A stretch of 64,000 bases of DNA. Source: Ostreococcus lucimarinus (taxonomy: Eukaryota). Numbering within the stretch: position 1 is the stretch's first letter; every line of letters begins with the position of its first letter. The DNA is taken from NCBI GenBank assembly GCA_000092065.1, contig CP000586.1; one strand, written 5' to 3'. Below the pieces are notes generated by a model. That model was not told where the DNA came from, made no database searches, and saw only the letters and a list, made by a program, of their open reading frames with translations. A program made the position numbers and the translations under genes. This document shows, in pieces, positions 1 through 64,000 of the stretch.

Positions 1-1109
1 AATTCCGCGCTCTTCTTAATGTGTCTCGTCAACGAATACGACGTTGCCGCGGTGACGAGGCCCTTCAACTCGGCGCCGCTGTAGTTGACCGTGCTCTTCG
101 CCAATTCTTCCAAGTTCACGCAAGGTCCGAGCAAGCCTTCGCTAGCCATAGAGTCGGTGTGAATTTTCAAAATTTGCTGTCGACCGGTGGCGTCCGGCAA
201 GCCGACTTCGACTTGCAACTCTAAACGACCCGGGCGCAAAAGCGCGGGATCGAGCAAGTCTCTTCGGTTGGTGATACCCACGATCAAAATGTTATTCAGC
301 GCGTGCATACCGTCGAGCTTGGTCAAAAGCTGATTCACGACGTTGTCGTGCACGATGCTCGCCGTCTCCCCTCCCGTGCCTCTCGCCTTCATCACCGCGT
401 CGATTTCGTCGAAGACGATGATGTGCAACTTGCTCTTGTCGCCCCTCAACTTTGCCTCCTTCTCCGCATCTTCGAACAACATCCGCACGTTCTCCTCGCT
501 TTGACCGACAAACTTTTGCAAAATTTCCGGTCCATTCACGATCTTCGGCTTGTGCGCGTTCAGCATGTTCCCCAACTGTCTCGCCACGAGCGTCTTCCCC
601 GTCCCCGGCGGCCCGTACAGCAGCACCCCTCGCACGTGTTGCAATTTCAACCTTCTCGCGATGTTCGCGTCCACCATCCTCGACGCGAACACTCGTCTGA
701 ATATATTCGCAAACTCCTTATCCAATCCTCCCACGCCGTGTTCGACGAACGAGCTTCCATCTCGCATCATTCGCGCCAGGTGCGCCTGCGAGCTGTGCTT
801 TTCGCTCTCGTCTTGCTCGGGCACCGTGTTCGCGTTCCCAGCCGCCGGTCCCGTCTTCGCCAGCGTCGGCGTGATCCCGGGCGGCGCCGCGCCGCGTATC
901 GCGCTCTTCGGTTTCGGTTTTTCAAACTTTCGCGGCGTCGGCGCGTCCGTCGTCGCGTCGACTTCGAAATCTTCCGCGCGCCACTGCACGAGGCGCTTTT
1001 GCGTCGCCAGCGCCGTCGTCGCCGCGCCGTCGACGTCGCGTCGCGCGGCGGTGCGCTGAGGCGCGCGAGCGCGCGCGAGCGCGCGCGCGAGGTCACGCGC
1101 GCGATGCAT
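1..1109 (-). CDS. NSF: N-ethylmaleimide-sensitive factor (NSF/Sec18) AAA ATPase, partial (D1 domain onward; C-terminus beyond window start)
   Basis: Minus-strand translation reads ...[92 protein letters not shown]...IVFDEIDAV...[14 protein letters not shown]...[26 protein letters not shown]. This is near-identical to the NSF D1 Walker A/B region. The frame is open up to a TAG at 1263-1265, and the first in-frame ATG is at 1107-1109. The gene is truncated by the window and not listed in the ORF track. The 5' end is uncertain. Confidence 0.85.
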
Positions 1110-1365
1110 CGTCGCTCTCGCGTCGCTCTCGCGTCGGCGTCGGGGCGCGCGCGGCGCGATGACGACGCAGGCTCCCTCGGGACGCTTTTCGGCGCGATGA
1201 CGTCGATTCGGATGACGCGACGACGAACAAAGGCGGGCTGGGATTGAAAGAAGAATGGCTGGCTAAGACGCGCTCGCGGCAGATCGAACGAGGCGCGCGC
1301 GAGCGCGCGAGTGAGCGCTCGCGGCGCCGCGCGCGCGCGCGACGACGACGACGCGCGTCGGGGGA

Positions 1366-2466
1366 TTAACGGTGGCCGAAGGCGTCGTCGCCGTCCAAAC
1401 CGAAGGCGCGCTTGGCGGCTTCGTACGTCGTCCAACAGATGGCGGCGGCTGGGATGTGGAAGAGCACGCGCGCGCTCATGCCGCGAGTGAGGGCGAGCGC
1501 GCCTTCGTCGCGAACGATGGCGCGCGCGACGTCCATCGGGCTGGCGGAACGCACGGCGGCGCTTCGCGCGCGTTGCGCGGCGAGCTCTTGCGGACAAATC
1601 TTGGGCGCGCCTCGCGCCGTGCACACGCTGTTGTACGTCGTTTCCACCGTCTTGGCGACGTCGCAATCGAGTAAAACACATTGCGTTTGCATGCGAGTCT
1701 TGACGACGTCCATGGGCGTCGTCGCCGCCGCCGCTAGACCCCCGGCGACGCCCCCGGCGGCGAATTGCACGGCGAACCCCTCCTTCTCCGCCTCGCTCGC
1801 CTTGAACAGCGCCGTCTTCGCGCTTTCGTACGCCGCGAAGTGGATCGCCGTGAAAGGGACATTCATCGCTAACGTCGTGGGGTAACTTCTATAAAACGCC
1901 CGCACGCCTTCGTTCCGAAACGTCTTCGCCACGCAATCCAGCGCCCCCTTGTACGGCGAATCCGAGATTTGCAGTCGTTGCTTCACCGTATCCACGGGGT
2001 TTTGCAACCCATCCGCGAGCACCGTCGCGCACACTCCCGCGAGCGCGTGCGCGACGGGGGCGTGTTCGTTCACGTTCCCACCCCCGAACGCCACCTTGCA
2101 CTTTTCGTACGTCGCGAAGTACACCGCGTGCGCCGGCCCCGCGCCCAACCCCGCGGCGGACACCCCTCGATACAGCGACCGCACCGCGTTCGCCGCGTTC
2201 GCCGCGGACGCGCGCGCCGTGAGCGTCCCGATCGCTTGCGCGTACGACGTCCCGCTCGCCGCCACCTGCAGGCGCGTTTTAATCGTATCCACCGGGAACA
2301 TCGCCGTGTGCTCGACGGCGCCCGCGAGCGCGCCCGAAGCCATGTGCGCGTAAAACGCCGTCTCCGCGGGCGAATGCGCGACGCACGCGCCGTCGACGGA
2401 CGCGCGCGCCGTCGTCGCGCTCGACGACGCCCGCGCGGCGCGCTCGAGCGCGTCCGAGGGCGTCAT
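1366..2466 (-). CDS. mitochondrial carrier family protein, mitoferrin-like (SLC25A28/37, MRS3/4-type)
   Basis: This is the C-terminal 366 aa of the 722-aa ORF. It carries three carrier repeats with MFPVDTIKTRLQ, NPVDTVKQRLQ and PMDVVKTRMQ signatures, and His residues typical of mitoferrin. An ATG lies at 2464-2466 and a TAA stop at 1366-1368. The upstream 356 codons of the ORF are R/A-rich and not carrier-like. Confidence 0.85.
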   Translation of the reverse strand: MTPSDALERAARASSSATTARASVDGACVAHSPAETAFYAHMASGALAGAVEHTAMFPVDTIKTRLQVAASGTSYAQAIGTLTARASAANAANAVRSLYRGVSAAGLGAGPAHAVYFATYEKCKVAFGGGNVNEHAPVAHALAGVCATVLADGLQNPVDTVKQRLQISDSPYKGALDCVAKTFRNEGVRAFYRSYPTTLAMNVPFTAIHFAAYESAKTALFKASEAEKEGFAVQFAAGGVAGGLAAAATTPMDVVKTRMQTQCVLLDCDVAKTVETTYNSVCTARGAPKICPQELAAQRARSAAVRSASPMDVARAIVRDEGALALTRGMSARVLFHIPAAAICWTTYEAAKRAFGLDGDDAFGHR

Positions 2467-2886
2467 GCGGCGCGATAACGCGTCGTCTCGATCGTCGTGA
2501 CGGCGATCGCGTTCGAGCGCCGACGTCGCCGCGGTCTCGTCGTCGACGGCGCGCGCGGTGCGGCGCGAGGCCGGGCGGTGCGGCGCGCGTCGATGGCGCG
2601 CGTCGGGCGCGGTTTCGTCGCGCGCGCGCGTCGCGACGCGTCGATGAGTGGCGTCGGCGAGTAAACCCTCGAGTTTTCGTCGCGCGCGCGTCAAAAAACG
2701 TCGCGACGCGACGCGCGCGGCGCGCGAGCGACGCCGCGGCGCGGTGAAACGGGCGACGCGAACGCGGCGCGCGAACACGCGCGCGAACGCGCGATTCGGG
2801 CGGCGAAGCGCGGCGAAAAGCGCGCGCGAAGACGCTCGATTTGAACTCGAGCTCGAGCGGTTGGACCGGACGCGGTCGGAGCGACG

Positions 2887-3942
2887 ATGCCGACGCAGTG
2901 CGTGAGCACGGCGGTGATTGGGACGGCGTTTTGCGTGAAACGATGCTCGAGCGAGCGTCTGGCGCGAGATTTGGCGTTTTTCCCGCCGGAACCGCCGAGC
3001 TACGCGCTCGGAGAGCGAGAGGCGAGCGACGACGGGGACGGCGAGCGCGCGGGGACGAGCGATAGTGGAGAGCTCAGAGCGATCGCGAACGAGGAACACG
3101 TGCCGGCGACGTACGCGGCAGCGTTTCAACGCGTGTTGGACGATTTTCGCGTGGATTTGGTGACGACGGCGAGAGGGAACGAGGTGGTGGCGATGACGTG
3201 CGAAGCGCCGCCGACGAGGATATCGGCGGCGAGCGAGGACGACGCTCGAGCGATGCAAGACGGCGCGAACCTGACGTTGATTTACTCGCACGGCAATGCG
3301 GTTGATGCGGGGGAGGTGGCGCCGTTCGCGCGGAAGTTGTCGCAGCAATTGAATTGTCGAGTGGTGACGTACGATTACTCGGGATACGGGCAGAGTCGCG
3401 GCGAGCCGAGCGTGGCTGATACGTACGCGGACATCGATGCCGTCGTCGCGCACGTCATCGAACGCTTCGGAGTGTCGCGCGAGGAAATTATTTTGCTCGG
3501 ACAGTCCATTGGAAGCGGGCCGACGTGTTTTCACGCGGGCAAGCGCGAAAACGCGGGATTCGGCGCGGTCGTTTTGGTTTCTCCGCTTCTAAGTGCCTTG
3601 AACGTCGTGAGCTCGCCGCAAGCGTGGTGCACGCCGGCCAAGGTGTTCAGAAAGATGGACGTGTACAAGAATTATCAAGTCGTGAAGAACATCCAGTGTC
3701 CGATTCTGTTGATTCACGGCGATCAAGACAACGTCGTACACGTGTCTCACGGCGAGACGCTTTGGGAAACCATTCGCAAGAGCGCGAAAACGAACGAATC
3801 GCTTCTCGAACCGTACTGGATTCGAGGCGCCGGCCACGATGATACGTACGATCGTAATCCAGCCGAATTCATTCGAAGATTGCGCGAGGTGTGCGCGCTC
3901 GTACGCGAGAATTGGTACCGCCGCGTCGAAACGGCGCCGTGA
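2887..3942 (+). CDS. alpha/beta-hydrolase, ABHD17/FAM108-like serine hydrolase (depalmitoylase family)
   Basis: YSHGNAVDAGE, nucleophile elbow GQSIGSG, LIHGDQDNVVHV and GAGHDD give a Ser/Asp/His triad in the spacing typical of ABHD17 proteins. ATG is at 2887 and TGA at 3940-3942. The N-terminal start is uncertain because internal Met residues exist. Confidence 0.8.
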   Translation: MPTQCVSTAVIGTAFCVKRCSSERLARDLAFFPPEPPSYALGEREASDDGDGERAGTSDSGELRAIANEEHVPATYAAAFQRVLDDFRVDLVTTARGNEVVAMTCEAPPTRISAASEDDARAMQDGANLTLIYSHGNAVDAGEVAPFARKLSQQLNCRVVTYDYSGYGQSRGEPSVADTYADIDAVVAHVIERFGVSREEIILLGQSIGSGPTCFHAGKRENAGFGAVVLVSPLLSALNVVSSPQAWCTPAKVFRKMDVYKNYQVVKNIQCPILLIHGDQDNVVHVSHGETLWETIRKSAKTNESLLEPYWIRGAGHDDTYDRNPAEFIRRLREVCALVRENWYRRVETAP

Positions 3943-4030
3943 ATCGACGCGAGAATGTTGAATGTTGTTGTTGTTGTAACACTACCTAGACTACCGCTAA
4001 TTGTTCGAACCATCTTCAGGCGCGCACGCA

Positions 4031-4966
4031 TCACGAATCTTCGATGACGTCGAACGCGCCGCTCGCATCCGGAAACGACTTTTGCGCGAACGTCTTCACG
4101 CGTCGAGCGCATCGCAACAGCGTATCGCTCGTGTCCTCGATCGCCACGTACCGTCGCTCGTCCGCCGTCGCGCTCACGCACACCCACGCCTCGTGACCTG
4201 GCTTGACGTACGCGTGCTCTATCGCGTCACCATCGCTCGCGCGCTCGACGTCTCGTCGCAACAGCGCGAGCGTGGACGCCGTGCGCGGATCCATCTCCGT
4301 CCTCGCGCCCGCCGGCGCCGCCGTCGTCAATTCCAAACCTCCCTCGTTCCGCGCGCGCTCGCGACCGTAAAAAACCGCGTATTTATCTAATCCACGCGAC
4401 GTCGCCCCCTCGTCTTCGGCCGCCGCCGCCGCCGCCGCGCCGCTCGCGTTCGCGTTCGCGTTCGCCGCCCGTCGCGGCGCCGTCGCCGTCGCCACCGCCC
4501 GCGTCCACGCCTCCCGTCGCGCGATCCGATCGTCCGCCGCCGCCCCGTTCGTTCGCACGCCCTCTTCGTACGCCTCGACCACGCGCGCGAGCATCGCCCT
4601 GAGTTCGCCGTCGCTCGTCGACCACCGCGGCGCCGCGCCTTCGTCGACGCGCGCGCACGCGTACGAATTCGTCCCGCGCGCCCGCACGCTCGCCACGCGC
4701 GCGCCGCGCGTTCGCGCGACGCTAAACTCCAGCGCGTCCTCGTCGCTCGCGTCGCGCGGCGCGAACGCGCGCGCGATCGACCGCGACGCCAACACGAAAC
4801 CGACGAGTTCGCTCAGCGCGCGCGACGCCGCCGCGCCCTCCGCGCCGTCGCGCGCGCGCGCCGCGCGCGACGACGACGCGAGGACTTTCTCGTGCGTCTC
4901 GCCCTCGCGCGCGGGCGCGATGTCGTCGTCGAACGCGACGACGACGACGTCGCGTCGCGACGCCAT
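4031..4966 (-). CDS. hypothetical protein (no recognisable domain)
   Basis: A 319-aa minus ORF whose listed start is GTG. The first ATG is at 4964-4966 (MASRRDVVVVAFDDD...). The sequence is non-repetitive and the C-terminal half is globular-looking (…YAVFYGRERARNEGG…YVKPGHEAWVCVSATADERRYVAIEDTSDTLL…). It fits the gap between flanking genes. Confidence 0.4.
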   Translation of the reverse strand: MASRRDVVVVAFDDDIAPAREGETHEKVLASSSRAARARDGAEGAAASRALSELVGFVLASRSIARAFAPRDASDEDALEFSVARTRGARVASVRARGTNSYACARVDEGAAPRWSTSDGELRAMLARVVEAYEEGVRTNGAAADDRIARREAWTRAVATATAPRRAANANANASGAAAAAAAEDEGATSRGLDKYAVFYGRERARNEGGLELTTAAPAGARTEMDPRTASTLALLRRDVERASDGDAIEHAYVKPGHEAWVCVSATADERRYVAIEDTSDTLLRCARRVKTFAQKSFPDASGAFDVIEDS

Positions 4967-5453
4967 CGCGGCGCGATGTGCCGACGGCACGACATGACGC
5001 GCGCGCGACCGCGCGACCGCGCGAGCGCGGGCGAACGCGCGCGAACGCGCGCCGCGCGTCTGCGGCGCGCGCTGTGCGCCTGCGCCGCGCTCGGCGCGGC
5101 GTGCGCGGTCGCGGCGGCGGCGCTCGGGTCGTCCGAAAGGGTGTTGAACGCGCGACTGAGCGAAGCCGCGCGGCGCGCGACGCCGGAAGCGGGGCTCGCG
5201 CGCGGGCGCATACGAGCGGTGAGCGAAGCGCGGTTCGCGTCGACGCGCGGCGCGAAGCGCGGGAGGTGGAGGACGCGCGCGCGGGACGACGCGGGAGGCG
5301 ACGCGGCGACGAGGCGCGGGGAGACGGACGACGCGGACGAGACGACGGAACGCAGGTACGACGCGTTCATGCGCGCGGTGGATGAATACGAGGACGTCGA
5401 GGAGGCGGAGGAAGAGGAGGAGGACGACGGCGAGGAGGCGCGGCGGTGGGCGG

Positions 5454-5549
5454 CGATGTTGGGGAAACGGCGCGACGAGTAGTCGTCGTCGCCGCCCGCG
5501 GCGATGTTGGGGAAACGGCGCGACGAGTAGTCGTCGTCGCCGCCCGCGG
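5454..5549. repeat. perfect 48-bp tandem duplication (2 copies)
   Basis: GCGATGTTGGGGAAACGGCGCGACGAGTAGTCGTCGTCGCCGCCCGCG occurs twice in direct succession. It produces the repeated peptide in both overlapping spurious ORFs (…AAMLGKRRDE / …RRFPNIAAGGDDDYSS…). Confidence 0.85.
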
Positions 5550-5572
5550 CGCGTACTATGCGTCTAATCGAT

Positions 5573-7351
5573 TTACATTTTAGCTTTATTCGTCGCGCGC
5601 GCCGCGCGCTCGAGGAGCAAGTACAGACCACCGCCGAGAAAGAAACTCACGAACCAGGCGTTGGCGTAAAGCCCGCGGAAGAAGGCGGAGCACGCGGGAT
5701 TGGCGCCGACGGCGTGCAAGAAGCCGGGCACGCAGACGCCGGCGCCGACGACGAAACTCGCCAACGCGCGCACGTTGAAGCCGTTGGCGTACCAGTACTG
5801 CGATTTCGCGTCCATGCTATACAGCGCGTCGATGTCCAGGGTTTGCTCGCGAACGAAGAAGTAGTCGGCGATCATGATGCCCGTGATCGGGCCGAGCAAC
5901 GCGGCGTATCCAATCAACCAGACGAAGATGAACCCGTCGCCCGCGGCGAGCTTCCAAGGCATGCACAACGTCCCGAGCGCGGCGGTGATGAAGCCGGCTT
6001 TTCGGAAGCTCATTGAACGGGGACATGCGTTCACCAACGCGTTCGCCGGCGCCACGACGTTGGCCGCGATGTTCGTCGAGAGCGTCGCTAACGACAGACC
6101 GCCCATCGCGAGAAACGTCGTGAGCGGTCCGGTGTTTATGCGCGAAACCAGTTCGATCGGATCGCTGATCGCGCCACCGAAGATGACGACGGTGCATGAC
6201 GTCACCGCCAGCGCTATGAATGAAAACATCGTCATGAACGCCGGCAAACCGACGGCTTGCCCGACGATTTGATCGCGTTGCGATTTCGCGTACCTGGTAA
6301 AGTCTGAAATATTGAGAGAAAGCGTCGACCAAAACCCGACCGTCGCGGTGAGAACGGGGAGCAACGCGCTCCAAAACTCGCCCGCTCGCGCGCCTCCGAC
6401 CGCGAACGCGCTCGGTGCGTCGAATATCGGCCCCACGCCTCCCGCCGCCGTCACCGCCCACGCGAACAACGCGAGCGAGAGCGAAATCAACACCGGCGCC
6501 GCGTACTCCTCGACGCGTCTGATCGACTCTATCCCGTGATACACCACCCACAATTGCGCCGCGAGAAACGTCAAGTAACACACCAACGCCTCGACGCTCA
6601 ACCCGAGCCACGGTAAAACCGTCCCGTTCGCCGCGAATCCCATCGCTCGCGTCATCGTCGCCAGCGCCTGTCCGCCCACGTTGGTCTGTATTCCGAACCA
6701 CCCGCACCCCACGATCGCGCGCGCGAACGTCGCCACGCTCGCTCCTCGCACCCCGAACGCGCTGCGGCAGTACACCGGGAATCCTATCCCGTATTTCGTC
6801 CCCGCCGCGCCGTTCGCGATCATCGGCGCCAGCACGAGCGCGTTCGCGCTCGCCACCACCGCCATCGCCTCCCCCGCCGCGAATCCCACGTCCACCACCT
6901 GCGCCACGAGCGTCCACGCGGGCACGCACACGACCAATCCGACCCACAGCGACGCCACGTCGCGCAGCGCGAACGTCCGCGCGCTCGCCAGCACGGGTTT
7001 TAAATCATCATTCGTCAGCGACGCGTCGGGCGACTCGGGTTCGACCGCCGCGATCGCCCACCGCGCCGCGCGCTCGGACGCGCGCGCCGCGCATCGCCGA
7101 CGACGCGACGGCGCGACGCGCGCGCGCGCGCGAAGAGGCGCGCGCGCGACGAGACGCACCGTCGTCGTCATGCAATGCCGTCGTCCGCGACGCGAACGGC
7201 GCGACGACGCGCCACACCGCGGCGCGCATGGCGTCCGTCGGGTTCGACGACGACGACGACGACGCGGACGATGGGTTCTGGGCGCGCGCGGGGAGGTGCG
7301 CGCGACGCGCGACGCGACGCGCGACCGCGAGCGGACGCGTCGATTCGTCAT
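5573..7351 (-). CDS. nucleobase:cation symporter-1 (NCS1) family permease (purine/uracil/allantoin permease, PLUTO/Fur4-like)
   Basis: There are 12 predicted TM segments with an NCS1-like core (…GIGFPVYCRSAFG…, …FAWAVTAAGG…, …NISDFTRYAKSQRDQ…). The N-terminal ~110 aa are R/S-rich and presequence-like. The first ATG is at 7349-7351; the listed start 7354 is TTG. TAA is at 5573-5575. Confidence 0.8.
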   Translation of the reverse strand: MTNRRVRSRSRVASRVARTSPRAPRTHRPRRRRRRRTRRTPCAPRCGASSRRSRRGRRHCMTTTVRLVARAPLRARARVAPSRRRRCAARASERAARWAIAAVEPESPDASLTNDDLKPVLASARTFALRDVASLWVGLVVCVPAWTLVAQVVDVGFAAGEAMAVVASANALVLAPMIANGAAGTKYGIGFPVYCRSAFGVRGASVATFARAIVGCGWFGIQTNVGGQALATMTRAMGFAANGTVLPWLGLSVEALVCYLTFLAAQLWVVYHGIESIRRVEEYAAPVLISLSLALFAWAVTAAGGVGPIFDAPSAFAVGGARAGEFWSALLPVLTATVGFWSTLSLNISDFTRYAKSQRDQIVGQAVGLPAFMTMFSFIALAVTSCTVVIFGGAISDPIELVSRINTGPLTTFLAMGGLSLATLSTNIAANVVAPANALVNACPRSMSFRKAGFITAALGTLCMPWKLAAGDGFIFVWLIGYAALLGPITGIMIADYFFVREQTLDIDALYSMDAKSQYWYANGFNVRALASFVVGAGVCVPGFLHAVGANPACSAFFRGLYANAWFVSFFLGGGLYLLLERAARATNKAKM

Positions 7352-7375
7352 CAAGATGACGCGCCGACGACGACG

Positions 7376-7396
7376 ACGACGACGACGCGCGCGATG
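7376..7396. repeat. (GAC)7 trinucleotide microsatellite
   Basis: This sits in the divergent NCS1/coiled-coil intergenic region. Further (GAC)6-7 runs lie at 7246-7263 and 7459-7479, and another at 46527-46547. Confidence 0.8.
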
Positions 7397-7458
7397 GCGC
7401 GACGAACGCGTCGCGACGACGACGACGATGCGCGCGCGAACGTGACTGACGAAATCGC

Positions 7459-7479
7459 GACGACGACGACGACGACGAC
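7459..7479. repeat. (GAC)7 trinucleotide microsatellite
   Basis: cgacgacgacgacgacgacgaca lies immediately upstream of the 7483 GTG. Confidence 0.8.
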
Positions 7480-7620
7480 AGCGTGTTGGACGCGGTGGAG
7501 GAGAGCCTGACGCAGCGGCGACGCGGCGACGAGACGGCGACGACGACGAAGGCGACGACGAACGCGCGCGGAACGACGCGCGGAGACGATGGGACGACCG
7601 CGAGCGAGGAGTTGCGACAG

Positions 7621-9675
7621 ATGCTGATCGAGCGCGACGCGCGGTTGGGGATGCTGCGGTCGAAGTTGGATATGGTGGAGCGCGAGAATGAAAATTTGAA
7701 GCGAAACGGCGCGAGCGCGAGCGGCGACGGCGGCGGAGGGGCGCGGGGGGGGGCGGGGGAGGTGAATTACGGCGCGGTGGGGGGGGCGAATGGGGCGAAC
7801 GCTCGCGCGGCGCCGACGTCGACGAACGCGGCGAGCGTCGTGGCGAAGGCGGAGGTGCAGGATTTAAAGCAGCAGTTGGCGACGCTTCGATCGAAGTTGG
7901 CGTTTAAAGAGGAAGAGATCACCGAGGCGCGCAGGCTGGAGGACGACGCGCGAGCGAAGTTGCGCGCGGCGAATGACGAGCGCACGAAACTCGCCGCGGA
8001 AGTTCGCGCCGAACGCCGGGCGAGGGCGTCGGCGGGACAAAAGCGACCGTCGCGAGACGAGAGCCAAGAGACGGCGGCGAACAAGCGACAGAGAACGGGC
8101 GGCGCAAGCGGTGGGGATGTGTTAGGAAGCGAAGCGCGAGTTGGTGAACGTACGACTGGAATGAGCGCTGGTGGCAGTCATCGACGCGCGCGCGAAGGTT
8201 TGAGCGTGGCGTCGCCGCCCGAAACGCTCGCGTTGGCGCTTCCGATGGCGCCGCCCGACGTCGCGGCGACGCTGTACCAACGCGGCGTCAGCGGGTATTA
8301 CTCGAGCGATAACGTCTTCGCGCGGTTGATGAACGACGTTCCGCTCGATGTGAGTTCTTTTTTAGCGAAACCAAACGAATCATCGGTCGTGAGTGCGGAG
8401 TTGGTGAACCCCGTGCGCGCGGCGCTCATGAATTTGGCGACGAATCCGGATTCGACGGTGGCGCTCACGCGCGCGCTCGTCGAGTCCATCGTAGAAACAT
8501 CGAATTCCATCACGTCTTCGGCGCACTACGCGCACGTGACGTCGATATTGCGAATTCTTTCCGCGCTCGCGATGATTGATGGGCGAAGCCTGAGCATCGT
8601 GCTCGGCGCGTGCGGGGCGCAGAGAAATCAAACCGTCGCGACGGTCACAGCGCACGGGTCGCCGCCAGCGTCTTTGGCGGGGATTCCCGGTTTAGGCGGA
8701 GCGGGCATGGGTACGCTCGTCGCGCATCCGCGCGCACACAGCGGTCGTATCTTCGTTCCGGCGTCCATGAGTTCGACGAATCACGCGTCCGCGCCGACGC
8801 CAAAACCGACGAAGACGACGAAGAGCAGGTTGTCGGGGAGCCAAGGGGGAGAGGCACCGGAGGTGGCGCCGTTTTTGGAGACATTGATACAGTTACTCAC
8901 CGATGCGAAGTGTGATGGTCAGTGGCGCGTCGTCGACGCCGTGATCGTGGCGCTCATTCGATTCGCGAGCGGTGTGGGCGTGGAGAATGGCCGGGGCGCG
9001 TTTGGCGCCGTGGCGCAAAAGCACAGCGGCTTTGGATCGTGCCTGAAATCGATCGCCCCGAACAGCACACGGTTCTTGGCGCTCATGCTCATTCGAATGT
9101 TGGCGCCCACGCCCGAATTTCAGTCGTTCCTCTGTGAACCACTCGACGTCGAGCGAGGGATTGAAAAGCCGCCGACGCCTGAACGGCGCAAGCGAGCGAC
9201 GTTGTTCGCCGCGATTCTGAGTTGCCTCCGAGCAGATTGCGTGGAGGAAAACGGCTTGATCTTCGTCATTAAGTCCTCATACGTGGCGCACGCCACGCCT
9301 GAGCAGAGCGGCACGCTTCAAGAGGCGGCGCTCCGCGTGTTAAGAACGCTCGCCTTCATCGGCTGGTCCGAGTACGGCGCCGCCGCCGTCGCCGTCAACG
9401 CCCTCGACGTCCTCGCCGCCGTCGCCGTCGAAGAGTACGTCTCCCCGCTCCCCGTGGCGCACTCCAAATCATCAACAGCCCTTCACCAAGCCACCAGGCT
9501 CGTCCACGCCCTGCTCGACGAGCACTACGACGCCCATCTTCCTCGCCTCTTGGGCGCTCGCAAGAGTCAGCGCGTCATCGCCCGTCTCGCCCACCTGAGT
9601 TCCGCCAGCGGCGGCGGTCGCGAATCTCGCATGGCCGATTGGCTCGGCCGCATTTTACTCAAGGTGCGCGAGTGA
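7621..9675 (+). CDS. hypothetical coiled-coil protein with C-terminal alpha-helical (HEAT/ARM-like) region
   Basis: The 730-aa ORF starts with GTG at 7483; the first ATG is at 7621 (MLIERDARLGMLRSKLDMVERENENLKRNG…). Heptad-rich N-terminal segments (…LKQQLATLRSKLAFKEEEITEARRLEDDARAKLRAANDERTKLAAEVRAE…) are followed by a long helical region. I could assign no confident family. Confidence 0.55.
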   Translation: MLIERDARLGMLRSKLDMVERENENLKRNGASASGDGGGGARGGAGEVNYGAVGGANGANARAAPTSTNAASVVAKAEVQDLKQQLATLRSKLAFKEEEITEARRLEDDARAKLRAANDERTKLAAEVRAERRARASAGQKRPSRDESQETAANKRQRTGGASGGDVLGSEARVGERTTGMSAGGSHRRAREGLSVASPPETLALALPMAPPDVAATLYQRGVSGYYSSDNVFARLMNDVPLDVSSFLAKPNESSVVSAELVNPVRAALMNLATNPDSTVALTRALVESIVETSNSITSSAHYAHVTSILRILSALAMIDGRSLSIVLGACGAQRNQTVATVTAHGSPPASLAGIPGLGGAGMGTLVAHPRAHSGRIFVPASMSSTNHASAPTPKPTKTTKSRLSGSQGGEAPEVAPFLETLIQLLTDAKCDGQWRVVDAVIVALIRFASGVGVENGRGAFGAVAQKHSGFGSCLKSIAPNSTRFLALMLIRMLAPTPEFQSFLCEPLDVERGIEKPPTPERRKRATLFAAILSCLRADCVEENGLIFVIKSSYVAHATPEQSGTLQEAALRVLRTLAFIGWSEYGAAAVAVNALDVLAAVAVEEYVSPLPVAHSKSSTALHQATRLVHALLDEHYDAHLPRLLGARKSQRVIARLAHLSSASGGGRESRMADWLGRILLKVRE

Positions 9676-9810
9676 CCGACCTTTTTAGCGCATCCGCAGT
9701 CGTCGCGACGGCGAGTCGCCCTCGCACCGGCGGCGCCGCGATTTAGCGATTTAAACCCGTCTCCAGCTGTCGTCGATCCTCTGTCCCCGCACACGCGCGC
9801 GCGAGCCGTC

Positions 9811-12438
9811 ATGTCCGCGACCGACGCCGTGGACGAGCGCCAGCGAATCACGCGAAGCGCGCCCACCGCGCACCGCGTCGCCGTCGCCGTGATCGCCGCG
9901 CGCGTCGCGTTCGACCCGCTCGGATTCGGCGGTCGCCGCGCCGGCGTCTGGGAGGACGCCCTCGCGCGCGCGCCGACGCGCGTGGACGAAGACCCGGCGC
10001 GATGCGTGCGCGACGTGCGCGCGGCGCACGCGAAGTGCGCGGTCGACGCGCTCGCGGGCGGAGGGACGCGCGAACGGAGCGCGACGGAGACGACGCGGGC
10101 GCTGCGAGCGGCGCTGGAAGACGCGACGGCGAGCGAGACGAACGAAGACGCGACGGAACGCGCGGCGCGCGATGCGATCGTGCGATGGGGATTGGAGAGG
10201 TTTTTGGACGAATTGATGGAGGTGTCGGAGAGTTTGGACGATTTGGAGGCGTTTTTTGAGGACGCGCGATGCGTGGCGGCGAACGCGCGCGCGGAGGATT
10301 ACGAGGCGGAATACGGATTCGAGACGCGGGACGTCGAGGGGTGGACGCCGATCGGAATGTTTTTGAAGCGGTGTTATCTGGGGTTTAATTTATTGCCGTT
10401 TGAGGCGACGCTGACGTTGCTGGATGAGGTGCGGGCGTACGCGGAGGAGGTCGCGCGGGCAATCCAAGGCGACGAAAACGAGCCGCCGAGCGGGAGAACG
10501 TGCGCGGCGCCGGATGTGCTGACGACGCTCGTCACGCGCGCCGTCGAGGCGTACGATACGCACGCCGTAGATGCCGATCGAGTTTTACCGCCGGAAGCGC
10601 TCGAGGATCTGCGGGATTTGGCGCCCGAAGTGCCGACGCTGCACTACTTGCGTCACGCAGCGGCGTTGCGACGGAAAGATTACCCAGCGGCGGTGGAGCA
10701 TTTACATCGACACTTTGACATCAGCGGCGAGCACAACGAGTTGAGAGCGGATTTAGGAGGCGATAACGTTTTAGTGGGCGGGTTTGAAAGCGCCAACGCC
10801 GGGCGCGAGCGGTTGCAGACGGCGTTATTGGCGCTCGCGTCCACGCAGCTGGCGTTTTCGCACGCGGACGAGGCGACGTTTGCGATTTCCGAAGCCGTGC
10901 GCACGGCGCAGCAGAATGGTGACGAGGCGTCGTTGGCGCACGCTCTCGCGCTCACAACGGCATTGTTGTCGCGAGCACCTTTGGACGCGTCGAGTCATCG
11001 AGCGTCGCACCAAGACGAGCAACTGCCGACGCTGCTCCGACGATTGACGGCGCAAGCGGCGGAGCTGGCGTCGCCGCATCTCATCGCCTACGCCTCGCTC
11101 GCACTCACAAAGTACGCGATCGACAACCCGTCTCGGGCACTTGGGTCACATTCGCACGCGCCCGGCGGTGGTGCCTTGTCTCGCGCGGCTCGAGGTGGCG
11201 TAGACATCGTGACGACGCCGGCGCTCGCGACGCGAAACCTCGTCGACATCGAGTTAACGCGACACTTCACTCAACTCGTCTCCGCCACGCCCGCATCCGC
11301 GGCGTCGTTAGCATTAGCGCGTGAGTCATCGGGTGACGGCGTGCTCGGCGCTGGGAACGATTTGTACCCACCGCCCAAAGGTTTCGCGTCGACGCCGACG
11401 TGTGGGTACACGCTGAGCGCCACGGCGACGGCGCTCAGGAGCTTGACGGGTACTGCGTCTACGCTCGCTGCGGAGGGTTGGAGCACGTATGGGTGCAAAT
11501 ATATCGGTCGACTGTACGCTGTTCGTCAGCTTTACCTCGATCGCGAAGCCTCGGCGGATGAAACCGCGACGAGTTGCGCGACGCTCATCGCTGCGGCGAG
11601 CGAGTGCGAAGGCGTTGAAGCCGCCGACGAAGTGTGTCGACACGTCGAAGAAATATTCGGCAAAGATGGATGCGAAAACAAGTTTTCTGCCCTGGCGTTT
11701 TTAAGGCTACACTACGACCGCGCCGTAGGCGTTGGTTCGTACGCGACCGCGAGACGCGCCGCTCAGCGCATGCTCGCCGTCATCGACGCGAAGTCGGGAG
11801 CAGACAACGCGGCGTACTTTGAAGCGAGGCGGATGAACGCAAACCTGGACAGGCTGATGAAGAACTTCGATGATGCCCAAAAAGAGTTGAACGCACTCAT
11901 CGCTGACGCCGAGAAAGTGAAGGACGAGCACGCGGCGATGTGGGCCAAAATCTCACTCGCCGAGACGCATCTGAGCGCCGGCGCGCCAACGTTGGCGTTG
12001 ATGCGCGCTCTACCGCTCGAGCTCGAAGCGTCCGAAAGTGGTGTCGAGCCGATTCAAACGCGTGCCTTGTGCATAATGTGCGAGTCTTGGCTCGAGCTCG
12101 GAAACTCGCACGCGCAACTCGCGCGCGACGCGTTGGACGCGCGCGCGCTTGAGCTCCTATCGAGCGACGATTTGCGCTTGCAAGCCAGAGCGTACGTCGC
12201 GTGCGCGCGCGCGCTCATCGCCACGACCGTCGATTCTGGTCATGCATCGATCGCATCTCGCGTCATCGATGCCCTCGAGCGCGCTGCGGAGCGTTACGCC
12301 AAGCTCGGCGCCCATCGCGACGCGGCGATGACGTACGCTCGTCTCGCCAAGGCGCGCGCGCGATTCGACATGGATACCGTCGCTGCCGCCGCCAAGTGCC
12401 GCGAACACGCGAACGCCTCGTTATATTTCGCTACGTAG
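9811..12438 (+). CDS. ANAPC5: anaphase-promoting complex subunit 5 (APC5/ANAPC5)-like TPR protein
   Basis: Matches, from memory, to conserved ANAPC5 blocks: GMFLKRCYLGFNLLPFEATLTLL (human GLFLRHMILAYSKLSFSQVFKLY), HYLRHAAALRRKDYPAAVEHLHRHFD (human YLSYLNNLRVQDVFSSTHSLLHYFD) and LASTQLAFSHADEATFAISEAVRTAQQNGDEASLAHAL (human LAALHCRFGHYQQAELALQEAIRIAQESNDHVCLQHCL). The C-terminal TPR-like repeats agree. ATG is at 9811 and TAG at 12436-12438. Confidence 0.65.
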   Translation: MSATDAVDERQRITRSAPTAHRVAVAVIAARVAFDPLGFGGRRAGVWEDALARAPTRVDEDPARCVRDVRAAHAKCAVDALAGGGTRERSATETTRALRAALEDATASETNEDATERAARDAIVRWGLERFLDELMEVSESLDDLEAFFEDARCVAANARAEDYEAEYGFETRDVEGWTPIGMFLKRCYLGFNLLPFEATLTLLDEVRAYAEEVARAIQGDENEPPSGRTCAAPDVLTTLVTRAVEAYDTHAVDADRVLPPEALEDLRDLAPEVPTLHYLRHAAALRRKDYPAAVEHLHRHFDISGEHNELRADLGGDNVLVGGFESANAGRERLQTALLALASTQLAFSHADEATFAISEAVRTAQQNGDEASLAHALALTTALLSRAPLDASSHRASHQDEQLPTLLRRLTAQAAELASPHLIAYASLALTKYAIDNPSRALGSHSHAPGGGALSRAARGGVDIVTTPALATRNLVDIELTRHFTQLVSATPASAASLALARESSGDGVLGAGNDLYPPPKGFASTPTCGYTLSATATALRSLTGTASTLAAEGWSTYGCKYIGRLYAVRQLYLDREASADETATSCATLIAAASECEGVEAADEVCRHVEEIFGKDGCENKFSALAFLRLHYDRAVGVGSYATARRAAQRMLAVIDAKSGADNAAYFEARRMNANLDRLMKNFDDAQKELNALIADAEKVKDEHAAMWAKISLAETHLSAGAPTLALMRALPLELEASESGVEPIQTRALCIMCESWLELGNSHAQLARDALDARALELLSSDDLRLQARAYVACARALIATTVDSGHASIASRVIDALERAAERYAKLGAHRDAAMTYARLAKARARFDMDTVAAAAKCREHANASLYFAT

Positions 12439-12599
12439 CACCGTCTTCCACCCTGCGCTCGCTCACGATTGTAACATAACGAAATGATTTGTACGCTCGT
12501 CTTCGTCTTCGCGCTTCAACCCGACGCCTTACCAACCGTCGTCCCCCATCGTGCGACGCGCGTCCCCGACACGCCTCGCGCGCGCGCCGACGGGCCGCG

Positions 12600-12740
12600 A
12601 TGGGGGACGCCATCGTAGCGGCGACGCAGTTGAATGACGTTCGCGTCATCATCGCGTTGTTCATCGTCGGTGCGACGTCGATCGCGCTGACGCTTCACTG
12701 GGTGCTTCGAACGGTGTTGCCCTGGTTTATAGGACTCGCG
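12600..12740 (+). CDS. SABRE/KIAA0100/Fmp27/Hobbit (BLTP2-type bridge-like lipid transfer protein) homolog, exon 1: N-terminal TM anchor
   Basis: ATG at 12600 encodes MGDAIVAATQLNDVRVIIALFIVGATSIALTLHWVLRTVLPWFIGLA, a hydrophobic N-terminal helix. The exon ends immediately before a GTGCGT donor at 12741. It lies in a different frame from the large downstream ORF. Confidence 0.6.
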
Positions 12741-12900
12741 GTGCGTCATTGCGCGGCTTCGACGCCTCGAAACGGTCGCGCGATTTCCTTTACGTCGATG
12801 CGACGCGCGAAAGGACGGACGGCGCACGATGGCGGCGGAAGATCGATGAATGATTACTCGACGTGGGACAGTCGACTGACGACGCGAATGGCGACGACAG
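12741..12900 (+). other. predicted spliceosomal intron (GT-AG, 160 bp) in SABRE/BLTP2 homolog
   Basis: Donor GTGCGT follows codon GCG (phase 0). Acceptor is …CGACGACAG|GCG with CTGAC about 22 nt upstream. Splicing joins the two frames to give …PWFIGLA|ASFVNRSGLRLSIDSF…, which aligns with the SABRE N-terminus. Confidence 0.55.
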
Positions 12901-15900
12901 GCGAGCTTCGTCAATCGAAGCGGGTTGCGATTGAGTATCGATAGTTTCGGGATCACGAGCGTGCGTGGAGTGAGCGTGAGCTTTAACAAGCCCGGCACGG
13001 CGCTGCGTAGGGTGCAGATTGCGGAGATTGCGTACGTGGGGAACGCGTCGACCATCGTGACGTGGTTGTTGAATTTCGCGTTGCGCAAGGCGAGCGGGAA
13101 GCATTTACGGGATGATTTGCCGCGCGTGGGTGAAAAGAATGGTAAAACCAGAAGTAAAAGTGATGATGGGTTCGCGGAGATGACGCCTCGTGGTAACGAT
13201 AGTCCGTCATCGGATGGAACGCCGGCGAGCGGACGAAGACGGTTCATACGCTTTGGCGTCGGATCGCTCAAGGCGGCGTTCGTGGTGTCGGGCGTAGAAA
13301 TTACGACGCGGAGTAAAGCCGACATAAATACGGAGGATGGGTTGCAAAAGCAGTCGTCTGATTTAGGTCGCGCAAAAATGACGAACACTAAAAAGAAGGC
13401 GATGACGCGCGGCAAGTGGAGATTGATGAAGGGCATCGCGTCCTTTGTCGACATCACGGTCGTATCGCTGACGGTGCGCGAAGAAGATGATGATGACGTC
13501 GACATGTTGTTTTGTGATAAACTCACGTTTGAAGCGTCTGGCAAGGCCGGAGCTTCGCTGAAATTCCTCATCACGGCACGTATGCTGCGAGGCAAGGATG
13601 GTTGGAGCATGACAGACACCAACGTGAACCTCGTCGCGGAGTTTGATTCCGAGACGAAAACTATCGTACCTGTGCACGCGGGATTGAGTGGTTCGACCTT
13701 GTCTCTCGTGAAGCGTGTTGGCGAGCGAGCGAAGAAGATCGAGACGAAAACAGATTTGGCGCCGATTACCGTCAAACAACAGCAAGGTCCGCACAAGGCT
13801 GTGAGGGGTCTACTCAAAGTGCCGAGGAAATGCAAGATAGAATTTAAACGCGTCGTGATGGAGAATAAGAACCAGGAAGCACCGTTGACTGGCGTGATGA
13901 CGCATATGCAATTCTCGGTCGAGAGAGTGAGCGCGTCCAAAAAGGGATTTCGTCTCTTTCGAAAGCAACAGCAAGTCGTCTCGCCGTTTGCCTCCACGGC
14001 GTTCGAGGCGGACGCGTGGGCAGAGGTGAATATGTCCGTGGCGGATGCAAAATTAGTGCATGGAAAGCATCAGACATTAGCTCTCATCAACGCGCCGAGT
14101 GCCTCGGTATTCTTGTCGCTTTCAGAGAAAGCACTCGGCGACGGCGGCAAATTGCCCGCCACCGCAACGTTTACGGTGGATTCGTGCGATTTTAGGCACC
14201 ATGCCGATGCGGCAGATTTAGTCGCTGCGTTAAAGGCGCAGAAAACGAAATCAAGAAACGGCTCCACTAAGTCGACGAACACAAAAAAGAACTCGGCGCC
14301 GTGGGACGTCGTCGATGCGCAGATGATGTGCAAAACGTCGCTATGCGCGAGAATGTACGACGAGCACGGGGCAACATCGTGTCAGTTTCTCACCGAGCAG
14401 ATTCGTGGTCGATATGGAAATTTAGTCGATGAAGGGACGTGTATGCTAGTTAGTTCGAGCGCGTCAGACAAGCGCGGCGTGTGCACGATGTCACGCGTAC
14501 AAGTGACGGTTCCCGGTTACCACCCCGTCGTGCAGATTGAAGCCATCAGCGTTGCGCTATCCGAAGCTGCCGGAAACGCGGTTGAGTTGTCGGAAACTAC
14601 CATCGATTTGAACATGAACGAAGCAGGTGAACTCGCAAAGAAGATTGATGCCGTCGCGAAGCGCGCCAAGGCAACCATGGCGAGCGCAAAAGGCGATTCG
14701 TCTGACAAGGCGACGTCTTCAAATAAGGTGAAGAAATCTACACGCGTCATCTTGGTCGACACAGCGATGCGTGCTCGATGCACGATGACGCCTTACTCGA
14801 CGTTCGGTGAGATACCGCAAAACTCGCGCGGCGATGAGCCTGTAGAGTGCGCGCTCGACATAAGTTGTCCGCTCGCAGAGATGTCGCAGCCGGAGGCAAA
14901 CTTAACGAGAATGGCGGCGGGTGGTTTCACAGTCTCTATGTACGACACCATTCAAAGACCCGCCAAAGCCGAAGAGGCGAAGAAAGATTCGCGGTGGGTC
15001 GGACGAGTCAATTACGAAGAAGTCGCGGTAGAGAACAACCGCGTGATGCTAGTCGGAAGTCTCGATGTTGAGTACAAACAAGGCGCCAACAAGCGCGCGG
15101 CAGTATCCGTGGAAGGCGTCGAATTTGATTGGGAACCGGATGCGCATTTTCTCGCACTAGAAATTTCAAACCTGGCAAAGGCTGCAAAGCCAGCAAAGAT
15201 GTCGACTGACGGTACGCAAAACGCCTCGAAGGATCAAACAAAATTGGATCTTTCGTTTGACGTGCGCAAAGTCAGCGGCTCGTTCTTTGTCACGCCGGGC
15301 GCGTGCGCGCAAGTATCATTTGGACTTATGGACGCGCGCCCACTCGAAAAAACGTGCTGCGTGAGAGATGTGACTTTTGGTATGAACGGATACACGATAA
15401 CGGAGTTAGAATTGATCTCCGTAACTCAAGACGAGTGCGAACGCACGTTGCCTCATGTCGCAGCGATCACACACGAAGACGCCGAAGACATCGCCAGGCG
15501 CCGCAAGTTTCAAATTGTGGTTGAGAAGGCAAAGCTCATGCTTCCCGCAAACTTAGACCTCGGCGACGCCATGGTAGCCATGATTATAGGCGAAGCGGTA
15601 TTCTCCGACGTCGTGAAAACGACTGGGAAGCGCGCAAAGAAGGAGCGAATTTCGTTGGCTGCCAATTTACCCGCCTGCGCCGAATCGTCTCCGTCAAAAC
15701 CGGCGACTGAAATCAATGTCAAGGTCAGCAGTATCGAAATTGAAGTCGAAGACTCGAATGATTTGGAGCGTTTTATGCGTGCAAAGCAAGCTGCATTGGG
15801 ATCTTGCATCGCGGCCGCGGAGTTTACGTCTTCCACTGAAGAGGCGATGCGAAGCATCACCACGACGTATCTCCAGCATAAGGAATTCTTAGCAAACGGC

Positions 15901-18900
15901 GGTGGCTCCGCGTTGCACATGGATATAGGCAGCGTCACCTCTACGGCAGTGTGGGGAGGTGGTAAAGGCGATGGTGATGAGCTCACAGCGAAAGCAGGCG
16001 CGCACGTACGTCGTGTGGATGCTCCGTATAGCGATTCTGTGTCTTTGCAGATGCAAAACGTTTTGACGATGCACACAAGCGTAACCGAAATGCGCGTCTG
16101 CGTGGCGGATTTGACCGCACGTCCTATTTTCATGTGTAGTGAAGCCACGATCGCAGGGACATTTGTGCAGGCTAGACAATACGCCCCGCGCATATTGACG
16201 GGACAAGTTGCCCTCCCTGTCGGACGAAGACGATGGGCGAAGACAAACGGACCCGACACGCCTTCGCGACCGACGGCGATGTGGTACACAGATGCGACTT
16301 TTGACATCAAAGAAGCTGATATATTTGTGGCGACGTGCATTGAGCCGTATTTGTTCAATGTGTCGCGAGAGCTCACGACGAGACTCGTCCTTCCACGCCT
16401 GCACAAGCACATTCCAGGAGGCGGAGGTGGACGTCCGCCGACGAAGGAATACGATCGAAACAATCCCAGACCGCCGAGCATGCCCTGGTGGGATATTTTG
16501 AGAAGTCAGTGGCGCGGATTAATGCGTATAACGATGATTCAGTCCGGTGCGAAGGTGGATAGTCAAGGACAGATTGAGCATCTCGGCGCGCACGGGGGAG
16601 ACTCGTTTGCGAGCGAGCTAGAGATTTTCGCCGACATGTGGGAGTTCGACATGAAGCCGCGCAACGTGGTCATTCGTAGCGCGAACTTCACGATATCAAG
16701 AATTCAAGATGATGAAGAGTGTACCGAAGCTTCGACGCCACGCGCGGATGAACCATCGCCGAAGCATAAGTTGGTCATCTTCCCGGTCATGTGCGTCAAG
16801 GCAGATTACGAATTCAAAGCCCTCCTCGATGGCGGCGATGGTCATCGTACGCACTACAGACACGACTCAACGACTGGAAAGGAGCTTTTCTCCAGAGATT
16901 TGACGCGCTCAAGTGCTTGTTTTGTGAATCTCGATGTCGATCTGGCGTCCATGGAAGAGTTCGTCACGAAAATGGTCAACGCCGCGACCATGGATCGCTT
17001 CGTCGAATACGTGAGAAATCTTACCACTGACGTGCCATCGTTCGAACACCAGGGCCACTATTCGAATCCGACCATAGCGCTGACACCAGATGACGTTGAG
17101 TTCATGAAACAATGGGAACATGGGATGAAGAAGCCAATGGTCGCGCTGCGGTCGATCTGGAACTTGCGACCGTGGGGCGCCCCGCGACGGGTAAAACACC
17201 CAGAATCGATAAGTTTGGTTGACTTGTTCGCAAGCATCGACACTGTCATCACCTCGAGCGTCATTCATGTGGTGAACGCTTCGAGCGACGAGACAGCTAA
17301 TGCGTACGGGGCGTGTTTCTGTCTCAAATCGGTGCATTGCGTCGCGAAAAAAGCGCCTCGGACCAAGGTGGAATTCACCCTGCGAGCAGATTCGTCGCAA
17401 TTCCACGTGCCTGAGCGTGACGGCAGTCTCGAACGTAAGGGATCGAGTCCACGTCGCCTCGCTAATCTTCGCGCTGGATCTATTACCAACAGACTGAACT
17501 TTGCAGAGCTCGACGACGTCGTCAAAGAGATGTTGCAAGGAAGCGCCAAGAGCCCGTCACAGGCAGATGATGGATCGGCTTCGCGCCCGACGTCCACGGA
17601 TCCAACGTTGGTATTAGACACGAAAAGACTCGAGATTACTCAGCGCAATGAAGATTCAGTGGCCAGCCAGGGCATTCAGATCGAAGTTGACGCTCCTCGG
17701 ATCTTAATTGAAGCCGAACAGCGGAACGCTATCCTCGGCTGGATCAACGCCATTTGGACGGCGGCGCAGACGGAAAGACGCGAGCCGACTTGGACCGAGC
17801 TCAATCGCATCCTAAAGTCAGCGGATAAACTGTCGGGAGTGAGTCGACGTCGCCGTGAATTAGACGATATCATGGGCGATGGACCAAGTTTGCACGCGCT
17901 AAGTGCGGAAGAGACGCTCGAAAAGAATTACGAATCACCGAAACGTGCGACGGAAGCTGTTGTGCTCTTCGTCATTCAAATCACCGCTCCGCAAATCAAT
18001 TTTAAGGGCAAAGATGCCGCTGGTCGAATGTTACTCGCAGCCGAAGGCGGACTTGTGGTTGGTAGACGAATGGACGACGGCGGTTCGACGGGTCGTCGTC
18101 TCGTCACGGTATCTTTACAACAAGTTCAAGCGTACGTGGCGCCGACGAACGTCGACTTAAACGCCGGTGTGCAGTGGTTGCGGGAAAATCATTCTTCGGT
18201 GGATGGCATACATACTTCTTTGGTTCGTGACGACGTATTCGAAAGTGGCGACGGTCGCAAAGAATCAGGTTCGCTCTTGCGACGCATTTTCGCTCCAGGT
18301 TCGATGGTTTTTGAGCACGCAAACGCCGTCACAGCGACGCAAAGTCGCATAACCGACGCCGAGTTGTACGCGTACAACGAGCCGACGGAGGCTGATGTTC
18401 AGGCTTTCGGTAAGCGCACGGCGAGCGAGACCAAAGGGGAAGCGGTGAGCCAATTTTCAATGCGTTCTCCCGAAATCGTCGCGGAAATGAATTCGAGCCA
18501 GTACGTTGTTTTGATCGACGTCATGGCGAGCCTATTCTTGACACCAGCGGCTTTGGAGCGTCCTCGACCGAGCTTTCAGGCTTCAAAGGTTTTGATGAGT
18601 CGTGATCGAACGTTGAGTGACACGGTTGCGCTTGAATCTTCAGCTATCGTCGCGAAACCGATGATGAAGTTGATGGCCGCTCGCTGGGCGGTGGAGAGTA
18701 TGGAGAAGAATTATCGCCGCGCGGTCGCTCTGGCGCCGAGCGAAAAGCAGAAAGTCCTTCGTGAAATCGATGTCCTTTGGTCCGCTGCGCAGAAGGCTGA
18801 GTTGCGCGTCCTCGCTGCGGTGCATCAAGCCGAAGAGAACGATAGGCTCTATCGGCGGCACTCCGCGATTCGATTAAGTCTCGAAATCGAACACGCGGCT

Positions 18901-20160
18901 TGGACTTTGTGGCAGGGTGGGAGTCCTTTCATCTCCGCTCAGCTCTCGCGACTGTCGCTTTCGCGCGAACGCCAGGTTGACTCTTCTGGGATGCTGCGAT
19001 TTAAGCTGCACGGTTTAAGTATGGTGTCGCTCGATGAAGGCTGCGTCGATCAGATGTTTTCTCGCTGGATTCCACCGGGAAGCGTGCACGAATCACGCGC
19101 GCGTAACGACGCGCCGTTGATTGACTTTTTCTCCATCCGCGCGGGATCGGCGCCGGAGAAACCGGTATACGACCATTTGGAGCTGAGTGTGCAACCGTTC
19201 GAGGTGGACATCAAGCACTCGCAGTACAAAATGATTTACCAATATCTCTTTCCAATGACGAAGTCCAGCGATCACGACGCGTTTGAGAATGTTTACAGGC
19301 GTCCGGCGCTCGCCAAGAATGCGGAGATGTCGCCGCGCGAGAGCTTGATTCGGGCGCAATCTATAAACGCAAAGGGTGTGCATCTGACGCCGCTTGAATT
19401 GCCGTCGGAGATGTCGGCGTCAAAGCATCGGCGACGATGGCGTTGGAACGAAGAAAAAGATGAAGTTCTCGAAGAGTTTGAAGACGTGCATGCGAAAAAG
19501 GGCGAAAAGGGTATTGATCACAAAACCGTACTTTTGCGCTATTTCAGAATTCATCCTCTGCACATGGAGATGACGTACGAAGGCAAATCACGCGGGTTCA
19601 GAGACTTGCAACTCGGCGTCGACGCCTTTGCGTACGAAAACTTTTCCGGTCGCTGGCGTGACTTGACGTCAGAGCTTAAAAACCACATCGTATGGAGCGT
19701 GTTGAAATCGCTCGTCGGCTTTCGAGGAAAGTTTGTCGAGAGCAAGATCGATGACACGCAGTCCATCTTCATGCGCGTCGCGGAGCGGTTGAAGAAAACT
19801 GCCAACTTGCTCCCGAAGCCCAAACCAGAAACTTCCAGCGGCGCCGAGCACGATTCCGAGTCGGAGACGGCCGTCGACGACCGAATTAAGTCGCAGACGT
19901 CCCAGGCCGAACTCTTTCGCACCGGATGGAACGACGTCGACGTCGATATCGAAGTACCGCGCGGCGATGGTCGAAAAGCGCCGTCGCGACGCTTCTCGAG
20001 GAAGAAGAAGAAACCTCGCCGCATCCGCCCAATCAAAAACACCAAGAAATTCCTCGCCACGGTCGGCATTGGCTCCTACACGCCGAGCGGTGCCGAGGGA
20101 ACGCCTTCTTTGCGCAGCCGCACCGAAGTCATCGACGCGTGGTCCACCCCAAACTTGTAA
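12901..20160 (+). CDS. SABRE/KIAA0100/Fmp27/Hobbit (BLTP2-type bridge-like lipid transfer protein) homolog, exon 2 (main body, ~2419 codons)
   Basis: The continuous 7.2-kb ORF begins ASFVNRSGLRLSIDSFGITSVRGVSVSF, matching the KIAA0100 N-terminus (…KIGSFRFFWIQNVSLKF…) right after the TM helix. The protein has the very large repetitive beta-rich body and C-terminal Apt1/FMP27-like region expected for this family. Total size is about 2466 aa. Acceptor CAG is at 12898-12900 and a CTGAC branch motif sits ~22 nt upstream. TAA is at 20158-20160. Confidence 0.7.
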   Translation, partial: ASFVNRSGLRLSIDSFGITSVRGVSVSFNKPGTALRRVQIAEIAYVGNASTIVTWLLNFALRKASGKHLRDDLPRVGEKNGKTRSKSDDGFAEMTPRGNDSPSSDGTPASGRRRFIRFGVGSLKAAFVVSGVEITTRSKADINTEDGLQKQSSDLGRAKMTNTKKKAMTRGKWRLMKGIASFVDITVVSLTVREEDDDDVDMLFCDKLTFEASGKAGASLKFLITARMLRGKDGWSMTDTNVNLVAEFDSETKTIVPVHAGLSGSTLSLVKRVGERAKKIETKTDLAPITVKQQQGPHKAVRGLLKVPRKCKIEFKRVVMENKNQEAPLTGVMTHMQFSVERVSASKKGFRLFRKQQQVVSPFASTAFEADAWAEVNMSVADAKLVHGKHQTLALINAPSASVFLSLSEKALGDGGKLPATATFTVDSCDFRHHADAADLVAALKAQKTKSRNGSTKSTNTKKNSAPWDVVDAQMMCKTSLCARMYDEHGATSCQFLTEQIRGRYGNLVDEGTCMLVSSSASDKRGVCTMSRVQVTVPGYHPVVQIEAISVALSEAAGNAVELSETTIDLNMNEAGELAKKIDAVAKRAKATMASAKGDSSDKATSSNKVKKSTRVILVDTAMRARCTMTPYSTFGEIPQNSRGDEPVECALDISCPLAEMSQPEANLTRMAAGGFTVSMYDTIQRPAKAEEAKKDSRWVGRVNYEEVAVENNRVMLVGSLDVEYKQGANKRAAVSVEGVEFDWEPDAHFLALEISNLAKAAKPAKMSTDGTQNASKDQTKLDLSFDVRKVSGSFFVTPGACAQVSFGLMDARPLEKTCCVRDVTFGMNGYTITELELISVTQDECERTLPHVAAITHEDAEDIARRRKFQIVVEKAKLMLPANLDLGDAMVAMIIGEAVFSDVVKTTGKRAKKERISLAANLPACAESSPSKPATEINVKVSSIEIEVEDSNDLERFMRAKQAALGSCIAAAEFTSSTEEAMRSITTTYLQHKEFLANGGGSALHMDIGSVTSTAVWGGGKGDGDELTAKAGAHVRRVDAPYSDSVSLQMQNVLTMHTSVTEMRVCVADLTARPIFMCSEATIAGTFVQARQYAPRILTGQVALPVGRRRWAKTNGPDTPSRPTAMWYTDATFDIKEADIFVATCIEPYLFNVSRELTTRLVLPRLHKHIPGGGGGRPPTKEYDRNNPRPPSMPWWDILRSQWRGLMRITMIQSGAKVDSQGQIEHLGAHGGDSFASELEIFADMWEFDMKPRNVVIRSANFTISRIQDDEECTEASTPRADEPSPKHKLVIFPVMCVKADYEFKALLDGGDGHRTHYRHDSTTGKELFSRDLTRSSACFVNLDVDLASMEEFVTKMVNAATMDRFVEYVRNLTTDVPSFEHQGHYSNPTIALTPDDVEFMKQWEHGMKKPMVALRSIWNLRPWGAPRRVKHPESISLVDLFASIDTVITSSVIHVVNASSDETANAYGACFCLKSVHCVAKKAPRTKVEFTLRADSSQFHVPERDGSLERKGSSPRRLANLRAGSITNRLNFAELDDVVKEMLQGSAKSPSQADDGSASRPTSTDPTLVLDTKRLEITQRNEDSVASQGIQIEVDAPRILIEAEQRNAILGWINAIWTAAQTERREPTWTELNRILKSADKLSGVSRRRRELDDIMGDGPSLHALSAEETLEKNYESPKRATEAVVLFVIQITAPQINFKGKDAAGRMLLAAEGGLVVGRRMDDGGSTGRRLVTVSLQQVQAYVAPTNVDLNAGVQWLRENHSSVDGIHTSLVRDDVFESGDGRKESGSLLRRIFAPGSMVFEHANAVTATQSRITDAELYAYNEPTEADVQAFGKRTASETKGEAVSQFSMRSPEIVAEMNSSQYVVLIDVMASLFLTPAALERPRPSFQASKVLMSRDRTLSDTVALESSAIVAKPMMKLMAARWAVESMEKNYRRAVALAPSEKQKVLREIDVLWSAAQKAELRVLAAVHQAEENDRLYRRHSAIRLSLEIEHAAWTLWQGGSPFISAQLSRLSLSRERQVDSSGMLRFKLHGLSMVSLDEGCVDQMFSRWIPPGSVHESRARNDAPLIDFFSIRAGSAPEKPVYDHLELSVQPFEVDIKHSQYKMIYQYLFPMTKSSDHDAFENVYRRPALAKNAEMSPRESLIRAQSINAKGVHLTPLELPSEMSASKHRRRWRWNEEKDEVLEEFEDVHAKKGEKGIDHKTVLLRYFRIHPLHMEMTYEGKSRGFRDLQLGVDAFAYENFSGRWRDLTSELKNHIVWSVLKSLVGFRGKFVESKIDDTQSIFMRVAERLKKTANLLPKPKPETSSGAEHDSESETAVDDRIKSQTSQAELFRTGWNDVDVDIEVPRGDGRKAPSRRFSRKKKKPRRIRPIKNTKKFLATVGIGSYTPSGAEGTPSLRSRTEVIDAWSTPNL

Positions 20161-20163
20161 CGT

Positions 20164-20168
20164 TGTAA
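20164..20168 (+). terminator. TGTAA motif (green-algal-type polyadenylation signal) just 3' of the SABRE/BLTP2 stop
   Basis: taaCGTTGTAATACT follows the TAA. A similar TGTAA overlaps the NCS1 stop on the minus strand (plus 5573-5577), and TTGTAACAC lies 3' of the ABHD17 gene around 3975. The evidence is weak and motif-only. Confidence 0.25.
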
Positions 20169-20310
20169 TACTACTCGCGGCGTCAAACTGCAGAAAGGGG
20201 AACGAGCACGAAAAAGAGACGATTTGTCTCTCCGAGTGCGCAATCGCTCGCCCGGCGTCACTTCGCGCCTCGCGCGCGCGGCGAACGCGCATCCCGAGAC
20301 GAAGCACACG

Positions 20311-21456
20311 ATGCCCACGTCACCGCTCGCCGATCGCGCGCCGCTGAGCGACGCCGACGCGAACGCGAACGCGAACGATGATGGATTCATGAGCCACGCG
20401 CCGCGCGCCATCAAATTACGAAACGTCGCGACGCACCACCCGGTGCGTAAACTCGGCCCGAGCACGGGCGTCGAGGCGATCTTGGGCGGTGATGAAAACG
20501 CGCCGTTCGCGCAGAACGCGCAGAGGAAGTGGAACGAGAACCGGGCGAGACAGCACGCGGGGGCGAATCTGTTCGGCGCGGCGTCGCCGGCGAAGCGAGA
20601 CGCGCGAGAGGAAAGAATCAAAGATGCGAATGGGAAACTCGCGGACGTCGGCGCGAGGTACGACATCGTGAGCGCGAAGACGTTAACGCTGCAAGAGTTG
20701 AGACAGGCGTGCCGGGCGCGAGGGGTGAATCCTGGGGGAAGTAAGGATGCGCTGTGCGAACGGTTGGAGGACGCGATAAAGGCGGGCGCGCCGCCGCTGA
20801 CGTTAGATTCGAGACCGACGACGCAACGAAGTGCGATTGGAGCGGGTGCGCGATTTACGAGTAAGGCGTGCGAAGTGCGGGCGCCGTCGATGGCGCAGCG
20901 CGAACTGCGCGAGTCGCAACAGATTTGGCGAAGCCAGCAAAACGGACACGACATCTTCGGGACGTCCTTCGGCGACGCGGAGACAAAGAAGCGGAAAGTC
21001 GTCGAGGGACCGAAGACGACGTTTTCATTCGAAGCCATCACGCAGTCGTACGTCGACGAGGGCGCTGTCGCGACGAAGGAGGCCGACGTCGCGCCCAAGC
21101 GTGCGAAGCGCGAAGCGCCGGCTTCCACGAATCCCATCACCGACGCCTTCGTTGAAGCGCCCAAGGCGGAGGTCGAGACGATGGCGGACCATCGCAAATC
21201 GGCGTGGTCGAATTTCCAAGGCGCGGGTTTGTTCTCCGAACACTGGACGACCGCGGAAGACGAAGCAGCGGCCGACGAGGCGCTCGTGAAATCATCCACC
21301 ACCGAAACCGGCGCGTGGAAGACGCTCGAAGAAGAGCAAGACGAGCAGGACGAAGACGAGGCCGAGGCCATCGCCGAGCGCGAGGCCGACGAAGCCGTCG
21401 CGGCGGCAGAGCGCGAGTTAGCCGAAGAGCTCGCTCGCGAAGAGCAATCCGACTAG
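20311..21456 (+). CDS. SAP-domain-containing protein (acidic C-terminus)
   Basis: The SAP motif is LTLQELRQACRARGVNPGGSKDALCERLEDAIKAG. The C-terminal tail is strongly acidic with Glu-rich repeats. The listed start 20224 is TTG; the first ATG is at 20311 (MPTSPLADRAPL…). TAG is at 21454-21456. Confidence 0.6.
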   Translation: MPTSPLADRAPLSDADANANANDDGFMSHAPRAIKLRNVATHHPVRKLGPSTGVEAILGGDENAPFAQNAQRKWNENRARQHAGANLFGAASPAKRDAREERIKDANGKLADVGARYDIVSAKTLTLQELRQACRARGVNPGGSKDALCERLEDAIKAGAPPLTLDSRPTTQRSAIGAGARFTSKACEVRAPSMAQRELRESQQIWRSQQNGHDIFGTSFGDAETKKRKVVEGPKTTFSFEAITQSYVDEGAVATKEADVAPKRAKREAPASTNPITDAFVEAPKAEVETMADHRKSAWSNFQGAGLFSEHWTTAEDEAAADEALVKSSTTETGAWKTLEEEQDEQDEDEAEAIAEREADEAVAAAERELAEELAREEQSD

Positions 21457-21785
21457 CGGCGGCCGAGCGCAAGTGAGCTTAAGAGCTCGCGAGCCTAAGA
21501 GCTCGCTCGCGAAGAGCCATCCGACGCGTCGGCGCCGAACGCTCGCGACTTCGTCTCGCCGCACGCGCGCGCGAGCCGACACACGCCGAAACGCCCTTCG
21601 TCGCGCGTTCTTTTTCATGTAATCTCATCGTCACCGACTCACGCGTCTCGCGCCCTCCCGTCGCGATCCGTCATCCGCGCCGTCTCTCGCGCCGCGCCTC
21701 CGCCCGGCGCCTCGGCGCGGTGCTTTTTGAGATCCATCGTCATCCGCACATCGACGCCCGCGCCCCCCACGCGCGCGAGCGCGCG

Positions 21786-22991
21786 ATGAAGATCAAGTGC
21801 GGTCAGTGCGGAGAGGTGTTCGCGGACATCGCGCGCGCGAAATCGCACGGCGCGACGACCGGACACGACAGTTTCGAAGCCGCGAACGATGACGATGCGA
21901 CCGCGACCGCGACGGCACACGCGACGAACGCGACGCCCGTCGACGGTGACGCCGCGCCGGACGCGGTGAAAGAAGACGCGACGACGCGCGATGAGGCGTC
22001 GACGCTGAAAGAACCGAGCGTGCGCGAGGATTTATTGCAAGAATTGACGGAATTGATGGGATTCGGGAGAAACAAAGCCGTGCGCGCGTTGTACTACTCG
22101 AAGGCGGATTCCGCGGAACGGGCGATCGATTGGATAGAGCGACACGAAGACGATGCGGACGTGAACGAACCGTTGTTGGTGGAAGATGAAGGCTTGAAGG
22201 CGCGAGAGGTGAAGACGGTGAGTAAGATGACGCCGGAGGAAGCCAAGGCAAAGGCGGACGAGTTGCGTAGAAACGCGGCCGCTAAAAAGGCGGAGCGGTT
22301 GTTGGAGGAGAAGGAGATGGAACGACTGCGAGAGCAAGAACGGATCCGGAGCGGGAAAGAATTGTTGGAGGCGAAGAAGTTGGAAGATGATCTCAGTTTG
22401 AAGCGAAATGCCGAGCAGAGGGCGGCGGAGAAGGCGGAGATGGATCGAGCGCGCGCCGCGATTCGCGTGAAAATCGACGAAGACAGACGAGAGCGTCGAC
22501 GAAAGCTCGGATTGCCGGAGGAGTTATCGCCCGAGGAGATGGAGGAGGAGCGTCAACGCGAGGAGGCGCGTGCGCAGGCGGCGCAAGAGGAGATAGCTCG
22601 CAAGGCTGCGGCGGGGATGTACGTCAAACCGGTTTCGAAATTGGAAAATTTACGCAAGCACTTGGTGGACATTAAAAAGGCGTTCGCCGAAGACGCCGAC
22701 GCCGTGACGACGTGCTTTAAGACGCTGTTGACGTACCTCGGCAACATCGCCCGCGATCCGAGCGAAGAAAAGTATCGCTCTATCAAGCTCTCCAACGCCG
22801 CGTTTCAAAAGCGCGTCGCCGCCGTGGGGGGCGAAATCTATCTCTTGGAATTTGGTTTCGTCGAAACTGTCGACGACGCCGGAGAAAAGCGTCTCGTGTT
22901 ACCGCGCGACGGCGCCGACCCGGTGTTATTGCGCACCGCGGGCGAGGAGCTTCACGGCGCGATTGAGAATCCATTCTTTGGCGCGCTTTAG
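21786..22991 (+). CDS. UBA- and PUB(PUG)-domain protein with N-terminal C2H2-like zinc finger (putative Cdc48/p97 adaptor)
   Basis: The ATG at 21786 begins MKIKCGQCGEVFADIARAKSHGATTGH, a C2H2-type finger. A UBA domain follows (EDLLQELTELMGFGRNKAVRALYYSKADSAERAIDWIERH), then a long charged coiled-coil. The C-terminal PUB domain reads …TLLTYLGNIARDPSEEKYRSIKLSNAAFQKRVAAVGGEIYLLEFGF…. The listed start 21720 is GTG. Confidence 0.65.
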   Translation: MKIKCGQCGEVFADIARAKSHGATTGHDSFEAANDDDATATATAHATNATPVDGDAAPDAVKEDATTRDEASTLKEPSVREDLLQELTELMGFGRNKAVRALYYSKADSAERAIDWIERHEDDADVNEPLLVEDEGLKAREVKTVSKMTPEEAKAKADELRRNAAAKKAERLLEEKEMERLREQERIRSGKELLEAKKLEDDLSLKRNAEQRAAEKAEMDRARAAIRVKIDEDRRERRRKLGLPEELSPEEMEEERQREEARAQAAQEEIARKAAAGMYVKPVSKLENLRKHLVDIKKAFAEDADAVTTCFKTLLTYLGNIARDPSEEKYRSIKLSNAAFQKRVAAVGGEIYLLEFGFVETVDDAGEKRLVLPRDGADPVLLRTAGEELHGAIENPFFGAL

Positions 22992-23136
22992 CCACGATAT
23001 TCCGTATCTCTTGAAATGAAACACCGACCACATTCGTTCCTTCGTCGGCGTTCGGTTCGCCGCGCTCTCCGGCGCCTCATTCTCCAGCGCGCGACGACGA
23101 CCGCGACCGCGCCGCCGCGCGTCGCCGCGTCGATCG

Positions 23137-24063
23137 ATGGCGCGGAAGAAGACAAAGAAGCGTCCGGTCATCGCGCGCGACGACGTCGAGTCGCGCGCGA
23201 CGCTCAAAAGCGACGATGAAACGGAAGATTACGACGACGCGGATTCGTCGCCCGCGCGCGTTCCGAACGGCGTGGACGCCTCGCGCGTCGCGTTCGGCGC
23301 GCGGGCGTCGCCGTCGCGCGTCCGAGGCGAAGACGAAGGACCGGTGAAGCTGTGCGTCACGGTGCGGCCGCAGGTCGTCGTCGACGACGACGAAGCGTCG
23401 ATGCGGATAGATATTTTAGAAGAGGTCGTGGAGGATTTGAAGCTCGAGCTCGACGGGTACCGAGCGGCGGCGCGGGAGTTGGCGATCGAGATCGAGGCGA
23501 AGGATAGAGCGCTCGAGGCGAGCGCGAGGGACACGCGACACGAAAAGACGGAGGGACGCGCGCTGGCCGTGCGCGAGGCCACGGCGAGATTGACGGATAG
23601 ATTGGAAAAGGCGGAGAAAGCGGTCGAGCGCGAACGCGGGGATGGCGATCGAGGACGCAAAGCTTTGGAGACGCTGAAGAAAATGGAAGCCGAACTCGAG
23701 CGGCGGATGTGCGACCAAGACGAGGCGTTCGAGCTCAAGTGGGCGCAGCGCGTGGCGGAGGCTAACGCCGATCGAGACGCGTTTCGTGGTAAACTCGCCA
23801 AGCTGGAGGGCGAGATGGAGACGGTTAAAATCTCGGAAGAACGCGCTCGGAGCGAATTGGTTTCGGCGAAACGTCAAATCGACGAGTTACAGCTCCGTCT
23901 AGCCCGAGCGCTTTCCGCGCCCGCACCGCGCGGAAACGAGCGCACGGACGATCCACGCGACGTCGTCGACGACGACGCGTCGAAACCTCGTCGTGGTTTC
24001 TTTTCCTTCATCACGGGCGTGCCCGAGGCGCCGAAATCGGACCGTCCCGTCGTCGACGCCTAG
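23137..24063 (+). CDS. hypothetical coiled-coil protein
   Basis: ATG at 23137 begins MARKKTKKRPV…. About 150 aa are heptad-rich charged sequence (…DLKLELDGYRAAARELAIEIEAKDRALEASARD…KLAKLEGEMETVKISEERARSELVSAKRQIDELQLRLA…). TAG is at 24061-24063. No family was assigned. Confidence 0.5.
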   Translation: MARKKTKKRPVIARDDVESRATLKSDDETEDYDDADSSPARVPNGVDASRVAFGARASPSRVRGEDEGPVKLCVTVRPQVVVDDDEASMRIDILEEVVEDLKLELDGYRAAARELAIEIEAKDRALEASARDTRHEKTEGRALAVREATARLTDRLEKAEKAVERERGDGDRGRKALETLKKMEAELERRMCDQDEAFELKWAQRVAEANADRDAFRGKLAKLEGEMETVKISEERARSELVSAKRQIDELQLRLARALSAPAPRGNERTDDPRDVVDDDASKPRRGFFSFITGVPEAPKSDRPVVDA

Positions 24064-24305
24064 CCCGCGCCGTCTCGACGTTCAACCCATCGCAACGCAT
24101 CACAGACACCGACGACCGACGCGTATTAATCCATGCATCCGCCCACGCGTCTCGCGCCCGATCGCTCGCGCGCGCGGCGCCCCGCGTCCCGGTCTTCGTC
24201 TCTCGCGCGTCGCGTCGATTTAAATCAGTTGGGACAGCCGCGCGCGCGGGCCATCGCACTTGACCGTCATTCCTCGACGCGCCTCGCGCGCCGTCGCGCG
24301 CGCCG

Positions 24306-27176
24306 ATGACCGAGACCGCGCTCGTCATCGCGCGGACGCCCGCGGATAAGTACCGCGTGCGAGCGTGCGCGCAATGCGACAGAAAAGGCGACGCACTCGC
24401 GATTCATTGGCGACGCGGGCACGACCCATCGTCCGCGCTGTTCGGGAAGGATCTGTGCGATAAGTGCGGTAAAGCCGAGAGCCGACGGTTGGTGAAGGAG
24501 CGAGGCGCGGTCCCGCGCGTGGTGTTTCGAGGAACGACGGACGGCGCGACGAGGGCGCCGAGGGCGTCGGGGAAGACGTCGGGGACGAGACGACGAAGGG
24601 CGCCGGCGGTTGGCGGAGAGAAGACGCCGCCGGCGAAGGCGAGATCGCGACCGGAGACGAAGCTCGGCGCTAAGAAAGCGGTGAGAAAGGCGAAGACGTC
24701 GCACGCTGGGTTGGGGTCGATCGCGGTGGTGCGTGAAAAGCTGAGACAATTGGCGACGGAGGAACCGTATTACGCGTGCGAATCCTGGCGGCGAACGCCG
24801 TACGACATCACTCCGTACGATGTGCTGCCGGATGGTGCGTACGTCGCGGGCGTCGGTGTCGAAGATGAGGACGCGAAAGTGTTGTTTGATCGGTTGAACA
24901 CGTCGGTGAGGGATGGATGGACGGATTACGTGCCCGTGAGCGTGAGCGACGGGACCGCGGCGGCGGCGACGGGACAGCAACCGTCGATGAAGGCGCACAG
25001 TGGACTGGAATTAGATTTGTCCACGGAGAAGTTGCGCACGCCGTTGCGTTTGGGGGTGGATGTGGAGGAAAGATCGCTGTGGGGGATGGATTGTTTCACG
25101 CGCGAAGCGATTTTGGCCAGCATATCTGGGGTGACGTGGTACGCGGGCGACGAGAATCGGCCCAGGCGAGTGGAGTATTTGCAACAGCGATTTCTACCGA
25201 AGTTGCACACGCTCGGCGCTGATGGCTGGGATGCGTCGCGTGTGGCGCAGTGCGTGCTCGATGATGCGATAAAGAATGGTGAGAAACACACGGCGATGGC
25301 TTCGCGCGCGTTGCTGAGAGTTATTGCGGAGTGCGACGACGACTACGCCCGGGCGCCGGCGCCGAAAAAGAAGAAGGCAAACTCTACGACGACTACGGGA
25401 GAAGTCAAGGCGGAGGATCATACAGAAGAAATCGTCGAATCCCATGATCCGCGCGCTAGGCGCGAGAGATTTCGAATCCATCCCAAAGGTACGGGTGTGG
25501 TATGCATAAATCCCAACGGCTTGAAGGCGGGTACGTTCGTGAATCACTACATCGGTGAAATTTATTCGCCGTGGAAGTGGTACGAACGGCAAGACGCCAT
25601 AAAAAAGTGTTACCCCGGCATGGAGCTTCCCTCGTTCTTCAACATCACGCTGGAGCGTCCGCCGCACGATGATCGTGGGCGGCACGTCAGCTTCGTCGAA
25701 GCGATGCACAAAGGCTGCTTTGCGTCGCGGCTTTCGCACTCGTGCGAACCGAATTGTCAAACGGTGACGTTCGCAAAGGGAGGCAAGCTTACCCTCGGTA
25801 TGTTCACCACGCAAGACATCGCGTACGGCGAAGAGATGACGTGGGACTATAGTTGCATCACCGAAAGCGCCGAGGAATACCGTACTGGATTTTGTCTGTG
25901 CTCGTCTCCAACGTGCCGAGGTTCGTTCCTCACGTATTCGGGCTCGGGCGCGTTCACGGCGGTGGTGAACAAAAAGCACGCATTTTTACATCGCAACGCC
26001 ATACTTTTCAAGGCGAGCACGTCTGCGTTGACGAATGTTGATCGTAAGATGCTACATGACAGCGGTATCCGCGAATGTGCGCTCGAACATTGTCCGGACT
26101 GGGTCGTCAAGTGGGCGGCGTTGACTCTCGAGTACATCAAGCTAGAGGAGAACGAACTCCCGAACGAGTTGATGAGCTTGCCCGCGACGCGTTTCGGTCG
26201 GTACAACGAACTCGGGGCAAAAAGCGAAGCAACTGGGGTGGCGGCAACGAGGATCACGAACCTTATCGTTACGCTCGATAAAATCCGGTACGTGTTGACG
26301 CGATCCGGACAGGAACGAGCTCCATTCTTTCGAGTTTTGACAGAGAGCGAAGTGATCGAGCACCTTTGGAGCGGTGACGAGTCCATATTACGACGAATCT
26401 TGCGCTCAATATTAGCCGGCGCAGGGGCGAAGAAAGGGTCAAATTCTGTTGGCAAGAGTCGATTAGTCATGGCGAAGATGCCAAAAACCGGCGACGCTCG
26501 CGTCGACGCGGCGATGAAAGCGATTCAGGAACGCATCGACATTGATGAACGACCGAAGACCGCTAGTGGTGCGTGTGAGTCAATGCTCGAGATTTGTACG
26601 ATTTTAAGGCGAATCGACGCGACTTTTTACGCGCAAGTGTCAGATTTGTTGTGGTTTTACGCCAACACTCGCAACTGGTTCACACACGCCAAGCTCGATA
26701 ACGTCATTTCGCCCGCGGTGAACATCGATGATGTGGCGAGCGTGATACCGACGACGCAGCGAAAGCACATCCCTAACGCATTCCGTGGTAACAGGGAGGC
26801 GATGCTGCAAAAACGGTACGGTGCTCTTTACGTATGGGGGCAGTTGGTGACGTGGTACAAGCAAACCATTTACAGTCCCGATTCTTCGCTCAGCGCCGAT
26901 CGTCGCGGGACTTTGTCGTTGCCAGATCCCGAGAGTTGTTGCAGCGCCGCGCCGTCGGCGTACGTGAACAAAGAGCGAAAGGAACTGTTCAAGGCTCTCC
27001 GCAAGAACAAGCATCAGTCTTGGCCGACGGCGACGTCGTGGAGTTTCAAAAATCCAGCCAAGGTGTACGGCTCACCGATGTTCGACGACGCGTTGCGAGA
27101 GATGTACCCGAAAGAGTACGCCTCGACCACGTCCTTCACCACTTTACTCGACAAGCACGAACGTCAGTCTATGTAG
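24306..27176 (+). CDS. SET-domain lysine methyltransferase with post-SET Cys cluster and N-terminal CxxC…CxxC zinc-binding motif
   Basis: The SET core is GTGVVCINPNGLKAGTFVNHYIGEIY…RLSHSCEPNCQTVTFAKGGKLTLGMFTTQDIAYGEEMTWDYSC. The post-SET region is FCLCSSPTCRGSF. The N-terminus has CAQCDRKGD…CDKCG. ATG is at 24306 and TAG at 27174-27176. Confidence 0.8.
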   Translation: MTETALVIARTPADKYRVRACAQCDRKGDALAIHWRRGHDPSSALFGKDLCDKCGKAESRRLVKERGAVPRVVFRGTTDGATRAPRASGKTSGTRRRRAPAVGGEKTPPAKARSRPETKLGAKKAVRKAKTSHAGLGSIAVVREKLRQLATEEPYYACESWRRTPYDITPYDVLPDGAYVAGVGVEDEDAKVLFDRLNTSVRDGWTDYVPVSVSDGTAAAATGQQPSMKAHSGLELDLSTEKLRTPLRLGVDVEERSLWGMDCFTREAILASISGVTWYAGDENRPRRVEYLQQRFLPKLHTLGADGWDASRVAQCVLDDAIKNGEKHTAMASRALLRVIAECDDDYARAPAPKKKKANSTTTTGEVKAEDHTEEIVESHDPRARRERFRIHPKGTGVVCINPNGLKAGTFVNHYIGEIYSPWKWYERQDAIKKCYPGMELPSFFNITLERPPHDDRGRHVSFVEAMHKGCFASRLSHSCEPNCQTVTFAKGGKLTLGMFTTQDIAYGEEMTWDYSCITESAEEYRTGFCLCSSPTCRGSFLTYSGSGAFTAVVNKKHAFLHRNAILFKASTSALTNVDRKMLHDSGIRECALEHCPDWVVKWAALTLEYIKLEENELPNELMSLPATRFGRYNELGAKSEATGVAATRITNLIVTLDKIRYVLTRSGQERAPFFRVLTESEVIEHLWSGDESILRRILRSILAGAGAKKGSNSVGKSRLVMAKMPKTGDARVDAAMKAIQERIDIDERPKTASGACESMLEICTILRRIDATFYAQVSDLLWFYANTRNWFTHAKLDNVISPAVNIDDVASVIPTTQRKHIPNAFRGNREAMLQKRYGALYVWGQLVTWYKQTIYSPDSSLSADRRGTLSLPDPESCCSAAPSAYVNKERKELFKALRKNKHQSWPTATSWSFKNPAKVYGSPMFDDALREMYPKEYASTTSFTTLLDKHERQSM

Positions 27177-27306
27177 GTGACATGCGCCGCGCGTAACCTT
27201 TGCTTAGTTTGTATCGACTTCACGCGCGTCGATTCCCCGCGTCTCGCCCCGTCGCACTCGCCGTCGAGACGCGCGCCGCACACTCCCGCGCGCGACGACG
27301 CGCGAG

Positions 27307-28155
27307 ATGTCGTTTCATCCCAAGCCCGACGTCCCGGACGCGCTGGAGAGAGTCTCGCGATGCGATATCCTGATCGCCCCCGCGCCTGGGACGTGCGGGA
27401 ACGTGGGTCAGCTCGCGTGCGATGTCTTGGCGCTCAACCTGAATCTTTCGCGCGTCGGCGTCCTCGACTTCGAACACTTGATCCCGGTGTGTGGCCGCGA
27501 TGCGCTGTACGATGACGTCGGGGATGGTGACGTCGCGGGCGCTTTGGCGTGCGCGTGCGAGGTGTACGTCGGAGAAGTGGACTTCGCGGCGGACGCGAAG
27601 GCGCGGGAAACGCGAACCGTCGTCGTCGCGCAGATCCGCAGCGACGCCAACATCGGTGCGCGACGATTATTTTGCGAAGAGTACGTCAACTTTTTGACGA
27701 CATTTACTCATCCCGAGCGCGTGGTGCTGCTGTCGAGCTTACCGTCGACGTACGGCGCGAGCGCGGCGCAAATCGGCGGGACGAAGTGGCGGCGGTTCGG
27801 CGGCGACGATGACTTCAAGTCCATGTGCGCCGCGAACGAATTGATCGAGCTCGAAAAAAATGTGTATCCACCTTCCGAAGAGATCGCGGAGTCCGTGGAC
27901 CCGCACTGGGCGCTCGTGGATACGATAGGAACGAACACGCGCGTGGGGTGCGTCGTGGCGGTGTGCAGCGAGGGCGACAACAGCGTCGACGGCGCGGGGA
28001 TGGCGCTTGCGGCGGCGCGCGCGTGTGGGATAGATGTAGGTACAGAACCGAAGGCGCCGATTCCTGGAGCGACGTACATCGGGCCGTGGCGCGTGCCGCG
28101 ATCTTGGGAAGGCGCGTTCGGGTTGCGAGAAGTTAGCCGCGACATGTTCTCGTAG
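27307..28155 (+). CDS. PSMG2: proteasome assembly chaperone 2 (PSMG2/PAC2)
   Basis: Blocks align with human PSMG2: LIAPAPGTCGNVGQLACDVLALNL (LLMPAVSVGNVGQLAIDLIISTL), VVAQIRS (VVLQLRS), VVLLSS (IIVLSS), VCSEGDNSVDGAGMA (FVSEGDNIPDALSL) and PWRVPRSWEGAFG (PWKIPSSWRLLFG). The protein is 282 aa with ATG at 27307 and TAG at 28153-28155. Confidence 0.8.
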   Translation: MSFHPKPDVPDALERVSRCDILIAPAPGTCGNVGQLACDVLALNLNLSRVGVLDFEHLIPVCGRDALYDDVGDGDVAGALACACEVYVGEVDFAADAKARETRTVVVAQIRSDANIGARRLFCEEYVNFLTTFTHPERVVLLSSLPSTYGASAAQIGGTKWRRFGGDDDFKSMCAANELIELEKNVYPPSEEIAESVDPHWALVDTIGTNTRVGCVVAVCSEGDNSVDGAGMALAAARACGIDVGTEPKAPIPGATYIGPWRVPRSWEGAFGLREVSRDMFS

Positions 28156-28198
28156 ACGGATGTCATTTTCAATGTGCTGTTGTTACACGGAACGCATC

Positions 28199-29182
28199 CT
28201 AATCGTTACCGACGCGCAAGCTTTGCACGAGTTTCACGTACCCTGGCTCGTCCGGGGTGATAAAACCGTGCCGCACGCAAAAATCGATGATCACGAGGCA
28301 GCAGTTTGGCTTGAAGTCCTCCGTTGTCGCCATGATGTCGATCACTTTGGAAATTTCGTATCGCTCGAAACTTTCCACCTCGCCGTCGTCTGGAGTCGGC
28401 ACGAAATCCAGCGGGAGCTCTAAATCGTAGCAGAACAGCACGTCTCGCTTGCAGCAACCCTGGTAATTCATCGAATAACTCACCGCGCCGACCGCCGTGG
28501 CGTTCTTTGCCAACGACTCGGGCACGCTCGCCTCCTCTCCGCACTCCTTGACGACGCACACGCTCGGAGGCATGCCGTCGGGCAATCCTCCGGCGACGAG
28601 GTGATCGAGCTTGGAAGGAAACGTTTGTTTGTTCTTCGCTCGCTTCCCTACCCACAGCTCTTTGGTGCCGTCCGGTAACGTCACGAACCCGTTCACGTGG
28701 ACGCCGTACGCTCGCACGCCCAAGAGCGACGCCGCCGCGCGTTCGACGCGCAACAACGGCGGCACGCCGTACCCCATCGTGACGGGAAAAATCTCATCCC
28801 GCCAACCCGTGATGACGCCCTTATCTCTCAGCGCCTCCAGCGCCGGTCGCAGCGCGTCCGTGCGCTTATCCGGGGTATCCACCTCCCGCGCGAAAACCAC
28901 CGTCCCGCTCGCGTCCCGCTCGAGCGTCCCCGACCCGCTCGCGCCCAACAGCTCGTCCGCGAACCACGGCTGAAGCGCGCCCACGGCGTGACCGTCGACG
29001 ACGAAAGGCACGTATTTGGCGTGGTCCGCGGCGGTGATTTCGTTACACGCGTCCACGCGCGGCTGTAAACGCTCGGCGTTTGAGAGCGCGCGCGCCATCG
29101 CCGCGCGCGCGCGAGCGTTCGAAACGACGCACGCCGCGCGCCGCGTCAACACCGCGCCGCGCGCCGACGCGCCGCGCGACAT
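28199..29182 (-). CDS. Nudix hydrolase with N-terminal DUF4743-like domain (NUDT20/24 / yeast YJR142W-type; thiamine-metabolite pyrophosphatase family)
   Basis: The Nudix box is GGLPDGMPPSVCVVKECGEEASVPESL (GX5EX7REUXEEXGU-like), preceded by …AYGVHVNGFV…ELWVGKRAKNKQTFPSKLDHLVAGG. The ORF starts with GTG at 29299. I chose the first ATG at 29180-29182 (MSRGASARGAVLTRRAACV…, a basic presequence-like leader); a later Met is at 29098. TAG is at 28199-28201. Confidence 0.7.
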   Translation of the reverse strand: MSRGASARGAVLTRRAACVVSNARARAAMARALSNAERLQPRVDACNEITAADHAKYVPFVVDGHAVGALQPWFADELLGASGSGTLERDASGTVVFAREVDTPDKRTDALRPALEALRDKGVITGWRDEIFPVTMGYGVPPLLRVERAAASLLGVRAYGVHVNGFVTLPDGTKELWVGKRAKNKQTFPSKLDHLVAGGLPDGMPPSVCVVKECGEEASVPESLAKNATAVGAVSYSMNYQGCCKRDVLFCYDLELPLDFVPTPDDGEVESFERYEISKVIDIMATTEDFKPNCCLVIIDFCVRHGFITPDEPGYVKLVQSLRVGND

Positions 29183-29986
29183 GTGCGTCGTCCGACGTCG
29201 ACGCCGACGTCGAGTCGGCGTGTGCCGCGCGCGCGTCTCCTCGCGTCTTCGAATCATCCCTCGACGCGCGTCGCGCCGCCTCCGCGCGCCCGCGCGCACC
29301 GATCGAAATCACGCTTTTCTCACGCGTCGGCGCCTCCGCGCCGCATCGCTCGCATCGCCGGCGTCCAGAACGCTCGACACGCCGCGTCGACGCCCGCCGC
29401 GCTCACAAGCGTCCACGCCACCCCCCCCACGCACCCGTCCTCGCGCGCGTCCTCGTCCAGCCCGAACGACAGCCACTTCCCCATCGGCCACGCGCACGCG
29501 CTCGGCAGCGCGAACATCACCGCGCGCGCGTTCGCGCCCACGAACGCCAGTCCGCAGACCGCCTTCATCGCGCTCGCCCCGTGCGCGCATCGCAGCGCCG
29601 CGCGCGTCGCCGGCGTCCGCCTCGCCTCGAGCGCCGCGAGTCGCGCGCGTAATTTTTCCACCCGTCGTTCGTACGTCGCGTCGGCGCGCGACGCGCGTCG
29701 CGCGAGCGACCGCGACGCCCGCGCGATCGCGCGCTGCAGCGCGAGCAACGGTTCGAGGTCGAAGCGACGCGTCAGCGCGTGCTTGGCGCAGTCGACGACG
29801 ACGAAGGCGACCAAGATCGTCCACGGGCTCGACGCGAGCGCGCGCGCGGTATTTTCACCCATCGAACGAACGCGCGCGCGTAAACGCGTCGCGGTCGGAC
29901 GCGCGTCGAGCCGGCGACGATTCGATGATCGGATGGATGCGCCAACACTAACTAATGGACGAATGCGCGGGTCGCGTCGCCACACC

Positions 29987-31117
29987 ATGCCGCGTCGACC
30001 GAACGCGCCGCGCGAGGCGCCCGGGAAGTACGGCGCGATGGCGCGCGATGAAGAGAGCGGCGTGCGCGCGGCGTGGACGTCCGCGGACGACGCGAACGAC
30101 GACGACGCGGGACGAAGGATGCGAACGCGGTCGAAGCGAAAGGGCGCGCGACCGGGACCGCCGAAAGCGGAACCGCCGAAAAAACTGGCGAAACGGATCG
30201 TGGGGTTCTTTTACGACAATCTGTGGATCGCGTTCGTGGCGTACGCGCTGGGGGCGATGTGTATTCTGCAAAAGATTCCGGGGGAGCGCGATTTCGCGAA
30301 GCCGGCGGACGCGGCGTATTTCGTGGCGATCAGCGCGACGACGGTGGGGTACGGGGACATGTCGCCGAAGACGGACGAGGGAAAGGTGTTCGTGATGGTG
30401 CTGCTCGTCACGGGCGTCGCCATCGCGGGGGTGGCGATGACGAAGGTTACGGATTGGATTTTAAAGGCGCAGGAGCGCGCGATGAACGCGGTGATGGAAC
30501 GTTCAAAGGCGCGCATGGCGGTTGATATGGCAAAGTTGCGCGCGCAGGTCGGTGCGGACGCGGGCGCGGATCAGGACGAAGAGTTGAAGCGAGCGCTGGC
30601 GAACAAAGAGGAACGCACGTTCAGGGCGAAGCAGCTGTCTCCGCTCGCGCGAGCGTTGGTCGCCATCGCCGTCGTCGTCATTCTGGGCGCCGTCGTGATG
30701 CATCGACTCGAGAATATTAGCTTTTTAGACGGGTGTTATTGGTCCATCGTCACCAGCACGACCGTCGGATACGGTGACGTGACGCCGAAGACGCAGAGCG
30801 GGAGGATTTTCGCCTCGTTTTACTGCTTCATCACCGTCGGCGTCATGGCGTGGGCCATCGGACAAATAGCGAGCTCGAGCGTCGAGTCCCAAGTCGAGAA
30901 ACACGCCCAACTGAAGGCGTTTAAACTCACCCCCGAGTGGCTCGCCGCGCAAGGAGGCGATAAGGGTTACGTGGACGAGTTTGATTTCGCAAAGGCGATG
31001 TTATTAGCCATGGGCAAGTGCGAACAGAGCGATTTCGACACCGTCGCCGCTCGATTCAACGAGCTCGACGTCAACGGCGATCGCACGCTCGACGCCAAGG
31101 ACTTGCTCGGCGCGTAA
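29987..31117 (+). CDS. two-pore-domain K+ channel (TPK/K2P-type) with C-terminal EF-hand
   Basis: Two pore loops carry TVGYGD selectivity filters (ISATTVGYGDMSPKT and VTSTTVGYGDVTPKT), each flanked by TM helices. The C-terminal EF-hand reads FNELDVNGDRTLDAKDL. I chose the ATG at 29987 because of its strong Kozak context (ACCATGC). In-frame ATGs also lie at 29933 and 29963, and the ORF frame is open back to 29183. Confidence 0.8.
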   Translation: MPRRPNAPREAPGKYGAMARDEESGVRAAWTSADDANDDDAGRRMRTRSKRKGARPGPPKAEPPKKLAKRIVGFFYDNLWIAFVAYALGAMCILQKIPGERDFAKPADAAYFVAISATTVGYGDMSPKTDEGKVFVMVLLVTGVAIAGVAMTKVTDWILKAQERAMNAVMERSKARMAVDMAKLRAQVGADAGADQDEELKRALANKEERTFRAKQLSPLARALVAIAVVVILGAVVMHRLENISFLDGCYWSIVTSTTVGYGDVTPKTQSGRIFASFYCFITVGVMAWAIGQIASSSVESQVEKHAQLKAFKLTPEWLAAQGGDKGYVDEFDFAKAMLLAMGKCEQSDFDTVAARFNELDVNGDRTLDAKDLLGA

Positions 31118-31224
31118 CTGCGCGATCATGTTTTAATAGTACTCATTCGCGACTCTGTATCGCGCGCTCACGCAACCGCGACGCCCTCCTCAGCTCGCAC
31201 AACTGCCCCCACACTCGCCCGCGC

Positions 31225-31734
31225 ATGCGCTCGTTGAACGCGATCGCACGAGCGTATCGCGTCGTCCGCGCCGCGCCGTCGCGTCGAGCGAACAACGATC
31301 GACCTCGTCGCGCGATGGCGCACGCGCGTAAGCCCGGCGTCGCGTCGGACGACGAGTTTGAACGATTTTTTAGCGCAAATCAAGGCAAAACGGTCGTCGT
31401 CCTTGACGCGCGCAACAGCGATTTTAGCGTCGAACCGTCGGACGAGCAGTTTGGTGGACCTCAGGGGAGCGCTCCGATCGCGGATTGCGGCACCAGCGCG
31501 CGTCCGAACGCGGTGAACTGCGCTTTTGATCGCTCGGCGAACGCGCTGCGCGATTTGCAAGTCCTCGAAGCGAAGACGGGCGGGAATAAGTCGACGCCGA
31601 TCATCACGCACTGCGGCGGTGGCGGACGTGGGCAGAAGGCGAAAGAGTATTTAATATCGCAGGGGTACTCGAACGTCATCAACGGCGGTGGGCCCGCCGT
31701 CGAAGCGCTCTGGAAGACGTTTGGTTCGATGTGA
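31225..31734 (+). CDS. single-domain rhodanese-like sulfurtransferase/phosphatase-fold protein
   Basis: VVVLDARNSDF……ITHCGGGGRGQKAKEYLISQGYSNVINGGG gives an active-site Cys loop in a rhodanese fold. The first ATG is at 31225, with an alternative at 31315; the listed 31018 start is not ATG. TGA is at 31732-31734. Confidence 0.65.
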   Translation: MRSLNAIARAYRVVRAAPSRRANNDRPRRAMAHARKPGVASDDEFERFFSANQGKTVVVLDARNSDFSVEPSDEQFGGPQGSAPIADCGTSARPNAVNCAFDRSANALRDLQVLEAKTGGNKSTPIITHCGGGGRGQKAKEYLISQGYSNVINGGGPAVEALWKTFGSM

Positions 31735-31801
31735 TTCGCGACGCTCGAGTCGAGTCGCGGGTGCGGTTCTAGCAGAAATTTGTCATTCATTCATGCAGTT
31801 T

Positions 31802-32560
31802 TTAAGGCACGCTCGCCGCGAGCGCCTCTTCTTCTTGCGCGCGGAAGGCGCGGTGGGAACGCCGCGCCGCTCGTGCCTTGCTCGCTGAATCCCAATCGAC
31901 GATGACGAACGTCCACGACAAGCTGTGCGCGCACGCGCACGTCAGCCACATCCAGTACCCCCACCCGAGATAGTCGACGAACGCATCCTTCGCGATATAG
32001 CTCGGCATGTCGGCGCGCACGCGAGCGACGAGAACGGCGTACGAGACGCACGCGATGATGCACGCGATTTCCGCAAAGCCGCCGTACACCGCCGCCGACG
32101 TCGACGCGAATCCCGCCTTCGCCCGACGCCGTCGAATGAAGTAAAAAACCTCACAAACCAATTCCATCGCGCCGTAAAAGATGAATCCCACCGCGCAGGC
32201 GCGCGTCAGCTCTACGAGACTCATGTGATTACCACCGAAGACGTCGCCGTAAAACTCGCCGATCTCCGTCGAGCACTGACGAGAATCGCGCCCGAGTCCC
32301 CGAAACGACGTCTCCATCTCGCGCCACCAACGAGTGATGCTCGATCGATCGAGTCGACGCGCATCGATGTTCGAGAAGTGATAGCACACGCGCCAGAGCC
32401 CGGCTCGAGAGATTCCCGGCAGCGCGCGCGCGGGCCGCTTCGGCTCCAGCCACTGTTCACTACACAAGGAAACCACCGCGAACGCGAGCGTCAGCGCGCG
32501 CCACGCGGAGAACCGAACGAAGAACGCGACTCGATAGAATTTCCACCAGTCTCGGCGCAT
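31802..32560 (-). CDS. hypothetical tetraspan membrane protein
   Basis: I placed the start at Met-108 of the 359-aa ORF (MRRDWWKFYRVAFFVRFSAWRALTLAFAVVSLC…). Four hydrophobic segments contain conserved-looking Trp/Cys residues (GLWRVCYHF; FIFYGAMELVCEVFYFI; FAEIACIIACVSYAVLV; WMWLTCACAHSLSWTFVIV). The upstream ORF part is R/S-rich. The start is uncertain. Confidence 0.45.
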   Translation of the reverse strand: MRRDWWKFYRVAFFVRFSAWRALTLAFAVVSLCSEQWLEPKRPARALPGISRAGLWRVCYHFSNIDARRLDRSSITRWWREMETSFRGLGRDSRQCSTEIGEFYGDVFGGNHMSLVELTRACAVGFIFYGAMELVCEVFYFIRRRRAKAGFASTSAAVYGGFAEIACIIACVSYAVLVARVRADMPSYIAKDAFVDYLGWGYWMWLTCACAHSLSWTFVIVDWDSASKARAARRSHRAFRAQEEEALAASVP

Positions 32561-32681
32561 CGTTTCGAGCGCGTCTCGGCGTCGCGCGTCCCGGCGTCGC
32601 GGTGTGACGACAGTCTCGGCGACGCCACGCGGTGACTGTTCGTATTTCACAACCACCGAAACGTCACCGCGCGACGCGCGC
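32561..32681. promoter_or_regulatory. putative bidirectional promoter between the tetraspan membrane protein (-) and the WD40 gene (+)
   Basis: About 121 bp separate the divergent start codons. Confidence 0.3.
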
Positions 32682-33869
32682 ATGACGCTCGAGCCGCTCG
32701 AGCCGCGACGCGCGCCCGCCGTCGCGGACACCGATGCGCTGGTGGCGCTGGCGCATCGCGCGCGGTCCGGGAACGAGTGCACGTGCGCCACGGGGCGAGG
32801 AACGATCGTCAACTTTGACTTGCGCGAACCGAACGACGCGCGCGCGTTCGTCGTTCGAGGCGCGCGCAGGCGCGAAGTCAACGCGCTGACGTGGCGAAAC
32901 GAACACGCGCTGTTTCACGCGTCCGATGCGGTCGTCGTCGAGTTGGATGCGCGTAAGATGAGCGCCGCGGGCGACGCGGCGGTGATTCGGCGGTTCGAGG
33001 GCGCCGGAGACGTCGTCAACGGCGTCGACGTCGATCAAGACGACGCGATGCTCGCGGCGTGCGACGACGCGGGCGAGGTGATCGCGTACGATTTGTCCAA
33101 CGGGGAAATTTTGCGAAAGCTTCGCGGACACGATGGGTGCGTCACGGCGGTGGCGTTTCGAAGGAAACGCGGCGCGAGCGAGTGCGCGACGGCGTCGACG
33201 GATTGTCGCGCGATGAAGTGGGACGTCAAGGCGAAGAGCGTGCCCGTGCGGACGTGGGACGCGAGGAACGTGCTGAGCGCAGAGGATTATGATTGTGGAA
33301 AGATTACCGCGCGCGCGGAAGACGAGTCAGCGTCGATCGACGCGGGCGCGAGCGCAAAGGCGTTCAATCCGCCGATGCTGCACTCGTTGGCGTTTTATCG
33401 AGGCGAGACGAGCGAAGAAAACGCACCGGGCCTTCGCCGCGTCGCCGTCTCCGCGTGTGGTGATGGATCGGTGATCGTCTTCGATATCGATCACCCCGGC
33501 GTGAGCGGTGGATCGCGCGCATCGAAAGGTAAGAAGAAATCGTCGCTCGCGAGCGCCGGACCGTTTGCCGACGGCAGAGTCGAATGCGTCCGCCTCGGCG
33601 CTGACGGCGTCAGGGGTCACACCAACGCGGCGACGTGCGCTGATTTCGTGCCTTGGAACAGAACGGGCGACGTCATCGTGTCCGGTGGCGCGGATCGTCG
33701 CTTATTGGTTTGGAATTGGGTCGACGAGGCGAGCCACGCCGCGAGAGGCCTGCCCGTCGCGTCGATCGAGCGCGATCGCAAGATCAACGACCTCGCCTTC
33801 GCCGCGGACTCTCGCGCGATTTGCGTCGCCGACACGAGTCCGACGCTTAAACTATTCGCACTGCGCTAG
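32682..33869 (+). CDS. WD40-repeat protein
   Basis: ATG at 32682 begins MTLEPLEPRRAP…. Several WD-like repeats are present (…GHDGCVTAVAF…, …VRTWDARN…, …VIVFDIDHPG…, …VIVSGGADRRLLVWNW…). TAG is at 33867-33869. Confidence 0.6.
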   Translation: MTLEPLEPRRAPAVADTDALVALAHRARSGNECTCATGRGTIVNFDLREPNDARAFVVRGARRREVNALTWRNEHALFHASDAVVVELDARKMSAAGDAAVIRRFEGAGDVVNGVDVDQDDAMLAACDDAGEVIAYDLSNGEILRKLRGHDGCVTAVAFRRKRGASECATASTDCRAMKWDVKAKSVPVRTWDARNVLSAEDYDCGKITARAEDESASIDAGASAKAFNPPMLHSLAFYRGETSEENAPGLRRVAVSACGDGSVIVFDIDHPGVSGGSRASKGKKKSSLASAGPFADGRVECVRLGADGVRGHTNAATCADFVPWNRTGDVIVSGGADRRLLVWNWVDEASHAARGLPVASIERDRKINDLAFAADSRAICVADTSPTLKLFALR

Positions 33870-34009
33870 GATGTATCACAGGCCGTACCATAGCGAAACC
33901 GTCTCGCGCTCGCCTAACCGCCGCGGAGCGCGACGCCGCAGAGCGCGACGCGCGCGTCCTCCGACGCCGCGTCGAGCGCGCGGCGGGCGCATCGCGTCGC
34001 GGCCATCGC

Positions 34010-35982
34010 ATGCCGCGCGATCGCGCGCCCCGAATCGCCGCGCGCGAGAGCAAACGCTCGAAAACAGCACCAGCCATGTCGGGTGGCGGCGCCGACGTCT
34101 CGACGAAATCAACGACGCCGCAGGGCACCGACGGGACTAAAGGCACCGACGATCGAAGGGATCACGAACGGCGCATGCGAGCGTTGTGCGCGTCGACGAG
34201 CGCGGCGATGCGGGAAGCAGGCGCGGACGCGGATGCGCGAGCGATCGCGGGCGAAGCCGTCGGCGCGCTCTTCGAGCCGACGCTTCGACGCGCGCGCCGA
34301 TTGATGCAAAGCGAACTGGGAAAGTGGTCGTCGGAACATCTCGCGCTCGCGTTGGACATTTTCATGGGGATCGTCAACGACGAGGCGATGGTCGCGGCCG
34401 GGCGGAGCAAGACGTCGAGCGAGGCGCTCGGCGCGCTCGGCGCGCTCGCGAGTTGTTTCGCGACTAAGCCGAGCGGCGCGTTCGAGCGCGCCGTCGTAGA
34501 CGCGATTCCGAGGCGTGCACTCGCTGTAGCACTCGCACGTGGATTTGAATTAGCGGTCGTCGAGGCTCGGGCGGGTGTGCGAGCGTCGCCGAACGATGTG
34601 GAAGTGTTAGCGGAGAGCGCGGCGTTGGCGTACGCGATGACGACGTCGCAGGGGCGAGAAGATGCGACGACGCTGGAGCCCGTGTTGCGGGCGCTGTACG
34701 CGTTTTTGACGCTTGACAGTGCACCGTCGAGAGACGCGACGTTCACGGCGGGTGTGACGCTCGCGAGGGCGTGTTGCGACGACAATCGTCCTGAGACGTC
34801 GCTCGAGGCATTGGAGGCGACGTTTTTTGCCGGAGCGCGCGGTGCTTGCGATGGCAGCGCGCTCTTGCGCGCCGCGACCCGAGTGGCTAGTGCAGACGAA
34901 ACGATGCGAGCGTCATCTTTCGGTGCGCTTGCTGTGCTTCGTGGATTTATCATCACGGCTGACGACGCAGCCCTCGCACGTCGGCGAGACGGTGACGCGA
35001 TATTTCACGACGTGCTGCCGGCCATTTGCGAGTTTATCGAGCACGGCGATGATGTTCATCATAGATTTCACGCTGTTACGTGTTTGAAAGTAGCTTTAGA
35101 AAAGATGAAGTCGGCCGCGTCGATGGGTGCGTTGAAAACGTTTCCAAGAGACGCGTTTGATCGCATCGCGTTTGTCATCGCGTCGCGATGGGAAGACACT
35201 TTCGGGCACACCGTGCGAGAAATCCAGACGTGCTTTGGGTTGTTGCTCGATATCATCGTCGATTCATTTGAGGCGCAGTACGATGATTATGTCGATCGCG
35301 TTATCTCGCGAGCGTTGCGACGGCCAGCAGAGCAGAAGAGCAAGTACCTCGCCCTGCGCGTACTCATTACCAAGTTTGGCGCTACACGCATTCTTACGGC
35401 GGATTTGGATTTACTCTCAAAAACGCTCGACGCCATGCGAGAGGCGTCGATTGCACCCGCGGCATCCAGTATGCTCGCCGACTTGTCGAGTGCGTACATG
35501 AGCGAACTCAAATCCATTTCAAAGTGGCGCGAGTGGTGGCTTCCGTGTGTGACACGTTGCGTGTCCGCGGAATCCAAGGCACGCGCGCCGATCGTGACTT
35601 ATGTCCTGCCGCTCTTTTTTAAACAGGACGGCGAATCCGTCATCGAGTTTACGAAGCATCTCTCGAATGAAGCTAAACGAGACTATCGGAACGACAATCT
35701 CATCGCCGCCGTCGTTTCCGTGCTCAAAGTGGCTCGTAATTTACAAATGGTTGATCCCAGTCGCATCACCGTCGTTCGGGCGGCGGCTAACGGAGACGCC
35801 TCGACGCCTTCATATGAGGTTGACCAAATCGTTATCGACCACGCCATGGCGAGCGTGGACAAAACCGCGCGTCTCGATGTGCTCGAATGGCTTTGCCTGG
35901 AAGGGCGACGCGGCTCGGCCACACTTCCAGGGTCATACGAACTCAAGTTATTGAAGCGCATGGTTTCCGCCAATCTCAGAGG
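34010..35982 (+). CDS. THADA: THADA (thyroid adenoma-associated protein / Trm732, DUF2428) homolog, exon 1
   Basis: ATG is at 34010, with an alternative ATG at 34076 (MSGGGADVS…). The long ARM/HEAT-like ORF ends at an AG|GTGCGT donor, so the exon ends at 35982 in phase 2. Confidence 0.65.
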
Positions 35983-36175
35983 GTGCGTTTCCTTATCGCT
36001 CGTCACAATTTACTCGAGCTCTATGACGATACAATCCTTTAAGGCGCTGACGACTATGAGGCATCCTTAACCTCCTACTCATTCGGAGAGCTCGACCGTT
36101 TCACGCGGCGTACCGCGCGATGACTTGCTGATCGCTTCTCGACTAACCTTCGATTTTTCATTCGTCCGCACACAG
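35983..36175 (+). other. predicted intron 1 of THADA homolog (GT-AG, 193 bp)
   Basis: GTGCGT…CACAG, with CTAAC about 25 nt upstream of the acceptor. It joins frames in phase 2+1. Confidence 0.55.
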
Positions 36176-37094
36176 AGAATCGGTTTCCTTTCGGAGCGCC
36201 ATCGTGACGCTTGTGTCTAAAGTCTTCGTGCGTATGTGGACTGGTGTCAATCAAATCGGACAAAAAGTCCGACGTCGCGGAGAAGCTGCGATTAAGAAGG
36301 GCATCGTCACAAACCGAGCAAAGGATGATCCTTTGAAGTCGGATATCGAGCGCGCGACAGAGGTGCATGCGTTCGTCGCGGAGATCGTATGCGTGTTGAT
36401 TGCAAACGTGTATCCAGGCGCGCCATTCGAGCGACGTTGCACCGCACTGGAGCTATTAAACGTGATTGCGGATACGTGGAAGACTGCTGATGATTTTGAA
36501 CTTACTGAGAAACACGGAACGGTCGAACATGGCCACGACGTCATCATCGCGCGACGGTTGCTGACTTCGCCGTACGACGCATACATGAGGGATGAAGCGT
36601 TTACGAATCTATTGCTCGGAGCTCTCGTGGACAGCTGGGAGAAATTGCGAATGACTGCGTTTGATTTATTGCGAAGGCATCCGGCACCGCTGGCGGGTAT
36701 CGAGACTCCAGAAATACTTGCAAAACGGCTCGAGTGGGCTTTGCAGCTTTTACGATCGCCTCGCGTTCGTGAAAGTGGTGCGGCGGCGCTGTTGATTCGT
36801 TTACTCATTCGTAAATACGGTTTCGACTTGAACTGGCGTATCCACCTTGGTCCAGTTACTCAGGTCGTCGAACACGCGAGAGACGCCGCAGACGTGGCGA
36901 AATCAGGAGCTACTATCCAGGTCATGGAATCGCTGTGCGACTTACTCGAACAAGATATTGCGCTCGCGGAACGAGACGTCATGAAAGCGAGTCAACGCTC
37001 ACTTGCACATGGTGCCGTTCTTTTGACGAGATTTGCACTTTGTGAGATTGATTTGAATGGCAAATTCGACGAGTCGACTCAGAAGCGAATACAG
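36176..37094 (+). CDS. THADA: THADA homolog, exon 2
   Basis: Acceptor …TTCATTCGTCCGCACACAG| sits with CTAAC about 25 nt upstream. Reading continues …ANLRG|ESVSFRSAIVTLVSKVFVRMWTGVNQ…. The exon ends …STQKRIQ before a GTGAGT donor at 37095. Confidence 0.65.
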
Positions 37095-37328
37095 GTGAGT
37101 TCAGTCGTGCCTCGCGCGCTACGTGTTTTCGACACTTCTTTCGAAAGGCGATGAAGAAAACCAGGCTCCCTCTACCGAATTGCCATGTCGGATAACCGTC
37201 GGCTGAATCGAACAATAAACAACCCTGGCCAGGACCGAGCTCTTTCGATGTTTTCTTTTTTTTTCTTCATCCCGTCACGCGGTTCGTTGCGACGTTGACT
37301 GAACTCACATTTCTACTTCTATTCGCAG
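37095..37328 (+). other. predicted intron 2 of THADA homolog (GT-AG, 234 bp)
   Basis: GTGAGT…poly-T tract…TTCTATTCGCAG. It is AT-richer than the flanking exons. Phase is 0. Confidence 0.7.
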
Positions 37329-38081
37329 GACTCCGCGAGTCGTTTAATGGCGCTCGCGGGACGCGCCACAGATTTGGCTTTGGACTTCATTAGTCAGCCT
37401 GATGCCTTGGGTGCGACGGCGGAGGAGGTCAAAACTCTACAACACGACGATCTCATGGACGACGCCGAGGATGTTGACGACGACGCATCACTCGATCTCG
37501 CGCCCAAGGCTCAAATCATCACGACAGCGTGCTGGCTGACGGTGAAGGAAACGAGCCTACTCACGGGTGAAATCATAGCTTCGTCCACGGATGTATTTTC
37601 GTTCGATGCGATCAAATCGACGGGCGAGCGCTTGATGAAAGTGTTGTTCGCCGTAAAACACACCGGTGCTCTCGAGAAAACACGCATCGGTATGACTGCA
37701 GTTTGTTCACGCTTGATGCGATCGGACGACGCTGCTATGAAAGCGTTACCGCAGCGTTGGCTTGAAGACCTTCTTGATCAACTCAATCGCCCTGGTCAAG
37801 GCATTCGTGATCGCGTTCGACGTTCGGCGGGCTTACCGTACGCGTTCATGTCCATCCTTCTCGCCGAACCAAAAGGACAACCGAGACTGGCGCTTGACGG
37901 CGCGCTCCCTCGCTTGCTCGATATTGCATCTGGTGTTGTGAGCTCGGACATTCCCCGAGTGCATGCCTTCAACGTTATTCGTGTCATTTTCGCCGATCGA
38001 GATTTGACGATGGACACCACACCGTACGCCGCGCGAGGTGTGCAGGTGTGCATCGACGCTTTCTCTTCGCCAACTTGGGAG
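37329..38081 (+). CDS. THADA: THADA homolog, exon 3 (contains DUF2428 core)
   Basis: Acceptor …TTCTACTTCTATTCGCAG| is preceded by CTCAC/CTGAAC motifs. The exon encodes …GIRDRVRRSAGLPYAFMSILLAEPKG…, the RRSAGLP signature of THADA/Trm732, followed by …AFSSPTWE. It ends before a GTACGT donor at 38082, in phase 0. Confidence 0.7.
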
Positions 38082-38324
38082 GTACGTCCTCTATTGTCAC
38101 GCGCATTCGTTCTCGCTTTCTCGCCGCGCCACGCTGGAGGTATCGTTGCCTGTGCTTTAGCCTTGCGATTGGGCGCATGGCTTGTTCCCCAGCAACATTC
38201 AAGGAGTTCGAACAAAGAGCGCCCGCGTGCTCCAGCGGGCGTTTGGAAACTCGAACTCAACATTCGCTTATCGATGTTTGCTGATCAAACTTTTCGACTG
38301 ACTTTTGCCTCGACGATGCTATAG
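38082..38324 (+). other. predicted intron 3 of THADA homolog (GT-AG, 243 bp)
   Basis: GTACGT…CTGAC…ATAG, phase 0. It removes an in-frame stop and restores the conserved W-x3-N-x2-T-L-x-F-x3-L motif across the junction. Confidence 0.6.
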
Positions 38325-40490
38325 ATTCAAAACGCCGCGACACTGGCTTTTGCGTCGCTCTTGACCAAAGTGTGTGGTTACATGAACACCGTGACGCGCG
38401 CGCGCCATTTCACCGCTGACGGTCGTCACGAGGTGAAATTCGTCGAGTTTTTCCAAAGGTTCCCAACACTCATGACGTATTTGGGCGCCGAACTCGAAAA
38501 GGCAACGAGCCTGTCGTGTTTGGAGACGTCACTCGACGTCCATCCGAGCTTGTATCCAATACTAGCTCTACTCTCTCGATTGAGACCGAGCTTGGACAAA
38601 GACAAGAGCGCGTACACCGATGGTAAATGTGGCGACGACTTCTTCGTTCCGCTCGTGCGATGCATGTCGGGTAGATATCTCGCCGTGCGCACCGCCGCGG
38701 CGCGCGCTATGGTGCCCATTCTACCGTCCACGCGTTTGTGCGAGTACATCGACAAGATATTCACCTTCGAGCTCGTCGATAAAGTAAACCTCAACGCCAT
38801 TCACGGAGCGTTGCTGTGTTTCCTCGAAGTCATCAACGAAGTCCGACGGTCAGCGTTCTCTGATGACGTGTGCTGGGCGGCATTCTCCGCCGACGCGTCC
38901 CGGCGCTTAGTCGCATTCGCCGAGTGTGCCGTCGGAGCGCCGTGTCCGATGATTTCTGCGACATGGCTGAGATGTGCTGAAGCCATTGTCGCGATTGAAA
39001 ACTCAAAGCGCAAGTGCGCGCGCTCAAATTGCGCGTGCCGAACAACGGGGGATGAAAACGCGATCGGTGAAATGTTGCGAATGATTTGGCAGTGTGCCGC
39101 ACCAGTACTATCGGCAAACGCGGAAGGTCATCCAGGGGCATCTGAGTGGCATAGAACAGCGGCAGGAGCGCGAGTACGACTCACATTAGGATTCGATTCT
39201 TGGCTCGTGCCGCTGAATGATGGCCTTTGCGCGAATTTGGACACGGGCGACGCCTTGACGGCGTTGCTCGATACTATCAGTCAAGACTTGCCGTATGAAT
39301 ACCGCGCTGAGGCGTACAAAACCATGTTCAAAACACCCATTACGAAAGATACGAAAGTTTTGAGCGATAAGTTGCGTCATTTCGCCGCGGAAAATCTCGC
39401 GACAGAGTCGCGACACACGTGCGCACGTCGCGCGCTTCAGTGCATCGATTTGTGGACGGCAAGCAGCGATGCGAATGTCTCGTCGACCGTTTTTACCGCC
39501 GTCGAAAGCATTACATTTTCGAGCATAAACGAGCGCGTGCGATCGGAAGGCATGCGATGTCTTGCGGTGCTGTACAAGCGTCGCATTGCCCAACAAAACG
39601 GTTCGTTGAATATTGACGATTTCAAGTCGTTGGACAAGTTTACGCGTGCTTTGTCCATTGGATCTGCACCTGCGCAGTCCGCGGAGACTCGTCGCGCCGC
39701 TGTCGACGCACTCGCTCGAGGGGATCTGTTGCTATACCTCAATCTTGAGAACGTTAAACGACAGGAGTCGAGTCACGACTTTCCGGCACAAGTGGCGTTG
39801 TCGACATGGAAATGCGCGTTGACGCTCGTCGAAGACGAGGATGTTGAAATCCGCGCGAAGGCATCCATCGCCATCTCTCGCGCAGTGGCCCCGACGGTAC
39901 CTAGCGCTCATAGTGAAGAAAGTCTTTGCGACGCTTTCGCACACATGCACTCCAACTTTGCCGGCCTCAGAGAATTCGATGATTACTGCGTCCAACTCGC
40001 TCGCGGTTTGGCGCACGACGAGGCTAGCTTTGCGAGTGTCATTTCCAACGCCACGAGTGTTCGTCGGCTCTTCGATAAGGAAGCAGATAATATACACGCC
40101 GAACCTCTGTTGTTGGCGCAGATCGCTGCGACTCACGCTTCGCAGACGCTCGATGTTGAACGCGCGAGGGAGGGTCTCAGAGACGTCACCGAGCGAATCG
40201 AATGCATGTTGCGCGCGCTGCGAGCGTCTCCCGAAGACGTGTGGGTGGGCGGCATCGCGGGGCACGAGGCCTGTTTCTTACCAATCAGCAACGCGATTCT
40301 CGGTGCGAGCGTGTTTGCAAAAGCGCTTGAGCGCCAAAACCTTCCCAGTGGTGAATCGTTCCGCGAGACGATGCGCTCGGCGAGCGCGGCGATACCTCAG
40401 CTGCGATTATTCGTAAACGGCGGACTCGACATGTACGACCACGTGTATCTCATGAAGCATCGCTTGTGGCACCTCGGCGCAATCTCCTAA
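38325..40490 (+). CDS. THADA: THADA homolog, exon 4 (C-terminal HEAT region)
   Basis: After acceptor …GCTATAG|, reading gives IQNAATLAFASLLTKVCGYMNTVTRARHFTADGRHEVKFVEFFQRFPTLMTYL…. This aligns, from memory, with human …VRNSSTLLFSALITRIFGVK…NRMTGREFFSRFPELYPFLLKQLE. TAA is at 40488-40490. The four exons sum to 5811 nt, about 1936 aa; human THADA is 1953 aa. Confidence 0.7.
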   Translation: MQNAATLAFASLLTKVCGYMNTVTRARHFTADGRHEVKFVEFFQRFPTLMTYLGAELEKATSLSCLETSLDVHPSLYPILALLSRLRPSLDKDKSAYTDGKCGDDFFVPLVRCMSGRYLAVRTAAARAMVPILPSTRLCEYIDKIFTFELVDKVNLNAIHGALLCFLEVINEVRRSAFSDDVCWAAFSADASRRLVAFAECAVGAPCPMISATWLRCAEAIVAIENSKRKCARSNCACRTTGDENAIGEMLRMIWQCAAPVLSANAEGHPGASEWHRTAAGARVRLTLGFDSWLVPLNDGLCANLDTGDALTALLDTISQDLPYEYRAEAYKTMFKTPITKDTKVLSDKLRHFAAENLATESRHTCARRALQCIDLWTASSDANVSSTVFTAVESITFSSINERVRSEGMRCLAVLYKRRIAQQNGSLNIDDFKSLDKFTRALSIGSAPAQSAETRRAAVDALARGDLLLYLNLENVKRQESSHDFPAQVALSTWKCALTLVEDEDVEIRAKASIAISRAVAPTVPSAHSEESLCDAFAHMHSNFAGLREFDDYCVQLARGLAHDEASFASVISNATSVRRLFDKEADNIHAEPLLLAQIAATHASQTLDVERAREGLRDVTERIECMLRALRASPEDVWVGGIAGHEACFLPISNAILGASVFAKALERQNLPSGESFRETMRSASAAIPQLRLFVNGGLDMYDHVYLMKHRLWHLGAIS

Positions 40491-40550
40491 AAATACTGTA
40501 GCTGAGCATAGATATTGAATAATAGACAATAGATCCCTAGAAGTGCGGAG

Positions 40551-41708
40551 CTAGCGTTTGGACGGGTTGATGACGCGACGAATGGTGAGGAATTGCAACG
40601 CGTCGACGTAAGCTTGCGAGTTGTGATCACCGATCGTTTGCCACGCCGTGAGCGGCGACTGTGTGATGTCGTCTAAATTCATCCGAAGCTTCGTCAAGAC
40701 GTCGTCGCCGCCGTACCGACTCAACGTCGGTTTTCCTTGCTCGCCGTCGGCGTACTCGAGCCAATACAAATCGCCGATGGATTCGTACAAGAATCTATTC
40801 TTTGTGAACATCCCTTCCCCGAACGTCTCGCGGCGCCAATCGAGTAAACCGCCTATAAAATCGGTTTTCGTCGCCGCGACGAACACGGGATCGGCAGAGA
40901 GCCACATCCTTGGAATGACGTCTTTCGCCAACACGTACTGCTTCACCAAGGACGCGCCGCGCGTGAATCCGACGAGCCGCAAAATCTCATCCATGCCAAC
41001 CTCTGGCTCGTCGTCGATCGACGAACCGGGACCGTTTCCGGCCAATCGATCGTACGCCAACACCGGCGGCGCACCGAACGTGTACACCCCTCCCACTCTC
41101 GCCTCTTCCAATCCCAACTCTCTCGCCCTCGCGGCGACGACGAGTCCCATCGACCCGCCGAGCGAGTGCCCGGTGAAATAATACGTCCCATCGAACGTCT
41201 CATCGCTCAACCAGGGCACCAGGTCCCTCCAAAACTCCTCCACCATCTCGTACACCCCTTGATGACACACCACCGGCGTTTTTCGATCCTTTCGCAACGC
41301 TTGCGGCCATATCTTCGCGATTTGCCACGACAACTTATTCCTATCCGTATCCGGCTGGCTCCACGCCGCGCCCCTGACGACGATGAATCGCGCGTTCCTT
41401 TCGACGTCGTCGCAAACGCACCAACCGGTCGCTCCGGTGACGCCTCTCGCCTTGGTCTGTAAACCGTCGTCCGCCATCCACGACTCGACGCCGCCGCCCT
41501 TGTACACGAAGTTCGCCATGCGCGCGCACTTCGTCGCGAGCACGCAGTCGTCCTCCTCGTCCTTCGCCGCCGCCGCCGACGACGACGCGTCCGACGACGA
41601 CGTCGCGCGCGTCGACGCCGTCTTCATCTTCATCTTCATCTTCATCTTCGTCTTCATCCTCGTCGTCGTCGCCGTCGCCGTCGCGCCGCGATTCGCGCGC
41701 GTCGTCAT
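40551..41708 (-). CDS. class-3 (fungal-type) lipase / alpha-beta hydrolase
   Basis: The nucleophile motif is GHSLGGSMG, within …[20 protein letters not shown]…[11 protein letters not shown]…. The 521-aa ORF runs into the divergent Naa10 gene, so I placed the start at the in-frame ATG at 41706-41708 (MTTRANRG…[12 protein letters not shown]…). Later ATGs exist inside the (ATGAAG)n repeat. TGA is at 40551-40553. Confidence 0.75.
41621..41659. repeat. (CTTCAT)n hexanucleotide repeat, = (ATGAAG)n on the coding minus strand
   Basis: tcttcatcttcatcttcatcttcatcttcgtcttcatcc encodes (MK)n in the lipase N-terminus. Confidence 0.8.
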
Positions 41709-41870
41709 ATCGCGCGTCGCGGACGTCCGTCTCGCGTCTCGCGCGCGTCGCGTCTCGCGTCTCGCGTCTCGCGTCGCGGAGTGCGGCGCGCCGGCGTCAC
41801 ATCGCGTCACATCGCGTCGCATCGCGTCGTCCCGGTCGCCCCGCCTCCGCAGACCGCGACGCGAGACGCG
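41709..41870. promoter_or_regulatory. putative bidirectional promoter between the class-3 lipase (-) and Naa10 (+)
   Basis: About 162 bp separate the divergent ATGs. The region contains direct repeats of CGCGTCTCGCGT. Confidence 0.35.
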
Positions 41871-42449
41871 ATGGGCGTGTGCGTGCGCGCGGCGACGATC
41901 GATGACCTGCACGCGATGCAGCGATGCAACCTGCTGTGCCTGCCCGAAAACTATCAGCTCAAGTACTACCTGTACCACGCCCTGGCGTGGCCGGCGCTGC
42001 TGCAAGTCGCCGACTGCGACGGCGCGATCGTCGGGTACGTCCTGGCGAAGCTGGACGAGGAGTGCGCGGATGAGATACGAGGACACATCACGTCGCTGAG
42101 CGTGCTGCGGACGCATCGGAAATTAGGATTGGCGGCGACGCTCATGCGCGCGGCGCACGCGGCGCTGGAGGAGGTGTACGACGCCAAGGACGTGAGTCTG
42201 CACGTGCGGGTGAGCAACGAGGCGGCGCTGCATCTGTATCGGGACGTGCTGCGATACGAGCGCGTGGGAGTGGAGGAGAAGTACTACGCGGACGGCGAGG
42301 ACGCGTATAACATGCGAAAGACGTTTCGGGAGGGCGAGGCGAGGGCGAAGGTGGACGGCGACGGCGACGTCGAGACGCTGCGAACGCGCGTCGAGCGCAT
42401 GGGCGCGGGCGCGGGACAGAAATCGAAGAAGAAGGGAACGAAACGATAG
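41871..42449 (+). CDS. NAA10: N-alpha-acetyltransferase 10, NatA catalytic subunit (Naa10/ARD1)
   Basis: [47 protein letters not shown]…[22 protein letters not shown]…[19 protein letters not shown]…[14 protein letters not shown] is near-colinear with human NAA10. ATG is at 41871 and TAG at 42447-42449. The ORF listed from 41781 uses an alternative start. Confidence 0.9.
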
Positions 42450-42598
42450 TTCGCGAGATTGGCGTTGTAACCGCGATCGAACGTCCAGCGCGCGCGCGTT
42501 TTCGGTGACTCGCGCGCGTTCGCGGCGGCTCGCCTCGCGCGCTCGCCGCACTTCTCAGCGCGCTCGCGAGTCGCGTCGTCGAGAATCGCGCGCGCGTC

Positions 42599-44887
42599 AT
42601 GTCTAGCGCGGCTTTCGAAGAGGTCGGGCTGTGCCCGGAGCTCATCGTCGCCGCCGATCGCGCGGGGTACGCGCTACCGACGCCCATTCAAAGCGAAGCC
42701 ATTCCTCTGGCCCTGACCGGTGGGGACGTTCTCGCGAGCGCGGAAACCGGGAGCGGGAAGACGTTCGCGTTCGGTGCGCCGACGCTGCAGCTCGTGCACG
42801 AAGCGATCGATCGCGAGCGCGCGGATGCGCGCAGGAAAACGACGGAAAAGGCGCGAGACGTGGAAATTTTGGCCAACTCGGCGCGACGGCGCGGTTTGAG
42901 CGCGAACGCTCGAAGCGCGACGTGCGCGGTGGATTACGATGCGAACGTCGTGCAGAGCCGAGCGACGCAGAGTTGGGGGGGCGTGCGGGGAAGATTCGGC
43001 GCGGACCCGCGAACGGGGGCGGAACGCGCTTTAAAGGTGTGCTTTGAAGTCGAGGCGCGCGACGAAGGGTTGGCGCGATGCGGGTACTCGAGTCGGTTCG
43101 GCGCGCTGGACGGTCTCGGCGCGGACGCGCACTCGTACGGGTACGGGGGGACGGGGAAGAAATCGCACAACAAATCGTTTGAGGATTACGGGGAGAAGTT
43201 TGGTAAGGGCGATTGCGTGGGATGCTTGCTAGATTTAGAAAACGGCGTCGTGACGTTTACGAAAAACGGCAAAGCGCTCGGCGAGGCGTTTCGATTGAGC
43301 GAACAGAGCGCGAAATGCGACGGGTTGTTCCCGGCGGTGTGCGTGAAAAACGCGGAGTGCGTCGTGCGCTTGGTGGAAAGTGAGTTCAAGTACCCGATGC
43401 CCGAAGGATACGTCGCGTTCGGATCGCTGCGAGGCTGCGACGCCGTGGACGGCGACGACGCCTCCGCCGGGGACACGCTCGAAGCGGGCGCGCGTAAGCC
43501 GCGCGCGCTGATTCTCGAACCCGCGCGCGATTTAGCCGAACAAACGCACGAGTTTTTCGTGAACTTTGCGTCGGAGTTTCGCGATCCCACGCTCGTGCCC
43601 GGGTTGTTCATCGGCGGCGTGAAGGAGGGACCGCAGCATCAGCAATTGCGCGACGGCGTGGACATCGTCACCGGAACGCCGATTCGCATCCTGGAGCTCG
43701 CCATGAACGGTAAGCTCGATCTCAGCGCGTGTCGTATCTTCGTCTTGGACGAGGCCGACCGCTTGCTCGACACCGGCAATCAGGCGCCGATTTTGAAGCT
43801 CTTCGAGCGCATGCCCAAGCACGCCGAGTCCTCGGCGCAGCGATTACAGGTGATGCTCTTTTCCGCCACGTTGCACTCGCCCGAGATTCGCAAACTCGCC
43901 GATTTTCTCACCGTCAACGCCACGTGGGTAGATTTGAAAGGTAAGGAGGCGGTGCCCGAGACGGTGCATCACGCCCTGGTGCTCGTGGACCCAGCAACAG
44001 AGGACGTCGAATCGCTCTCACCCGCGGCGCCGACGGATCGTCTGCACTCGCTCGCGACAAAGCTCGAGGGCGACGACGCCATGAGCGAGTCTATCAAGCG
44101 CTTGAAACCGCACATCGTGCGTAGAATCATAGATGCGCACGATATGGATCAGTGCTTGATCTTTTGTCGAACGAATTTCGATTGCGACAACTTGGAAAAG
44201 TTTCTCAACGAATGCGGCGGAGGGAAGAGATTCCGGGGGCCGTTGGTCGGCGGCGTCGAAGGAAAGTATTCGTGCTGTGTCCTCGGAGGTTCGCGCCACA
44301 TGGATGAGCGGCGTCGAAACTTACAAGCGTTTAAAAATGGTGACGTGAGATTTCTGATATGCACCGATGTCGCCGCTCGAGGGCTCGACATTAAGAACCT
44401 GCCCTACGTCATCAACCTGACGTTGCCGGATCGCAGCGAGGACTACATCCATCGCATCGGCAGAGTAGGTCGGGCGGACACGATGGGTCTGGCGATTTCC
44501 ATTGTCGCCTCAAGGAACGAGCGAGTGTGGTATTGCACGAAGAAAGGCTACAAGCCGTGGTTTGAGCCGAAACCTGAAGACGTCAAGCTCACGTCTGACG
44601 GCGGACACACGATTTGGTACGACGAACCCAAACTTTTGAAGGACATCGAAAAGCGTATCGGTGCGACCGTGACGCCACTAGGGCCGAATTACGCGCTACC
44701 GGAAGCATTTGGGATGCACGGTGGCAAAGACGCGTACGGAAAGGCTCGCGATGAGAAACCAAACGAAGAGTTGAACGCGCACTTGGAGGCGTACGCGCCG
44801 AACGTTCGCGCGTTGGCGGTTTTGGAGACGAAAGTGCAGAGCTCGTTCTGGGATCTCAAGCGCAAGTTCGCGACGCACGTAGAATAG
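42599..44887 (+). CDS. DDX1: ATP-dependent RNA helicase DDX1 (DEAD-box with inserted SPRY domain)
   Basis: Motif I region is LASAETGSGKTFAFGAP. The SPRY insert between motifs I and Ia reads …GYSSRFGALDGLGADAHSYGYGGTGKKSHNKSFEDYGEKFGKGDCVGCLLDLENGVVTFTKNGKALGEAF…. LDEADRLL (DEAD) and HRIGRVGRA are present. The protein is 762 aa with ATG at 42599 and TAG at 44885-44887. Confidence 0.9.
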   Translation: MSSAAFEEVGLCPELIVAADRAGYALPTPIQSEAIPLALTGGDVLASAETGSGKTFAFGAPTLQLVHEAIDRERADARRKTTEKARDVEILANSARRRGLSANARSATCAVDYDANVVQSRATQSWGGVRGRFGADPRTGAERALKVCFEVEARDEGLARCGYSSRFGALDGLGADAHSYGYGGTGKKSHNKSFEDYGEKFGKGDCVGCLLDLENGVVTFTKNGKALGEAFRLSEQSAKCDGLFPAVCVKNAECVVRLVESEFKYPMPEGYVAFGSLRGCDAVDGDDASAGDTLEAGARKPRALILEPARDLAEQTHEFFVNFASEFRDPTLVPGLFIGGVKEGPQHQQLRDGVDIVTGTPIRILELAMNGKLDLSACRIFVLDEADRLLDTGNQAPILKLFERMPKHAESSAQRLQVMLFSATLHSPEIRKLADFLTVNATWVDLKGKEAVPETVHHALVLVDPATEDVESLSPAAPTDRLHSLATKLEGDDAMSESIKRLKPHIVRRIIDAHDMDQCLIFCRTNFDCDNLEKFLNECGGGKRFRGPLVGGVEGKYSCCVLGGSRHMDERRRNLQAFKNGDVRFLICTDVAARGLDIKNLPYVINLTLPDRSEDYIHRIGRVGRADTMGLAISIVASRNERVWYCTKKGYKPWFEPKPEDVKLTSDGGHTIWYDEPKLLKDIEKRIGATVTPLGPNYALPEAFGMHGGKDAYGKARDEKPNEELNAHLEAYAPNVRALAVLETKVQSSFWDLKRKFATHVE

Positions 44888-45018
44888 ATGTATCGTCTGT
44901 GTTTTCAGAATCCTTCACGCGCGCGTTCAGCGCGTAGATGTAGATGTAGAATTGTTATAGCAAAATTGTCCTCGAGAGACGAGGCAGAACTAATGAAACT
45001 CGTTGCATGAGCTCAGGT

Positions 45019-46272
45019 CTAATCGATTGACACGGCCGAAGCCATCCCCATACCGCTGCCGATGCACATGCTGACGACACCGGTCTTCGCGCCACGTCGG
45101 TGCATCTCGTGAATCAGTGTCGCGAGACATCTCGCGCCTGTAGCGCCGAGCGGATGGCCTAACGCGATGGCGCCTCCGTTAACGTTGACTTTTTCAGAAT
45201 CGAGCCCTAACTTTTCGACGCAATACGTCGCCTGCGACGCGAAGGCTTCATTTATCTCGTACAGGTCGACGTCATCGACAGTCATGTTCGCCGCACTCAG
45301 CGTCGCGGGAATCGCGATCGCGGGACCGATGCCCATGAGGGCTGGGTCACAGCCGACGGCGGCCCACGAGCGCCAAGTCGCCAAAATCGGCAAGCCGCGC
45401 GCCTCTGCGTACGATCTTCGCGCCAGAACGACGGCGGCGGCACCATCGGAAACTTGCGATGCGTTGCCCGGCGTCGTGCTGCCGCCTTTCTTGAACACAG
45501 CCGGGAGTTTTGCGAGCGATTGAACCGTTGTGCCCTCTCTGATACCGTCGTCCTCCGACACGATGACGTTTGCGCCGCCGCCGGCGCCGGTTTTGGGATC
45601 CGGAGCGGTTTTCGTGTGAATGGGCACGATTTCAGCCTTGAATCTGCCGCTCGCGCGCGCGTTTGCCGCGCGCGCGTGGGATCGCGCCGCCATCGTATCC
45701 TGCGCCTCGCGCGTGATCCCCCACTTCTCCGCCACGTTTTCGCTCGTGATGCCCATGGGAATCAAGCAGTTTTGCGCGTCGCTCGACGACGCGATTCGCG
45801 GATTAATCCCGCCTTCCCACTTCATCGGATTTGCCGTCATCGTCTCCACTCCCGCACCGATTCCCATATCGTAGTACCCAGCCTTGATTCCCGCCGCGAT
45901 GTCCGCGCACGCCTGCAACCCCGACGAGCACTGTCGATTCGTCGTTCGCACCGGCACCTCCTTCGGAAACCCCGCGAGAAACATTCCTATCCTGCACTCG
46001 TTAGCCCTTTGACTCGACGCTCCCAGCACCGATCCGACGACGATGTCCCCGACATCGTTCACATCAATTTTCCCTCGCGCCACGCTCGCTTGCAGCACCG
46101 CGGCGATCAAGTCATCCGCCGGCGTCGCCGCCAATCCGCCTCGCTTCGCTCGCGTGATGGGCGTTCTGCACGCGCTCACGATGACGACGTCATCCGGCGA
46201 TTTGGCGAATCCCTGTGCGTCGATGCGCGTCGTCAGTCGAGCGTCCCGCGGCCGTCGCGCGCATTCATTCAT
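45019..46272 (-). CDS. 3-ketoacyl-CoA thiolase (acetyl-CoA acyltransferase)
   Basis: This is a thiolase fold with active-site Cys in …NRQCSSGLQACADIAAGI… and the C-terminal …NVNGGAIALGHPLGATGARC…. The protein is 417 aa. The ATG at 46270-46272 is the last unit of an (AATG)n repeat. Confidence 0.85.
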   Translation of the reverse strand: MNECARRPRDARLTTRIDAQGFAKSPDDVVIVSACRTPITRAKRGGLAATPADDLIAAVLQASVARGKIDVNDVGDIVVGSVLGASSQRANECRIGMFLAGFPKEVPVRTTNRQCSSGLQACADIAAGIKAGYYDMGIGAGVETMTANPMKWEGGINPRIASSSDAQNCLIPMGITSENVAEKWGITREAQDTMAARSHARAANARASGRFKAEIVPIHTKTAPDPKTGAGGGANVIVSEDDGIREGTTVQSLAKLPAVFKKGGSTTPGNASQVSDGAAAVVLARRSYAEARGLPILATWRSWAAVGCDPALMGIGPAIAIPATLSAANMTVDDVDLYEINEAFASQATYCVEKLGLDSEKVNVNGGAIALGHPLGATGARCLATLIHEMHRRGAKTGVVSMCIGSGMGMASAVSID

Positions 46273-46289
46273 TCATTCATTCATTCATT
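46262..46289. repeat. (CATT)7 tetranucleotide microsatellite, = (AATG)7 on the minus strand
   Basis: cattcattcattcattcattcattcatt. The 5'-most unit on the plus strand provides the thiolase ATG (minus strand). Confidence 0.9.
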
Positions 46290-46628
46290 CACGCGTTCGC
46301 CGCCGTAACGACTTTTCGCGACATCTTTCGCGACGACGCGACGACGCGACGCACCGATGCGGCGCCGCGATACGACCCGAACGAGTTCGTCGCGGACGCG
46401 TTCGCGCCGACGTGGGCGGCGATGGATTTCACGCGACGGTTCGCGGCATCGACGCTCATGATCAGGATGACGAAATTTCGATCGCGCGAGGGCGAGAGTG
46501 CCGACGGGACGGGTCGGACGCGCGGGGACGACGACGACGACGACGACGCGCGAACCCGGCGCGTTCGAACGTGGCGCGTGAAATACCGATGGTGTGATTA
46601 TTTAAACACGAGTGAGATCGACGTCGGA

Positions 46629-49600
46629 TCACGCGTCGATGTTTAAGACGCACGCGACGCCGCGTAAGATCCACGCGCTCGCGTGCTCGCTCGAGGCCAA
46701 GTCGGCTTGGAAGACGAGACCGCGACCCATGGCGTCGCGACGACTTTGAGTGAAGTACACGGGCGCTTTGAAAGCGTTCGTTGTCGATGAGGAGGAGGAA
46801 GAAGAGGGCATCGTGGTGCGTTCTATCGGGACGAGACGCAGGATGGGGAGCTCGCGCGCCAAGCCGCGGTCGCTTGGATGCGCCAGGACGCGGCGTTCGG
46901 CGTCCCAAATCGCGCCTTCGAGAAATAAACCCGAGATGTAACAGCCTATCTCGGGTTTGGCGTCGATTTCATCCGCGGAAACGTACGGGGTGACTTCCGT
47001 ATACATCGTGCTCGCGTCTAAAGGCCAACCACGAGAGCGACACGCGGTTTGAATGAGTGCCGCGATGTACGTTTCCGGGCAGTGTAAACCGCTGAGCCAG
47101 ATGACTTTTGGTTCGCCGTCGACGGCCCACGACTTGTACTGCTTCTCCCGCGTCTTGTACCACGTCATCCAAGATTGTACGTCTTTGTCTGTCGGTGGCG
47201 CGACACTTTTCCACTCCTCCGGTAAGCGCCCGCGCGAGAGTGAATCCGCGACGGCGTCGAGTTCTCGCGACATGCCGATTTCCCCACTCAGCGCCTTGAC
47301 GAGCTCTCGCAACGAGTGTCGAAGCACCAGCTTTAACGCGTTGTGACGCTCAATCTCCTGGAAGAGTACCACGGTCGTCGGCGATGGAACTTCATCTCCG
47401 CGCTGACGCTGGAGTTTTATCAAGTCAAACTCGAAATCTTCGTTCGTGACGACGTTTAAGATTTCGTTGACGATGGCGAGCAAGGCGCCGTTTCCATCGC
47501 TCGAGCCAGCGCTCTCGTCGTTCGACGAAGCCGAAATGGAGAGTTTACTCTGGAGCGATAAGACGTTAGACCATAACGCTTTCGCTGCTCGTGTAGAGTG
47601 TGCGACGTCTGCGTTGGCGTGAAGCCCGAGTACTTCAGGTGTCTGCGCGTCTGGAAGTTCATCGATGACGCGCGATTGCTCGTCGTACGAAGATTCCGGC
47701 GGCGGCAACTCATAACGAACTCGAGCTTCTTCGTCGGCGTAAAACATGAACTTGTGAAAGCCATCAAATAAGAAATCGCCAAAGTACTCGTCCAGATACG
47801 CGCTCAAGATACGTCGATCGTAATGATCGCTCACGCGTCCACCGTACATGGCCTCACCTATGAGATATTTCAACGCCGCCCACGGAATCATTCTCGAGCC
47901 GCCGCCGCCGGTGTTCACGGCGGCAACTTTGTTACAATAAGTCTTGATCAAACTGAACGAAATTCGAAAATCGGTTTCGTTGAAATCATACGCAACGTTC
48001 CATCCGAGCTTACCGTACTTTCGTCGCTCTTGCACGGCAGCGTGGAAGAAGGCCAGCACGTACGCTAAAGATCTAAAGAAAGGGTTCGCGCAACTCCCCA
48101 AGACGTCTTCGGACAATCTCGCGTACGACGCCTTCATGTTCATCTTGAGCCCGTCGGGGGGTTCTGTGACAACTTTGAGACTTTTTTGCAGAATACCGAT
48201 CGGGAACGTTTTGATCGGGTCGGTGGTGAGCCACAAACGGAAGTCTTTGTGCGGGTTCGCCAATCCGTCGACGACTTTTTCGAGCGCCGGCAGCCATTTG
48301 GGGAGAAGATGACAGTTTTGCAACATGAGCCACAAACCTCGCGAGGCGCACGTAAGAATAAGTTCCTCGGCTTTAGGTCCCATGCCTTGCCCAAGGGCCA
48401 TGAACTTCAGTTTGCCTCCTGCCTTGAATCCCATCGTTTCTCCCAACGCAAAAATATCAAACGCCGGATCTGCGCCAGGGGAGAGAATGAACACCACAGG
48501 TGTCTGCGCGGAAGACAATTTAAATATGCTTTCGTAGTCTGAAATCGGAGGCGTTACGTATCTTGAACCCATGGTTTCAGTGATGTAGTTCGACACCGCC
48601 ACCGTGACTCGATCTAATCGAGCGCAACGCAACAAGCATAGGCGCTCAAAACTGGACAGCGACGCCGAGTAACCATCTGGAAGCGCTACGGATTCGGGTT
48701 GTTCGCAGTCGTACCATGCGCGCCACGCATCGGCGTTGGACGTGATTCGATCGACGATTCCGTTTAGTGTTGCGCACTTGTCGTCATTAGCCGCGATGTG
48801 CTCGTCTAAATGCATTAAATCTTGCCAACCACGTTCGGACCACCATGGAAGCGGTTGCGAATCCCCGGAGGCGGCGTCAAGCGTGACGTTGCCCTTGAGG
48901 AAGAATCGTAGGAGGTTGCCATTCAATCGTCCATCACCGTCTTCGATTCTCGTAGTCATTTGAAACGAAAGCGCGAGTTTATCGCGCTTGAACAAACCGA
49001 GACATGCAAATTTGTACACGTCGTACGTCAACCTATCCACAAGATCACTCAAGCGCTCGTCCAGTTGATCGCGCACGGGCGTGACATGAAGCGTGTTGCA
49101 GAACACATCCAAAAAGCTCGAAAGTGAGTACTCGTACATCGCGTTGAGATTAGAGAGCGCTGAAATGACGAAGAAGAGTATCGCGCCGCGCTTTGCTACG
49201 GGAGAGTAGCACGACTGTGCCTTGTTTAACTCTTTCGCCGAACGCGCCGCCGCCACGAGCTTTTCAGAAATCTCTGTAGACTTTGTCTTCGCGCTCTCGA
49301 GTGTTTCGATGAGCTCCACGTTATCAACGATTTCACCCTGTGCGGTGGACAACTCATAAAGCAACGTGTCTTCGAGTTTCTTCAACAGTGCTCGATTCGC
49401 GACGGTTTCCTTGACGAGTTTTTCTCGCTCTGTTTCAAGATCTGGGCGCTCTTGCTTCACCGTGACATTCAAAAGTTGCTCTTGGAGCCCGAGCTCAGTG
49501 ACAGAGTAGTTGATTATAATCGTTTTACCCGTCACATCTGGATCGTAATGGGGATTTGGAAGTTTCGTCGTCATGTACAGGCGGAAGTTGTCGTCCCACT

Positions 49601-52600
49601 CAACTTCAGAATCGCCAAGCTTGATCATCTTCGCTCCGTTTGGAGCGTAGTAGAAACTCTTCTTCAGCACCGGGTCCAAAACGGGATCAATGTACTCGCC
49701 CACGTTTTCTATCAAGAATGGTAAACCATATTCAATGGCGAGCTCGAGTTGTTTCAAAAAGTCTGCGTCGGTCTGACGTTTAATCTTACCTTCGAGCTGC
49801 GCGCCCTCGCGAGATTTGATCCACTTTACCGCTTGCATCTGCGGATCGATACACAGCGGGAATCGCTCGGCGCGCATGGTGAGTATACCGTTTTGTACGC
49901 TAAGCTCATCACCTGGCAACCCTTCGGCGAGCCAAGAATTCATTTCGTTGTCATCTGTGAGTAACGCTTGGAGTCTGAATGGTTGACTCAACGGTATGCC
50001 GAGCTCCAGCAAATTCTTCTCAAGATGATCGTGAACGAATTGTTTACGAAACTCGTACGTAAACGTTCCAGCGTACGACAAGAACGCGGAAGTGATCAAA
50101 CAATCGCCAACAAGTCGCTCTTTACGGGAATTCAGTTCTTGCATCTCATTCGTCCATCTGACCTTTTCGCTCGACAGTCCCGAGATGAGTCGTTCGGCGG
50201 CGGCGAGACGGTTCGCCATTAGCTCGGCACTTTCCTTCAAGTCTTGCTGACGCGCGCTCTTCTCTTCGAACTGCGTGCTGAGTTGCTTTAGCTCGATCTG
50301 TAAGCTCTTTAACTCAGACTTCGTTTCAACCAATTCGCGTTCTTTAATCTTCAACGTCTTCTCCGCGTTTGCGACGGCGGCGCGCTTTGGATTCACCATG
50401 CGAGCAACTTTGTTGTAATTAATCATAGCAAACACCCATTTCAGCAGACCGGCACCAGCAGTCGAAATCTTCATCACTTCATCGGGCTTGAATTTTGAGT
50501 CTTTTGTGTACTCGCGAATGGCTTTCATCTGTTTTTCTTTGATGCCATCCTTGTCAAACTCGACGAGAGATCTTAAGAAATTTGTATCTGCCATCATGCC
50601 TTTCGCTCCAGACCACGAGACGTTCGGCAGTCCTTTGAGAATCATCACACATTCACATACTCGCTGAACCGCGATGTTTGGCTTAGAAAACGATCGGATT
50701 TCGGTAATCTCGTCCTTTTTCAGATTATTCAACGCCGCGGCGGCTTCTTCGAGAGCAGGGATTGCCGCCTCTAAGTCTGCCTCAGCTTCCGTCTTTTCCT
50801 TCGCGATACGCGCTGAATCATTGATGAGATCTTCTTCTTTACTCGTTGCGTTAGCTGCTTTAGTTTCGACTTCCGCCGTGCGCTTCGTGATGCGATCTAG
50901 TAAAGCATCACACTCCTTCGCTTGCTGCGTGACGACGATTTGCGCGTCGTTGAGCTTCGTCCGCATTGCGTCCACTTCGGTGCTCGCCTGTATTAATTTG
51001 TCGAGACCACCACGCAAACGTTTGATTGAAGTTTCAATTGACGCGCGCTGCGTCTTAAGCATTGCTTCATAGGCGGCGATAAAGTCCAAATAATGCTTCG
51101 GAGTGACGTAGTTGTGTCTCTTCAGCTGTGATTTGAACTTTTCGTTGAGAGCAATCGCCGAGCAGTGCGTGTGCACGACGTGCACGTTAATCTTCTCCGC
51201 GAACTGTTCTGGCAAATCTACGTTTATGAGTAATGAAGTGCTTACTTCGAGCAATGCTTCTTTCGGCCATTCTGTGAACCAGTCGATAACAGTGTTGTTC
51301 ACCAATCCGGGGAAGTTTCTGCAACGGTGACGCAACGTATCGCCGACGGGAGACATGGCGAGGACGATGTGCAAGTTCTTTCGGCAACGCGAAATAAAGT
51401 ATCGCCAACCTTCATCGCGCGTGACAGAAATTTTATTCGCGTGCAAATCGTCACGAATCGCATTCACCAAAGCGTCCTTCTCTTCATCGGCGAACAACGC
51501 GGGAACCGTACCCGTGGTGAGCATGTTGTTGATTAACTCCAAAAATCCTTCCTCAACGACGTGGTTGTCGGTGAAAAGAAACATCGTGGGATGATTTTGC
51601 ACCCCAAGTACGTTGTATAGCTTTTTCAAGTCCTCCCTGAACGACTCATCGTTGTAGCCACGCGTCAGCGTGATCTCAAACACTTCACAACCCGCCATAT
51701 CAGCGGCGAGATGCGCGAGCGATTGTTTGCCGCTTCCGCCGACGCCGACGAGAAGCGCATGTCCATTTTCTGTTCGAAGTACGCGATGAATACGCGTGAT
51801 ATGCTCTAGCGCATGATCAAACAAGACTAGTTTAGTCGGTGCTGAGCCATCGCTGAGTTTGGCGTTACGACGATTGATGAGGTCCTCGAACCAAGGTTTG
51901 ATGGTGGCGTAATCGCCAACGTCAGCGTACGAGCGTAGTCGACTAGAAGGATCGACTTCATCTGACGATCCACTTCCATCGATTTGTTTTAGTGGACTGT
52001 AGTCGGCGAATAAAATCGGGTTGGATGTGATCGGCGAAGTGTCATCAGTACACCCATGGCGAATAAGTGACGATACTTTTCCCAGTACGAAGTCGCGATC
52101 TTTGTCCGCAATCAACCTATCGTGAAACACGCGAATCGATTCGTTTCGCCACAGGCGCAAGAAATCTGGGGTGTTTCGAACTTTTGCTGACGTCGCTTTC
52201 GACATGCCCTCGAACAAGCGACTTAAGTCGCGAAGGTTAAAGATGTAATGAAATCGGCTCGGCGTCGGCAAAAGTTTGGAGACGACGCTCTTATATAAAT
52301 CCAAAGTCATATCTACGACGAGTTCGTGCGTCCCGGGCTTGAGAGCCAGCGTTTTTGACGTATTCGTTATGATTGAACCATAAATTACCTTAAGATTGGT
52401 CTCATCCGGGGTCTGCATTTCGAATACTTGGAACATTGAAACAAAGCGTGGGTCCACAACGCTTCGTGCGCCGCCGGGATGCCCCATGGCTGCGATGTAC
52501 TGAATATCCTTCATCTGCAGCCAATTCAAATCACGTCCGCGGTCGTACGTGCCTCCACGGCCAATCATGAGTTTTAGCAACGCGATTGGTTGTTGCGTAC

Positions 52601-55600
52601 CGTACTTATCGACGGCAGGCATGTTCAAATCGTCCACGAAGCACAATAAACGCTTGCCGACGGGTGGACCCACCGTGTCCTTCGTGCGCTTGTCCAGCAC
52701 ATCCATGAGCGAGCTATGCACATCATTTGCGGTCGTACGAGAACTGAAATTCATCGTCACCGTGTTCGTCTTTCCATCTTGCAATCTCTTTTGTAAATAG
52801 TTCTTCACGACAACAGTTTTACTTGTTCCGCTATCGCCGGTGAGAAGCGTATGCGCGTCACAAGAGCACATGAGGTCGATTAACCAGTTTGTGCGAACCG
52901 TGTGCGCGGTTGAAACCAAGAGCGACGAAAATGGAGTGTTTGGTGGCACCTCGAGTGGAGTGGTGAGACTTTTCCATTCGTACCACGTGTTACGAGTGAT
53001 ATCAAAGCCATAATCATACAACGTCGCGCCCGCCGGCAAAACGTTGCCGAAATTGGCGAGTCGCCTAACGAAGTCATCGAATCTCGCACGATCAGAGTTT
53101 CCAGACGTTTCAACGATAGTCGCACCGAATGACCACACTAAGCAGAAGATAAAAGCCGATTCGATCGCCCGAACGTAGTCATCATCCTGGCTCGTCTCCA
53201 CGTCGCTGGTGGAGTCATCGAGAGCTTCCAAAAAGCTTTGCATCAAAATGGTGAACTGTTTTACCACAGATATCACCGGTCGATCGATCGACGTTCGCAC
53301 GATTGAAATCATTCGCCCGTCAAGTTCTGTGCCGTCGTAGCAAAATGCCGTCATTCTATCCATGTACTTGTCAAACATACGCAATAACGTTTCGCGGTGC
53401 TTGGCGCCGACACCTTCGGACCAAGTCTTGAGGAACGGTTTGAAGCCGAGATTCTTGGGGTCTACGTACACCATTCCGCAACGACTTACAGTGGCTGGAG
53501 AAGCATACTTTAAGTCGGCCACCTCAAACAAAAGCTTGCAATGGTCTTGAAGACGAATCCGCTCACCGTTTGGCAACGTCAGTAGGCGATTATCGTCCAT
53601 TACGCTATTCATATTTTCGACCCAAACTGCGTCGACATCGCCATCAAATACTATATACTTGAAGTCGTTCTCACGTCCAATAGCCATCGGTTTGTTGCAC
53701 TCGCGAAAAATATTCGAAAGAAGACCATCAGTCCAATCTCGCGTATCCGGATCCAATTCGCCATAGAGTTCGGCCACCGTTTGCGCTTTTGGATTTAGAG
53801 TGTACAACTTCGTATTTCGACCCATCGTAGTTTGCGCGCGAGCGATTGTTTCAAGCATGACAGACTTACCTCCACCAGTCTCGCCGACTAACATCGTCGT
53901 ATGCCTCGTCAACATAGTCTCATACAACTGAATAATTTTGTCCACTTGCTCGCCCGGGCGCGTCAACACTTGATAGCCATGCTTGGCCAAGTCTTGTTCA
54001 ATGACATCGTTGAGAGTAGGATATCGAACACGCGGGCAGTCTAGTCCAGGGAATAAATCGGCGATCAGACCCAAAAAGAGTGGGACATCGTCGAATACAA
54101 ACTTTGGCAGATTCATATCCCTCAACGCTCGCATGAGAACTACCTCTTCGGCGAGCTCGGGCGCATCGCGCTTCAGCGCGCCAGCCATGACGAGCACCGA
54201 TTTAAGCGCGCGTAAACCGAAATCATAATGCGATCTTTTGCTAAGTTGCTCTTTAGCCAGGCGGTACAGTATCGTCATCTTCTTCGCGAGAGCTTTCGCC
54301 GCGTTGAAACCTTCGCTAAAGAGCATAATTTCACAAATTTGCTCCAAATCCGGCACAATCATAGTAACGGGGCGGAACAGAGCCTTCAAGTTATCCGGAA
54401 GTTCGGTTCTACCCGCATACCCAGGATTCATAGTGATGAAAATACCGGTGCGTGCGTCGCAATTGATTTCTTTTCCTTCAAACTGGAATCGTGACAAATT
54501 GTGCTTCAACGCTTCTTGAATCTGCTTAATTTGCGATGAGACGACGGACAGCACCTCAGCCTCAATGCGATTGAACTCATCGAAGCATCCCCACGCGCCG
54601 CACTGCACAAGACCACTAAAAATGGCCCCCATAGCTTTGTAGTCTAATCCTTCACCACAATTGAACACGACGCAAAGCAAAGCCATGGACTTTGCCAAAT
54701 CCTTTGTGGTCTCCGTCTTTCCTGTGCCCGCGGGCCCGCTCGGGGCACCGCCGAGTCTATACGTCAGCGCCGTAGTGAGCGTGATATAGCAGCGGTCAGT
54801 TAGACCAGTGATTACGAGACGCCCATTCAAACCCATGTACTCGTAACCATATCTGAATTCACCACTGCACTGATTGATGACGATGTCGTCGCGTGCCTTG
54901 TCCCACTTGAAACGAAGTTGCGACTCCCACGCAAAATCTGACTCATCTAAAACAGAATCTCTAACGAAAGAGTCGATGATGTCTCGCGCGTGGACGTCAA
55001 TGATGATCAACGTATTCACTTTTTTTCGTTCGCACGAGCTAAGCTCGCCTCGAACCATTTTCGTGAGAACCTCGAGTTGCGACGAGAGCTTGTCGCTGTA
55101 ATTCCGCATGGCGAGTTTATCGCCCGAGCGAATCGATTTGAATACGTTTTGCACTTCCCAGGTCCACCAAATTTGCGACCCCACAAGGGTGATCATTCCA
55201 AGCTGTTCTTTTATCCATTCTTCACGATCGCACGTCATGTATCGCGCGACTCCATACTTGCACAACGCGCGTAAGGTTGCCCGCATCTCTTCTTCGACGG
55301 CAGACATCCAATCCTCAACAGGGCCTTGAATTTTTACGGGCGACTTGAACTTGAACGATTCCCCCTCTGCGGACGTAATCCCGACTACGCACGCTTTATC
55401 AGACGTAAACGTCAGCTTTGCACAGTTGTCAAACAGCTTCAACATGTGCTCCTGAATTAGTGTCGGATCGGCAGCACCTAAAATTGAAAGCAGCTCCTCG
55501 TCGGAGATGAAGAAGAAGCGCGGAAACGCGTCCCGCTTTGTGTCTAAATATTGACTCAAACTCTTTTGACATATCTCCAGCTCCTCGCGAAGGTTCTTCA

Positions 55601-58600
55601 GCGTTTCTAAGCGCCCTTCGGATTTGCACATGTCTAAAACGAATTTAGTCTTCACAGTTTCCGCCATGAGTTTGCGTATTTCAGTATCGATGTTGTCAAA
55701 ACGATCAGCTTCCTCAGGAAGCTGCGTGCGTATGTCGTCTGAGCCACCAAAAATGCTGAGTAAGTACATCCAACGTTGCTGCGTGTCGATCCACACCTGT
55801 AGAACATTGGCCACTAATGCGAGCGTTCCTTCCCACTCGCGCACGCTTTCGATGAGCGGATCAGCATACCGACTTGCCGACATACTCTGCAAAGTTAATC
55901 CCGTGTCTTCGAGCGCGAGCGTAATTTCTTCCACGGCGCAAAGCACGTACGTGGGCTGCGCGTGCTTCTTGCTTTTGCCTTTGGAGTAAGGTCTAAGATC
56001 AAAGCGCATTTCTCGCCATGATCGATCGATCGCGATTAAGTCGTTTTCAATTTTTAGCTCCTTCTCTGCCGCCGCTGTAATGTCCATGATTTTTTGCGCG
56101 TGCGCGTGAAGTTTCATCTCACTCAAGTGTCGCATCGAGAGTTGCGCGCTCTTTACGGTTTCGTCGTCAAAATCAACAGTCTGAAACACAGACTTCCAGT
56201 GACGAGGTCGAATTGCATCAACTTTCAAGCTTTCGATGAGGTTCAAATCAGTTTCGATGTCGTCAATTTCTTCCCGGACAGCCGCAAAGAGGCGATGCGA
56301 ATGAAGACTCTTCGGAAGCGTCGAGAGCTGCGTTCGACCAAAAGCCACGACAGAGGCGTACACGTTCGCGACGACCAACTCTGGAACGAGCGTTTCGTAA
56401 AATTGTCGCAACTGACCTCGATACGCTCGTTGACATTCGTATATCTTTGCCATGGAATCCAAATCAGTTTTTGCTTGCTCAAGCGATTCAAACGAGCATT
56501 GATCGACGCCAAAGACGCGCTCACTGTCTCTAATATCGGCCAATGCATCCAATCTACCGAGAATTTCTTCTTTAAACGTCTCAAAACTTTCGAAGCCGGC
56601 GTCTAAATTTAGCAAAAGATCGGCGCATGTCGGGCCTTCAGCCTTGAGCCTGTTCGCGAAGCCATCACATTCCTCCTGAAATAGGCGCGCCGTTCTTTTC
56701 AGTTCCGTCTTGAAGTCTGAAATCTTCAACGTCATGCCTTCGTAAACACGTTCGGCGCGCGCGCGGAGCTTTTCAAAAGATGGAATCGTCGCCGATGCGC
56801 GCTCAAGATCAGAGGGATCGTGTTCTATCCTGTATTTCATTCTCACGGCAAATCGATCGTTCACTCCACTTGCCGTCACTTCGGTCGCGGTGTTTTCGCG
56901 CACATCTCTGACCGTCTTTACCAGATTCTTCATGGTGAGGAAATCACGTGCGTCGACTGAAAATGTATTCTCGCATGCCGCCATGTGCTCGTAAAGGTCA
57001 TTCAGGAGTTTGACGTCAGCATGATACGTCGCGGCACCGATGTCTTTGATCCACTGAGCGCTCTTGTTCTTAATGAGGGTGGTCAATTTGTCGGCTCGCA
57101 CCCGCACAGCGCCGATGTCCACGCTCGCGTCCTCATCCATGGCTTTCATGACGTCCTCGTATCTAAGTAAAGCGCGTTGAAGACTCAATGCGTTCATATT
57201 TTCCGTATGTTTTTCGATCACGAGATCTTTGTCGTCTTTCCACACGGCTTGGTATCGCTTCCACACTTCCATCTGGCGGCGGATTTCACCCGCAAAGAGA
57301 TGTGAGACGTTGCTCAAAGAGCTCATCGCGTCGCACACGCGTTCGTTCGCTGAAACCTCATTCCCAAAGTTGAACGCATGAGTCACCGTGTTTGATGCGT
57401 CATCGTCGAGTTCTATGGCAAGTAAAGTGGAGAGGCTCAAATCTGAGCTCGAAGTTGCTCGCCGCGTGGGCATCCCCACACAAGTGCCGTCCATCCATCG
57501 GCCGAGCACTGAGGCGGCATTTGCAATGGATTTCGCCGCGTATGCAATGGATCGAATGAGCTCTTTCAACGGCGGTTCGCACACGATTTCTCCCGCTCGC
57601 AGAGTTATATTTAGTTTAAACAGAGTGATGTTCGAAGGGAGCGACTTGTCAAAATACTCCCTTAATCGAAGAATGTTCCGCTCCGCAGCGAGAACGAGAG
57701 CGTCGTAAATCTCGCTCTCCCAATAGGCATAGTATTCCCTCAAATGCACAACCTTCCCGGTGCGTGTGCCGAAAACGATTTCTTCGACACAAAGCAAAAG
57801 ATTCATGATGTTGACGTATTCCTCTCGCACTACCGAAGCCGTTTTGCTGCATTGCGCGGCGAGTTGAGCGAACAGTTCGCCGCTTTCGCGCTCAACGCCG
57901 GATTTTGACAGTGCTTCACAATCGACGAATGATGAGACCGAGATCTTTTTCACTGACCGCTCTAGATCGCCAGCGTGCGTTCGCACGCCATCTATAACAG
58001 TTGTAAAGTCCTTAAGTTCCGTTGTGTACGCCGCGACAAAGTCAGGAATACCCAAAGAGTTCCAATTATACGTCTTCAGTCCTCGATGAAGAGACGCGCT
58101 ATTCAGTACCGCCACGCGCGTGCGGAAGAGTTGACGCTCCAGTGGTGACAGTGAATCGAGTACGTCGCGACGATGAGCGAGCATTTTACTAAGCGTGCAT
58201 CTATAAGCGCTGTATTTTTCGCTTTGCAATGCCACGCCACGCGCCTCTGCTGGGATGTCGAAGCCAAGTCGTTCCAGATTTCGAGTCTCCTTGATTAGGC
58301 TTGTGAGCGCTGGGTGGAAATTCATAATCACGTCGTCCCCACTCTCATTCTTCGATAATATAGGTTGCATAAGGCATGATGTCAAAGTAGAGTCTATTTC
58401 TTCTTTCCAAGTTAACACGCGCTGCTTCTCGTAGTTCATGATAAGTTTTGCCAAGGCTAAAAACTTTGCGTTCACCTCTTGCGCCGCCGGCGTGTCGCGA
58501 ATACCTCGTTGATCCTCGACGCACGCGTTGAACGATTTCATGGTAACTCGCAGCTTGTAAAACAGTGATCTTACCCAATGAATCGATCCACTTACGGTTG

Positions 58601-60569
58601 GTTGGTCGCGATTGAGCGGTGGTGAGCGGCGGTGACTGTTGAAGATGTGCCGGGTCGAATCGATCTCGCGAGAAAATTGCTCAAGGACGTCTTGCATCTT
58701 GCCAAGAATTTGACTGTTTAGTGTCATACGCGTCGATCCAGACAGTACTTCGTCGTCGTCCGCGTGCATTGTACTTTTCAGCTCTTGAACGAGCGCGAAC
58801 GCTCCCGCACTACTGCGCAACCTCTTGAAGCATGCGTCGATGAAGTTACACAGCGCGCGTTCGATGCGCGTCTTTTCCATCACGAAAGACTTGTGCATCG
58901 CCTTCCAACTCGCTGCGTTCGCCGAGTCGAAGATGTCTAGCTGCGACATTTCAATTGTAAGGCAAAGCGCATCCACTCGCGCAGAGATTTCGTCCACGCC
59001 GTCGGCATCGAGAGTCACTGCTTTGAGACGCGGACTGAGAAACGTGCGGAAATCACTCACTACGATAACCATTTCGCTGAATTCCGCACAAACGTCCGCA
59101 ACGTAATCCGACTTCATGAACAAGCGTTCGCGATCAAACTCCCACCTTGAATCCCTATTTGAACGTTCGATTTCTTCTCGCGCGTTCAAATATTCGCTCT
59201 TCCAAGATTCCATAATCGACTTTGAGAGTTGTACGTCGCGCAACGTGGCGTGCGCCCCAAGTCCGCTCGACGCTTGGGCAAACAGTTCCTGGTAGTTTAC
59301 CGATTCGCGAACACGATGAATGAGCGCATCTGACAGGCGTTCTAATAGGGAACCCATTCGAGAGTCGTCACTGTAGTGGTGCGAAATTACCCAAACCATT
59401 CGAAGTGCGCGAAGCGTCGGCGCGATGGCGCGGAGCACGTCCGGCAACAGCGCCTCACTCAACACTTTGAAATGACTCTCGAGCGTGGACAAAAACTTGA
59501 TGTTGTCAGCACTCACGCTGTGTAAGTGTGTGATTTCTCCCAAGAGCGTTTTAAACGCCGACGCGACGTTGCGCACGCGAGACGAAAATTCATCGACAGA
59601 AGCAGTGTGCTTCGCCGCAAATCGTTCCAGCACGTCCAACACAATGTCCATGCTCGGATCGGAGAGCTGCGTCACCAAACCTGACAAGTCGTTATGTCGC
59701 GCGCGCCACAGACGAATCTCCACTAGCGGTCCTTCGTTTGCCCCTGCACATTCTTCCGTGATCACGCTTTCGCTTTCGTTCCTCGTCTTCGCCGCCGACA
59801 TCACCGCGCACCACTCAACCGCCGCAGCTTCGAGCTGACGCACGAAAGCCTCGTCTTCACACGCCTTGGCGGGATCGATGTCGCAGAGTGCACGACCCGA
59901 CGCCCCGCCCGCCTTGACGACGCTTTTCAGTGACGCCTCTGGACTCTGAACTGGGGCGTTTACGCCTTGAATCCCATCCAAAAACTCCCGCACATGCTTC
60001 GCAAAGGATTGACTCTCCGTCGACGCACTCGACTCGAACGCGGATACGAATGAGCACTGTAAAGTCGCGTGAAGCTCGTCCATCGACGCCCCGTGCGGAA
60101 GGAAGCCGTACATCGCACTCCGCAAATCATCGAGTCCGATCGAATTTTCGTCGTTCACGCAGTCCGGACGCACGATGAACAACACAGGCTGTTTTGGATC
60201 GCACTCGCCGTCCGCGACGAGCTCGAGCCGAGGTCGCCGAGGCGAGTCTTCCCGCGCGCCTCCATCACTCTTGACGACGCCGGCGTTCGTCGAGTCCGCG
60301 AGCGCGTGCGAAGTGATGGAGGACAACGTGAGTCCATTCATCGTCTTCGCCCTCGCTTTCACCGTCGAAGTCGCGCGAAGCCGCAGCACGAGCACGTCCT
60401 CGCGTCCGCAATCGAGAAAGTCCAAGGTCTTTGCGCGCGAACCGTCACCGAACCCCACGACGTGTTCGTCGATGTCGGCGTCGACGCACGACGATGCGAG
60501 ACGAAGTATAAAGGCGACGCGCGCATCTGGTTCCTCGGCGCCATCCTCGCCGTCGTCTGCGCACGTCAT
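46629..60569 (-). CDS. dynein heavy chain, axonemal type (~4646 aa), apparently intronless
   Basis: A single 13.97-kb ORF. AAA1 is GPAGTGKTETTKDLAKSMALLCVVFNCGEGLDYKAMGAIFSGLVQCGAWGCFDEFNRIE; the TETTKDLAK form is typical of axonemal rather than cytoplasmic-1 DHC. AAA2–4 P-loops (GETGGGKS…, GDSGTSKT…, GVGGSGKQ…), the coiled-coil stalk, AAA5/6 and the C-terminal domain follow. The listed start is TTG at 60602; the first ATG is at 60567-60569. TGA is at 46629-46631. Confidence 0.9.
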   Translation of the reverse strand: MTCADDGEDGAEEPDARVAFILRLASSCVDADIDEHVVGFGDGSRAKTLDFLDCGREDVLVLRLRATSTVKARAKTMNGLTLSSITSHALADSTNAGVVKSDGGAREDSPRRPRLELVADGECDPKQPVLFIVRPDCVNDENSIGLDDLRSAMYGFLPHGASMDELHATLQCSFVSAFESSASTESQSFAKHVREFLDGIQGVNAPVQSPEASLKSVVKAGGASGRALCDIDPAKACEDEAFVRQLEAAAVEWCAVMSAAKTRNESESVITEECAGANEGPLVEIRLWRARHNDLSGLVTQLSDPSMDIVLDVLERFAAKHTASVDEFSSRVRNVASAFKTLLGEITHLHSVSADNIKFLSTLESHFKVLSEALLPDVLRAIAPTLRALRMVWVISHHYSDDSRMGSLLERLSDALIHRVRESVNYQELFAQASSGLGAHATLRDVQLSKSIMESWKSEYLNAREEIERSNRDSRWEFDRERLFMKSDYVADVCAEFSEMVIVVSDFRTFLSPRLKAVTLDADGVDEISARVDALCLTIEMSQLDIFDSANAASWKAMHKSFVMEKTRIERALCNFIDACFKRLRSSAGAFALVQELKSTMHADDDEVLSGSTRMTLNSQILGKMQDVLEQFSREIDSTRHIFNSHRRSPPLNRDQPTVSGSIHWVRSLFYKLRVTMKSFNACVEDQRGIRDTPAAQEVNAKFLALAKLIMNYEKQRVLTWKEEIDSTLTSCLMQPILSKNESGDDVIMNFHPALTSLIKETRNLERLGFDIPAEARGVALQSEKYSAYRCTLSKMLAHRRDVLDSLSPLERQLFRTRVAVLNSASLHRGLKTYNWNSLGIPDFVAAYTTELKDFTTVIDGVRTHAGDLERSVKKISVSSFVDCEALSKSGVERESGELFAQLAAQCSKTASVVREEYVNIMNLLLCVEEIVFGTRTGKVVHLREYYAYWESEIYDALVLAAERNILRLREYFDKSLPSNITLFKLNITLRAGEIVCEPPLKELIRSIAYAAKSIANAASVLGRWMDGTCVGMPTRRATSSSDLSLSTLLAIELDDDASNTVTHAFNFGNEVSANERVCDAMSSLSNVSHLFAGEIRRQMEVWKRYQAVWKDDKDLVIEKHTENMNALSLQRALLRYEDVMKAMDEDASVDIGAVRVRADKLTTLIKNKSAQWIKDIGAATYHADVKLLNDLYEHMAACENTFSVDARDFLTMKNLVKTVRDVRENTATEVTASGVNDRFAVRMKYRIEHDPSDLERASATIPSFEKLRARAERVYEGMTLKISDFKTELKRTARLFQEECDGFANRLKAEGPTCADLLLNLDAGFESFETFKEEILGRLDALADIRDSERVFGVDQCSFESLEQAKTDLDSMAKIYECQRAYRGQLRQFYETLVPELVVANVYASVVAFGRTQLSTLPKSLHSHRLFAAVREEIDDIETDLNLIESLKVDAIRPRHWKSVFQTVDFDDETVKSAQLSMRHLSEMKLHAHAQKIMDITAAAEKELKIENDLIAIDRSWREMRFDLRPYSKGKSKKHAQPTYVLCAVEEITLALEDTGLTLQSMSASRYADPLIESVREWEGTLALVANVLQVWIDTQQRWMYLLSIFGGSDDIRTQLPEEADRFDNIDTEIRKLMAETVKTKFVLDMCKSEGRLETLKNLREELEICQKSLSQYLDTKRDAFPRFFFISDEELLSILGAADPTLIQEHMLKLFDNCAKLTFTSDKACVVGITSAEGESFKFKSPVKIQGPVEDWMSAVEEEMRATLRALCKYGVARYMTCDREEWIKEQLGMITLVGSQIWWTWEVQNVFKSIRSGDKLAMRNYSDKLSSQLEVLTKMVRGELSSCERKKVNTLIIIDVHARDIIDSFVRDSVLDESDFAWESQLRFKWDKARDDIVINQCSGEFRYGYEYMGLNGRLVITGLTDRCYITLTTALTYRLGGAPSGPAGTGKTETTKDLAKSMALLCVVFNCGEGLDYKAMGAIFSGLVQCGAWGCFDEFNRIEAEVLSVVSSQIKQIQEALKHNLSRFQFEGKEINCDARTGIFITMNPGYAGRTELPDNLKALFRPVTMIVPDLEQICEIMLFSEGFNAAKALAKKMTILYRLAKEQLSKRSHYDFGLRALKSVLVMAGALKRDAPELAEEVVLMRALRDMNLPKFVFDDVPLFLGLIADLFPGLDCPRVRYPTLNDVIEQDLAKHGYQVLTRPGEQVDKIIQLYETMLTRHTTMLVGETGGGKSVMLETIARAQTTMGRNTKLYTLNPKAQTVAELYGELDPDTRDWTDGLLSNIFRECNKPMAIGRENDFKYIVFDGDVDAVWVENMNSVMDDNRLLTLPNGERIRLQDHCKLLFEVADLKYASPATVSRCGMVYVDPKNLGFKPFLKTWSEGVGAKHRETLLRMFDKYMDRMTAFCYDGTELDGRMISIVRTSIDRPVISVVKQFTILMQSFLEALDDSTSDVETSQDDDYVRAIESAFIFCLVWSFGATIVETSGNSDRARFDDFVRRLANFGNVLPAGATLYDYGFDITRNTWYEWKSLTTPLEVPPNTPFSSLLVSTAHTVRTNWLIDLMCSCDAHTLLTGDSGTSKTVVVKNYLQKRLQDGKTNTVTMNFSSRTTANDVHSSLMDVLDKRTKDTVGPPVGKRLLCFVDDLNMPAVDKYGTQQPIALLKLMIGRGGTYDRGRDLNWLQMKDIQYIAAMGHPGGARSVVDPRFVSMFQVFEMQTPDETNLKVIYGSIITNTSKTLALKPGTHELVVDMTLDLYKSVVSKLLPTPSRFHYIFNLRDLSRLFEGMSKATSAKVRNTPDFLRLWRNESIRVFHDRLIADKDRDFVLGKVSSLIRHGCTDDTSPITSNPILFADYSPLKQIDGSGSSDEVDPSSRLRSYADVGDYATIKPWFEDLINRRNAKLSDGSAPTKLVLFDHALEHITRIHRVLRTENGHALLVGVGGSGKQSLAHLAADMAGCEVFEITLTRGYNDESFREDLKKLYNVLGVQNHPTMFLFTDNHVVEEGFLELINNMLTTGTVPALFADEEKDALVNAIRDDLHANKISVTRDEGWRYFISRCRKNLHIVLAMSPVGDTLRHRCRNFPGLVNNTVIDWFTEWPKEALLEVSTSLLINVDLPEQFAEKINVHVVHTHCSAIALNEKFKSQLKRHNYVTPKHYLDFIAAYEAMLKTQRASIETSIKRLRGGLDKLIQASTEVDAMRTKLNDAQIVVTQQAKECDALLDRITKRTAEVETKAANATSKEEDLINDSARIAKEKTEAEADLEAAIPALEEAAAALNNLKKDEITEIRSFSKPNIAVQRVCECVMILKGLPNVSWSGAKGMMADTNFLRSLVEFDKDGIKEKQMKAIREYTKDSKFKPDEVMKISTAGAGLLKWVFAMINYNKVARMVNPKRAAVANAEKTLKIKERELVETKSELKSLQIELKQLSTQFEEKSARQQDLKESAELMANRLAAAERLISGLSSEKVRWTNEMQELNSRKERLVGDCLITSAFLSYAGTFTYEFRKQFVHDHLEKNLLELGIPLSQPFRLQALLTDDNEMNSWLAEGLPGDELSVQNGILTMRAERFPLCIDPQMQAVKWIKSREGAQLEGKIKRQTDADFLKQLELAIEYGLPFLIENVGEYIDPVLDPVLKKSFYYAPNGAKMIKLGDSEVEWDDNFRLYMTTKLPNPHYDPDVTGKTIIINYSVTELGLQEQLLNVTVKQERPDLETEREKLVKETVANRALLKKLEDTLLYELSTAQGEIVDNVELIETLESAKTKSTEISEKLVAAARSAKELNKAQSCYSPVAKRGAILFFVISALSNLNAMYEYSLSSFLDVFCNTLHVTPVRDQLDERLSDLVDRLTYDVYKFACLGLFKRDKLALSFQMTTRIEDGDGRLNGNLLRFFLKGNVTLDAASGDSQPLPWWSERGWQDLMHLDEHIAANDDKCATLNGIVDRITSNADAWRAWYDCEQPESVALPDGYSASLSSFERLCLLRCARLDRVTVAVSNYITETMGSRYVTPPISDYESIFKLSSAQTPVVFILSPGADPAFDIFALGETMGFKAGGKLKFMALGQGMGPKAEELILTCASRGLWLMLQNCHLLPKWLPALEKVVDGLANPHKDFRLWLTTDPIKTFPIGILQKSLKVVTEPPDGLKMNMKASYARLSEDVLGSCANPFFRSLAYVLAFFHAAVQERRKYGKLGWNVAYDFNETDFRISFSLIKTYCNKVAAVNTGGGGSRMIPWAALKYLIGEAMYGGRVSDHYDRRILSAYLDEYFGDFLFDGFHKFMFYADEEARVRYELPPPESSYDEQSRVIDELPDAQTPEVLGLHANADVAHSTRAAKALWSNVLSLQSKLSISASSNDESAGSSDGNGALLAIVNEILNVVTNEDFEFDLIKLQRQRGDEVPSPTTVVLFQEIERHNALKLVLRHSLRELVKALSGEIGMSRELDAVADSLSRGRLPEEWKSVAPPTDKDVQSWMTWYKTREKQYKSWAVDGEPKVIWLSGLHCPETYIAALIQTACRSRGWPLDASTMYTEVTPYVSADEIDAKPEIGCYISGLFLEGAIWDAERRVLAHPSDRGLARELPILRLVPIERTTMPSSSSSSSTTNAFKAPVYFTQSRRDAMGRGLVFQADLASSEHASAWILRGVACVLNIDA

Positions 60570-60692
60570 TCCGCGTCGAAGAATGCGCGACGACGCACGC
60601 AAAGACCTTGGACTTTGCTTTGACTGAGAAAAAAGACGATTCGGCTAAAAATAAAACACGCACTGCATTCAGCGACGTGCGGCGCGCGGAAG
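60570..60692. promoter_or_regulatory. putative bidirectional promoter/5'UTR region shared by the dynein heavy chain (-) and RIIa-domain protein (+) genes
   Basis: Only ~123 bp separate the two divergent ATGs. The region is AT-richer than its flanks (…gactgagaaaaaagacgattcggctaaaaataaaacacgcactgcattcag…). Confidence 0.4.
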
Positions 60693-61295
60693 ATGATTGA
60701 AGAATTGGAAGCGTACGCGAAGGAGAGCAAAGTGGATGATTTATTCCGGGATATGATGACTGGGTGTTTCAAGAAACGACCGAGCGCGCCGGTGACGTAC
60801 ATCTTGGAGTACCTCGCGAGCGAGTACCCAGAGGAGAGTTTGACGCACGCGCGCGCGTTCGTAGACTTGAAGGATGGGATCACGAGCGCGAACGTGGCGG
60901 TGGACGAAGACGAAGACGGCGCGCACGATGTTGTCGTTGAAGATATCGATGAAAAACATGAGATCGTCGAGGCGCCGCTGACGTCACCCAAGGACGTCCC
61001 CGCGAAGGCGACCGACGTCGTCGCGGAGGCGATCGAGGACGTGGCCGTTGAGGGCGAGATATTACCGGACGAAGCACAACATCTCATGGCGCCAGAGGAG
61101 GGCGCACACGTCGACGTCGTCGTCGATAAGCCCGATGAGCGCGTCGAGGAGTGCGAAAGTGTCGCCGAAGAGCCCGTCGACGCGGACGCAGGTGAGGAAG
61201 AGCAAAAAGAAGAACCACCCGTCGTGACGCCCGCGAGTGAGGAAGCTGTCGAATCGATTACGAATGCGGAGAACGTGGAGGATGCACCAAACTAA
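60693..61295 (+). CDS. RIIa/DPY-30-like dimerisation-docking domain protein with acidic tail (possible flagellar/axonemal protein)
   Basis: The N-terminus reads MIEELEAYAKESKVDDLFRDMMTGCFKKRPSAPVTYILEYLASEYPE, which fits the RIIa/Dpy-30 helix-turn-helix motif (…RP..P…FL..YL). The remainder is D/E-rich. ATG is at 60693 and TAA at 61293-61295. It is divergently paired with the dynein gene. Confidence 0.55.
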   Translation: MIEELEAYAKESKVDDLFRDMMTGCFKKRPSAPVTYILEYLASEYPEESLTHARAFVDLKDGITSANVAVDEDEDGAHDVVVEDIDEKHEIVEAPLTSPKDVPAKATDVVAEAIEDVAVEGEILPDEAQHLMAPEEGAHVDVVVDKPDERVEECESVAEEPVDADAGEEEQKEEPPVVTPASEEAVESITNAENVEDAPN

Positions 61296-62653
61296 ACTAA
61301 AGCGCTAATGCTATCTAAAACGCGTTTCACCGCGCGTTTGTCGCTCAAGACCGTCAACGCGGGTCTGTACCGTTTTAATAAGTTCAACTCGTCCTTGCTC
61401 AAGTCGCCGATTTCCTCGCCCCCGGCTCGATGTTCATCGCGATCAAACTCACTCAAAATTCGTCGAGCGACTGCGTCGCGATCGTCGTCGACGTTGATCC
61501 ATGCGTAGCGCGATTCGCCGCGAAACCACGTGAATTGACGTTTCGCGTACGCGCGATTGAGCATCTGAATCTCATTCACCAGCTCCAATAACGACGCGTC
61601 GTCGACTTTGATCTCCTTCGCCCGAGCCTTTGCCAAGTACTCCATCGCCTGCCGGTAACCGATGGACCGCGCCGGGACGTTTTCTCCCGGCGCGATTCCA
61701 GCATTCAATAACCACGCGGCTTCATCCATGATTCCATCTACAAACATACCCTCCACGCGAGCGTCAATTTTTCGATACAGCTCGACGCGCGGCGAAGATA
61801 AAAAGAAACATCTAAAATCAAACCGCGCCTCAGGATTCTCGCGCGCGAACGCCTTGACGCTTTGCCCGCTCGTGCGCACGATTTCGTACGCTCGCGTCAA
61901 TCGATACCAATCGTTTTCGCTCAGCGTCTTCCCCGTCTCCGCATCTCCCGCGCGCGTCAACAACTCCACGGCTTCGCGCCACCCCCCCCGCGCTCTCGCC
62001 TCGCCCACGGCGCGTTCCGCCGCCTCTCGCGTCTCTGGCGTCGACCCCGGCGCGCTAGGTTTCCCATCCGTCAACCACTTCAAATACATCCCCGCACCGC
62101 CCACGACGACCGCATCGCGCCCTCGTCGATGTATATCGTCGATCACGTTTACGGCTTCGTCGTAATACGCGTTCGCGTCGTACTCTCCACTCCCATCTCT
62201 CGCGCGCGGATCCAGCGCGCTCAGCATGTGATGCGCGCACGCTTCGAGCTCCCGCGCGCCCACTTTCCCCGACCCGACGTCTAATCCGCGATATATTTGC
62301 ACCGAATCGCACGACACGATTTCAACCTCGCGCGCGTCTCGTCGCTCTCGTCGCGCGCGCGCCATGGCGATCGCGACCGCGCTCTTCCCGATCGCCGTCG
62401 GTCCCGTGACGACGAGCACCTTAGCGCGCCGCGTCGCGCGCGCGATTCCGTCGTCTCCCTCGCGCCCTGGATCAACGTCGCGCGCGCCGTTCGCGTCGGC
62501 ATTCGCACTCGCACTCGCATTCGCATTCGCATCGACGCGCGTCGTCGTCGTCGCGCGTCGTCGTCGTCGCGGCGCCCCGCACGCGGTCCAGCGTTTCGTC
62601 GCGCTCGCGCCGATGCGCTCGAGCCACGTCCGCGCGCCGCACGCCGCGCGCAT
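61292..62653 (-). CDS. tRNA dimethylallyltransferase (tRNA isopentenyltransferase, MiaA/Mod5/IPT)
   Basis: P-loop region KVLVVTGPTAIGKSAVAIAMA is followed by EIVSCDSVQIYRGLDVGSGK and …VVVGGAGMYLKWL…. The N-terminal ~75 aa are low-complexity and presequence-like. ATG is at 62651-62653 and TAG at 61292-61294, reverse complement of CTA. Confidence 0.8.
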   Translation of the reverse strand: MRAACGARTWLERIGASATKRWTACGAPRRRRRATTTTRVDANANASASANADANGARDVDPGREGDDGIARATRRAKVLVVTGPTAIGKSAVAIAMARARRERRDAREVEIVSCDSVQIYRGLDVGSGKVGARELEACAHHMLSALDPRARDGSGEYDANAYYDEAVNVIDDIHRRGRDAVVVGGAGMYLKWLTDGKPSAPGSTPETREAAERAVGEARARGGWREAVELLTRAGDAETGKTLSENDWYRLTRAYEIVRTSGQSVKAFARENPEARFDFRCFFLSSPRVELYRKIDARVEGMFVDGIMDEAAWLLNAGIAPGENVPARSIGYRQAMEYLAKARAKEIKVDDASLLELVNEIQMLNRAYAKRQFTWFRGESRYAWINVDDDRDAVARRILSEFDRDEHRAGGEEIGDLSKDELNLLKRYRPALTVLSDKRAVKRVLDSISALV

Positions 62654-62697
62654 CGTTCCACTCGCCGCCGCGCGCGCGTCAGAGAGTGACGCGCGGC
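62654..62697. promoter_or_regulatory. 44-bp head-to-head interval between the tRNA-IPT (-) and PDCD2-like (+) start codons
   Basis: ATGs lie at 62653 (minus) and 62698 (plus). The transcripts must initiate within or overlap each other's 5' regions. Confidence 0.35.
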
Positions 62698-64000
62698 ATG
62701 GACGTCGACGACGACGACAGCGACGACGACGGCGCGCGAGCGCTCGCGAGCGCGCGTCCGACGCTGTGTTACCCGGGTCGGCTGACGTCGCGCCGAGAGT
62801 CGCGCGCGTTCGCCGACGCCGGCGCGCGCGGCGCGCACAAGGTTGGCGGCGCGCCGGTGGCGCTGACGGCGGACGGCGACGACGACGGCGACGACGGCGA
62901 CGACGACGGCGACGCGGCGACGCGGTGGTACGCGCCGCGGTGCGCGTCGTGCGCGCGCGCGATGACGCTCGTCGTGCAGACGTACGCGCCGAGAGGAGGT
63001 CGCGGACGGGCGCTGTACGCGTACGCGTGCGTCGGCGGCGGCGCGGCGTGTCGAGGAGACGACGCGTGGGCGTGCGTCAGCGCGACGTCGATCGCGGCGC
63101 GCGCGGACGCGAGCGAAGAGCGCGGGCGCGATGGCGAAACCACGACGCGCGACGGCGGTGGCTCGCGCGCGCGCGCGACGAACGGCGTCGAGACGTACGG
63201 GACGGCGGAACGCGCGCCGGCGATGGAGGACGCGTGGGACGATCCGGAATCGAGCGCGTGGTGCGACGACGGCGCGGACGCGGCGGCGCTGAGCGCGGAA
63301 TTAGATGCCATGTTGGTGTGCGGGGTAGGGCGCGCGGAAGGACGCGCGGAAGGGCGCGCGGAGGCCGCGATGACGCCCGGCGACGAGGACGAAGACGATG
63401 GCGATGGCGACGACGACGCCGCGAGACAAGAAGACGGTTTTTCTTTGTCACGGATCGTGCGCGAGGCGTACGACGCGGCGTGCGCGACGCAAATAGTAGA
63501 ATACCACCTCGTGTCCGAGATTGAGCCGAAAGCGGTCAGCGGGATGACGGTGAAGGAAGCGGCGCACGCCGAGGCGCTCCTGGCGCGATACGCCGAACGC
63601 GAAGGCGTCTCCGTGACGGACGTCGTCGCCATCGATGACGAGGATGGCGAGTGGGCGGGAGAGACGTACGAGCGTGGCGAAGCACGACATGCGGATGATG
63701 CGTATTTAAAGTTCGCCCGCCGTCTGCAGCGCGCGCCTGATCAGTGCATGCGATACGACGTCGGCGGCATGAAGTTCATCTGGCCGACGAAGACGCCGCC
63801 ACCGTCAACTTCGTGCGATCGCTGCGGCACCACGCGCGTGTGCGAGCTTCAACTCACTCCGGCACTTTTGCGAGACGTTGAAGATGCGTTGTCGATGCAC
63901 AAGGGCGATAAATCGCGCCTCGCGAGCGAAGAGGATCTCTTGGGCTGGGATTGGCAAACCGTCTGCGTGTTCGCGTGTCCAAACGACGCGTGCGTCGTCC
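62698..64000 (+). CDS. programmed cell death protein 2 (PDCD2/Zfrp8/Tsr4)-like, partial (C-terminus beyond window end)
   Basis: ATG at 62698 begins MDVDDDDSDDDG…LCYPGRL…WYAPRCASCARAMTLVVQTYAP, a PDCD2 N-region with a MYND-like Cys motif. A long acidic insert follows, then the PDCD2_C domain: …YDVGGMKFIWPTKTPPPSTSCDRCGTTRVCELQLTPALL…DWQTVCVFACPNDAC. It is not in the ORF track because it is truncated and lies in a frame distinct from the listed R-rich ORFs. Confidence 0.7.
   Translation, partial: MDVDDDDSDDDGARALASARPTLCYPGRLTSRRESRAFADAGARGAHKVGGAPVALTADGDDDGDDGDDDGDAATRWYAPRCASCARAMTLVVQTYAPRGGRGRALYAYACVGGGAACRGDDAWACVSATSIAARADASEERGRDGETTTRDGGGSRARATNGVETYGTAERAPAMEDAWDDPESSAWCDDGADAAALSAELDAMLVCGVGRAEGRAEGRAEAAMTPGDEDEDDGDGDDDAARQEDGFSLSRIVREAYDAACATQIVEYHLVSEIEPKAVSGMTVKEAAHAEALLARYAEREGVSVTDVVAIDDEDGEWAGETYERGEARHADDAYLKFARRLQRAPDQCMRYDVGGMKFIWPTKTPPPSTSCDRCGTTRVCELQLTPALLRDVEDALSMHKGDKSRLASEEDLLGWDWQTVCVFACPNDACVV

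Follow-up and report, generated by a model that had tools for sequence, protein, structure and literature searches.

Can an NSF-type ATPase be encoded without its adaptor-binding N-domain, or has that domain been displaced to exons further upstream? This is the question raised by the first gene of the 64,000-nucleotide stretch of Ostreococcus lucimarinus DNA analysed here (the window). The interface between the NSF N-domain and alpha-SNAP is well established, and loss of the N-domain predicts the failure of alpha-SNAP-dependent SNARE disassembly. NSF is regarded as a near-universal singleton, whose N-domain defines access to its only known substrates, the SNAP-bound SNARE complexes (PMC5070193; bioRxiv 10.1101/2024.08.20.608744). 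A sequence-only reading of the window found neither room nor coding capacity for an N-domain ahead of D1, and put forward two explanations: a paralogue carrying a disordered or targeting-like extension in place of the N-domain, or N-domain exons located on the far side of the adjacent gene.

The Locus and Its Gene Model

The coordinates on which that reading was based, namely an NSF-type D1 from GVGGLD onward, a single ATG at 1109, an upstream stop at 1263 and a carrier gene ending at 1366, have all been verified (Table 1). The ATG at 1109 is the first and only one in frame after the TAG. The NSF-like ORF exits the window at base 1, with 369 of the 663 residues of the full protein inside it, and these 369 match the start of the 663-aa gene at locus L004 without a difference. 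From residue 114 to 663 the protein agrees exactly with O. lucimarinus XP_001418564.1 (P0161), a reference gene model that begins at the internal Met114/115 and not at Met1. Both this internal start and the database label "vesicle-fusing ATPase" mask what sets the paralogue apart. The stretch from 780 to 1262 had been described as A/R/P-rich sequence of the same frame; this description stands for 1109..771, which is the coding N-extension, and fails for 1262..1110, which is untranslated leader. The carrier CDS upstream (Pfam Mito_carr, E 4.8e-66) ends with a TAA at 1368..1366, leaving 256 bp to the ATG of the paralogue, and this gap spans 224-256 bp in the two Ostreococcus-type loci measured (the window and L001).

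Table 1. Features at the start of the window, with the basis of each assignment
Feature	Position	Strand	Basis
N-less NSF paralogue CDS, residues 1-369 of 663 (end of D1 and D2 past the window edge)	1..1109	minus	translation
Arg-rich amphipathic helix, presequence-like, residues 1-17	1059..1109	minus	charge, AF2 helix, orthologue character
Remaining fast-evolving N-extension, residues 18-113	771..1058	minus	AF2, dN/dS, motif alignment
Extension motif EKPKPK, conserved in Mamiellales	923..906	minus	motif alignment
12-residue extension motif, conserved in Mamiellales	851..816	minus	motif alignment
Motif SQAHLARMM, conserved in Mamiellales, continuing past Met114	791..765	minus	motif alignment
MMRDG, internal Met114/115, alternative shorter start	756..770	minus	start of XP_001418564.1 (P0161)
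D1 AAA+ ATPase domain, partial	3..737	minus	Pfam AAA E 5e-34; Foldseek
GVGGLD	737..720	minus	
FRRVFASR	701..678	minus	
D1 Walker A GPPGTGKT	614..591	minus	
D1 pore loop KFVGQSE	515..495	minus	within D1
D1 Walker B	419..399	minus	within D1
D1 sensor 1 GITNR	278..264	minus	within D1
D1 Arg fingers LLRPGRLE	242..219	minus	within D1
256-bp spacer: carrier 3' end and paralogue promoter/leader, in-frame TAG 1265..1263	1110..1365	minus	without N-domain coding capacity
Mitoferrin-like mitochondrial carrier (SLC25A28/37-type), 366 aa, syntenic partner upstream	1366..2466	minus	Pfam Mito_carr, source names, synteny L001-L006

An NSF-Type Motor without an N-Domain

On the evidence of its sequence, the paralogue can be assigned to the NSF family in the broad sense, having a tandem D1-D2 and lying nearer to NSF/Sec18 than to Cdc48, VAT or AFG2. 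In phmmer searches against the PDB, Sec18 (421 bits) and NSF (410 bits) match over query residues 114-631, covering D1 and D2, and VAT (301 bits) and Cdc48 (293 bits) match D1 only. The best 50 Foldseek matches are all NSF/Sec18 D1 domains with 59-60% identity, and D1 is 57-60% identical to canonical NSF D1. It keeps Walker A, Walker B, sensor 1, the Arg fingers and the aromatic pore loop KFVGQSE, and across 30 family members the catalytic residues do not vary. The dN/dS ratio is 0.06 for D1, 0.24 for D2 and 0.66 for the N-extension, the first of these values indicating strong purifying selection on D1. The D2 P-loop GPTGSGKT is present and near-invariant within the N-less family, in a D2 that is otherwise strongly diverged from the canonical one, with only 27-38% identity within the N-less clade, and that in Mamiellales lacks the PIGPRFSN-type (GPRFSN-type) motif.

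The absence of the N-domain is seen by every approach taken. The only Pfam matches in the window protein are AAA and AAA_lid_3. An HMM of 209 positions, built from 49 canonical NSF N-domains, recognizes every one of 14 canonical proteins (E values from 6e-50 to 7e-32), whereas 23 N-less proteins give no match (lowest E 0.42). At the DNA level the same HMM was run on six-frame translations: the entire 64-kb window has no match (lowest E 0.4), nor do the roughly 10 kb surrounding the orthologous gene at six loci (L001-L006). Alignment to solved structures starts at query residue 114/115, equivalent to Sec18 residue 232 and CHO NSF residue 212, so that about 211 canonical NSF residues have no counterpart in the paralogue. 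The double-psi barrel and alpha/beta roll that characterize the canonical N-domain (Pfam CDC48_N/CDC48_2, about 205 aa before D1) are missing. With Pfam, HMM and six-frame DNA searches all blank, the claim that the locus has neither room nor capacity for an N-domain has held, and the existence of an NSF paralogue devoid of the adaptor-binding N-domain is confirmed.

Conservation, Phylogeny and the Canonical NSF

The locus is not peculiar to one assembly. The identical 663-aa protein is present on more than 300 contigs (NCBI, JGI, ENA, Logan, Tara), and the gene order abhydrolase/carrier/N-less gene is conserved on contigs of Ostreococcus, Micromonas-type and Bathycoccus. Comparison with related algae has accordingly shown both the N-less architecture and the gene order to be common to three genera. 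The upstream spacer is unconserved between Ostreococcus and a sister Ostreococcus clade. Two copies deviate: in the metagenome contig L001, from the sister clade, the frame is interrupted by a stop where D1 meets D2, and in one cluster member D2 is frameshifted.

In a 51-taxon distance-based neighbour-joining (NJ) tree, the N-less proteins form a clade of their own (bootstrap 100/100). This clade includes Mamiellales (Ostreococcus-, Micromonas- and Bathycoccus-type), Cymbomonas CYMTET_13937, Tetraselmis TSEL_013725 and metagenomic clusters (P0241, P0313, P0315 and P0345 among the N-less ones), a span indicating that the duplication is old. The canonical Mamiellales NSFs make up a separate clade (100/100) nested in the green NSFs, and the grouping of N-less with canonical Mamiellales receives 0/100. 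The branches of the N-less clade are long, and part of this separation could reflect long-branch attraction. When 1.84 billion representatives were searched with a profile, the N-less family and canonical NSFs were separated by a gap in score, and among the best 120 matches there is no N-less member from Chlamydomonas, Chlorella or land plants. Literature searches by organism, paralogue and accession retrieved no description of an N-less NSF family, and the retention of such a family beside a normal NSF in several green-algal lineages has apparently not been described previously.

The sequence-only reading had also asked whether a second, full-length NSF exists. Bathycoccus prasinos has a named canonical NSF with an N-domain (P0399, NCBI protein), and N-domain-bearing NSFs are also found on Ostreococcus-type and Micromonas-type contigs, the only N-domains detected belonging to such complete proteins. 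Their locus lies in a distinct conserved synteny (Atx10-homologue/NSF/radical-SAM), and the N-less paralogue differs in both clade and locus from the canonical NSFs of its own lineage. The codon usage of one Ostreococcus-type canonical gene (L134) correlates with that of the window genes at 0.955, versus 0.946 in a split-half control of the window. Kienle et al. 2016 (Table S1) count two NSFs in O. tauri, the sole trace of the N-less family that the literature searches turned up. The N-less gene is a paralogue that coexists with canonical NSF and not the sole NSF of these algae.

Several candidates were discarded. The N-short matches of about 606 aa that followed five relatives in the first homology search are fungal Sec18 truncated by intron-blind gene calling. 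A degenerate DNA pattern for a 15-residue motif yielded 120 loci on metagenome contigs and no Mamiellales canonical NSF among them, because those proteins read DEAILRPGRLE; the best of these loci by codon usage and exact look-up belonged to Cyanidioschyzon merolae (L086) and marine protists (L034, L085). On viral contigs the pattern returned only low-GC NSF genes of giant viruses or contaminants.

The N-Terminal Extension

In place of the N-domain, the paralogue carries 113 residues of very different character. AF2 places a helix at residues 3-14 and assigns pLDDT <50 and no secondary structure to residues 18-107, which are thus predicted to be disordered apart from the N-terminal amphipathic helix. 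The first 17 residues are Arg-rich, the net charge over the first 30 is +4 to +5 (+5 in the window protein, where the Ostreococcus sequence includes three acidic residues), and the maximum hydropathy stays below 0.5, as in a protein without a hydrophobic signal peptide. About 20 orthologues share this Arg-rich, signal-peptide-free N-terminus without conserving its sequence, and the motifs EKPKPK, GPAAGNxN..PE and SQxHL are conserved within Mamiellales only. The presumed start Met occupies the same alignment position in the Ostreococcus clades compared, with an in-frame stop upstream. From these sequence features, import into an organelle through a presequence-like N-terminus is plausible. Presequence-like N-termini are common, and hence not diagnostic of import. 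Translation from Met114, as in the reference model, would drop the segment concerned. Literature searches retrieved no localization or proteomic data for the N-less paralogue.

Proposed Function and Alternative Explanations

The explanation that we moderately favor is that of a functional, ancient NSF paralogue that has kept the D1 motor and a D2 with its P-loop, has lost the N-domain, and works as an organelle-imported, SNAP-independent machine. The Arg-rich amphipathic N-terminus would serve as a cleavable presequence, importing the protein into an organelle, with the mitochondrion favored over the plastid as destination. A hexamer held together by D2 would assemble and, with no need of SNAP adaptors, pull substrates through the pore of D1, resulting in a non-canonical selection of substrates, and the imported protein may act as an unfoldase or as a complex-disassembly machine. 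The short motifs EKPKPK and GPAAGNxN..PE might provide binding sites for partners. As to the two initial explanations, conserved architecture and gene order, predicted disorder and the separate canonical NSF support the N-less paralogue with a disordered extension; N-domain exons beyond the neighboring gene are rejected, since neither the window nor the roughly 10 kb surrounding the orthologues contains an N-domain signal, and the intervening spacer is unconserved between Ostreococcus clades.

The most serious competitor, which we nonetheless hold to be rather unlikely, keeps the paralogue in the cytosol, where the extension would act through short linear motifs as a tether that recruits another adaptor or membrane, or where mixed hexamers would modulate canonical NSF. 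The conservation of EKPKPK, GPAAGNxN..PE and SQxHL suggests binding sites over a mere spacer, and both the acidic residues of the Ostreococcus N-terminus and the reference annotation from Met114 fit a cytosolic protein; however, the motifs do not extend beyond Mamiellales, every complete orthologue has the Arg-rich, signal-peptide-free character even though the sequence is not kept, and the strong divergence of D2, the oligomerization domain, makes mixed rings unlikely. It is very improbable that an N-domain is supplied from elsewhere, by an upstream or distant exon, by trans-splicing or as a separate polypeptide. Nothing argues for it directly. The canonical Ostreococcus NSF ORFs seem to require a small 5' exon, which implies that short 5' introns occur in this genome, but the paralogue has only 224-256 bp between itself and the preceding gene in the two loci measured, its start Met is aligned across Ostreococcus clades downstream of an in-frame stop, the 64-kb window and the roughly 10 kb searched at six loci of three genera give no N-domain signal, and all N-domains detected sit in complete canonical NSFs.

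That the gene is a decaying NSF pseudogene, or a product of faulty assembly or annotation, is scarcely credible. The stop in L001 and the frameshifted D2 would point in this direction, yet the same ORF recurs on hundreds of independent contigs, D1 evolves under the constraint noted above with invariant catalytic residues, and synteny crosses genera, so that this explanation is effectively refuted. Least tenable of all is the idea that the N-less gene is the sole NSF and that Mamiellales recycle SNAREs without an N-domain: D1 is still close to canonical D1, but the canonical NSFs of Bathycoccus prasinos, of Ostreococcus-type and Micromonas-type contigs, and the two of O. tauri refute it.

Under the favored explanation of an organelle-imported paralogue, one may go further and suggest, tentatively, that several chlorophyte lineages (Mamiellophyceae, Cymbomonas and Tetraselmis) bring into an endosymbiotic organelle a hexameric unfoldase that derives from NSF and works independently of SNAP. 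If true, this would be the first recruitment of the NSF lineage into a mitochondrion or plastid; were the organelle the plastid, the paralogue would become a concrete candidate for an NSF-like factor of membrane or vesicle dynamics inside plastids, which has long been sought, and a genuine presequence would add a new player to the proteostasis or membrane dynamics of algal organelles. Selection for an N-less NSF lineage in very gene-poor free-living eukaryotes implies a second, SNAP-independent job for the D1-D2 motor. The family offers the AAA+ and membrane-traffic fields a natural experiment on adaptor-free NSF, and Ostreococcus tauri is genetically tractable.

Comparison with Known Systems

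Canonical NSF/Sec18 is the best match of the paralogue in sequence and structure, and both share the tandem D1-D2 AAA+ arrangement, the D1 motifs and the D2 P-loop. Unlike it, the paralogue lacks NSF residues 1-211 and has the predicted-disordered, presequence-like extension instead, it occupies a separate clade and locus, and in Mamiellales its D2 is fast-evolving and without the PIGPRFSN-type motif. Engineered N-truncated NSF, known from the D1-D2 constructs of the domain dissection of the 1990s, hexamerizes and hydrolyzes ATP, and cannot bind SNAP-SNARE complexes. The paralogue has the same domain content as these constructs, but its truncation is natural, ancient, under selection and accompanied by a new N-terminal extension.

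Within the same protein family, a precedent for evolutionary loss of the N-domain is provided by plant Spaf-like, a Cdc48-family member whose N-domain was lost in the green lineage, with Mamiellales retaining the Spaf-like N-domain (PMC5070193). Spaf-like is nevertheless a different member of the family and has no presequence-like extension. SELMA sCdc48 is a duplicated type-II AAA ATPase (Cdc48/NSF family) that has been redirected to the periplastid compartment of red complex plastids (PMC5070193). It differs from the paralogue in being a Cdc48 and not an NSF, in retaining its N-domain and in using a bipartite signal, and its localization is experimental, whereas that of the paralogue would follow from the character of its N-terminus. 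Having gained a targeting sequence at its N-terminus and moved to another compartment, sCdc48 offers the closest precedent for the way in which the paralogue may work.

Gene Structure and Gene Models

The window gene belongs to a real, conserved NSF lineage devoid of the N-domain. The minus strand of bases 1-3000 was read and translated in all three frames. The NSF-like frame is closed upstream by a TAG at 1265..1263, has the ATG at 1109 as its first and only in-frame ATG, and runs past the window edge at base 1, its 369 window-encoded residues containing AAA and AAA_lid_3 as sole Pfam domains. The carrier gene lies 256 bp away. Translation and Pfam confirmed how the sequence-only reading had placed and described both genes; of the low-complexity stretch that it had noted in frame upstream, the D1-proximal part is translated and the distal part is not.

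Features at the NSF-like locus
Feature	Position	Strand	Evidence or remark
GVGGLD	begins 737	-	translation
Walker A GPPGTGKT	begins 614	-	translation
Translated extension	1109..771	-	refines the earlier reading
Untranslated stretch	1262..1110	-	refines the earlier reading
Mitochondrial-carrier gene	ends with TAA 1368..1366	same as NSF-like gene	Pfam Mito_carr, E 4.8e-66

Inter-gene spacers (1001-1500, 2251-3000, 4251-5500, 6751-7500) have a GC of 0.72-0.79 and are CG-repeat-like, with coding sequence well below them at 0.55-0.62, the reverse of what is commonly seen. The window also holds two very long uninterrupted ORFs, of 4657 aa (46629-60602, minus strand) and 2411 aa (12925-20160, plus strand), the latter matching a Hobbit-domain gene on locus L004.

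Exact copies of the neighbouring alpha/beta-hydrolase protein (2887..3942) are encoded on many contigs from marine metagenomes, with listings in 1,248 blocks of the collection, and three of these loci (L004-L006, 99.7-99.8% DNA identity to the window) have the complete window gene, encoding 663 aa. Its product consists of a 113-aa extension, D1 (about 125-400) and a D2 with the P-loop GPTGSGKT. Public gene models mask both the absent N-domain and the extension. Over residues 114-663 the protein does not differ from O. lucimarinus CCE9901 XP_001418564.1 (UniProt A4RZF0, 'Vesicle-fusing ATPase'), a model (P0161) that starts at the internal Met114 (window 756-770, Met114/115) and drops the whole extension, and the Bathycoccus prasinos model CAL6387024.1 (P0176, 1066 aa) is a fusion of the N-less NSF with the purple-acid-phosphatase gene that follows it. 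The gene is labelled 'vesicle-fusing ATPase' in databases and counted in one supplementary table; no description of its absent N-domain, extension or family distribution was found in the literature, where multiple NSF paralogues are called 'very rare' (2024 preprint, bioRxiv 10.1101/2024.08.20.608744).

Absence of the N-Domain and Nature of the Extension

Against solved structures, residues 114-621 align with yeast Sec18 232-725 (421 bits) and residues 115-631 with CHO NSF 212-716 (410 bits), VAT and Cdc48 reaching about 300 bits or less over D1 only. NSF sequence before residue 212, i.e., the entire N-domain, has no counterpart in the window protein. An N-domain HMM (209 positions, from 49 canonical NSF N-domains) detected 14 of 14 canonical NSFs (E 6e-50 to 7e-32). 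It had no match in the 64-kb window translated in six frames (best E 0.4) and none at six loci in the roughly 10 kb surrounding the orthologous gene; the 23 N-less proteins gave no match either, their best E (0.42) falling at the wrong position. Likewise, Pfam CDC48_N was found in the NSF of C. merolae and in Mamiellales canonical NSFs, and is absent from the N-less proteins. The earlier claim that the locus lacks coding capacity for an N-domain thus holds for the window and the six orthologous loci.

In an AlphaFold2 model run with a 30-sequence family alignment, residues 18-107 lack secondary structure and stay below a pLDDT of 50, flanked by a short helix (3-14) and a low-confidence helix (101-117) directly before D1, which is confidently modelled (pLDDT about 70-90). 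With Foldseek, about 245 columns were aligned and all top 50 matches were NSF/Sec18 D1 (59-60% identity). The extension is rich in A/R/P/T and fast-evolving, with three short motifs conserved within Mamiellales (EKPK(P/A)K, GPAAGNxN..PE and SQxHLxxM). Every complete orthologue has an Arg-rich first segment without a hydrophobic signal (e.g., MMARRFISNIGPSLL...LRSYSS), the first 30 residues carrying a net charge of +4 to +5. Counted from a putative start codon, this character is kept while the sequence is not, a pattern suggestive of targeting peptides.

Conservation of the Locus

Hydrolase(-), carrier(+) and N-less NSF(+) follow one another in the same order on three further contigs: L001 from a sister clade of Ostreococcus, the GC-rich Micromonas-type L002 (1.9 Mb) and the Bathycoccus L003 (1.0 Mb), the 90% cluster of whose protein includes CAL6387024.1. 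When the two Ostreococcus clades are compared, the start Met lines up and every indel is in frame, and the upstream spacer is unalignable. The dN/dS rises from 0.06 in D1 through 0.24 in D2 to 0.66 in the extension, and catalytic residues are unchanged in 30 of 30 family members. Gene order, in-frame indels, the D1 dN/dS and the invariant catalytic residues effectively exclude an artefact or a pseudogene.

Same-strand adjacency of the carrier (mitoferrin-like, SLC25A28/37-type) and the N-less NSF is seen in three genera (window 1-4000; L001, L003, L004-L006); in Ostreococcus and Bathycoccus the block also contains purple acid phosphatase, CCB3/YggT and IGPS. In the L001 orthologue (5769-7757) an in-frame stop codon falls precisely between D1 and D2, where the window type has Glu, and D2 is frameshifted in another cluster member, P0169. 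Both are probably assembly errors; less probably, D2 was lost in the sister Ostreococcus clade.

Canonical NSFs and Age of the Duplication

A profile search covering 1.84 billion representatives returned P0215, an intronless green-type NSF of 744 aa whose locus, L133, has the N-domain. As a query, P0215 retrieved P0399 ('unnamed protein product [Bathycoccus prasinos]', 761 aa, CDC48_N E 1.8e-8) and two groups of abundant marine proteins (63-71% identity). Contigs of one of these groups (B) share the L133 synteny, Atx10-homologue(-)/NSF(+), with a radical-SAM gene downstream in L133, L137 and L138, and their codon usage is Ostreococcus-like (RSCU correlation with window genes 0.955 for L134 and 0.945 for L137; window split-half control, 0.946). 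The L133 NSF, P0399 and the canonical NSFs of the marine groups all carry the N-domain. Independently, O. tauri is listed with two NSFs, and Chlamydomonas, rice and Arabidopsis with a single one apiece (Table S1, Kienle, Kloepper and Fasshauer 2016, PMC5070193); the O. tauri pair goes unremarked in the text of that paper. Because N-domain-bearing canonical NSFs exist in Bathycoccus and on Ostreococcus-like contigs, and two NSFs are on record for O. tauri, the window gene is an NSF paralogue, in line with the first of the two alternatives that the sequence-only reading had offered; the canonical proteins rule it out as the organism's sole NSF.

Upstream of the called Met, Ostreococcus-type canonical ORFs (L134 5947-8160; L135 3504-5690; L137 5971-8151) extend by a further 9-18 codons and begin inside the conserved 'ELALTN' N-terminus without an ATG, their first few codons probably lying on a small 5' exon. 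In Mamiellales canonical NSFs (L133 2979-5213, P0399, P0415 etc.) the sequence is DEAILRPGRLE, as against ALLRPGRLE in the other canonical NSFs examined, which is why a DNA pattern scan missed them. NSF homologues also occur on low-GC giant-virus MAG contigs (L128, L129, L132; IMG/VR), that of L129 being a 741-aa ORF, complete and including an N-terminal region, and that of L132 having the FRRVFA variant of the N-less clade.

In the representative search, four N-less clusters (Ostreococcus, two Micromonas-type, Bathycoccus-type) scored 755-869 bits and canonical NSFs 467 or less. A D1 tree added seven N-less representatives, two of them named by a family-profile search (Cymbomonas tetramitiformis CYMTET_13937 and Tetraselmis striata TSEL_013725), which also returned one MMETSP transcript and many other clusters; the best 120 matches listed contain no named member from Chlamydomonas, Chlorella or land plants above canonical scores. 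Pyramimonadales and Mamiellophyceae are sister groups in green-algal phylogeny. A neighbour-joining tree (51 taxa, 517 D1+D2 columns, 100 bootstraps) groups all 20 N-less sequences in a single long-branched clade (100/100); Mamiellales N-less and Mamiellales canonical sequences each receive 100, and their union 0. Within the N-less clade, the topology (Cymbomonas,(Bathycoccus,(Micromonas,Ostreococcus))), plus a separate Tetraselmis-containing group, mirrors organismal relationships, and distances to canonical NSFs are marginally lower for green (0.91-0.94) than for non-green (1.00) sequences. Together, the single clade, its topology and the distances point to a duplication older than the split of these chlorophyte lineages, as judged from a distance-based tree with a long-branched N-less clade.

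Possible Function

Docking of alpha-SNAP through the NSF N-domain is established for the 20S complex, and without this domain the canonical docking mode would be unusable. Since the D1 motor and pore loop are intact and D2 has a P-loop, a hexameric machine threading substrates would be expected. The most likely scenario, somewhat better than an even bet, would be that the protein enters an organelle and there unfolds or disassembles substrates independently of SNAP; the look of the putative presequences favours the mitochondrion. The main rival, a cytosolic role with other adaptors, appears rather unlikely. Organelle import, if true, would heighten the interest of the N-less lineage, its closest functional precedent being the sCdc48 of SELMA, a re-targeted paralogue of a sister ATPase (PMC5070193).

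Follow-up and report, generated by a model that had tools for sequence, protein, structure and literature searches.

The stretch of DNA analysed here, a window of 64 kb from the genome of Ostreococcus lucimarinus CCE9901 (attributed to Palenik et al. 2007; PMC2483917), contains a very long open reading frame, and the question raised by this locus is where the corresponding protein begins. A mechanical listing of reading frames gives the long ORF as TTG 12925..20160, corresponding to 2411 aa. Its frame carries a TGA at 12877 and is open only from 12880, while its first in-frame ATG is found at 13180, at codon 100. Upstream, an ATG at 12600 opens a distinct frame that reads MGDAIVAATQLNDVRVIIALFIVGATSIALTLHWVLRTVLPWFIGLA, as seen by inspection of the sequence.

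An earlier note on this DNA had proposed that the ATG at 12600 starts an exon coding for a membrane anchor, and that this exon ends at a GTGCGT donor and is joined in frame, by way of a CTGAC motif and a CAG acceptor at 12898-12900, to the long ORF that is listed from TTG 12925 to 20160. All these elements are indeed present in the sequence at these positions. Our analysis leads to the same reading, to which we assign a probability of about 0.92: the gene would be the O. lucimarinus CCE9901 orthologue of BLTP2 (Hobbit / SABRE / Fmp27) and would consist of two exons, arranged as follows:

12600..12740, + strand: exon 1 (CDS, 47 codons), which contains the initiator ATG and codes for the hydrophobic helix at the N-terminus
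12639-12710 (~aa 14-37), + strand: core of the exon-1 hydrophobic helix, as predicted from hydropathy
12741..12900, + strand: spliceosomal intron of 160 nt, phase 0, from its signals and comparative data
12901..20160, + strand: exon 2, 2419 codons of CDS without interruption and then the stop at 20158-20160, encoding the body of the BLTP2/Hobbit-family protein

Exon 2 opens at 12901 with GCGAGC, encoding ASFVNRSGLRLSIDSFG..., in the same frame as the long ORF, in which the first codons past the acceptor read ASFVNRSGLRLSIDSFGITSVRGVSVSF. The spliced product (12600-12740 + 12901-20157) is 2466 aa long. Since the 160-nt intron corresponds to a +1 frame shift between exon 1 and exon 2, a single continuous in-frame exon, an outcome that the earlier note had named as fatal to its proposal, is impossible.

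Concerning the splice signals, the donor GTGCGT (12741-12746) directly follows exon 1 and has c as its next base (GTGCGTc), the branch-point motif GACTGACG occupies positions 12874-12881 and places its branch A at 12879, which leaves 21 nt up to the last base of the intron, and the acceptor is the CAG already mentioned. The consensus described for O. lucimarinus consists of a 5' splice site GTGCGTG and a branch point GACTGACG (Irimia & Roy, PMC2483917). With its GTGCGTc donor, an exact GACTGACG and a CAG shortly downstream, the intron has the features typical of O. lucimarinus introns, i.e. those outside the intron-rich part of chromosome 2. First-order Markov simulations predict 0.65 occurrences of the composite pattern GTGCGT / GACTGACG / AG over the 64 kb; only two sites are observed, each of them located where an ORF in need of an upstream start begins. 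Such a count is by itself suggestive rather than decisive; the case for the intron rests on comparative data and on an intron-less contig.

We compared the window with seven orthologous loci from environmental assemblies, whose proteins are 45-91% identical. All seven have, upstream, an exon of 138-156 nt that begins with ATG and encodes a hydrophobic helix, as well as a phase 0 donor of the form GTGCG[T/C] or GTACG[T/C], and the exon-1 peptides align across eight sequences up to a conserved end (...R.VLPR.IG..). A CTGAC or CTAAC motif lies 19-47 nt ahead of the acceptor, which is CAG (AAG in L004), and GCGAG opens exon 2 in all but one of the seven. The introns themselves measure 141, 149, 155, 161, 166, 179 and 196 nt, so that all three remainders modulo 3 (0, 1 and 2) are represented. 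The gene order ANAPC5-Hobbit-SAP (-UBA/PUB) is kept wherever the contigs of the orthologues reach those neighbours. This includes an O. tauri-like locus (L002), which shares the order ANAPC5-Hobbit-SAP-UBA/PUB with the window, but where exon 1 is diverged in sequence, GTGCGC serves as donor, and the intron has 179 nt instead of 160 nt.

Splicing at the equivalent position can be followed in one orthologue. The protein cluster of P0010 includes a member, P0149, labelled MMETSP0930 and assigned to taxon 548131, Ostreococcus sp. RCC789; we take MMETSP to denote a transcriptome project. The N-terminus of this protein (...PRSLAII|ASFGNSSG...) corresponds to the junction predicted from genomic locus L005. 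The contig that encodes it (L008, 8214 nt) aligns to L005 at 2572-2785 and then at 2941-3400, and the L005 intron (2786-2940, 155 nt) is exactly absent from it. This transcript support belongs to an orthologue that is ~48% identical (Ostreococcus sp. RCC789), not to O. lucimarinus itself. The first ~568 nt of L008 have no match in the orthologous loci or the window, and its 5' end looks chimeric or strain-specific. The intron is real, on account of the published signals, the layout common to the seven loci, the intron-less contig and the annotations of O. tauri, and the in-frame joining of the anchor exon across 160 nt is borne out by the structure of the orthologues together with L008.

The two-exon gene model is in fact already known from GenBank and RefSeq. 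The spliced product is residue-for-residue identical, including the junction of exon 1 and exon 2, to XP_001418322.1 / ABO96615.1 / UniRef100_A4RZF6 (P0017), which represents the same gene in Ostreococcus lucimarinus CCE9901. This entry is named 'predicted protein' or 'Uncharacterized protein', is placed by Pfam in PF10344, and falls in the 90% cluster of an environmental match (P0001). The orthologues of O. tauri, XP_022839307.1 ('FMP27, C-terminal') and OUS48261.1 ('aberrant pollen transmission 1'), have 2481 aa, are 56% identical, and share an equivalent spliced N-terminus (...ARIISVT|ASHASKRG...). The size of ~2466 aa proposed earlier is thus exact, but the accompanying claim that the anchor exon resolves an error in the modelling of the 5' end does not apply: the reference has the identical 2466-aa model, and the O. 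tauri annotations the same N-terminus. Two neighbours in the window also correspond exactly to public entries:

9811-12435: ANAPC5 (APC5), equal to XP_001418321.1
42599-44884: DDX1, equal to XP_001418333.1

Other readings of the 5' end have to be weighed. Prokaryote-style gene callers output versions of 2394-2411 aa that start within exon 2, as would be the case for an anchorless protein whose translation begins in the large ORF, either at ATG 13180 or, as metagenome gene calls have it, at a codon other than ATG, with the upstream ORF being unrelated. We find this scarcely credible: the 100 codons ahead of ATG 13180 are conserved in the orthologues, the exon-1 peptide is kept in 8/8 sequences, the intron-less contig of an orthologue joins exon 1 to exon 2, and exon 1 is present in the reference annotations of two species. 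Moreover, TTG or GTG starts are rare among nuclear eukaryotic genes. Equally hard to believe is that the ORF at 12600 is an independent gene for a small membrane protein, or an upstream ORF, of 114 aa and unspliced. Its frame does remain open in the window across the whole intron, up to a stop at 12942-12944. However, the same frame meets stops within the intron in five of the seven orthologous loci, the read-through peptide past exon 1 is not conserved among orthologues, where indels change the intron length, and under this reading no start codon would remain for the large ORF. In the 91% identical L007, the intron differs from that of the window by a 1-nt indel and contains a stop codon.

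A regulated retention of the intron in addition to its splicing, giving a second product, would be compatible with the two-exon gene. Consistently with this idea, the position of the intron is conserved in 8/8 sequences, and in the L001 lineage its 141 nt are in frame and free of stops; yet nothing at the transcript level speaks for retention, the intron varies in phase and length, stops are present in most lineages, and nucleotide identity between the window and L007 is lower in the intron (90%) than in the flanking exons (94%). We consider retention very unlikely, and somewhat slimmer still is the chance that the intron, which directly follows the anchor in every Ostreococcus-like lineage examined, has been kept for regulation, tuning the amount of anchored BLTP2. 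Were this true, an anchor-only peptide of 114 aa would result from retention in O. lucimarinus, and in the L001 lineage 47 aa would be inserted in frame.

Returning to the spliced two-exon gene, its assignment to a family involves two overlapping regions of exon 2:

17932..19794 (aa 1725-2345), + strand: PF10344 (Hobbit/FMP27/BLTP2) region, from Pfam
15103..19746 (aa 782-2329), + strand: region colinear with plant SABRE, from hhalign

Pfam gives a single strong match, PF10344, with E=1e-41 and 142.7 bits, the cut-off being 24.5 bits. Residues 1725-2345 match positions 1736-2348 of the 2372 of the profile, and from this correspondence of profile and protein positions it follows that the full-length PF10344 model and the protein are colinear. 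The same domain is found in 11/11 close homologues. Consistently, a profile of eight orthologues aligned by hhalign with the SABRE protein of Gossypium gave a probability of 99.9% (E=2.4e-37, 1399 columns), the alignment spanning aa 782-2329 and SABRE residues 740-2459 and including the conserved PPSMPWWD...WRG motif. The C-terminal two thirds of the protein therefore provide solid sequence grounds for considering the gene a member of the BLTP2/Hobbit/SABRE/Fmp27 family, in agreement with the BLTP2-type assignment of the earlier note. A sequence search of the PDB retrieved no relative at E<=1.

According to the literature, proteins of the Hobbit/BLTP2 type have at their N-terminus a TM helix serving as an ER anchor, and take the shape of a rod whose groove is hydrophobic, located at contacts between ER and plasma membrane (PMC7613979; PMC12406788). 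When hydropathy is scored over stretches of 19 residues, the 2466-aa protein reaches its highest value (Kyte-Doolittle 2.27) at residues 14-32, which are encoded by exon 1. The peak falls in exon 1 in seven of the eight sequences compared; in L003 the exon-1 helix is weakly hydrophobic (Kyte-Doolittle 1.42). Hydropathy and conservation thus point to the single N-terminal TM helix that is expected of the BLTP2 family. As for the following segments, the N-terminal 640 aa of the eight orthologues gave no Hobbit match in Pfam, only noise, and a local hhalign of the N-terminal alignment with SABRE residues 1-800 gave a non-significant probability of 2.6%, albeit pairing both hydrophobic helices and the segments next to them (GLRLSIDSFGITSVRGVSVSF with VGISIEFQIGGWNCLKDIAVKL). 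Because individual RBG domains of Hobbit diverge past detection (PMC7613979), this absence of N-terminal similarity does not exclude membership in the BLTP2 family. An AlphaFold2 model of aa 1-640 based on the eight-sequence alignment is unreliable (mean pLDDT 40.2, pTM 0.31); the secondary structure in this low-pLDDT model is a helix at 8-37, then mainly strands, a succession that would fit a beta-groove rod. The likeness to the N-terminus of human KIAA0100 that had been suggested earlier is supported as far as architecture is concerned, a TM helix with a region of beta strands after it. At the level of sequence, the N-terminal third has diverged too far for confirmation, with no Pfam match in aa 1-640 and the 2.6% obtained with SABRE.

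These elements suggest how the gene and its product may work. Exon 1 provides the start codon and one hydrophobic helix, the 160-nt intron with its species-typical signals is spliced out, and exon 2 encodes the remainder of the 2466 aa. By homology, the N-terminal helix would insert in the ER membrane as an anchor, and the rest of the protein may form a long rod of repeating beta-groove units bridging to a partner membrane, which in animals and yeast is the plasma membrane. Bulk phospholipid would then move along the hydrophobic groove of the rod. For the Ostreococcus protein, ER anchoring, groove fold and lipid transfer are all proposed from homology with the family.

Our results mainly confirm the reference annotation and go little beyond it. 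The public name 'predicted protein' could be changed to BLTP2/SABRE-like. Protein catalogues from metagenomes hold a truncated version of 2394 aa and a version of 2532 aa with intron read-through, which should not be counted as real isoforms. A full-length, anchor-bearing BLTP2 is retained in a minimal green alga, in agreement with the statement that orthologues of BLTP2 are present in all eukaryotes (PMC12406788).

Among known systems, human BLTP2 (KIAA0100), Drosophila Hobbit, and yeast Fmp27/Hob1 and Ypr117w/Hob2 belong to the same Pfam family and are of similar size, and their N-terminal TM helix is described as an ER anchor (PMC7613979; PMC12406788). In Ostreococcus, ER-PM localisation, adaptors (FAM102/Hoi1) and the transfer of lipid would be putative traits. 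The plant SABRE / KIP / APT1 protein of Gossypium raimondii (P0012) also carries PF10344, and is 23% identical to the Ostreococcus protein over aa 782-2329, where the PWWD motif is kept. The N-terminal ~780 aa of the two proteins have no detectable sequence similarity, but Gossypium SABRE likewise begins with a hydrophobic helix (residues 6-24, Kyte-Doolittle 2.24), which is followed by a short beta-like segment.

Artefactual forms of the BLTP2 gene occur in public metagenome protein catalogues. One of these catalogue proteins, P0001 (2394 aa), is a truncated BLTP2 with a non-ATG start within exon 2, while two others, P0007 and P0108 (2532-2533 aa), are forms in which the intron has been read through. 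In one lineage, represented by the environmental locus L001, the BLTP2 intron is 141 nt long, in frame and devoid of stops, and is therefore read through as a 47-aa insertion:

L001 688-8286, BLTP2 orthologue with read-through intron

The spliced BLTP2 orthologue of Ostreococcus sp. RCC789 is carried by L008, the contig encoding the MMETSP0930 peptide. Its 5' end (positions 1-568, ~568 nt) has no match in the genomic locus L005, in the other loci or in the window, and includes telomere-repeat-like palindromes (AACCCTAAGGGTTTAG). Chimeric assembly of the contig may account for this segment, as may a difference between strains.

The following genes flank BLTP2 in the window, with short inter-ORF gaps of about 60-260 nt:

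9811-12438, + strand, APC5 (ANAPC5; PF12862)
20224-21456, + strand, SAP-domain protein
21720-22991, + strand, UBA/PUB-domain protein

In all orthologous loci whose contig extends that far, the BLTP2 gene lies between ANAPC5 and SAP, and in three of them (L001-L003) SAP is followed by UBA/PUB.

The window also encodes a complete dynein heavy chain, with DHC_N1, DHC_N2, AAA modules, microtubule-binding stalk and Dynein_C:

46629-60602, - strand, dynein heavy chain, single uninterrupted ORF of 4657 aa

Ostreococcus is not known to have flagella.

Splice signals identical to those of the BLTP2 intron recur on the - strand in a thiolase gene, whose 142-nt intron contains a (TGAA)n run:

46355-46459, - strand, thiolase exon 1, 35 codons, ATG at 46459
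46213-46354, - strand, intron with GTGCGT donor, CGACTGACGACGCG and CAG acceptor
45019-46212, - strand, thiolase ORF (exon 2), Pfam Thiolase_N/C

The joined product of the 35-codon exon and the thiolase ORF is 433 aa long. The exon 1 peptide starts MSVDAANRRVKSIAAHVG and carries a PTS2-like R-V-x5-H-V motif, and the small separate 5' exon of this gene appears to bear a putative targeting signal. The thiolase and BLTP2 genes appear to be alike in this respect, the predicted targeting signal lying in both on a small 5' exon of its own.

Follow-up and report, generated by a model that had tools for sequence, protein, structure and literature searches.

The + strand of the analysed window, a 64,000 nt stretch of DNA from the minute marine alga Ostreococcus lucimarinus, carries between positions 34010 and 40490 what is very likely a single THADA/Trm732 gene, composed of four exons and three GT-AG introns that each contain one snoRNA gene (Table 1). 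Two of these snoRNAs belong to the box C/D class and the third is a probable H/ACA RNA. The window is from strain CCE9901, whose proteins XP_001418570 and XP_001418333 are matched exactly by its thiolase and DDX1 ORFs, and most of the genes neighbouring the THADA/Trm732 locus are without introns.

Table 1. Features of the proposed THADA/Trm732 gene, in window coordinates.
Feature	Position	Strand	Details
Exon 1	34010..35982	+	aa 1-657 plus 2 nt of codon 658; from the ORF list and splice model
Intron 1	35983..36175	+	193 nt, GTGCGT...CAG, phase 2; CTAAC at 36143-36147
Box C/D snoRNA, predicted Ot-CDsno61 orthologue	36015..36098	+	68/76 positions identical to Ot-CDsno61
Exon 2	36176..37094	+	Last nt of codon 658 to aa 964; tblastn matches in relatives
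Intron 2	37095..37328	+	234 nt, GTGAGT...CAG, phase 0; TTGAC at 37295, CTCAC at 37304
Box C/D snoRNA, predicted Ot-CDsno62 orthologue, snoR30/SNORD100 type	37138..37248	+	75/83 positions identical
Exon 3	37329..38081	+	aa 965-1215; DUF2428 core
Intron 3	38082..38324	+	243 nt, GTACGT...TAG, phase 0; CTGAC at 38298-38302
H/ACA snoRNA, predicted Ot-HAsno63 orthologue	38133..38267	+	103/128 positions identical to Ot-HAsno63
Exon 4	38325..40490	+	aa 1216-1936 plus TAA stop at 40488-40490; homologous ORFs in many relatives

Gene model and protein identity

Four + strand ORFs in the ORF list of the window (34010-36070, 36204-37154, 37347-38324 and 38361-40490) had been read as one gene by the initial annotation, whose ORF coordinates, donors, YAG acceptors and junction peptides were all reproduced in our analysis. 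Conceptual splicing joins the exons at ANLRG/ESVSF (phase 2), KRIQ/DSASRLMALAG (phase 0) and SSPTWE/IQNAATLAF (phase 0), where the slash marks the junction. The recomputed coding sequence has the length originally given, 5811 nt, and remains open throughout, encoding 1936 aa and a stop codon with 0 internal stops. A scan of the exons for in-frame intron-like signals revealed none hidden within them.

The identification as THADA/Trm732 was likewise borne out by the HMMER search that had been proposed for the spliced protein, which matched both human THADA and three Pfam domains of the family. These are TPR_Trm732 (PF25150, N-terminal; aa 506-815, E 1.5e-21), DUF2428 (PF10350; aa 968-1215, aligned to profile positions 4-259 of 259 with E 4.8e-57 and 193.7 bits, the cutoff being 27) and TPR_Trm732_C (PF25151, C-terminal; aa 1218-1382, E 2e-27). 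Because domains with such E-values are collinear, keep the order of the family and span the junctions, the assembly of the gene lies far beyond what chance would produce. The match to human THADA (PDB 8y2o; E 9e-57) is collinear in three stretches and aligned across junctions 1 and 3, and both human counterparts quoted previously, SPVWAVRNSSTLLFSALITRIFG and FFSRFP, can be seen in it. The RRSAGLPYAF motif noted at the outset is present from aa 1128. Its RRSAGLP portion (aa 1128-1134, window 37818-37838) lies inside DUF2428 and is needed for Trm732/THADA activity and for Cm32 formation (PMC9088939).

Purifying selection is evident in each of the four exons, with dN/dS values relative to strain L007 of 0.19 for exon 1, 0.33 for exon 2, 0.11 for exon 3 and 0.14 for exon 4. 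The ORF is intact in this strain, which is ~93% identical and spliced identically, and relatives at 45-50% identity also possess an intact ~1900-aa ORF.

Translation may instead begin at the second ATG (34076, M23, MSGGG...), yielding a protein of 1914 aa and leaving the first 22 codons as 5′ UTR, an arrangement that we consider possible, if somewhat short of probable. This ATG has a purine at −3 (GCC ATG) where the ATG at 34010 has a C, only 140 nt separate the stop of the upstream gene (33869) from 34010, and conservation between species is lacking over the N-terminal ~120 aa. However, no ATG precedes 34010 in the open frame, and strains L007 and L010 keep both ATGs as well as the intervening frame. 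The exact 1936-aa protein and its 1914-aa variant are both missing from a collection of 15 billion proteins, so neither start is backed by annotation. The start at 34010 in Table 1 is provisional.

Conservation of the introns

Removal of the three GT-AG introns at the junctions originally proposed restores one reading frame, and five related loci show conservation of intron position and phase. The position and phase of intron 1 are common to L004, L005, L006, L007 and L010; more distant relatives (P0029-33 and P0039-40) are without this intron, and their ORFs are collinear and read gapless across junction 1 (..MRGESAAFRNAL..). The position of intron 3 is shared by L006, L007 and the distant L012. 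Metagenome contigs L004 and L005 are without it, and again their ORFs are collinear and gapless across the junction (..SWEVQNAATLAFASLLTKVCG..). Every relative examined (L004, L005, L006, L007 and L010) has intron 2, with GT-AG ends, at the identical codon boundary. Junction 2 is spanned by no intron-less relative that we found, nor by the human THADA alignment, and its support comes from the conservation of position, phase and splice signals; the ORF homology of one relative starts exactly at aa 964/965, the residues that flank this junction. The O. tauri orthologue, ostta06g04400, also contains three introns (PMC7671301, Table S3).

A CTRAC element had been described before each acceptor, and a CTRAY branch point is expected 15-45 nt upstream of it. 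This description holds for introns 1 and 3, in which the branch A lies 29 nt (CTAAC) and 23 nt (CTGAC) from the intron end, but fails for intron 2, where the last 80 nt contain no CTRAC or CTRAY and only the near-matches TTGAC (30 nt) and CTCAC (21 nt).

We consider it extremely improbable that the four ORFs represent separate genes, or a decayed THADA pseudogene, with the gaps as intergenic spacers containing independently transcribed snoRNA genes. Prokaryote-style gene callers do split the locus into four genes on all of its metagenome contigs, but the gaps have exact GT...AG ends, their removal restores a single frame, single Pfam domains cross the junctions, and relatives in which intron 1 or 3 is missing align collinearly and gapless at these points. 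Decay of the gene is difficult to reconcile with dN/dS values of 0.11-0.33 in all exons. Exon–exon patterns for junctions 1 and 2 gave 0 matches, and hence no spliced transcript, in the metagenome contigs, a collection that may be DNA only. Intergenic genes or clusters are the source of some Ostreococcus snoRNAs, yet the three O. tauri snoRNAs that correspond to those described here are uncapped and annotated as intronic within one host gene (PMC7671301). A single spliced THADA/Trm732 gene is the reading that we adopt, supported as it is by the three collinear Pfam domains, the human THADA alignment, the conserved introns and the dN/dS values.

Intronic snoRNAs

The initial annotation overlooked the conserved snoRNA present in each intron. 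Every intron of the THADA/Trm732 gene carries a snoRNA in all lineages examined; identity between species is 79-89% in the intron cores and 35-65% in the flanks. For the box C/D RNAs of introns 1 and 2, the terminal stems show a standard pair in 89-93% of cells, far above slid controls, and the guide elements are both invariant across all relatives and identical to those of the O. tauri orthologues. The distance from the end of the box C/D snoRNA to the 3′ splice site is 77-80 nt in the window and 59-84 nt across Ostreococcus-type loci. The spacing of 77-80 nt lies near the optimum reported for box C/D snoRNAs in mammalian introns.

The occurrence of a snoRNA in every intron in all of these lineages would also fit a locus kept mainly as a snoRNA host, its protein dispensable or decaying, in the manner of animal non-coding snoRNA host genes. 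This we regard as very unlikely, as strong purifying selection acts on all exons, the ~1900-aa ORF is intact in relatives at 45-50% identity, and the functionally required RRSAGLP motif (PMC9088939) is conserved.

The intron 1 snoRNA has boxes C (AUGACGA), D′ (CUGA), C′ (AUGAGG) and D (CGGA), of which box C (canonically RUGAUGA) and box D, with CGGA instead of CUGA, differ from the canonical sequences. Its guide is CCUUAACCUCCUACUCAUU and its terminal stem, CGAGCUC/GAGCUCG, includes 5 compensatory pairs, with a covariation score reached by 0/500 shuffles. The snoRNA core in this intron is 83-89% identical between species, versus 35-64% for the intron flanks. The intron 2 snoRNA has the box C GAUGAAGA, the guide CCAGGCUCCCUCUAC with D′ (CCGA) directly after it, a second conserved element (GGCUGAAUCGAAC) and a box D that is CCGA instead of CUGA; here too, boxes C and D are the points of departure from the canonical form. 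Compensatory pairs number 4/6 in its terminal stem, and again 0/500 shuffles reach the covariation score. This snoRNA occupies the corresponding intron in all relatives, including the distant L011 and L012.

Comparison with Rfam aligned the intron 1 snoRNA over its full length with snoZ105 (RF00145; At-snoR7 type; 21.2 bits, E 2.1, gathering score 45), with an identical guide and conservation of the antisense element ACCUCCUACUCAUUC. The intron 2 snoRNA aligned over its full length with snoR30/Z108 (RF00046; 24.6 bits, E 0.026, gathering score 60), with conservation of the antisense elements GCUCCCUCU and GAAUCGAAC. No Rfam family reached its own gathering score anywhere in the window, and we therefore call the RNAs of introns 1 and 2 probable homologues of snoZ105 and snoR30/Z108, rather than members of these Rfam families.

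The consensus fold of the intron 3 snoRNA consists of two hairpins with 6 compensatory pairs. Its ACA box lies three nt before the 3′ end in the window, and strain L007 has AUA in place of ACA. The hinge H box (ANANNA) reads ACAUUC in the window, deviating at the last position, ACAUUA in L006 and ACAUCA in O. tauri. A covariance model built from this fold detected a homologue in the orthologous L012 intron (29.5 bits, E about 1e-6).

In the sister species O. tauri, RNA-seq identified Ot-CDsno61, Ot-CDsno62 and Ot-HAsno63 in introns 1, 2 and 3, respectively, of ostta06g04400, a gene labelled ‘Armadillo-type fold’ (PMC7671301, Tables S3-S5). O. lucimarinus BLASTN orthologues of all three are already present in Table S5 of that study, and Table S4 gives At-snoR7 in the plant column for Ot-CDsno61, and SNORD100 in the human column and ‘snR30’ in the yeast column for Ot-CDsno62 (PMC7671301). 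Judged by their sequences, the window snoRNAs are the orthologues of this trio, with one in each intron, the order kept and an orthologous host. The predicted targets of the O. tauri RNAs are 25S-A1249 and 18S-G373 for the box C/D pair, and 25S-U1926 with 18S-U1273 (PMC7671301).

Discussion

The gene product would be an armadillo/TPR-repeat protein of 1936 aa (1914 aa with a start at 34076). By homology, it is predicted to direct the Trm7/FTSJ1 methyltransferase to 2′-O-methylation at position 32 of tRNA anticodon loops; no Trm7 gene is found within the window. Following the O. tauri example, the two box C/D RNAs may serve as methylation guides and the H/ACA RNA as a pseudouridylation guide, with debranching and exonucleolytic trimming of the spliced-out introns potentially freeing all three to act on rRNA. 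It is this snoRNA cargo, we infer, that most likely explains why these introns have been kept in a part of the genome where introns are otherwise scarce. Since the exact protein is missing from the collection of 15 billion sequences, the gene model looks like a useful correction to the annotation, while the biology itself looks ordinary and largely described before.

The protein resembles human THADA and yeast Trm732, which assist FTSJ1 and Trm7 as cofactors for tRNA Nm32, in possessing all three domains and the RRSAGLP motif, as well as in its length (1936 aa, compared with 1981 aa for the 8y2o chain). It differs from mammalian THADA in that identity is only ~24-28%, and in that little can be aligned over the N-terminal ~390 aa and the C-terminal ~550 aa.

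The closest parallel is with ostta06g04400, which carries the snoRNA trio in the same order and at comparable intervals (in O. tauri 1055 and 945 nt; in the window ~1123 and ~995 nt), the snoRNAs being 80-90% identical to the window cores. The host protein, on the other hand, is only ~50% identical to those of O. tauri-like relatives. The O. tauri study (PMC7671301) did not name the host as THADA/Trm732, nor did it give O. lucimarinus coordinates or a gene model.

Finally, the presence of one snoRNA per intron is a feature that the locus shares with animal-type intronic snoRNA hosts, in which release occurs by splicing. Unlike those hosts, however, the gene described here has as its product a cofactor for tRNA modification, not a ribosomal or translation protein, and it is set among neighbouring genes that are for the most part intron-free.

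Gene model and protein identity

The initial annotation had joined four plus-strand ORFs (34010-36070, 36204-37154, 37347-38324 and 38361-40490) into a single THADA/Trm732 gene with three GT-AG introns, and our analysis bears this out. Splicing at the sites listed in the table gives a coding sequence of 5811 nt, which translates to 1936 amino acids and a stop without internal stop codons. The junctions have phases 2, 0 and 0 and produce the predicted peptides (ANLRG^ESVSF, KRIQ^DSASR and SSPTWE^IQNAA; carets mark splice points). A CTRAC element had also been proposed upstream of every acceptor. This holds for introns 1 and 3, where the branch A of CTAAC and CTGAC lies 29 nt and 23 nt from the intron end, respectively, but not for intron 2, whose last 80 nt contain no CTRAY, just TTGAC and CTCAC. 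A scan of the exons revealed no additional, frame-preserving intron-like signals. An origin of the three introns as copies of one mobile element of the introner type was rejected, because their alignment has a mean column identity of 58% and no common core.

Pfam profile comparison of the spliced protein identified three families in the order typical of THADA/Trm732 proteins (table). The sole solved structure matched was human THADA (PDB 8y2o, E 9e-57), and its alignment crosses junction 3 as anticipated (..SPVWAVRNSSTLLFSALITRIFG.., then FFSRFP) and also junction 1 (..tyNLNSQSPGVRQQICSLLKKLF..), with junction 2 lying outside it. The expected RRSAGLP motif, which both yeast Trm732 and human THADA need for Cm32 formation (PMC9088939), occupies aa 1128-1134 (window 37818-37838). 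A homology search with the full-length protein returned mammalian THADA alone, and no named Ostreococcus protein emerged from searches with the spliced protein and its parts; the missing algal matches are weak evidence, because with long queries the word-index pre-filter evidently overlooks close relatives.

The start codon may be either ATG 34010 (1936 aa) or ATG 34076 (1914 aa). Both are kept in close strains. The second has the better purine context at -3, and the N-terminal ~120 aa show no conservation between species.

Features of the THADA/Trm732 gene and selected neighbours (window coordinates unless a locus or aa, model numbering, is given)
Feature	Location	Strand	Details
Exon 1	34010-35982	+	
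Intron 1	35983-36175	+	donor GTGCGT, acceptor CAG
Box C/D snoRNA, intron 1	36015-36098	+	Ot-CDsno61 orthologue; 68/76 positions identical
Exon 2	36176-37094	+	
Intron 2	37095-37328	+	donor GTGAGT, acceptor CAG
Box C/D snoRNA, intron 2	37138-37248	+	Ot-CDsno62 orthologue; 75/83 positions identical
Exon 3	37329-38081	+	
Intron 3	38082-38324	+	donor GTACGT, acceptor TAG
H/ACA snoRNA, intron 3	38133-38267	+	Ot-HAsno63 orthologue; 103/128 positions identical
Exon 4	38325-40490	+	
TPR_Trm732	aa 506-815		E 1.5e-21; spans junction 1
DUF2428	aa 968-1215		E 4.8e-57; end coincides exactly with junction 3
TPR_Trm732_C	aa 1218-1382		E 2e-27
Ix intron (relatives)	L004 4163-4361; L005 about 2196-2423; L012 about 5460-6016		
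SET-domain / SDG2_C ORF	24306-27176	+	956 aa
tRNA isopentenyltransferase ORF	61292-62653	-	453 aa; on 222 contigs

Splice junctions across relatives

A query of 900 aa around the junctions recovered metagenome ORFs of relatives at several distances. Seven of these (P0029-33, P0039 and P0040; 32-37% identical) read uninterrupted and gap-free through junction 1, with ..(A/C)(M/L)RGESAAFRNAL.. against ..ANLRG^ESVSFRSAI.. in the model, and two (P0027 and P0028; about 50% identical) are uninterrupted at junction 3 (..AFSSPSWEVQNAATLAFASLLTKVCGYMN.. against ..AFSSPTWE^IQNAATLAFASLLTKVCGYMN..). No intron-less relative for junction 2 was found among the recovered ORFs. The homology of P0028 starts exactly at this junction (aa 964/965), and five related loci (L004, L005, L006, L007 and L010) have a phase-0 GT-AG intron at this codon boundary. 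DNA patterns for spliced junctions 2 and 1 had no matches in metagenome contigs, a collection that is possibly DNA only.

When spliced at the homologous sites, the locus of a strain about 93% identical to the window (L007) yields an intact 1937-aa ORF. The dN/dS values between the two (0.19, 0.33, 0.11 and 0.14 for exons 1 to 4) argue that all four pieces are coding and under purifying selection. The gene model is as well supported as is possible without transcripts. The initial finding was correct, the gene itself is ordinary and conserved, and the outcome is a complete, comparatively validated model of the O. lucimarinus THADA/Trm732 orthologue.

Conserved snoRNAs in all three introns

The snoRNA cargo of the gene, which escaped the initial annotation, is a more interesting layer than the gene model itself: every one of the three introns carries a conserved snoRNA, two of the box C/D and one of the H/ACA type. 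Alignment of orthologous introns across species resolved a conserved core in each, 79-89% identical to the window, within a diverged remainder (flanks 35-65%). The intron 1 core presents, in order, AUGACGA, CUGA, AUGAGG, an invariant 20-nt element CCUUAACCUCCUACUCAUUC and CGGA. Its terminal stem changes in a compensatory manner, from GAGCUC/GAGCUC in the window to GAGCCC/GGGCUC in L004 and L005 and AAAGCUC/GAGCUUU in L006, with double changes at five pairs and a covariation score reached by none of 500 shuffles. The terminal stem of the intron 2 core likewise covaries, and the intron 3 core folds as hairpin-hinge-hairpin-ACA with six compensatory pairs. At Rfam gathering thresholds there were no matches in the whole window. 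Below the gathering score, the intron 2 core aligned over its full length with snoR30/Z108 (24.6 bits, E 0.026) and the intron 1 core matched snoZ105 (21.2 bits, E 2.1), the antisense elements being conserved in both alignments.

A weak, partial match to an H/ACA covariance model built from Ostreococcus H/ACA sequences (11.3 bits, E 0.26) also occurs at 44764-44808 (-), within the terminal part of the DDX1 ORF, and is probably due to chance.

Most genes nearby consist of one unbroken ORF (a 4657-aa dynein heavy chain among them), so three introns in one gene are unusual for this stretch. It is likely that the snoRNA cargo is the reason why they persist in an intron-poor region.

Apparent turnover of introns and snoRNAs among relatives

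The intron complement of the gene differs between lineages. L004 and L005 lack intron 3, their ORF being contiguous at the position of window 38081/38325, and possess an additional intron in phase 1, Ix, which separates the codons for model aa ~907 and 908. The Ix core in these loci is box C/D-like (AUCCCGRUGAUGC..GUUGCUAGUACUGUC..YUGAGGGAU) and weakly similar to Rfam snoR53Y. The window, L006 and L007 read uninterrupted through the Ix site; no copy of the Ix snoRNA was found in the window even at three mismatches, and none is in the O. tauri snoRNA list, where Ot-CDsno34 has the guide UUGCUAGUACUG in common with it.

In L012, a GC-rich and distant relative, introns occupy the sites of Ix, intron 2 and intron 3, and each carries a snoRNA. 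Ix contains a related box C/D core bearing the GCUAGUACUGUC guide, intron 2 an Ot-CDsno62-like snoRNA and intron 3 (at ..SSPHWE^VRNGATLAF..) a match to the H/ACA covariance model at 8151-8296 (29.5 bits, E about 1e-6). L004 and L005 gave no match to this model. Because they are common to this distant locus, each with its snoRNA, Ix, intron 2 and intron 3 look ancestral, and intron 1 was seen only in Ostreococcus-type loci, being absent from the more distant relatives. The uninterrupted Ix site and the missing RNA copy in the window suggest that Ix and its box C/D snoRNA were precisely lost together in the lineage of O. lucimarinus and O. tauri-like algae. Similarly, the presence of intron 3 and its H/ACA snoRNA in the far more distant L012, and their absence from L004 and L005, points to a precise loss in the L004/L005 lineage.

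L012 furthermore contains two Ot-CDsno62-like copies (6310-6400 and 7449-7539), which are 100% identical and sit, with unrelated flanks, in two different introns of the THADA gene, the second close to model aa 1164. This second copy could reflect gene conversion, or a snoRNA copy that inserted into, or created, another intron.

Every intron of the gene carries a snoRNA in each lineage examined, and searches of loci that lack an intron did not find the corresponding snoRNA (Ix guide, searched for in the window; H/ACA model, run on L004 and L005). The introns and snoRNAs of this gene appear to have been gained, lost and copied together across the Mamiellophyceae. A broader reading, in which snoRNA cargo determines the introns that outlast genome streamlining, and snoRNA copies are able to give rise to or colonise new introns of their host gene, is speculative and in our judgment unlikely.

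Annotation status and neighbourhood

The exact spliced protein, in its 1936-aa or 1914-aa version, is absent from a collection of 15 billion proteins that does contain neighbouring O. lucimarinus RefSeq proteins. On all ten contigs of the locus that were examined (nine from metagenomes, one assembled by Logan from a public sequencing run), prokaryote-style gene calls render the gene as separate ORFs, of 620, 316, 325 and 702 aa on the seven with the complete gene, and among the split calls (loci L013-L021 on these contigs, and the window locus) only some have a Trm732 or DUF2428 Pfam match. On every contig examined of this abundant marine alga, metagenome pipelines break the gene up into four 'hypothetical proteins', and our model is a plausible gene-model correction for O. 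lucimarinus.

Two ORFs of the window, for thiolase and DDX1, match O. lucimarinus CCE9901 XP_001418570 and XP_001418333 exactly, and many contigs from marine metagenomes encode these proteins as well. XP_001418572, a RefSeq model clustering with the tRNA isopentenyltransferase ORF, is a 'partial' 348-aa entry against the 453 aa of that ORF, and therefore may be truncated. The SET-domain / SDG2_C ORF, unlike its neighbours, has no NCBI accession in the collection (sources JGI/IMG, Logan and ENA only); in the reference annotation it may be modelled differently or be missing. G+C content is 49-50% across the dynein heavy-chain ORF (48000-58000), compared with 58-71% over most of the remainder. 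No tRNA genes were found in the whole window.

Comparison with Ostreococcus tauri

In O. tauri, a transcriptome study of medium-size RNAs places Ot-CDsno61, Ot-CDsno62 and Ot-HAsno63 on chromosome 6, 751696-753833 (+), and assigns them to introns 1, 2 and 3, respectively, of a single host gene, ostta06g04400, which it labels just 'Armadillo-type fold' (PMC7671301). The predicted targets are 25S-A1249 for Ot-CDsno61 (listed relative At-snoR7), 18S-G373 for Ot-CDsno62 (SNORD100 in the human column, 'snR30' in the yeast column) and 25S-U1926 and 18S-U1273 for Ot-HAsno63 (no relative listed), and BLASTN orthologues of all three are recorded for O. lucimarinus (PMC7671301). The three-intron architecture and its snoRNA cargo are therefore already published for the orthologue in the sister species O. 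tauri, and current understanding is unchanged, as Ostreococcus intronic snoRNAs, these three included, had been described. What is new here is the identity of the host, by which ostta06g04400 becomes THADA/Trm732, together with an explicit O. lucimarinus model. The published absence of Ot-HAsno63 from O. mediterraneus (PMC7671301, Table S5) agrees with what L004 and L005 show.

Follow-up and report, generated by a model that had tools for sequence, protein, structure and literature searches.

An I1-alpha-type dynein heavy chain gene, under strong purifying selection, in the flagellum-less alga Ostreococcus lucimarinus

The window analysed here (a stretch of 64,000 nucleotides, contig CP000586.1 of assembly GCA_000092065.1) contains a single-exon gene that, by the separation of its match scores, clearly encodes the alpha heavy chain of the I1/f inner-arm dynein (Chlamydomonas DHC1, human DNAH10, IAD-1alpha). 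Four flanking proteins are identical to entries of Ostreococcus lucimarinus CCE9901. The original prediction took the source organism to be flagellated, but O. lucimarinus is described as having no cilia, basal bodies or IFT (PMC6727741; PMC2239267). The paradox of this gene in an organism with no flagellum has been in print since 2007, and for the same alpha-chain gene (Wickstead and Gull, PMC2239267). What is added here, as far as we could find, are selection and relative-rate figures, a docking-domain neighbour, a motif in the spacer between the two genes, and an explanation of the dip in GC content. As a whole, the account that we favour, and consider rather probable, is that of a constrained I1 alpha chain repurposed as a stage-restricted, non-axonemal motor, with a passenger gene beside it and a low GC content of a general kind.

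The open reading frame runs uninterrupted on the minus strand for 13,974 nt from a TTG codon (46629..60602). From the first ATG (60567-60569) to the TGA stop codon (46629-46631) the coding sequence spans 46629..60569, or 13,941 nt and 4646 aa; a Met followed by an acidic stretch forms the N-terminus in three other lineages too. Pfam matches, each essentially full length, come in the order DHC_N1, DHC_N2, AAA_6, AAA_5, AAA_7, AAA_8, microtubule-binding stalk, AAA_9, Dynein_heavy, AAA_lid_11 and Dynein_C, so that tail, linker, six AAA+ modules, stalk and C-terminal domain are all present. On the minus strand these include the tail (DHC_N1 region, aa 243-844, 58038..59843; PF08385, 1-562 of 562), the linker (DHC_N2, aa 1363-1771, 55257..56483; PF08393), AAA1, the main ATPase site (aa 1907-2236, 53862..54851; Pfam and motifs), the coiled-coil stalk with the microtubule-binding domain (aa 3184-3513, 50031..51020; PF12777, 2-337 of 344) and the C-terminal domain (aa 4327-4642, 46644..47591; PF18199, 2-309 of 309). 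Residues 137-4645 align collinearly and in one stretch to residues 198-4625 of the Chlamydomonas chain 8glv_Cn (4655 bits). No intron is therefore required, and the full domain set together with this alignment bears out the expectation of a complete single-exon heavy chain. AAA1 carries the Walker A motif GPAGTGKT (54714-54737), the Walker B motif DEFNR (aa 1997) and, at aa 1945, the anticipated TETTKDLAK-type element in the form GPAGTGKTETTKDLAK. Four P-loops had been read from the sequence. All four positions exist, the others being GETGGGKS in AAA2, a variant GDSGTSKT in AAA3 (aa 2578-2585, 52815..52838) and GVGGSGKQS in AAA4 (aa 2942-2950, 51720..51746), but the strict pattern GxxxxGK[ST] fits AAA1 and AAA2 only.

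The isoform, which had at first been left unassigned, follows from the scores in searches against the PDB. After 8glv_Cn the best matches were mammalian DNAH10 (3920-3937 bits) and trypanosomatid IDAf-alpha (3338-3417 bits), whereas every other class (DNAH2/I1-beta, outer-arm, single-headed) scored about 2400 bits at most. The class ranking was unchanged when the tail was used alone; a homologue search with the tail gave at least four distant hits. The best 60 PDB matches are all axonemal and include no DYNC1H1- or DYNC2H1-type (cytoplasmic, IFT) chain, in agreement with the earlier assignment to the axonemal class and not to cytoplasmic dynein 1 or 2. Domain order, the P-loops of AAA1, AAA2 and AAA4, and the variant AAA3 form are the same as in Chlamydomonas DHC1 and human DNAH10. 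The AAA3 form, GxSGT[AS]K[ST], is common to the three I1-alpha orthologues examined (GESGTAKS in Chlamydomonas, GESGTSKT in human DNAH10, GKSGTAKT in trypanosome). The O. lucimarinus chain differs from Chlamydomonas DHC1 in being encoded by a single exon, in its first ~136 residues, which do not align, and in having a host with no axoneme. It is thus an I1-alpha family member by sequence but, by location, probably not an 'inner arm' protein, since the organism is reported to lack an axoneme, where the I1/f chain would sit on the A-tubule at the proximal end of each 96-nm repeat.

Published surveys place this chain in an unusual setting. I1 alpha (IAD-1alpha), I1 beta (IAD-1beta) and IC138 have been reported in O. 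lucimarinus and O. tauri, neither of which is flagellate (Wickstead and Gull 2007, PMC2239267; Kollmar 2016, PMC5100056), and 'several ICs' and the assembly factor WDR92 are retained in Ostreococcus (PMC6727741). According to the literature the Ostreococcus genome has no dynein heavy chain besides I1 alpha and I1 beta; Bathycoccus is reported to be without I1 beta. Cytoplasmic dynein 1 was lost in green plants and algae, and Ostreococcus is the sole group reported to have nothing but two-headed inner-arm dynein and yet no axoneme (PMC5100056). Two comparative papers list no heavy-chain orthologue in Ostreococcus; the window contradicts them. No I1 partner (I1-beta, IC140, IC138 or light chains) was found within the 64-kb window, and Rfam and tRNA scans of it gave no match. 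A WD40 gene (32682-33869) was considered as WDR92 or an intermediate chain and rejected as encoding a generic WD40 protein.

Comparison with five other Ostreococcus-type lineages over ~3270 codons gave pS values of 0.75-0.81, that is, saturated, and pN values of 0.17-0.27. None of the six lineages has a stop codon in the reading frame. Even with synonymous sites saturated, AAA1 is 89-94% identical at the amino acid level among the six; the DHC_N1 tail region is 56-72% identical. As judged from these sequence comparisons, the gene is shown to be intact and under strong purifying selection. The protein has nevertheless changed. In Tajima relative-rate tests against a GC-rich relative ('Micromonas-like' from its GC content, marine origin and synteny, and assumed to be flagellate) and with Chlamydomonas DHC1 as outgroup, the tail had 203 changes unique to Ostreococcus vs 68 unique to the relative (p 2e-16), and a sample of AAA3 had 42 vs 7 (p 6e-7). 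Bit scores agree in direction. Likewise, the O. lucimarinus tail is 34% identical to that of Chlamydomonas DHC1 and its AAA3 sample 56%, vs 49% and 76% for the relative's orthologue. The Ostreococcus gene has thus changed 3-6x faster than that of the relative, an acceleration that may be genome-wide and not specific to dynein. A first reading of the bit scores, that the acceleration is concentrated in the tail, was withdrawn because the relative-rate excess is equal or stronger in the AAA3 sample.

What could such a motor do? We infer that the I1 complex gained a second, non-axonemal job in a flagellate ancestor. From gene content, it would now act as a minus-end-directed microtubule motor outside the axoneme, with linker and stalk presumably driven by AAA1 hydrolysis as in any dynein. 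The protein would also have been remodelled, having 3-6x more lineage-specific substitutions than the relative's orthologue. Gene content and one chromatin preprint on O. tauri suggest that the motor probably serves during an infrequent part of the life cycle, mating or meiosis for example, and not in vegetative cells. In that preprint (bioRxiv 10.64898/2026.08.19.745701), ostta06g04460 (labelled DHC1) and ostta14g00070 carry the repressive mark H3K27me3 in vegetative cultures, alongside the meiosis genes DMC1, PCH2 and SPO22. From its chromosome and name, ostta06g04460 is inferred to be the orthologue of the O. lucimarinus gene.

The neighbour of the dynein gene is a small divergent gene (60693..61295, plus strand; ABO96627 / XP_001418334) encoding 200 aa. 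Its product is identical to ABO96627, and differences between lineages number 19-25 at third codon positions vs 4-10 at positions 1 and 2, so this reading frame is a real gene. The N-terminal 62 aa (60693-60878) form an RIIa/Dpy-30-type dimerisation/docking domain, recognised by a family profile; the remaining ~140 aa are an acidic, poorly conserved tail, predicted to be disordered. On the small protein itself neither Pfam RIIa (PF02197) nor Dpy-30 (PF05186) matched, even at E up to 10. The family profile, however, upheld the docking motif originally noted as a domain of that superfamily. Its best match among solved structures was FAP385 (E 3.3e-5), followed by the docking domain of PKA RI-alpha (0.11), the AK7 C-terminus (0.26) and DPY30 (1.1). 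A terminus of AK8 belongs to the superfamily as well, whose helix-turn-helix fold pairs into an X-type four-helix bundle and binds an amphipathic helix. Relatives of the domain (E 1e-9 to 1e-7) score 26.1, 29.6 and 24.1 bits with Dpy-30 itself, vs a cut-off of 22 bits. AlphaFold2 monomer models have helices at residues 2-11, 16-28, 34-44 and 49-60 but are of low confidence (pLDDT 53 and 61), and a Foldseek search of the PDB with such a model returned chance-level helical matches only. FAP385, a 70-aa protein of the Chlamydomonas radial-spoke neck (7jtk_u), is alike over ~45 N-terminal residues, including an RPxxPVxxhhxxL signature, but the Ostreococcus protein carries an acidic tail of 140 aa in addition. 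As radial spokes are missing from Ostreococcus, the resemblance does not imply that the two proteins are orthologues.

Does the small protein truly assist or regulate the dynein, for instance as a dimeric adaptor sitting on an amphipathic helix and derived from a PKA-regulatory-subunit-like module? We regard this as unlikely, although several observations favour it. The two genes are linked head to head in every lineage examined, and the first 62 residues keep 79-90% identity between lineages whereas the tail varies freely. The docking domain also aligns (E 1e-9 to 1e-7) to the N-terminal docking domain of metagenomic PKA regulatory-subunit-like proteins (P0146, P0149, P0153, P0156). These have a second docking-like segment and an inhibitor-type RRxSVSAEC site, both found in the syntenic orthologue of the GC-rich relative. 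That orthologue, with two docking domains and the sequence RRHSVSAE, has the N-terminal layout of the PKA-regulatory-subunit-like proteins, which continue into cyclic-nucleotide-binding domains that the Mamiellales proteins lack. In Chlamydomonas, moreover, PKA activity has been pharmacologically implicated in the control of I1 dynein. Against a partnership, the Ostreococcus protein keeps the first docking domain only, having lost the second and the RRxS site, and we know of no I1 subunit with an RIIa/Dpy-30-type docking domain. The linkage, too, is equally well explained by synteny of a larger block. The head-to-head pair is kept throughout the Mamiellales, in six lineages of the Ostreococcus type and at least three GC-rich ones, but the docking-domain gene, IPT, PDCD2_C, TPR, EF-hand and PALP genes are all collinear at those loci too, so the pair is not singled out by its conservation. 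A more elaborate proposal, quite improbable in our view, is that a PKA-regulatory-subunit-like module with two docking domains and the RRxS site has been linked head to head with I1 alpha since the flagellate ancestor of the Mamiellales, and that in Ostreococcus it would be a dimeric adaptor anchoring or regulating the repurposed I1, with a conserved helix near the N-terminus of the heavy chain (aa 16-30) as a possible docking site. If true, there would be no earlier example of an accessory subunit dedicated to an 'axonemal' dynein that operates away from the axoneme. Most simply, however, the neighbour is a syntenic passenger with a TATA-like promoter element of its own, and not a proven partner.

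A second alternative concerns the motor itself. Ostreococcus might build a cryptic and very reduced flagellum in an unobserved motile or sensory stage (a gamete, for example), with an axoneme assembled in the cytoplasm, independently of IFT, and I1 as its only dynein. In favour of such a stage, I1 alpha and I1 beta are retained as a set with intermediate chains and WDR92, and the ciliary gene content of Ostreococcus is intermediate between those of ciliated and non-ciliated species (Nevers et al., PMC5850483). According to the chromatin preprint, vegetative O. tauri cultures repress the dynein genes along with those for meiosis. There is also the case of Prasinoderma, once thought non-flagellate and now predicted from its gene content to make flagellate cells. 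Nonetheless, according to the literature, outer arms, single-headed inner arms, radial spokes, central pair, IFT and basal bodies are all missing from what Ostreococcus encodes. The 3-6x faster evolution relative to the GC-rich relative would also be unexpected had axonemal contacts been kept. Finally, I1 alone does not sustain beating in Chlamydomonas mutants, which is a further point against an I1-only axoneme. We consider a cryptic flagellum distinctly unlikely, and prefer the repurposed, non-axonemal motor.

The original prediction joined the two genes in another way, as flagellar components of a flagellated organism that share a bidirectional promoter and would be co-induced in flagellar assembly. 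The spacer between the divergent start codons is exactly 123 bp (60570..60692), as had been stated. Within it lies an AT-rich, TATA-like element, GCTAAAAATA (60644..60653, plus strand), which precedes the ATG of the small gene by 40-49 nt. Its consensus, GCTAAAWWTA on either strand, occurs once in the spacer of each of the six Ostreococcus-type lineages and twice in the 64-kb window (0.08 copies expected). GCTAAA is the only 6-mer common to all six spacers, and no 6-mer was shared in any of 2000 shuffles. In five of the six lineages the distance between the element and the ATG of the small gene is 28-60 nt, which suggests that the element is that gene's own TATA box. A weaker candidate, TTGAC (60620..60624, plus strand; TTGACT here and TTGACY on the same strand in all six lineages), is possibly a W-box-like site. 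A search of the spacer for X-box/RFX motifs found none; the single X-box match in the window is inside another gene and is below chance expectation. Spacers of ~0-480 bp between divergent genes are ordinary in the window. A flagellar pair would fit the axonemal class of the heavy chain, the closeness of the neighbour's domain to radial-spoke FAP385, the conservation of the pair across the six Ostreococcus-type and at least three GC-rich lineages, and the conserved element in the spacer. But O. lucimarinus has no cilia, basal bodies, IFT, radial spokes or other axonemal heavy chains, and docking domains occur in non-ciliary proteins as well, PKA regulatory subunits among them. Synteny covers the whole block and not the pair alone, the spacer has an ordinary length and no X-box, and the conserved element is at TATA distance from the small gene. 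Two flagellar genes under a shared, co-regulating promoter are thus very improbable.

The dynein gene had been described as less GC-rich than its neighbours (mid-50s vs high-60s percent) and as using AAA, TTT and ATT codons that the neighbours avoid. The direction is right but the figures are not: its GC content is 51.4% and its GC3 59%, vs 58-62% and 70-74% in the immediate neighbours and a GC content of ~59% in the window. The three codons (AAA 0.46 of Lys, TTT 0.45 of Phe and ATT 0.39 of Ile codons) are moderately commoner in the dynein gene, but the neighbours do not avoid them. GC3 follows a U shape along the gene, dropping from 0.70 at either end to 0.53-0.61 in the interior, and the window's two other very long genes, Hobbit and THADA, have the same dip. 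GC3 likewise falls from the 5' end of the dynein gene in all five other Ostreococcus-type lineages, whereas it is flat (0.81-0.87) in the gene of the GC-rich relative. Low GC is thus a feature that very long Ostreococcus genes generally have in their interiors, not a peculiarity of dynein. A foreign origin, or a special low-GC region of the chromosome, could be argued from the ~51% vs 59% of the window, but is scarcely credible given the like dips of Hobbit and THADA, the return to the level of the neighbours at both ends of each gene, and the vertical inheritance of the dynein orthologue in conserved synteny. Least tenable is the idea of a decaying relic of a lost flagellum: accelerated substitution in the Ostreococcus lineage and a low GC3 are compatible with decay, but a 13.9-kb frame free of stops in six lineages with saturated synonymous sites, a pN of just 0.17-0.27, and an AAA1 that is 89-94% identical with all catalytic motifs intact effectively refute it.

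One axonemal gene, then, is no basis for inferring a flagellum. With an I1-only dynein set and no axoneme, Ostreococcus offers a natural test of whether a dynein of the 'axonemal' kind can act as a cytoplasmic motor, and gene targeting is feasible in O. tauri. The question has stood since 2007 and is now narrower: the motor is under strong constraint, the protein has undergone remodelling, a conserved docking-domain gene adjoins it, and base composition is irrelevant.

The long minus-strand ORF at 46629..60602 is real, with a first ATG at 60569 that gives a protein of 4646 aa. It had been described as a complete single-exon dynein heavy chain with four P-loops, and this was borne out. Pfam finds DHC_N1, DHC_N2, AAA1 to AAA6, the microtubule-binding stalk and the C-terminal domain, each almost end to end. 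A 4625-aa Chlamydomonas chain, taken from the structure of the 96-nm axonemal repeat, aligns with the protein collinearly in one piece, so that no intron is required. AAA1, AAA2, AAA3 and AAA4 each have a recognisable P-loop; the AAA1 motif is GPAGTGKTETTKDLAK and the Walker B motif DEFNR. An exact match to the 4646-aa translation was found in metagenome-derived sources (Logan, ENA) and in no NCBI/UniRef-sourced sequence, so the deposited gene model probably differs from the simple ATG-to-stop ORF; four neighbouring proteins do occur among NCBI/UniRef-sourced sequences.

To which class does this dynein belong? The original prediction left the isoform unassigned, but a search of all solved-structure sequences, ranked by bits, points to one class. 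The top match was Chlamydomonas DHC1 (8glv_Cn, 4655 bits), followed by mammalian DNAH10 (3920–3937 bits) and the trypanosomatid 'IDAf-alpha' (3338–3417 bits), with all other classes (I1-beta/DNAH2, outer-arm alpha/beta/gamma and the single-headed inner arms) at 2400 bits or less. The ranking was unchanged when the tail was used alone, and no cytoplasmic or IFT dynein, cytoplasmic dynein 1 included, was among the best 60 matches. The unusual AAA3 P-loop, GDSGTSKT, has a form common to the orthologues (Chlamydomonas GESGTAKS, human GESGTSKT, trypanosome GKSGTAKT). Because of the score separation and the shared AAA3 P-loop form, the protein is classed on sequence grounds as the alpha heavy chain of the two-headed inner-arm dynein I1/f. 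Near its extreme N-terminus (60480-60524 (-), aa 16–30), in a region that does not align to Chlamydomonas DHC1, lies a short helix-like motif, [DE]ARVx[FWH][IL]xxLA. Every Ostreococcus-type lineage has a variant of it, as does the orthologue of a GC-rich relative (locus L012), there in a first exon of its own. The motif might serve in dimerisation or docking.

The source had been taken to be flagellated, which is wrong. In exact-sequence look-ups four flanking proteins are identical to entries of Ostreococcus lucimarinus CCE9901 (DDX1, ABO96626; thiolase, ABO96863; the 200-aa product of 60693-61295 (+), ABO96627; and a tRNA isopentenyltransferase), and published descriptions give Ostreococcus neither cilia nor basal bodies nor IFT (PMC6727741). 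A cryptic reduced flagellum in Ostreococcus is a minority possibility. For both O. lucimarinus and O. tauri, Wickstead & Gull (2007) listed IAD-1alpha, IAD-1beta and IC138, all 'apparently canonical', and no further heavy chain, which they called 'a most surprising result' (PMC2239267). Kollmar (2016) likewise found Ostreococcus to be the sole group reduced to the heterodimeric inner-arm dyneins (PMC5100056). According to two comparative papers, heavy-chain orthologues are missing from non-flagellate Ostreococcus (PMC5508029, PMC7455551); the I1-alpha gene in the window contradicts these papers, as do the 2007 and 2016 surveys. The core of the finding has thus been in print since 2007. What this analysis adds is modest: an isoform assignment from score separation, figures for selection and rate, a conserved docking-domain neighbour with PKA-R-like ancestry, a spacer element, and an explanation of the GC dip.

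The first ~3270 codons of the dynein were compared with the syntenic loci of five other Ostreococcus-type lineages (L001, L004, L007, L008 and L009), none of which has a stop codon in this stretch. Synonymous sites are saturated (pS 0.75–0.81 against the window) whereas non-synonymous differences are just 0.17–0.27, and amino-acid identity is 89–94% in AAA1, 73–89% in AAA4 and 34–53% in the distal tail. Saturated pS with low non-synonymous differences shows that a working motor is under strong purifying selection and, with the high AAA1 identity, rules out a decaying relic.

The protein nevertheless appears to have been remodelled. A GC-rich (65–69%) marine relative, probably Micromonas-like, has the orthologue in the same synteny (a 2.27-Mb contig and a TARA scaffold). 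Scored over an identical stretch of ~3000 residues, the orthologue of the relative reached 3876 bits against Chlamydomonas versus 2754 for the window protein, 3003 versus 2366 against DNAH10, and 2478 versus 2018 against trypanosome. In Tajima relative-rate tests with the Chlamydomonas sequence as outgroup, the tail (907 sites) gave 203 for the window lineage and 68 for the relative lineage (p 2e-16), and an AAA3 sample (171 sites) gave 42 and 7 (p 6e-7). The O. lucimarinus lineage of the dynein thus changed 3–6 times faster, a figure measured on the dynein only; the acceleration may be genome-wide. The bit scores had suggested an acceleration confined to the tail, which the excess in AAA3 rules out. 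The relative's I1-alpha gene (L012, 9418-9739 (-)) opens with a short exon (64 aa called) that lies ~130 bp from the remainder, and therefore has at least one intron.

As originally described, the dynein ATG and the start of a 200-aa ORF on the opposite strand (60693-61295) are 123 bp apart. Over the first 62 codons of this ORF, third-position differences between lineages (19–25) far outnumber those at first and second positions (4–10), the mark of a real coding gene. The first 62 residues are 79–90% identical between lineages, and the acidic remainder is barely alignable. Pfam found no family in the protein. A profile of its N-terminal domain, used on solved structures, matched Chlamydomonas FAP385, a radial-spoke neck protein (E 3.3e-5), the docking domain of PKA RI-alpha (E 0.11), the Dpy-30-type end of AK7 (E 0.26) and DPY30 (E 1.1). 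Among 1.84 billion representative proteins it retrieved nine close family members and then, at E 1e-9 to 1e-4, N-termini of proteins labelled Dpy-30 by Pfam, several of which have, like a PKA regulatory subunit, two cyclic-nucleotide-binding domains further on. The RIIa/Dpy-30 call is therefore right at the superfamily level but does not hold as evidence for a ciliary role. AlphaFold2 gave, at low confidence, four short helices followed by disorder, and a fold search with this model returned no informative match. The relative's syntenic gene (L012, 10001-10660 (+), 219 aa; also in the GC-rich loci L010, L013 and L015) encodes a 'mini' PKA-regulatory-subunit-like protein with two docking-like segments and an inhibitor-type site, RRHSVSAE, which, unlike a PKA regulatory subunit, ends without any cyclic-nucleotide-binding domain. 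The Ostreococcus protein retains the first segment only.

All six Ostreococcus-type lineages have the two genes head to head, and so do at least three GC-rich lineages. The downstream block (IPT, PDCD2_C/TSR4, TPR, EF-hand, PALP) is collinear too, so linkage of the pair is not specific evidence of shared function; divergent-gene spacers of about 0–480 bp are usual within the window. An X-box/RFX search, proposed with the reading of a shared flagellar promoter, found no X-box in the spacer (60570-60692). One element, GCTAAAWWTA, is kept in every Ostreococcus spacer, on either strand, despite saturated synonymous sites; it is palindromic in one lineage (GCTAAATTTAGC), and in five of the six it precedes the ATG of the small gene by 28–60 nt. 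GCTAAA is the sole 6-mer common to all six spacers, and no 6-mer was shared in any of 2000 shuffles. The 64-kb window has two copies of the element against 0.08 expected; the second, GCTAAATTTA, at 56604-56613 (-) inside the dynein coding sequence, is probably there by chance. GCTAAAWWTA reads as a TATA-like core element, most simply one that belongs to the small gene. Each of the six spacers also has TTGAC(Y), always on the same strand, which is weak evidence. The 261-bp ATG-to-ATG spacer of L012 contains TTGACC and no GCTAAAWWTA.

The low GC noted for the dynein was confirmed (51.4%; GC3 0.59 versus 0.70–0.74 in immediate neighbours) but is not particular to it. GC3 is 0.61 in both other very long genes, a Hobbit/BLTP2-like gene (13180-20160 (+), 2326 aa) and a THADA/Trm732-like gene (34010-40490 (+), ~2020 aa), and falls with gene length over 21 genes (Spearman -0.45, p 0.04). 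All three have a U-shaped profile with ends close to neighbour level (start, interior, end: dynein 0.70, 0.53–0.61, 0.70; Hobbit 0.63, 0.56, 0.70; THADA 0.74, 0.53, 0.72), and GC3 also declines from the dynein 5' end in the 5' part compared in the five other lineages. Low GC3 thus goes with the interior of long genes in Ostreococcus, and the same U-shape elsewhere rules out a mark of foreign origin or of the dynein in particular. In contrast, GC3 in the L012 dynein is flat at 0.81–0.87, the level of its own neighbours. The Ostreococcus profile would fit a process that raises GC mainly close to the boundaries of genes. The THADA/Trm732-like gene comprises four (+) ORFs (34010-36070, 36234-37154, 37347-38324 and 38382-40490), along which Pfam finds TPR_Trm732, DUF2428 and TPR_Trm732_C in order; the gaps of 163, 192 and 57 bp are presumably introns, whereas the 14-kb dynein is intronless.

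Overall, the original observation is confirmed and its interpretation partly supported: an alga without an axoneme has an intact, constrained I1-alpha motor gene. The I1 beta partner and IC138 are retained (PMC2239267), as are additional intermediate chains and WDR92, an assembly factor (PMC6727741). In vegetative O. tauri culture both dynein genes carry repressive H3K27me3, as do DMC1, PCH2 and SPO22 (bioRxiv 10.64898/2026.08.19.745701, preprint). As proposed by Wickstead & Gull (PMC2239267), the I1 complex probably took on another role while the flagellum still existed. It would now be a non-axonemal minus-end motor. Green algae are not known to have a cytoplasmic dynein 1 for such work. The I1 motor would probably be used in a rare stage, for example mating or meiosis.
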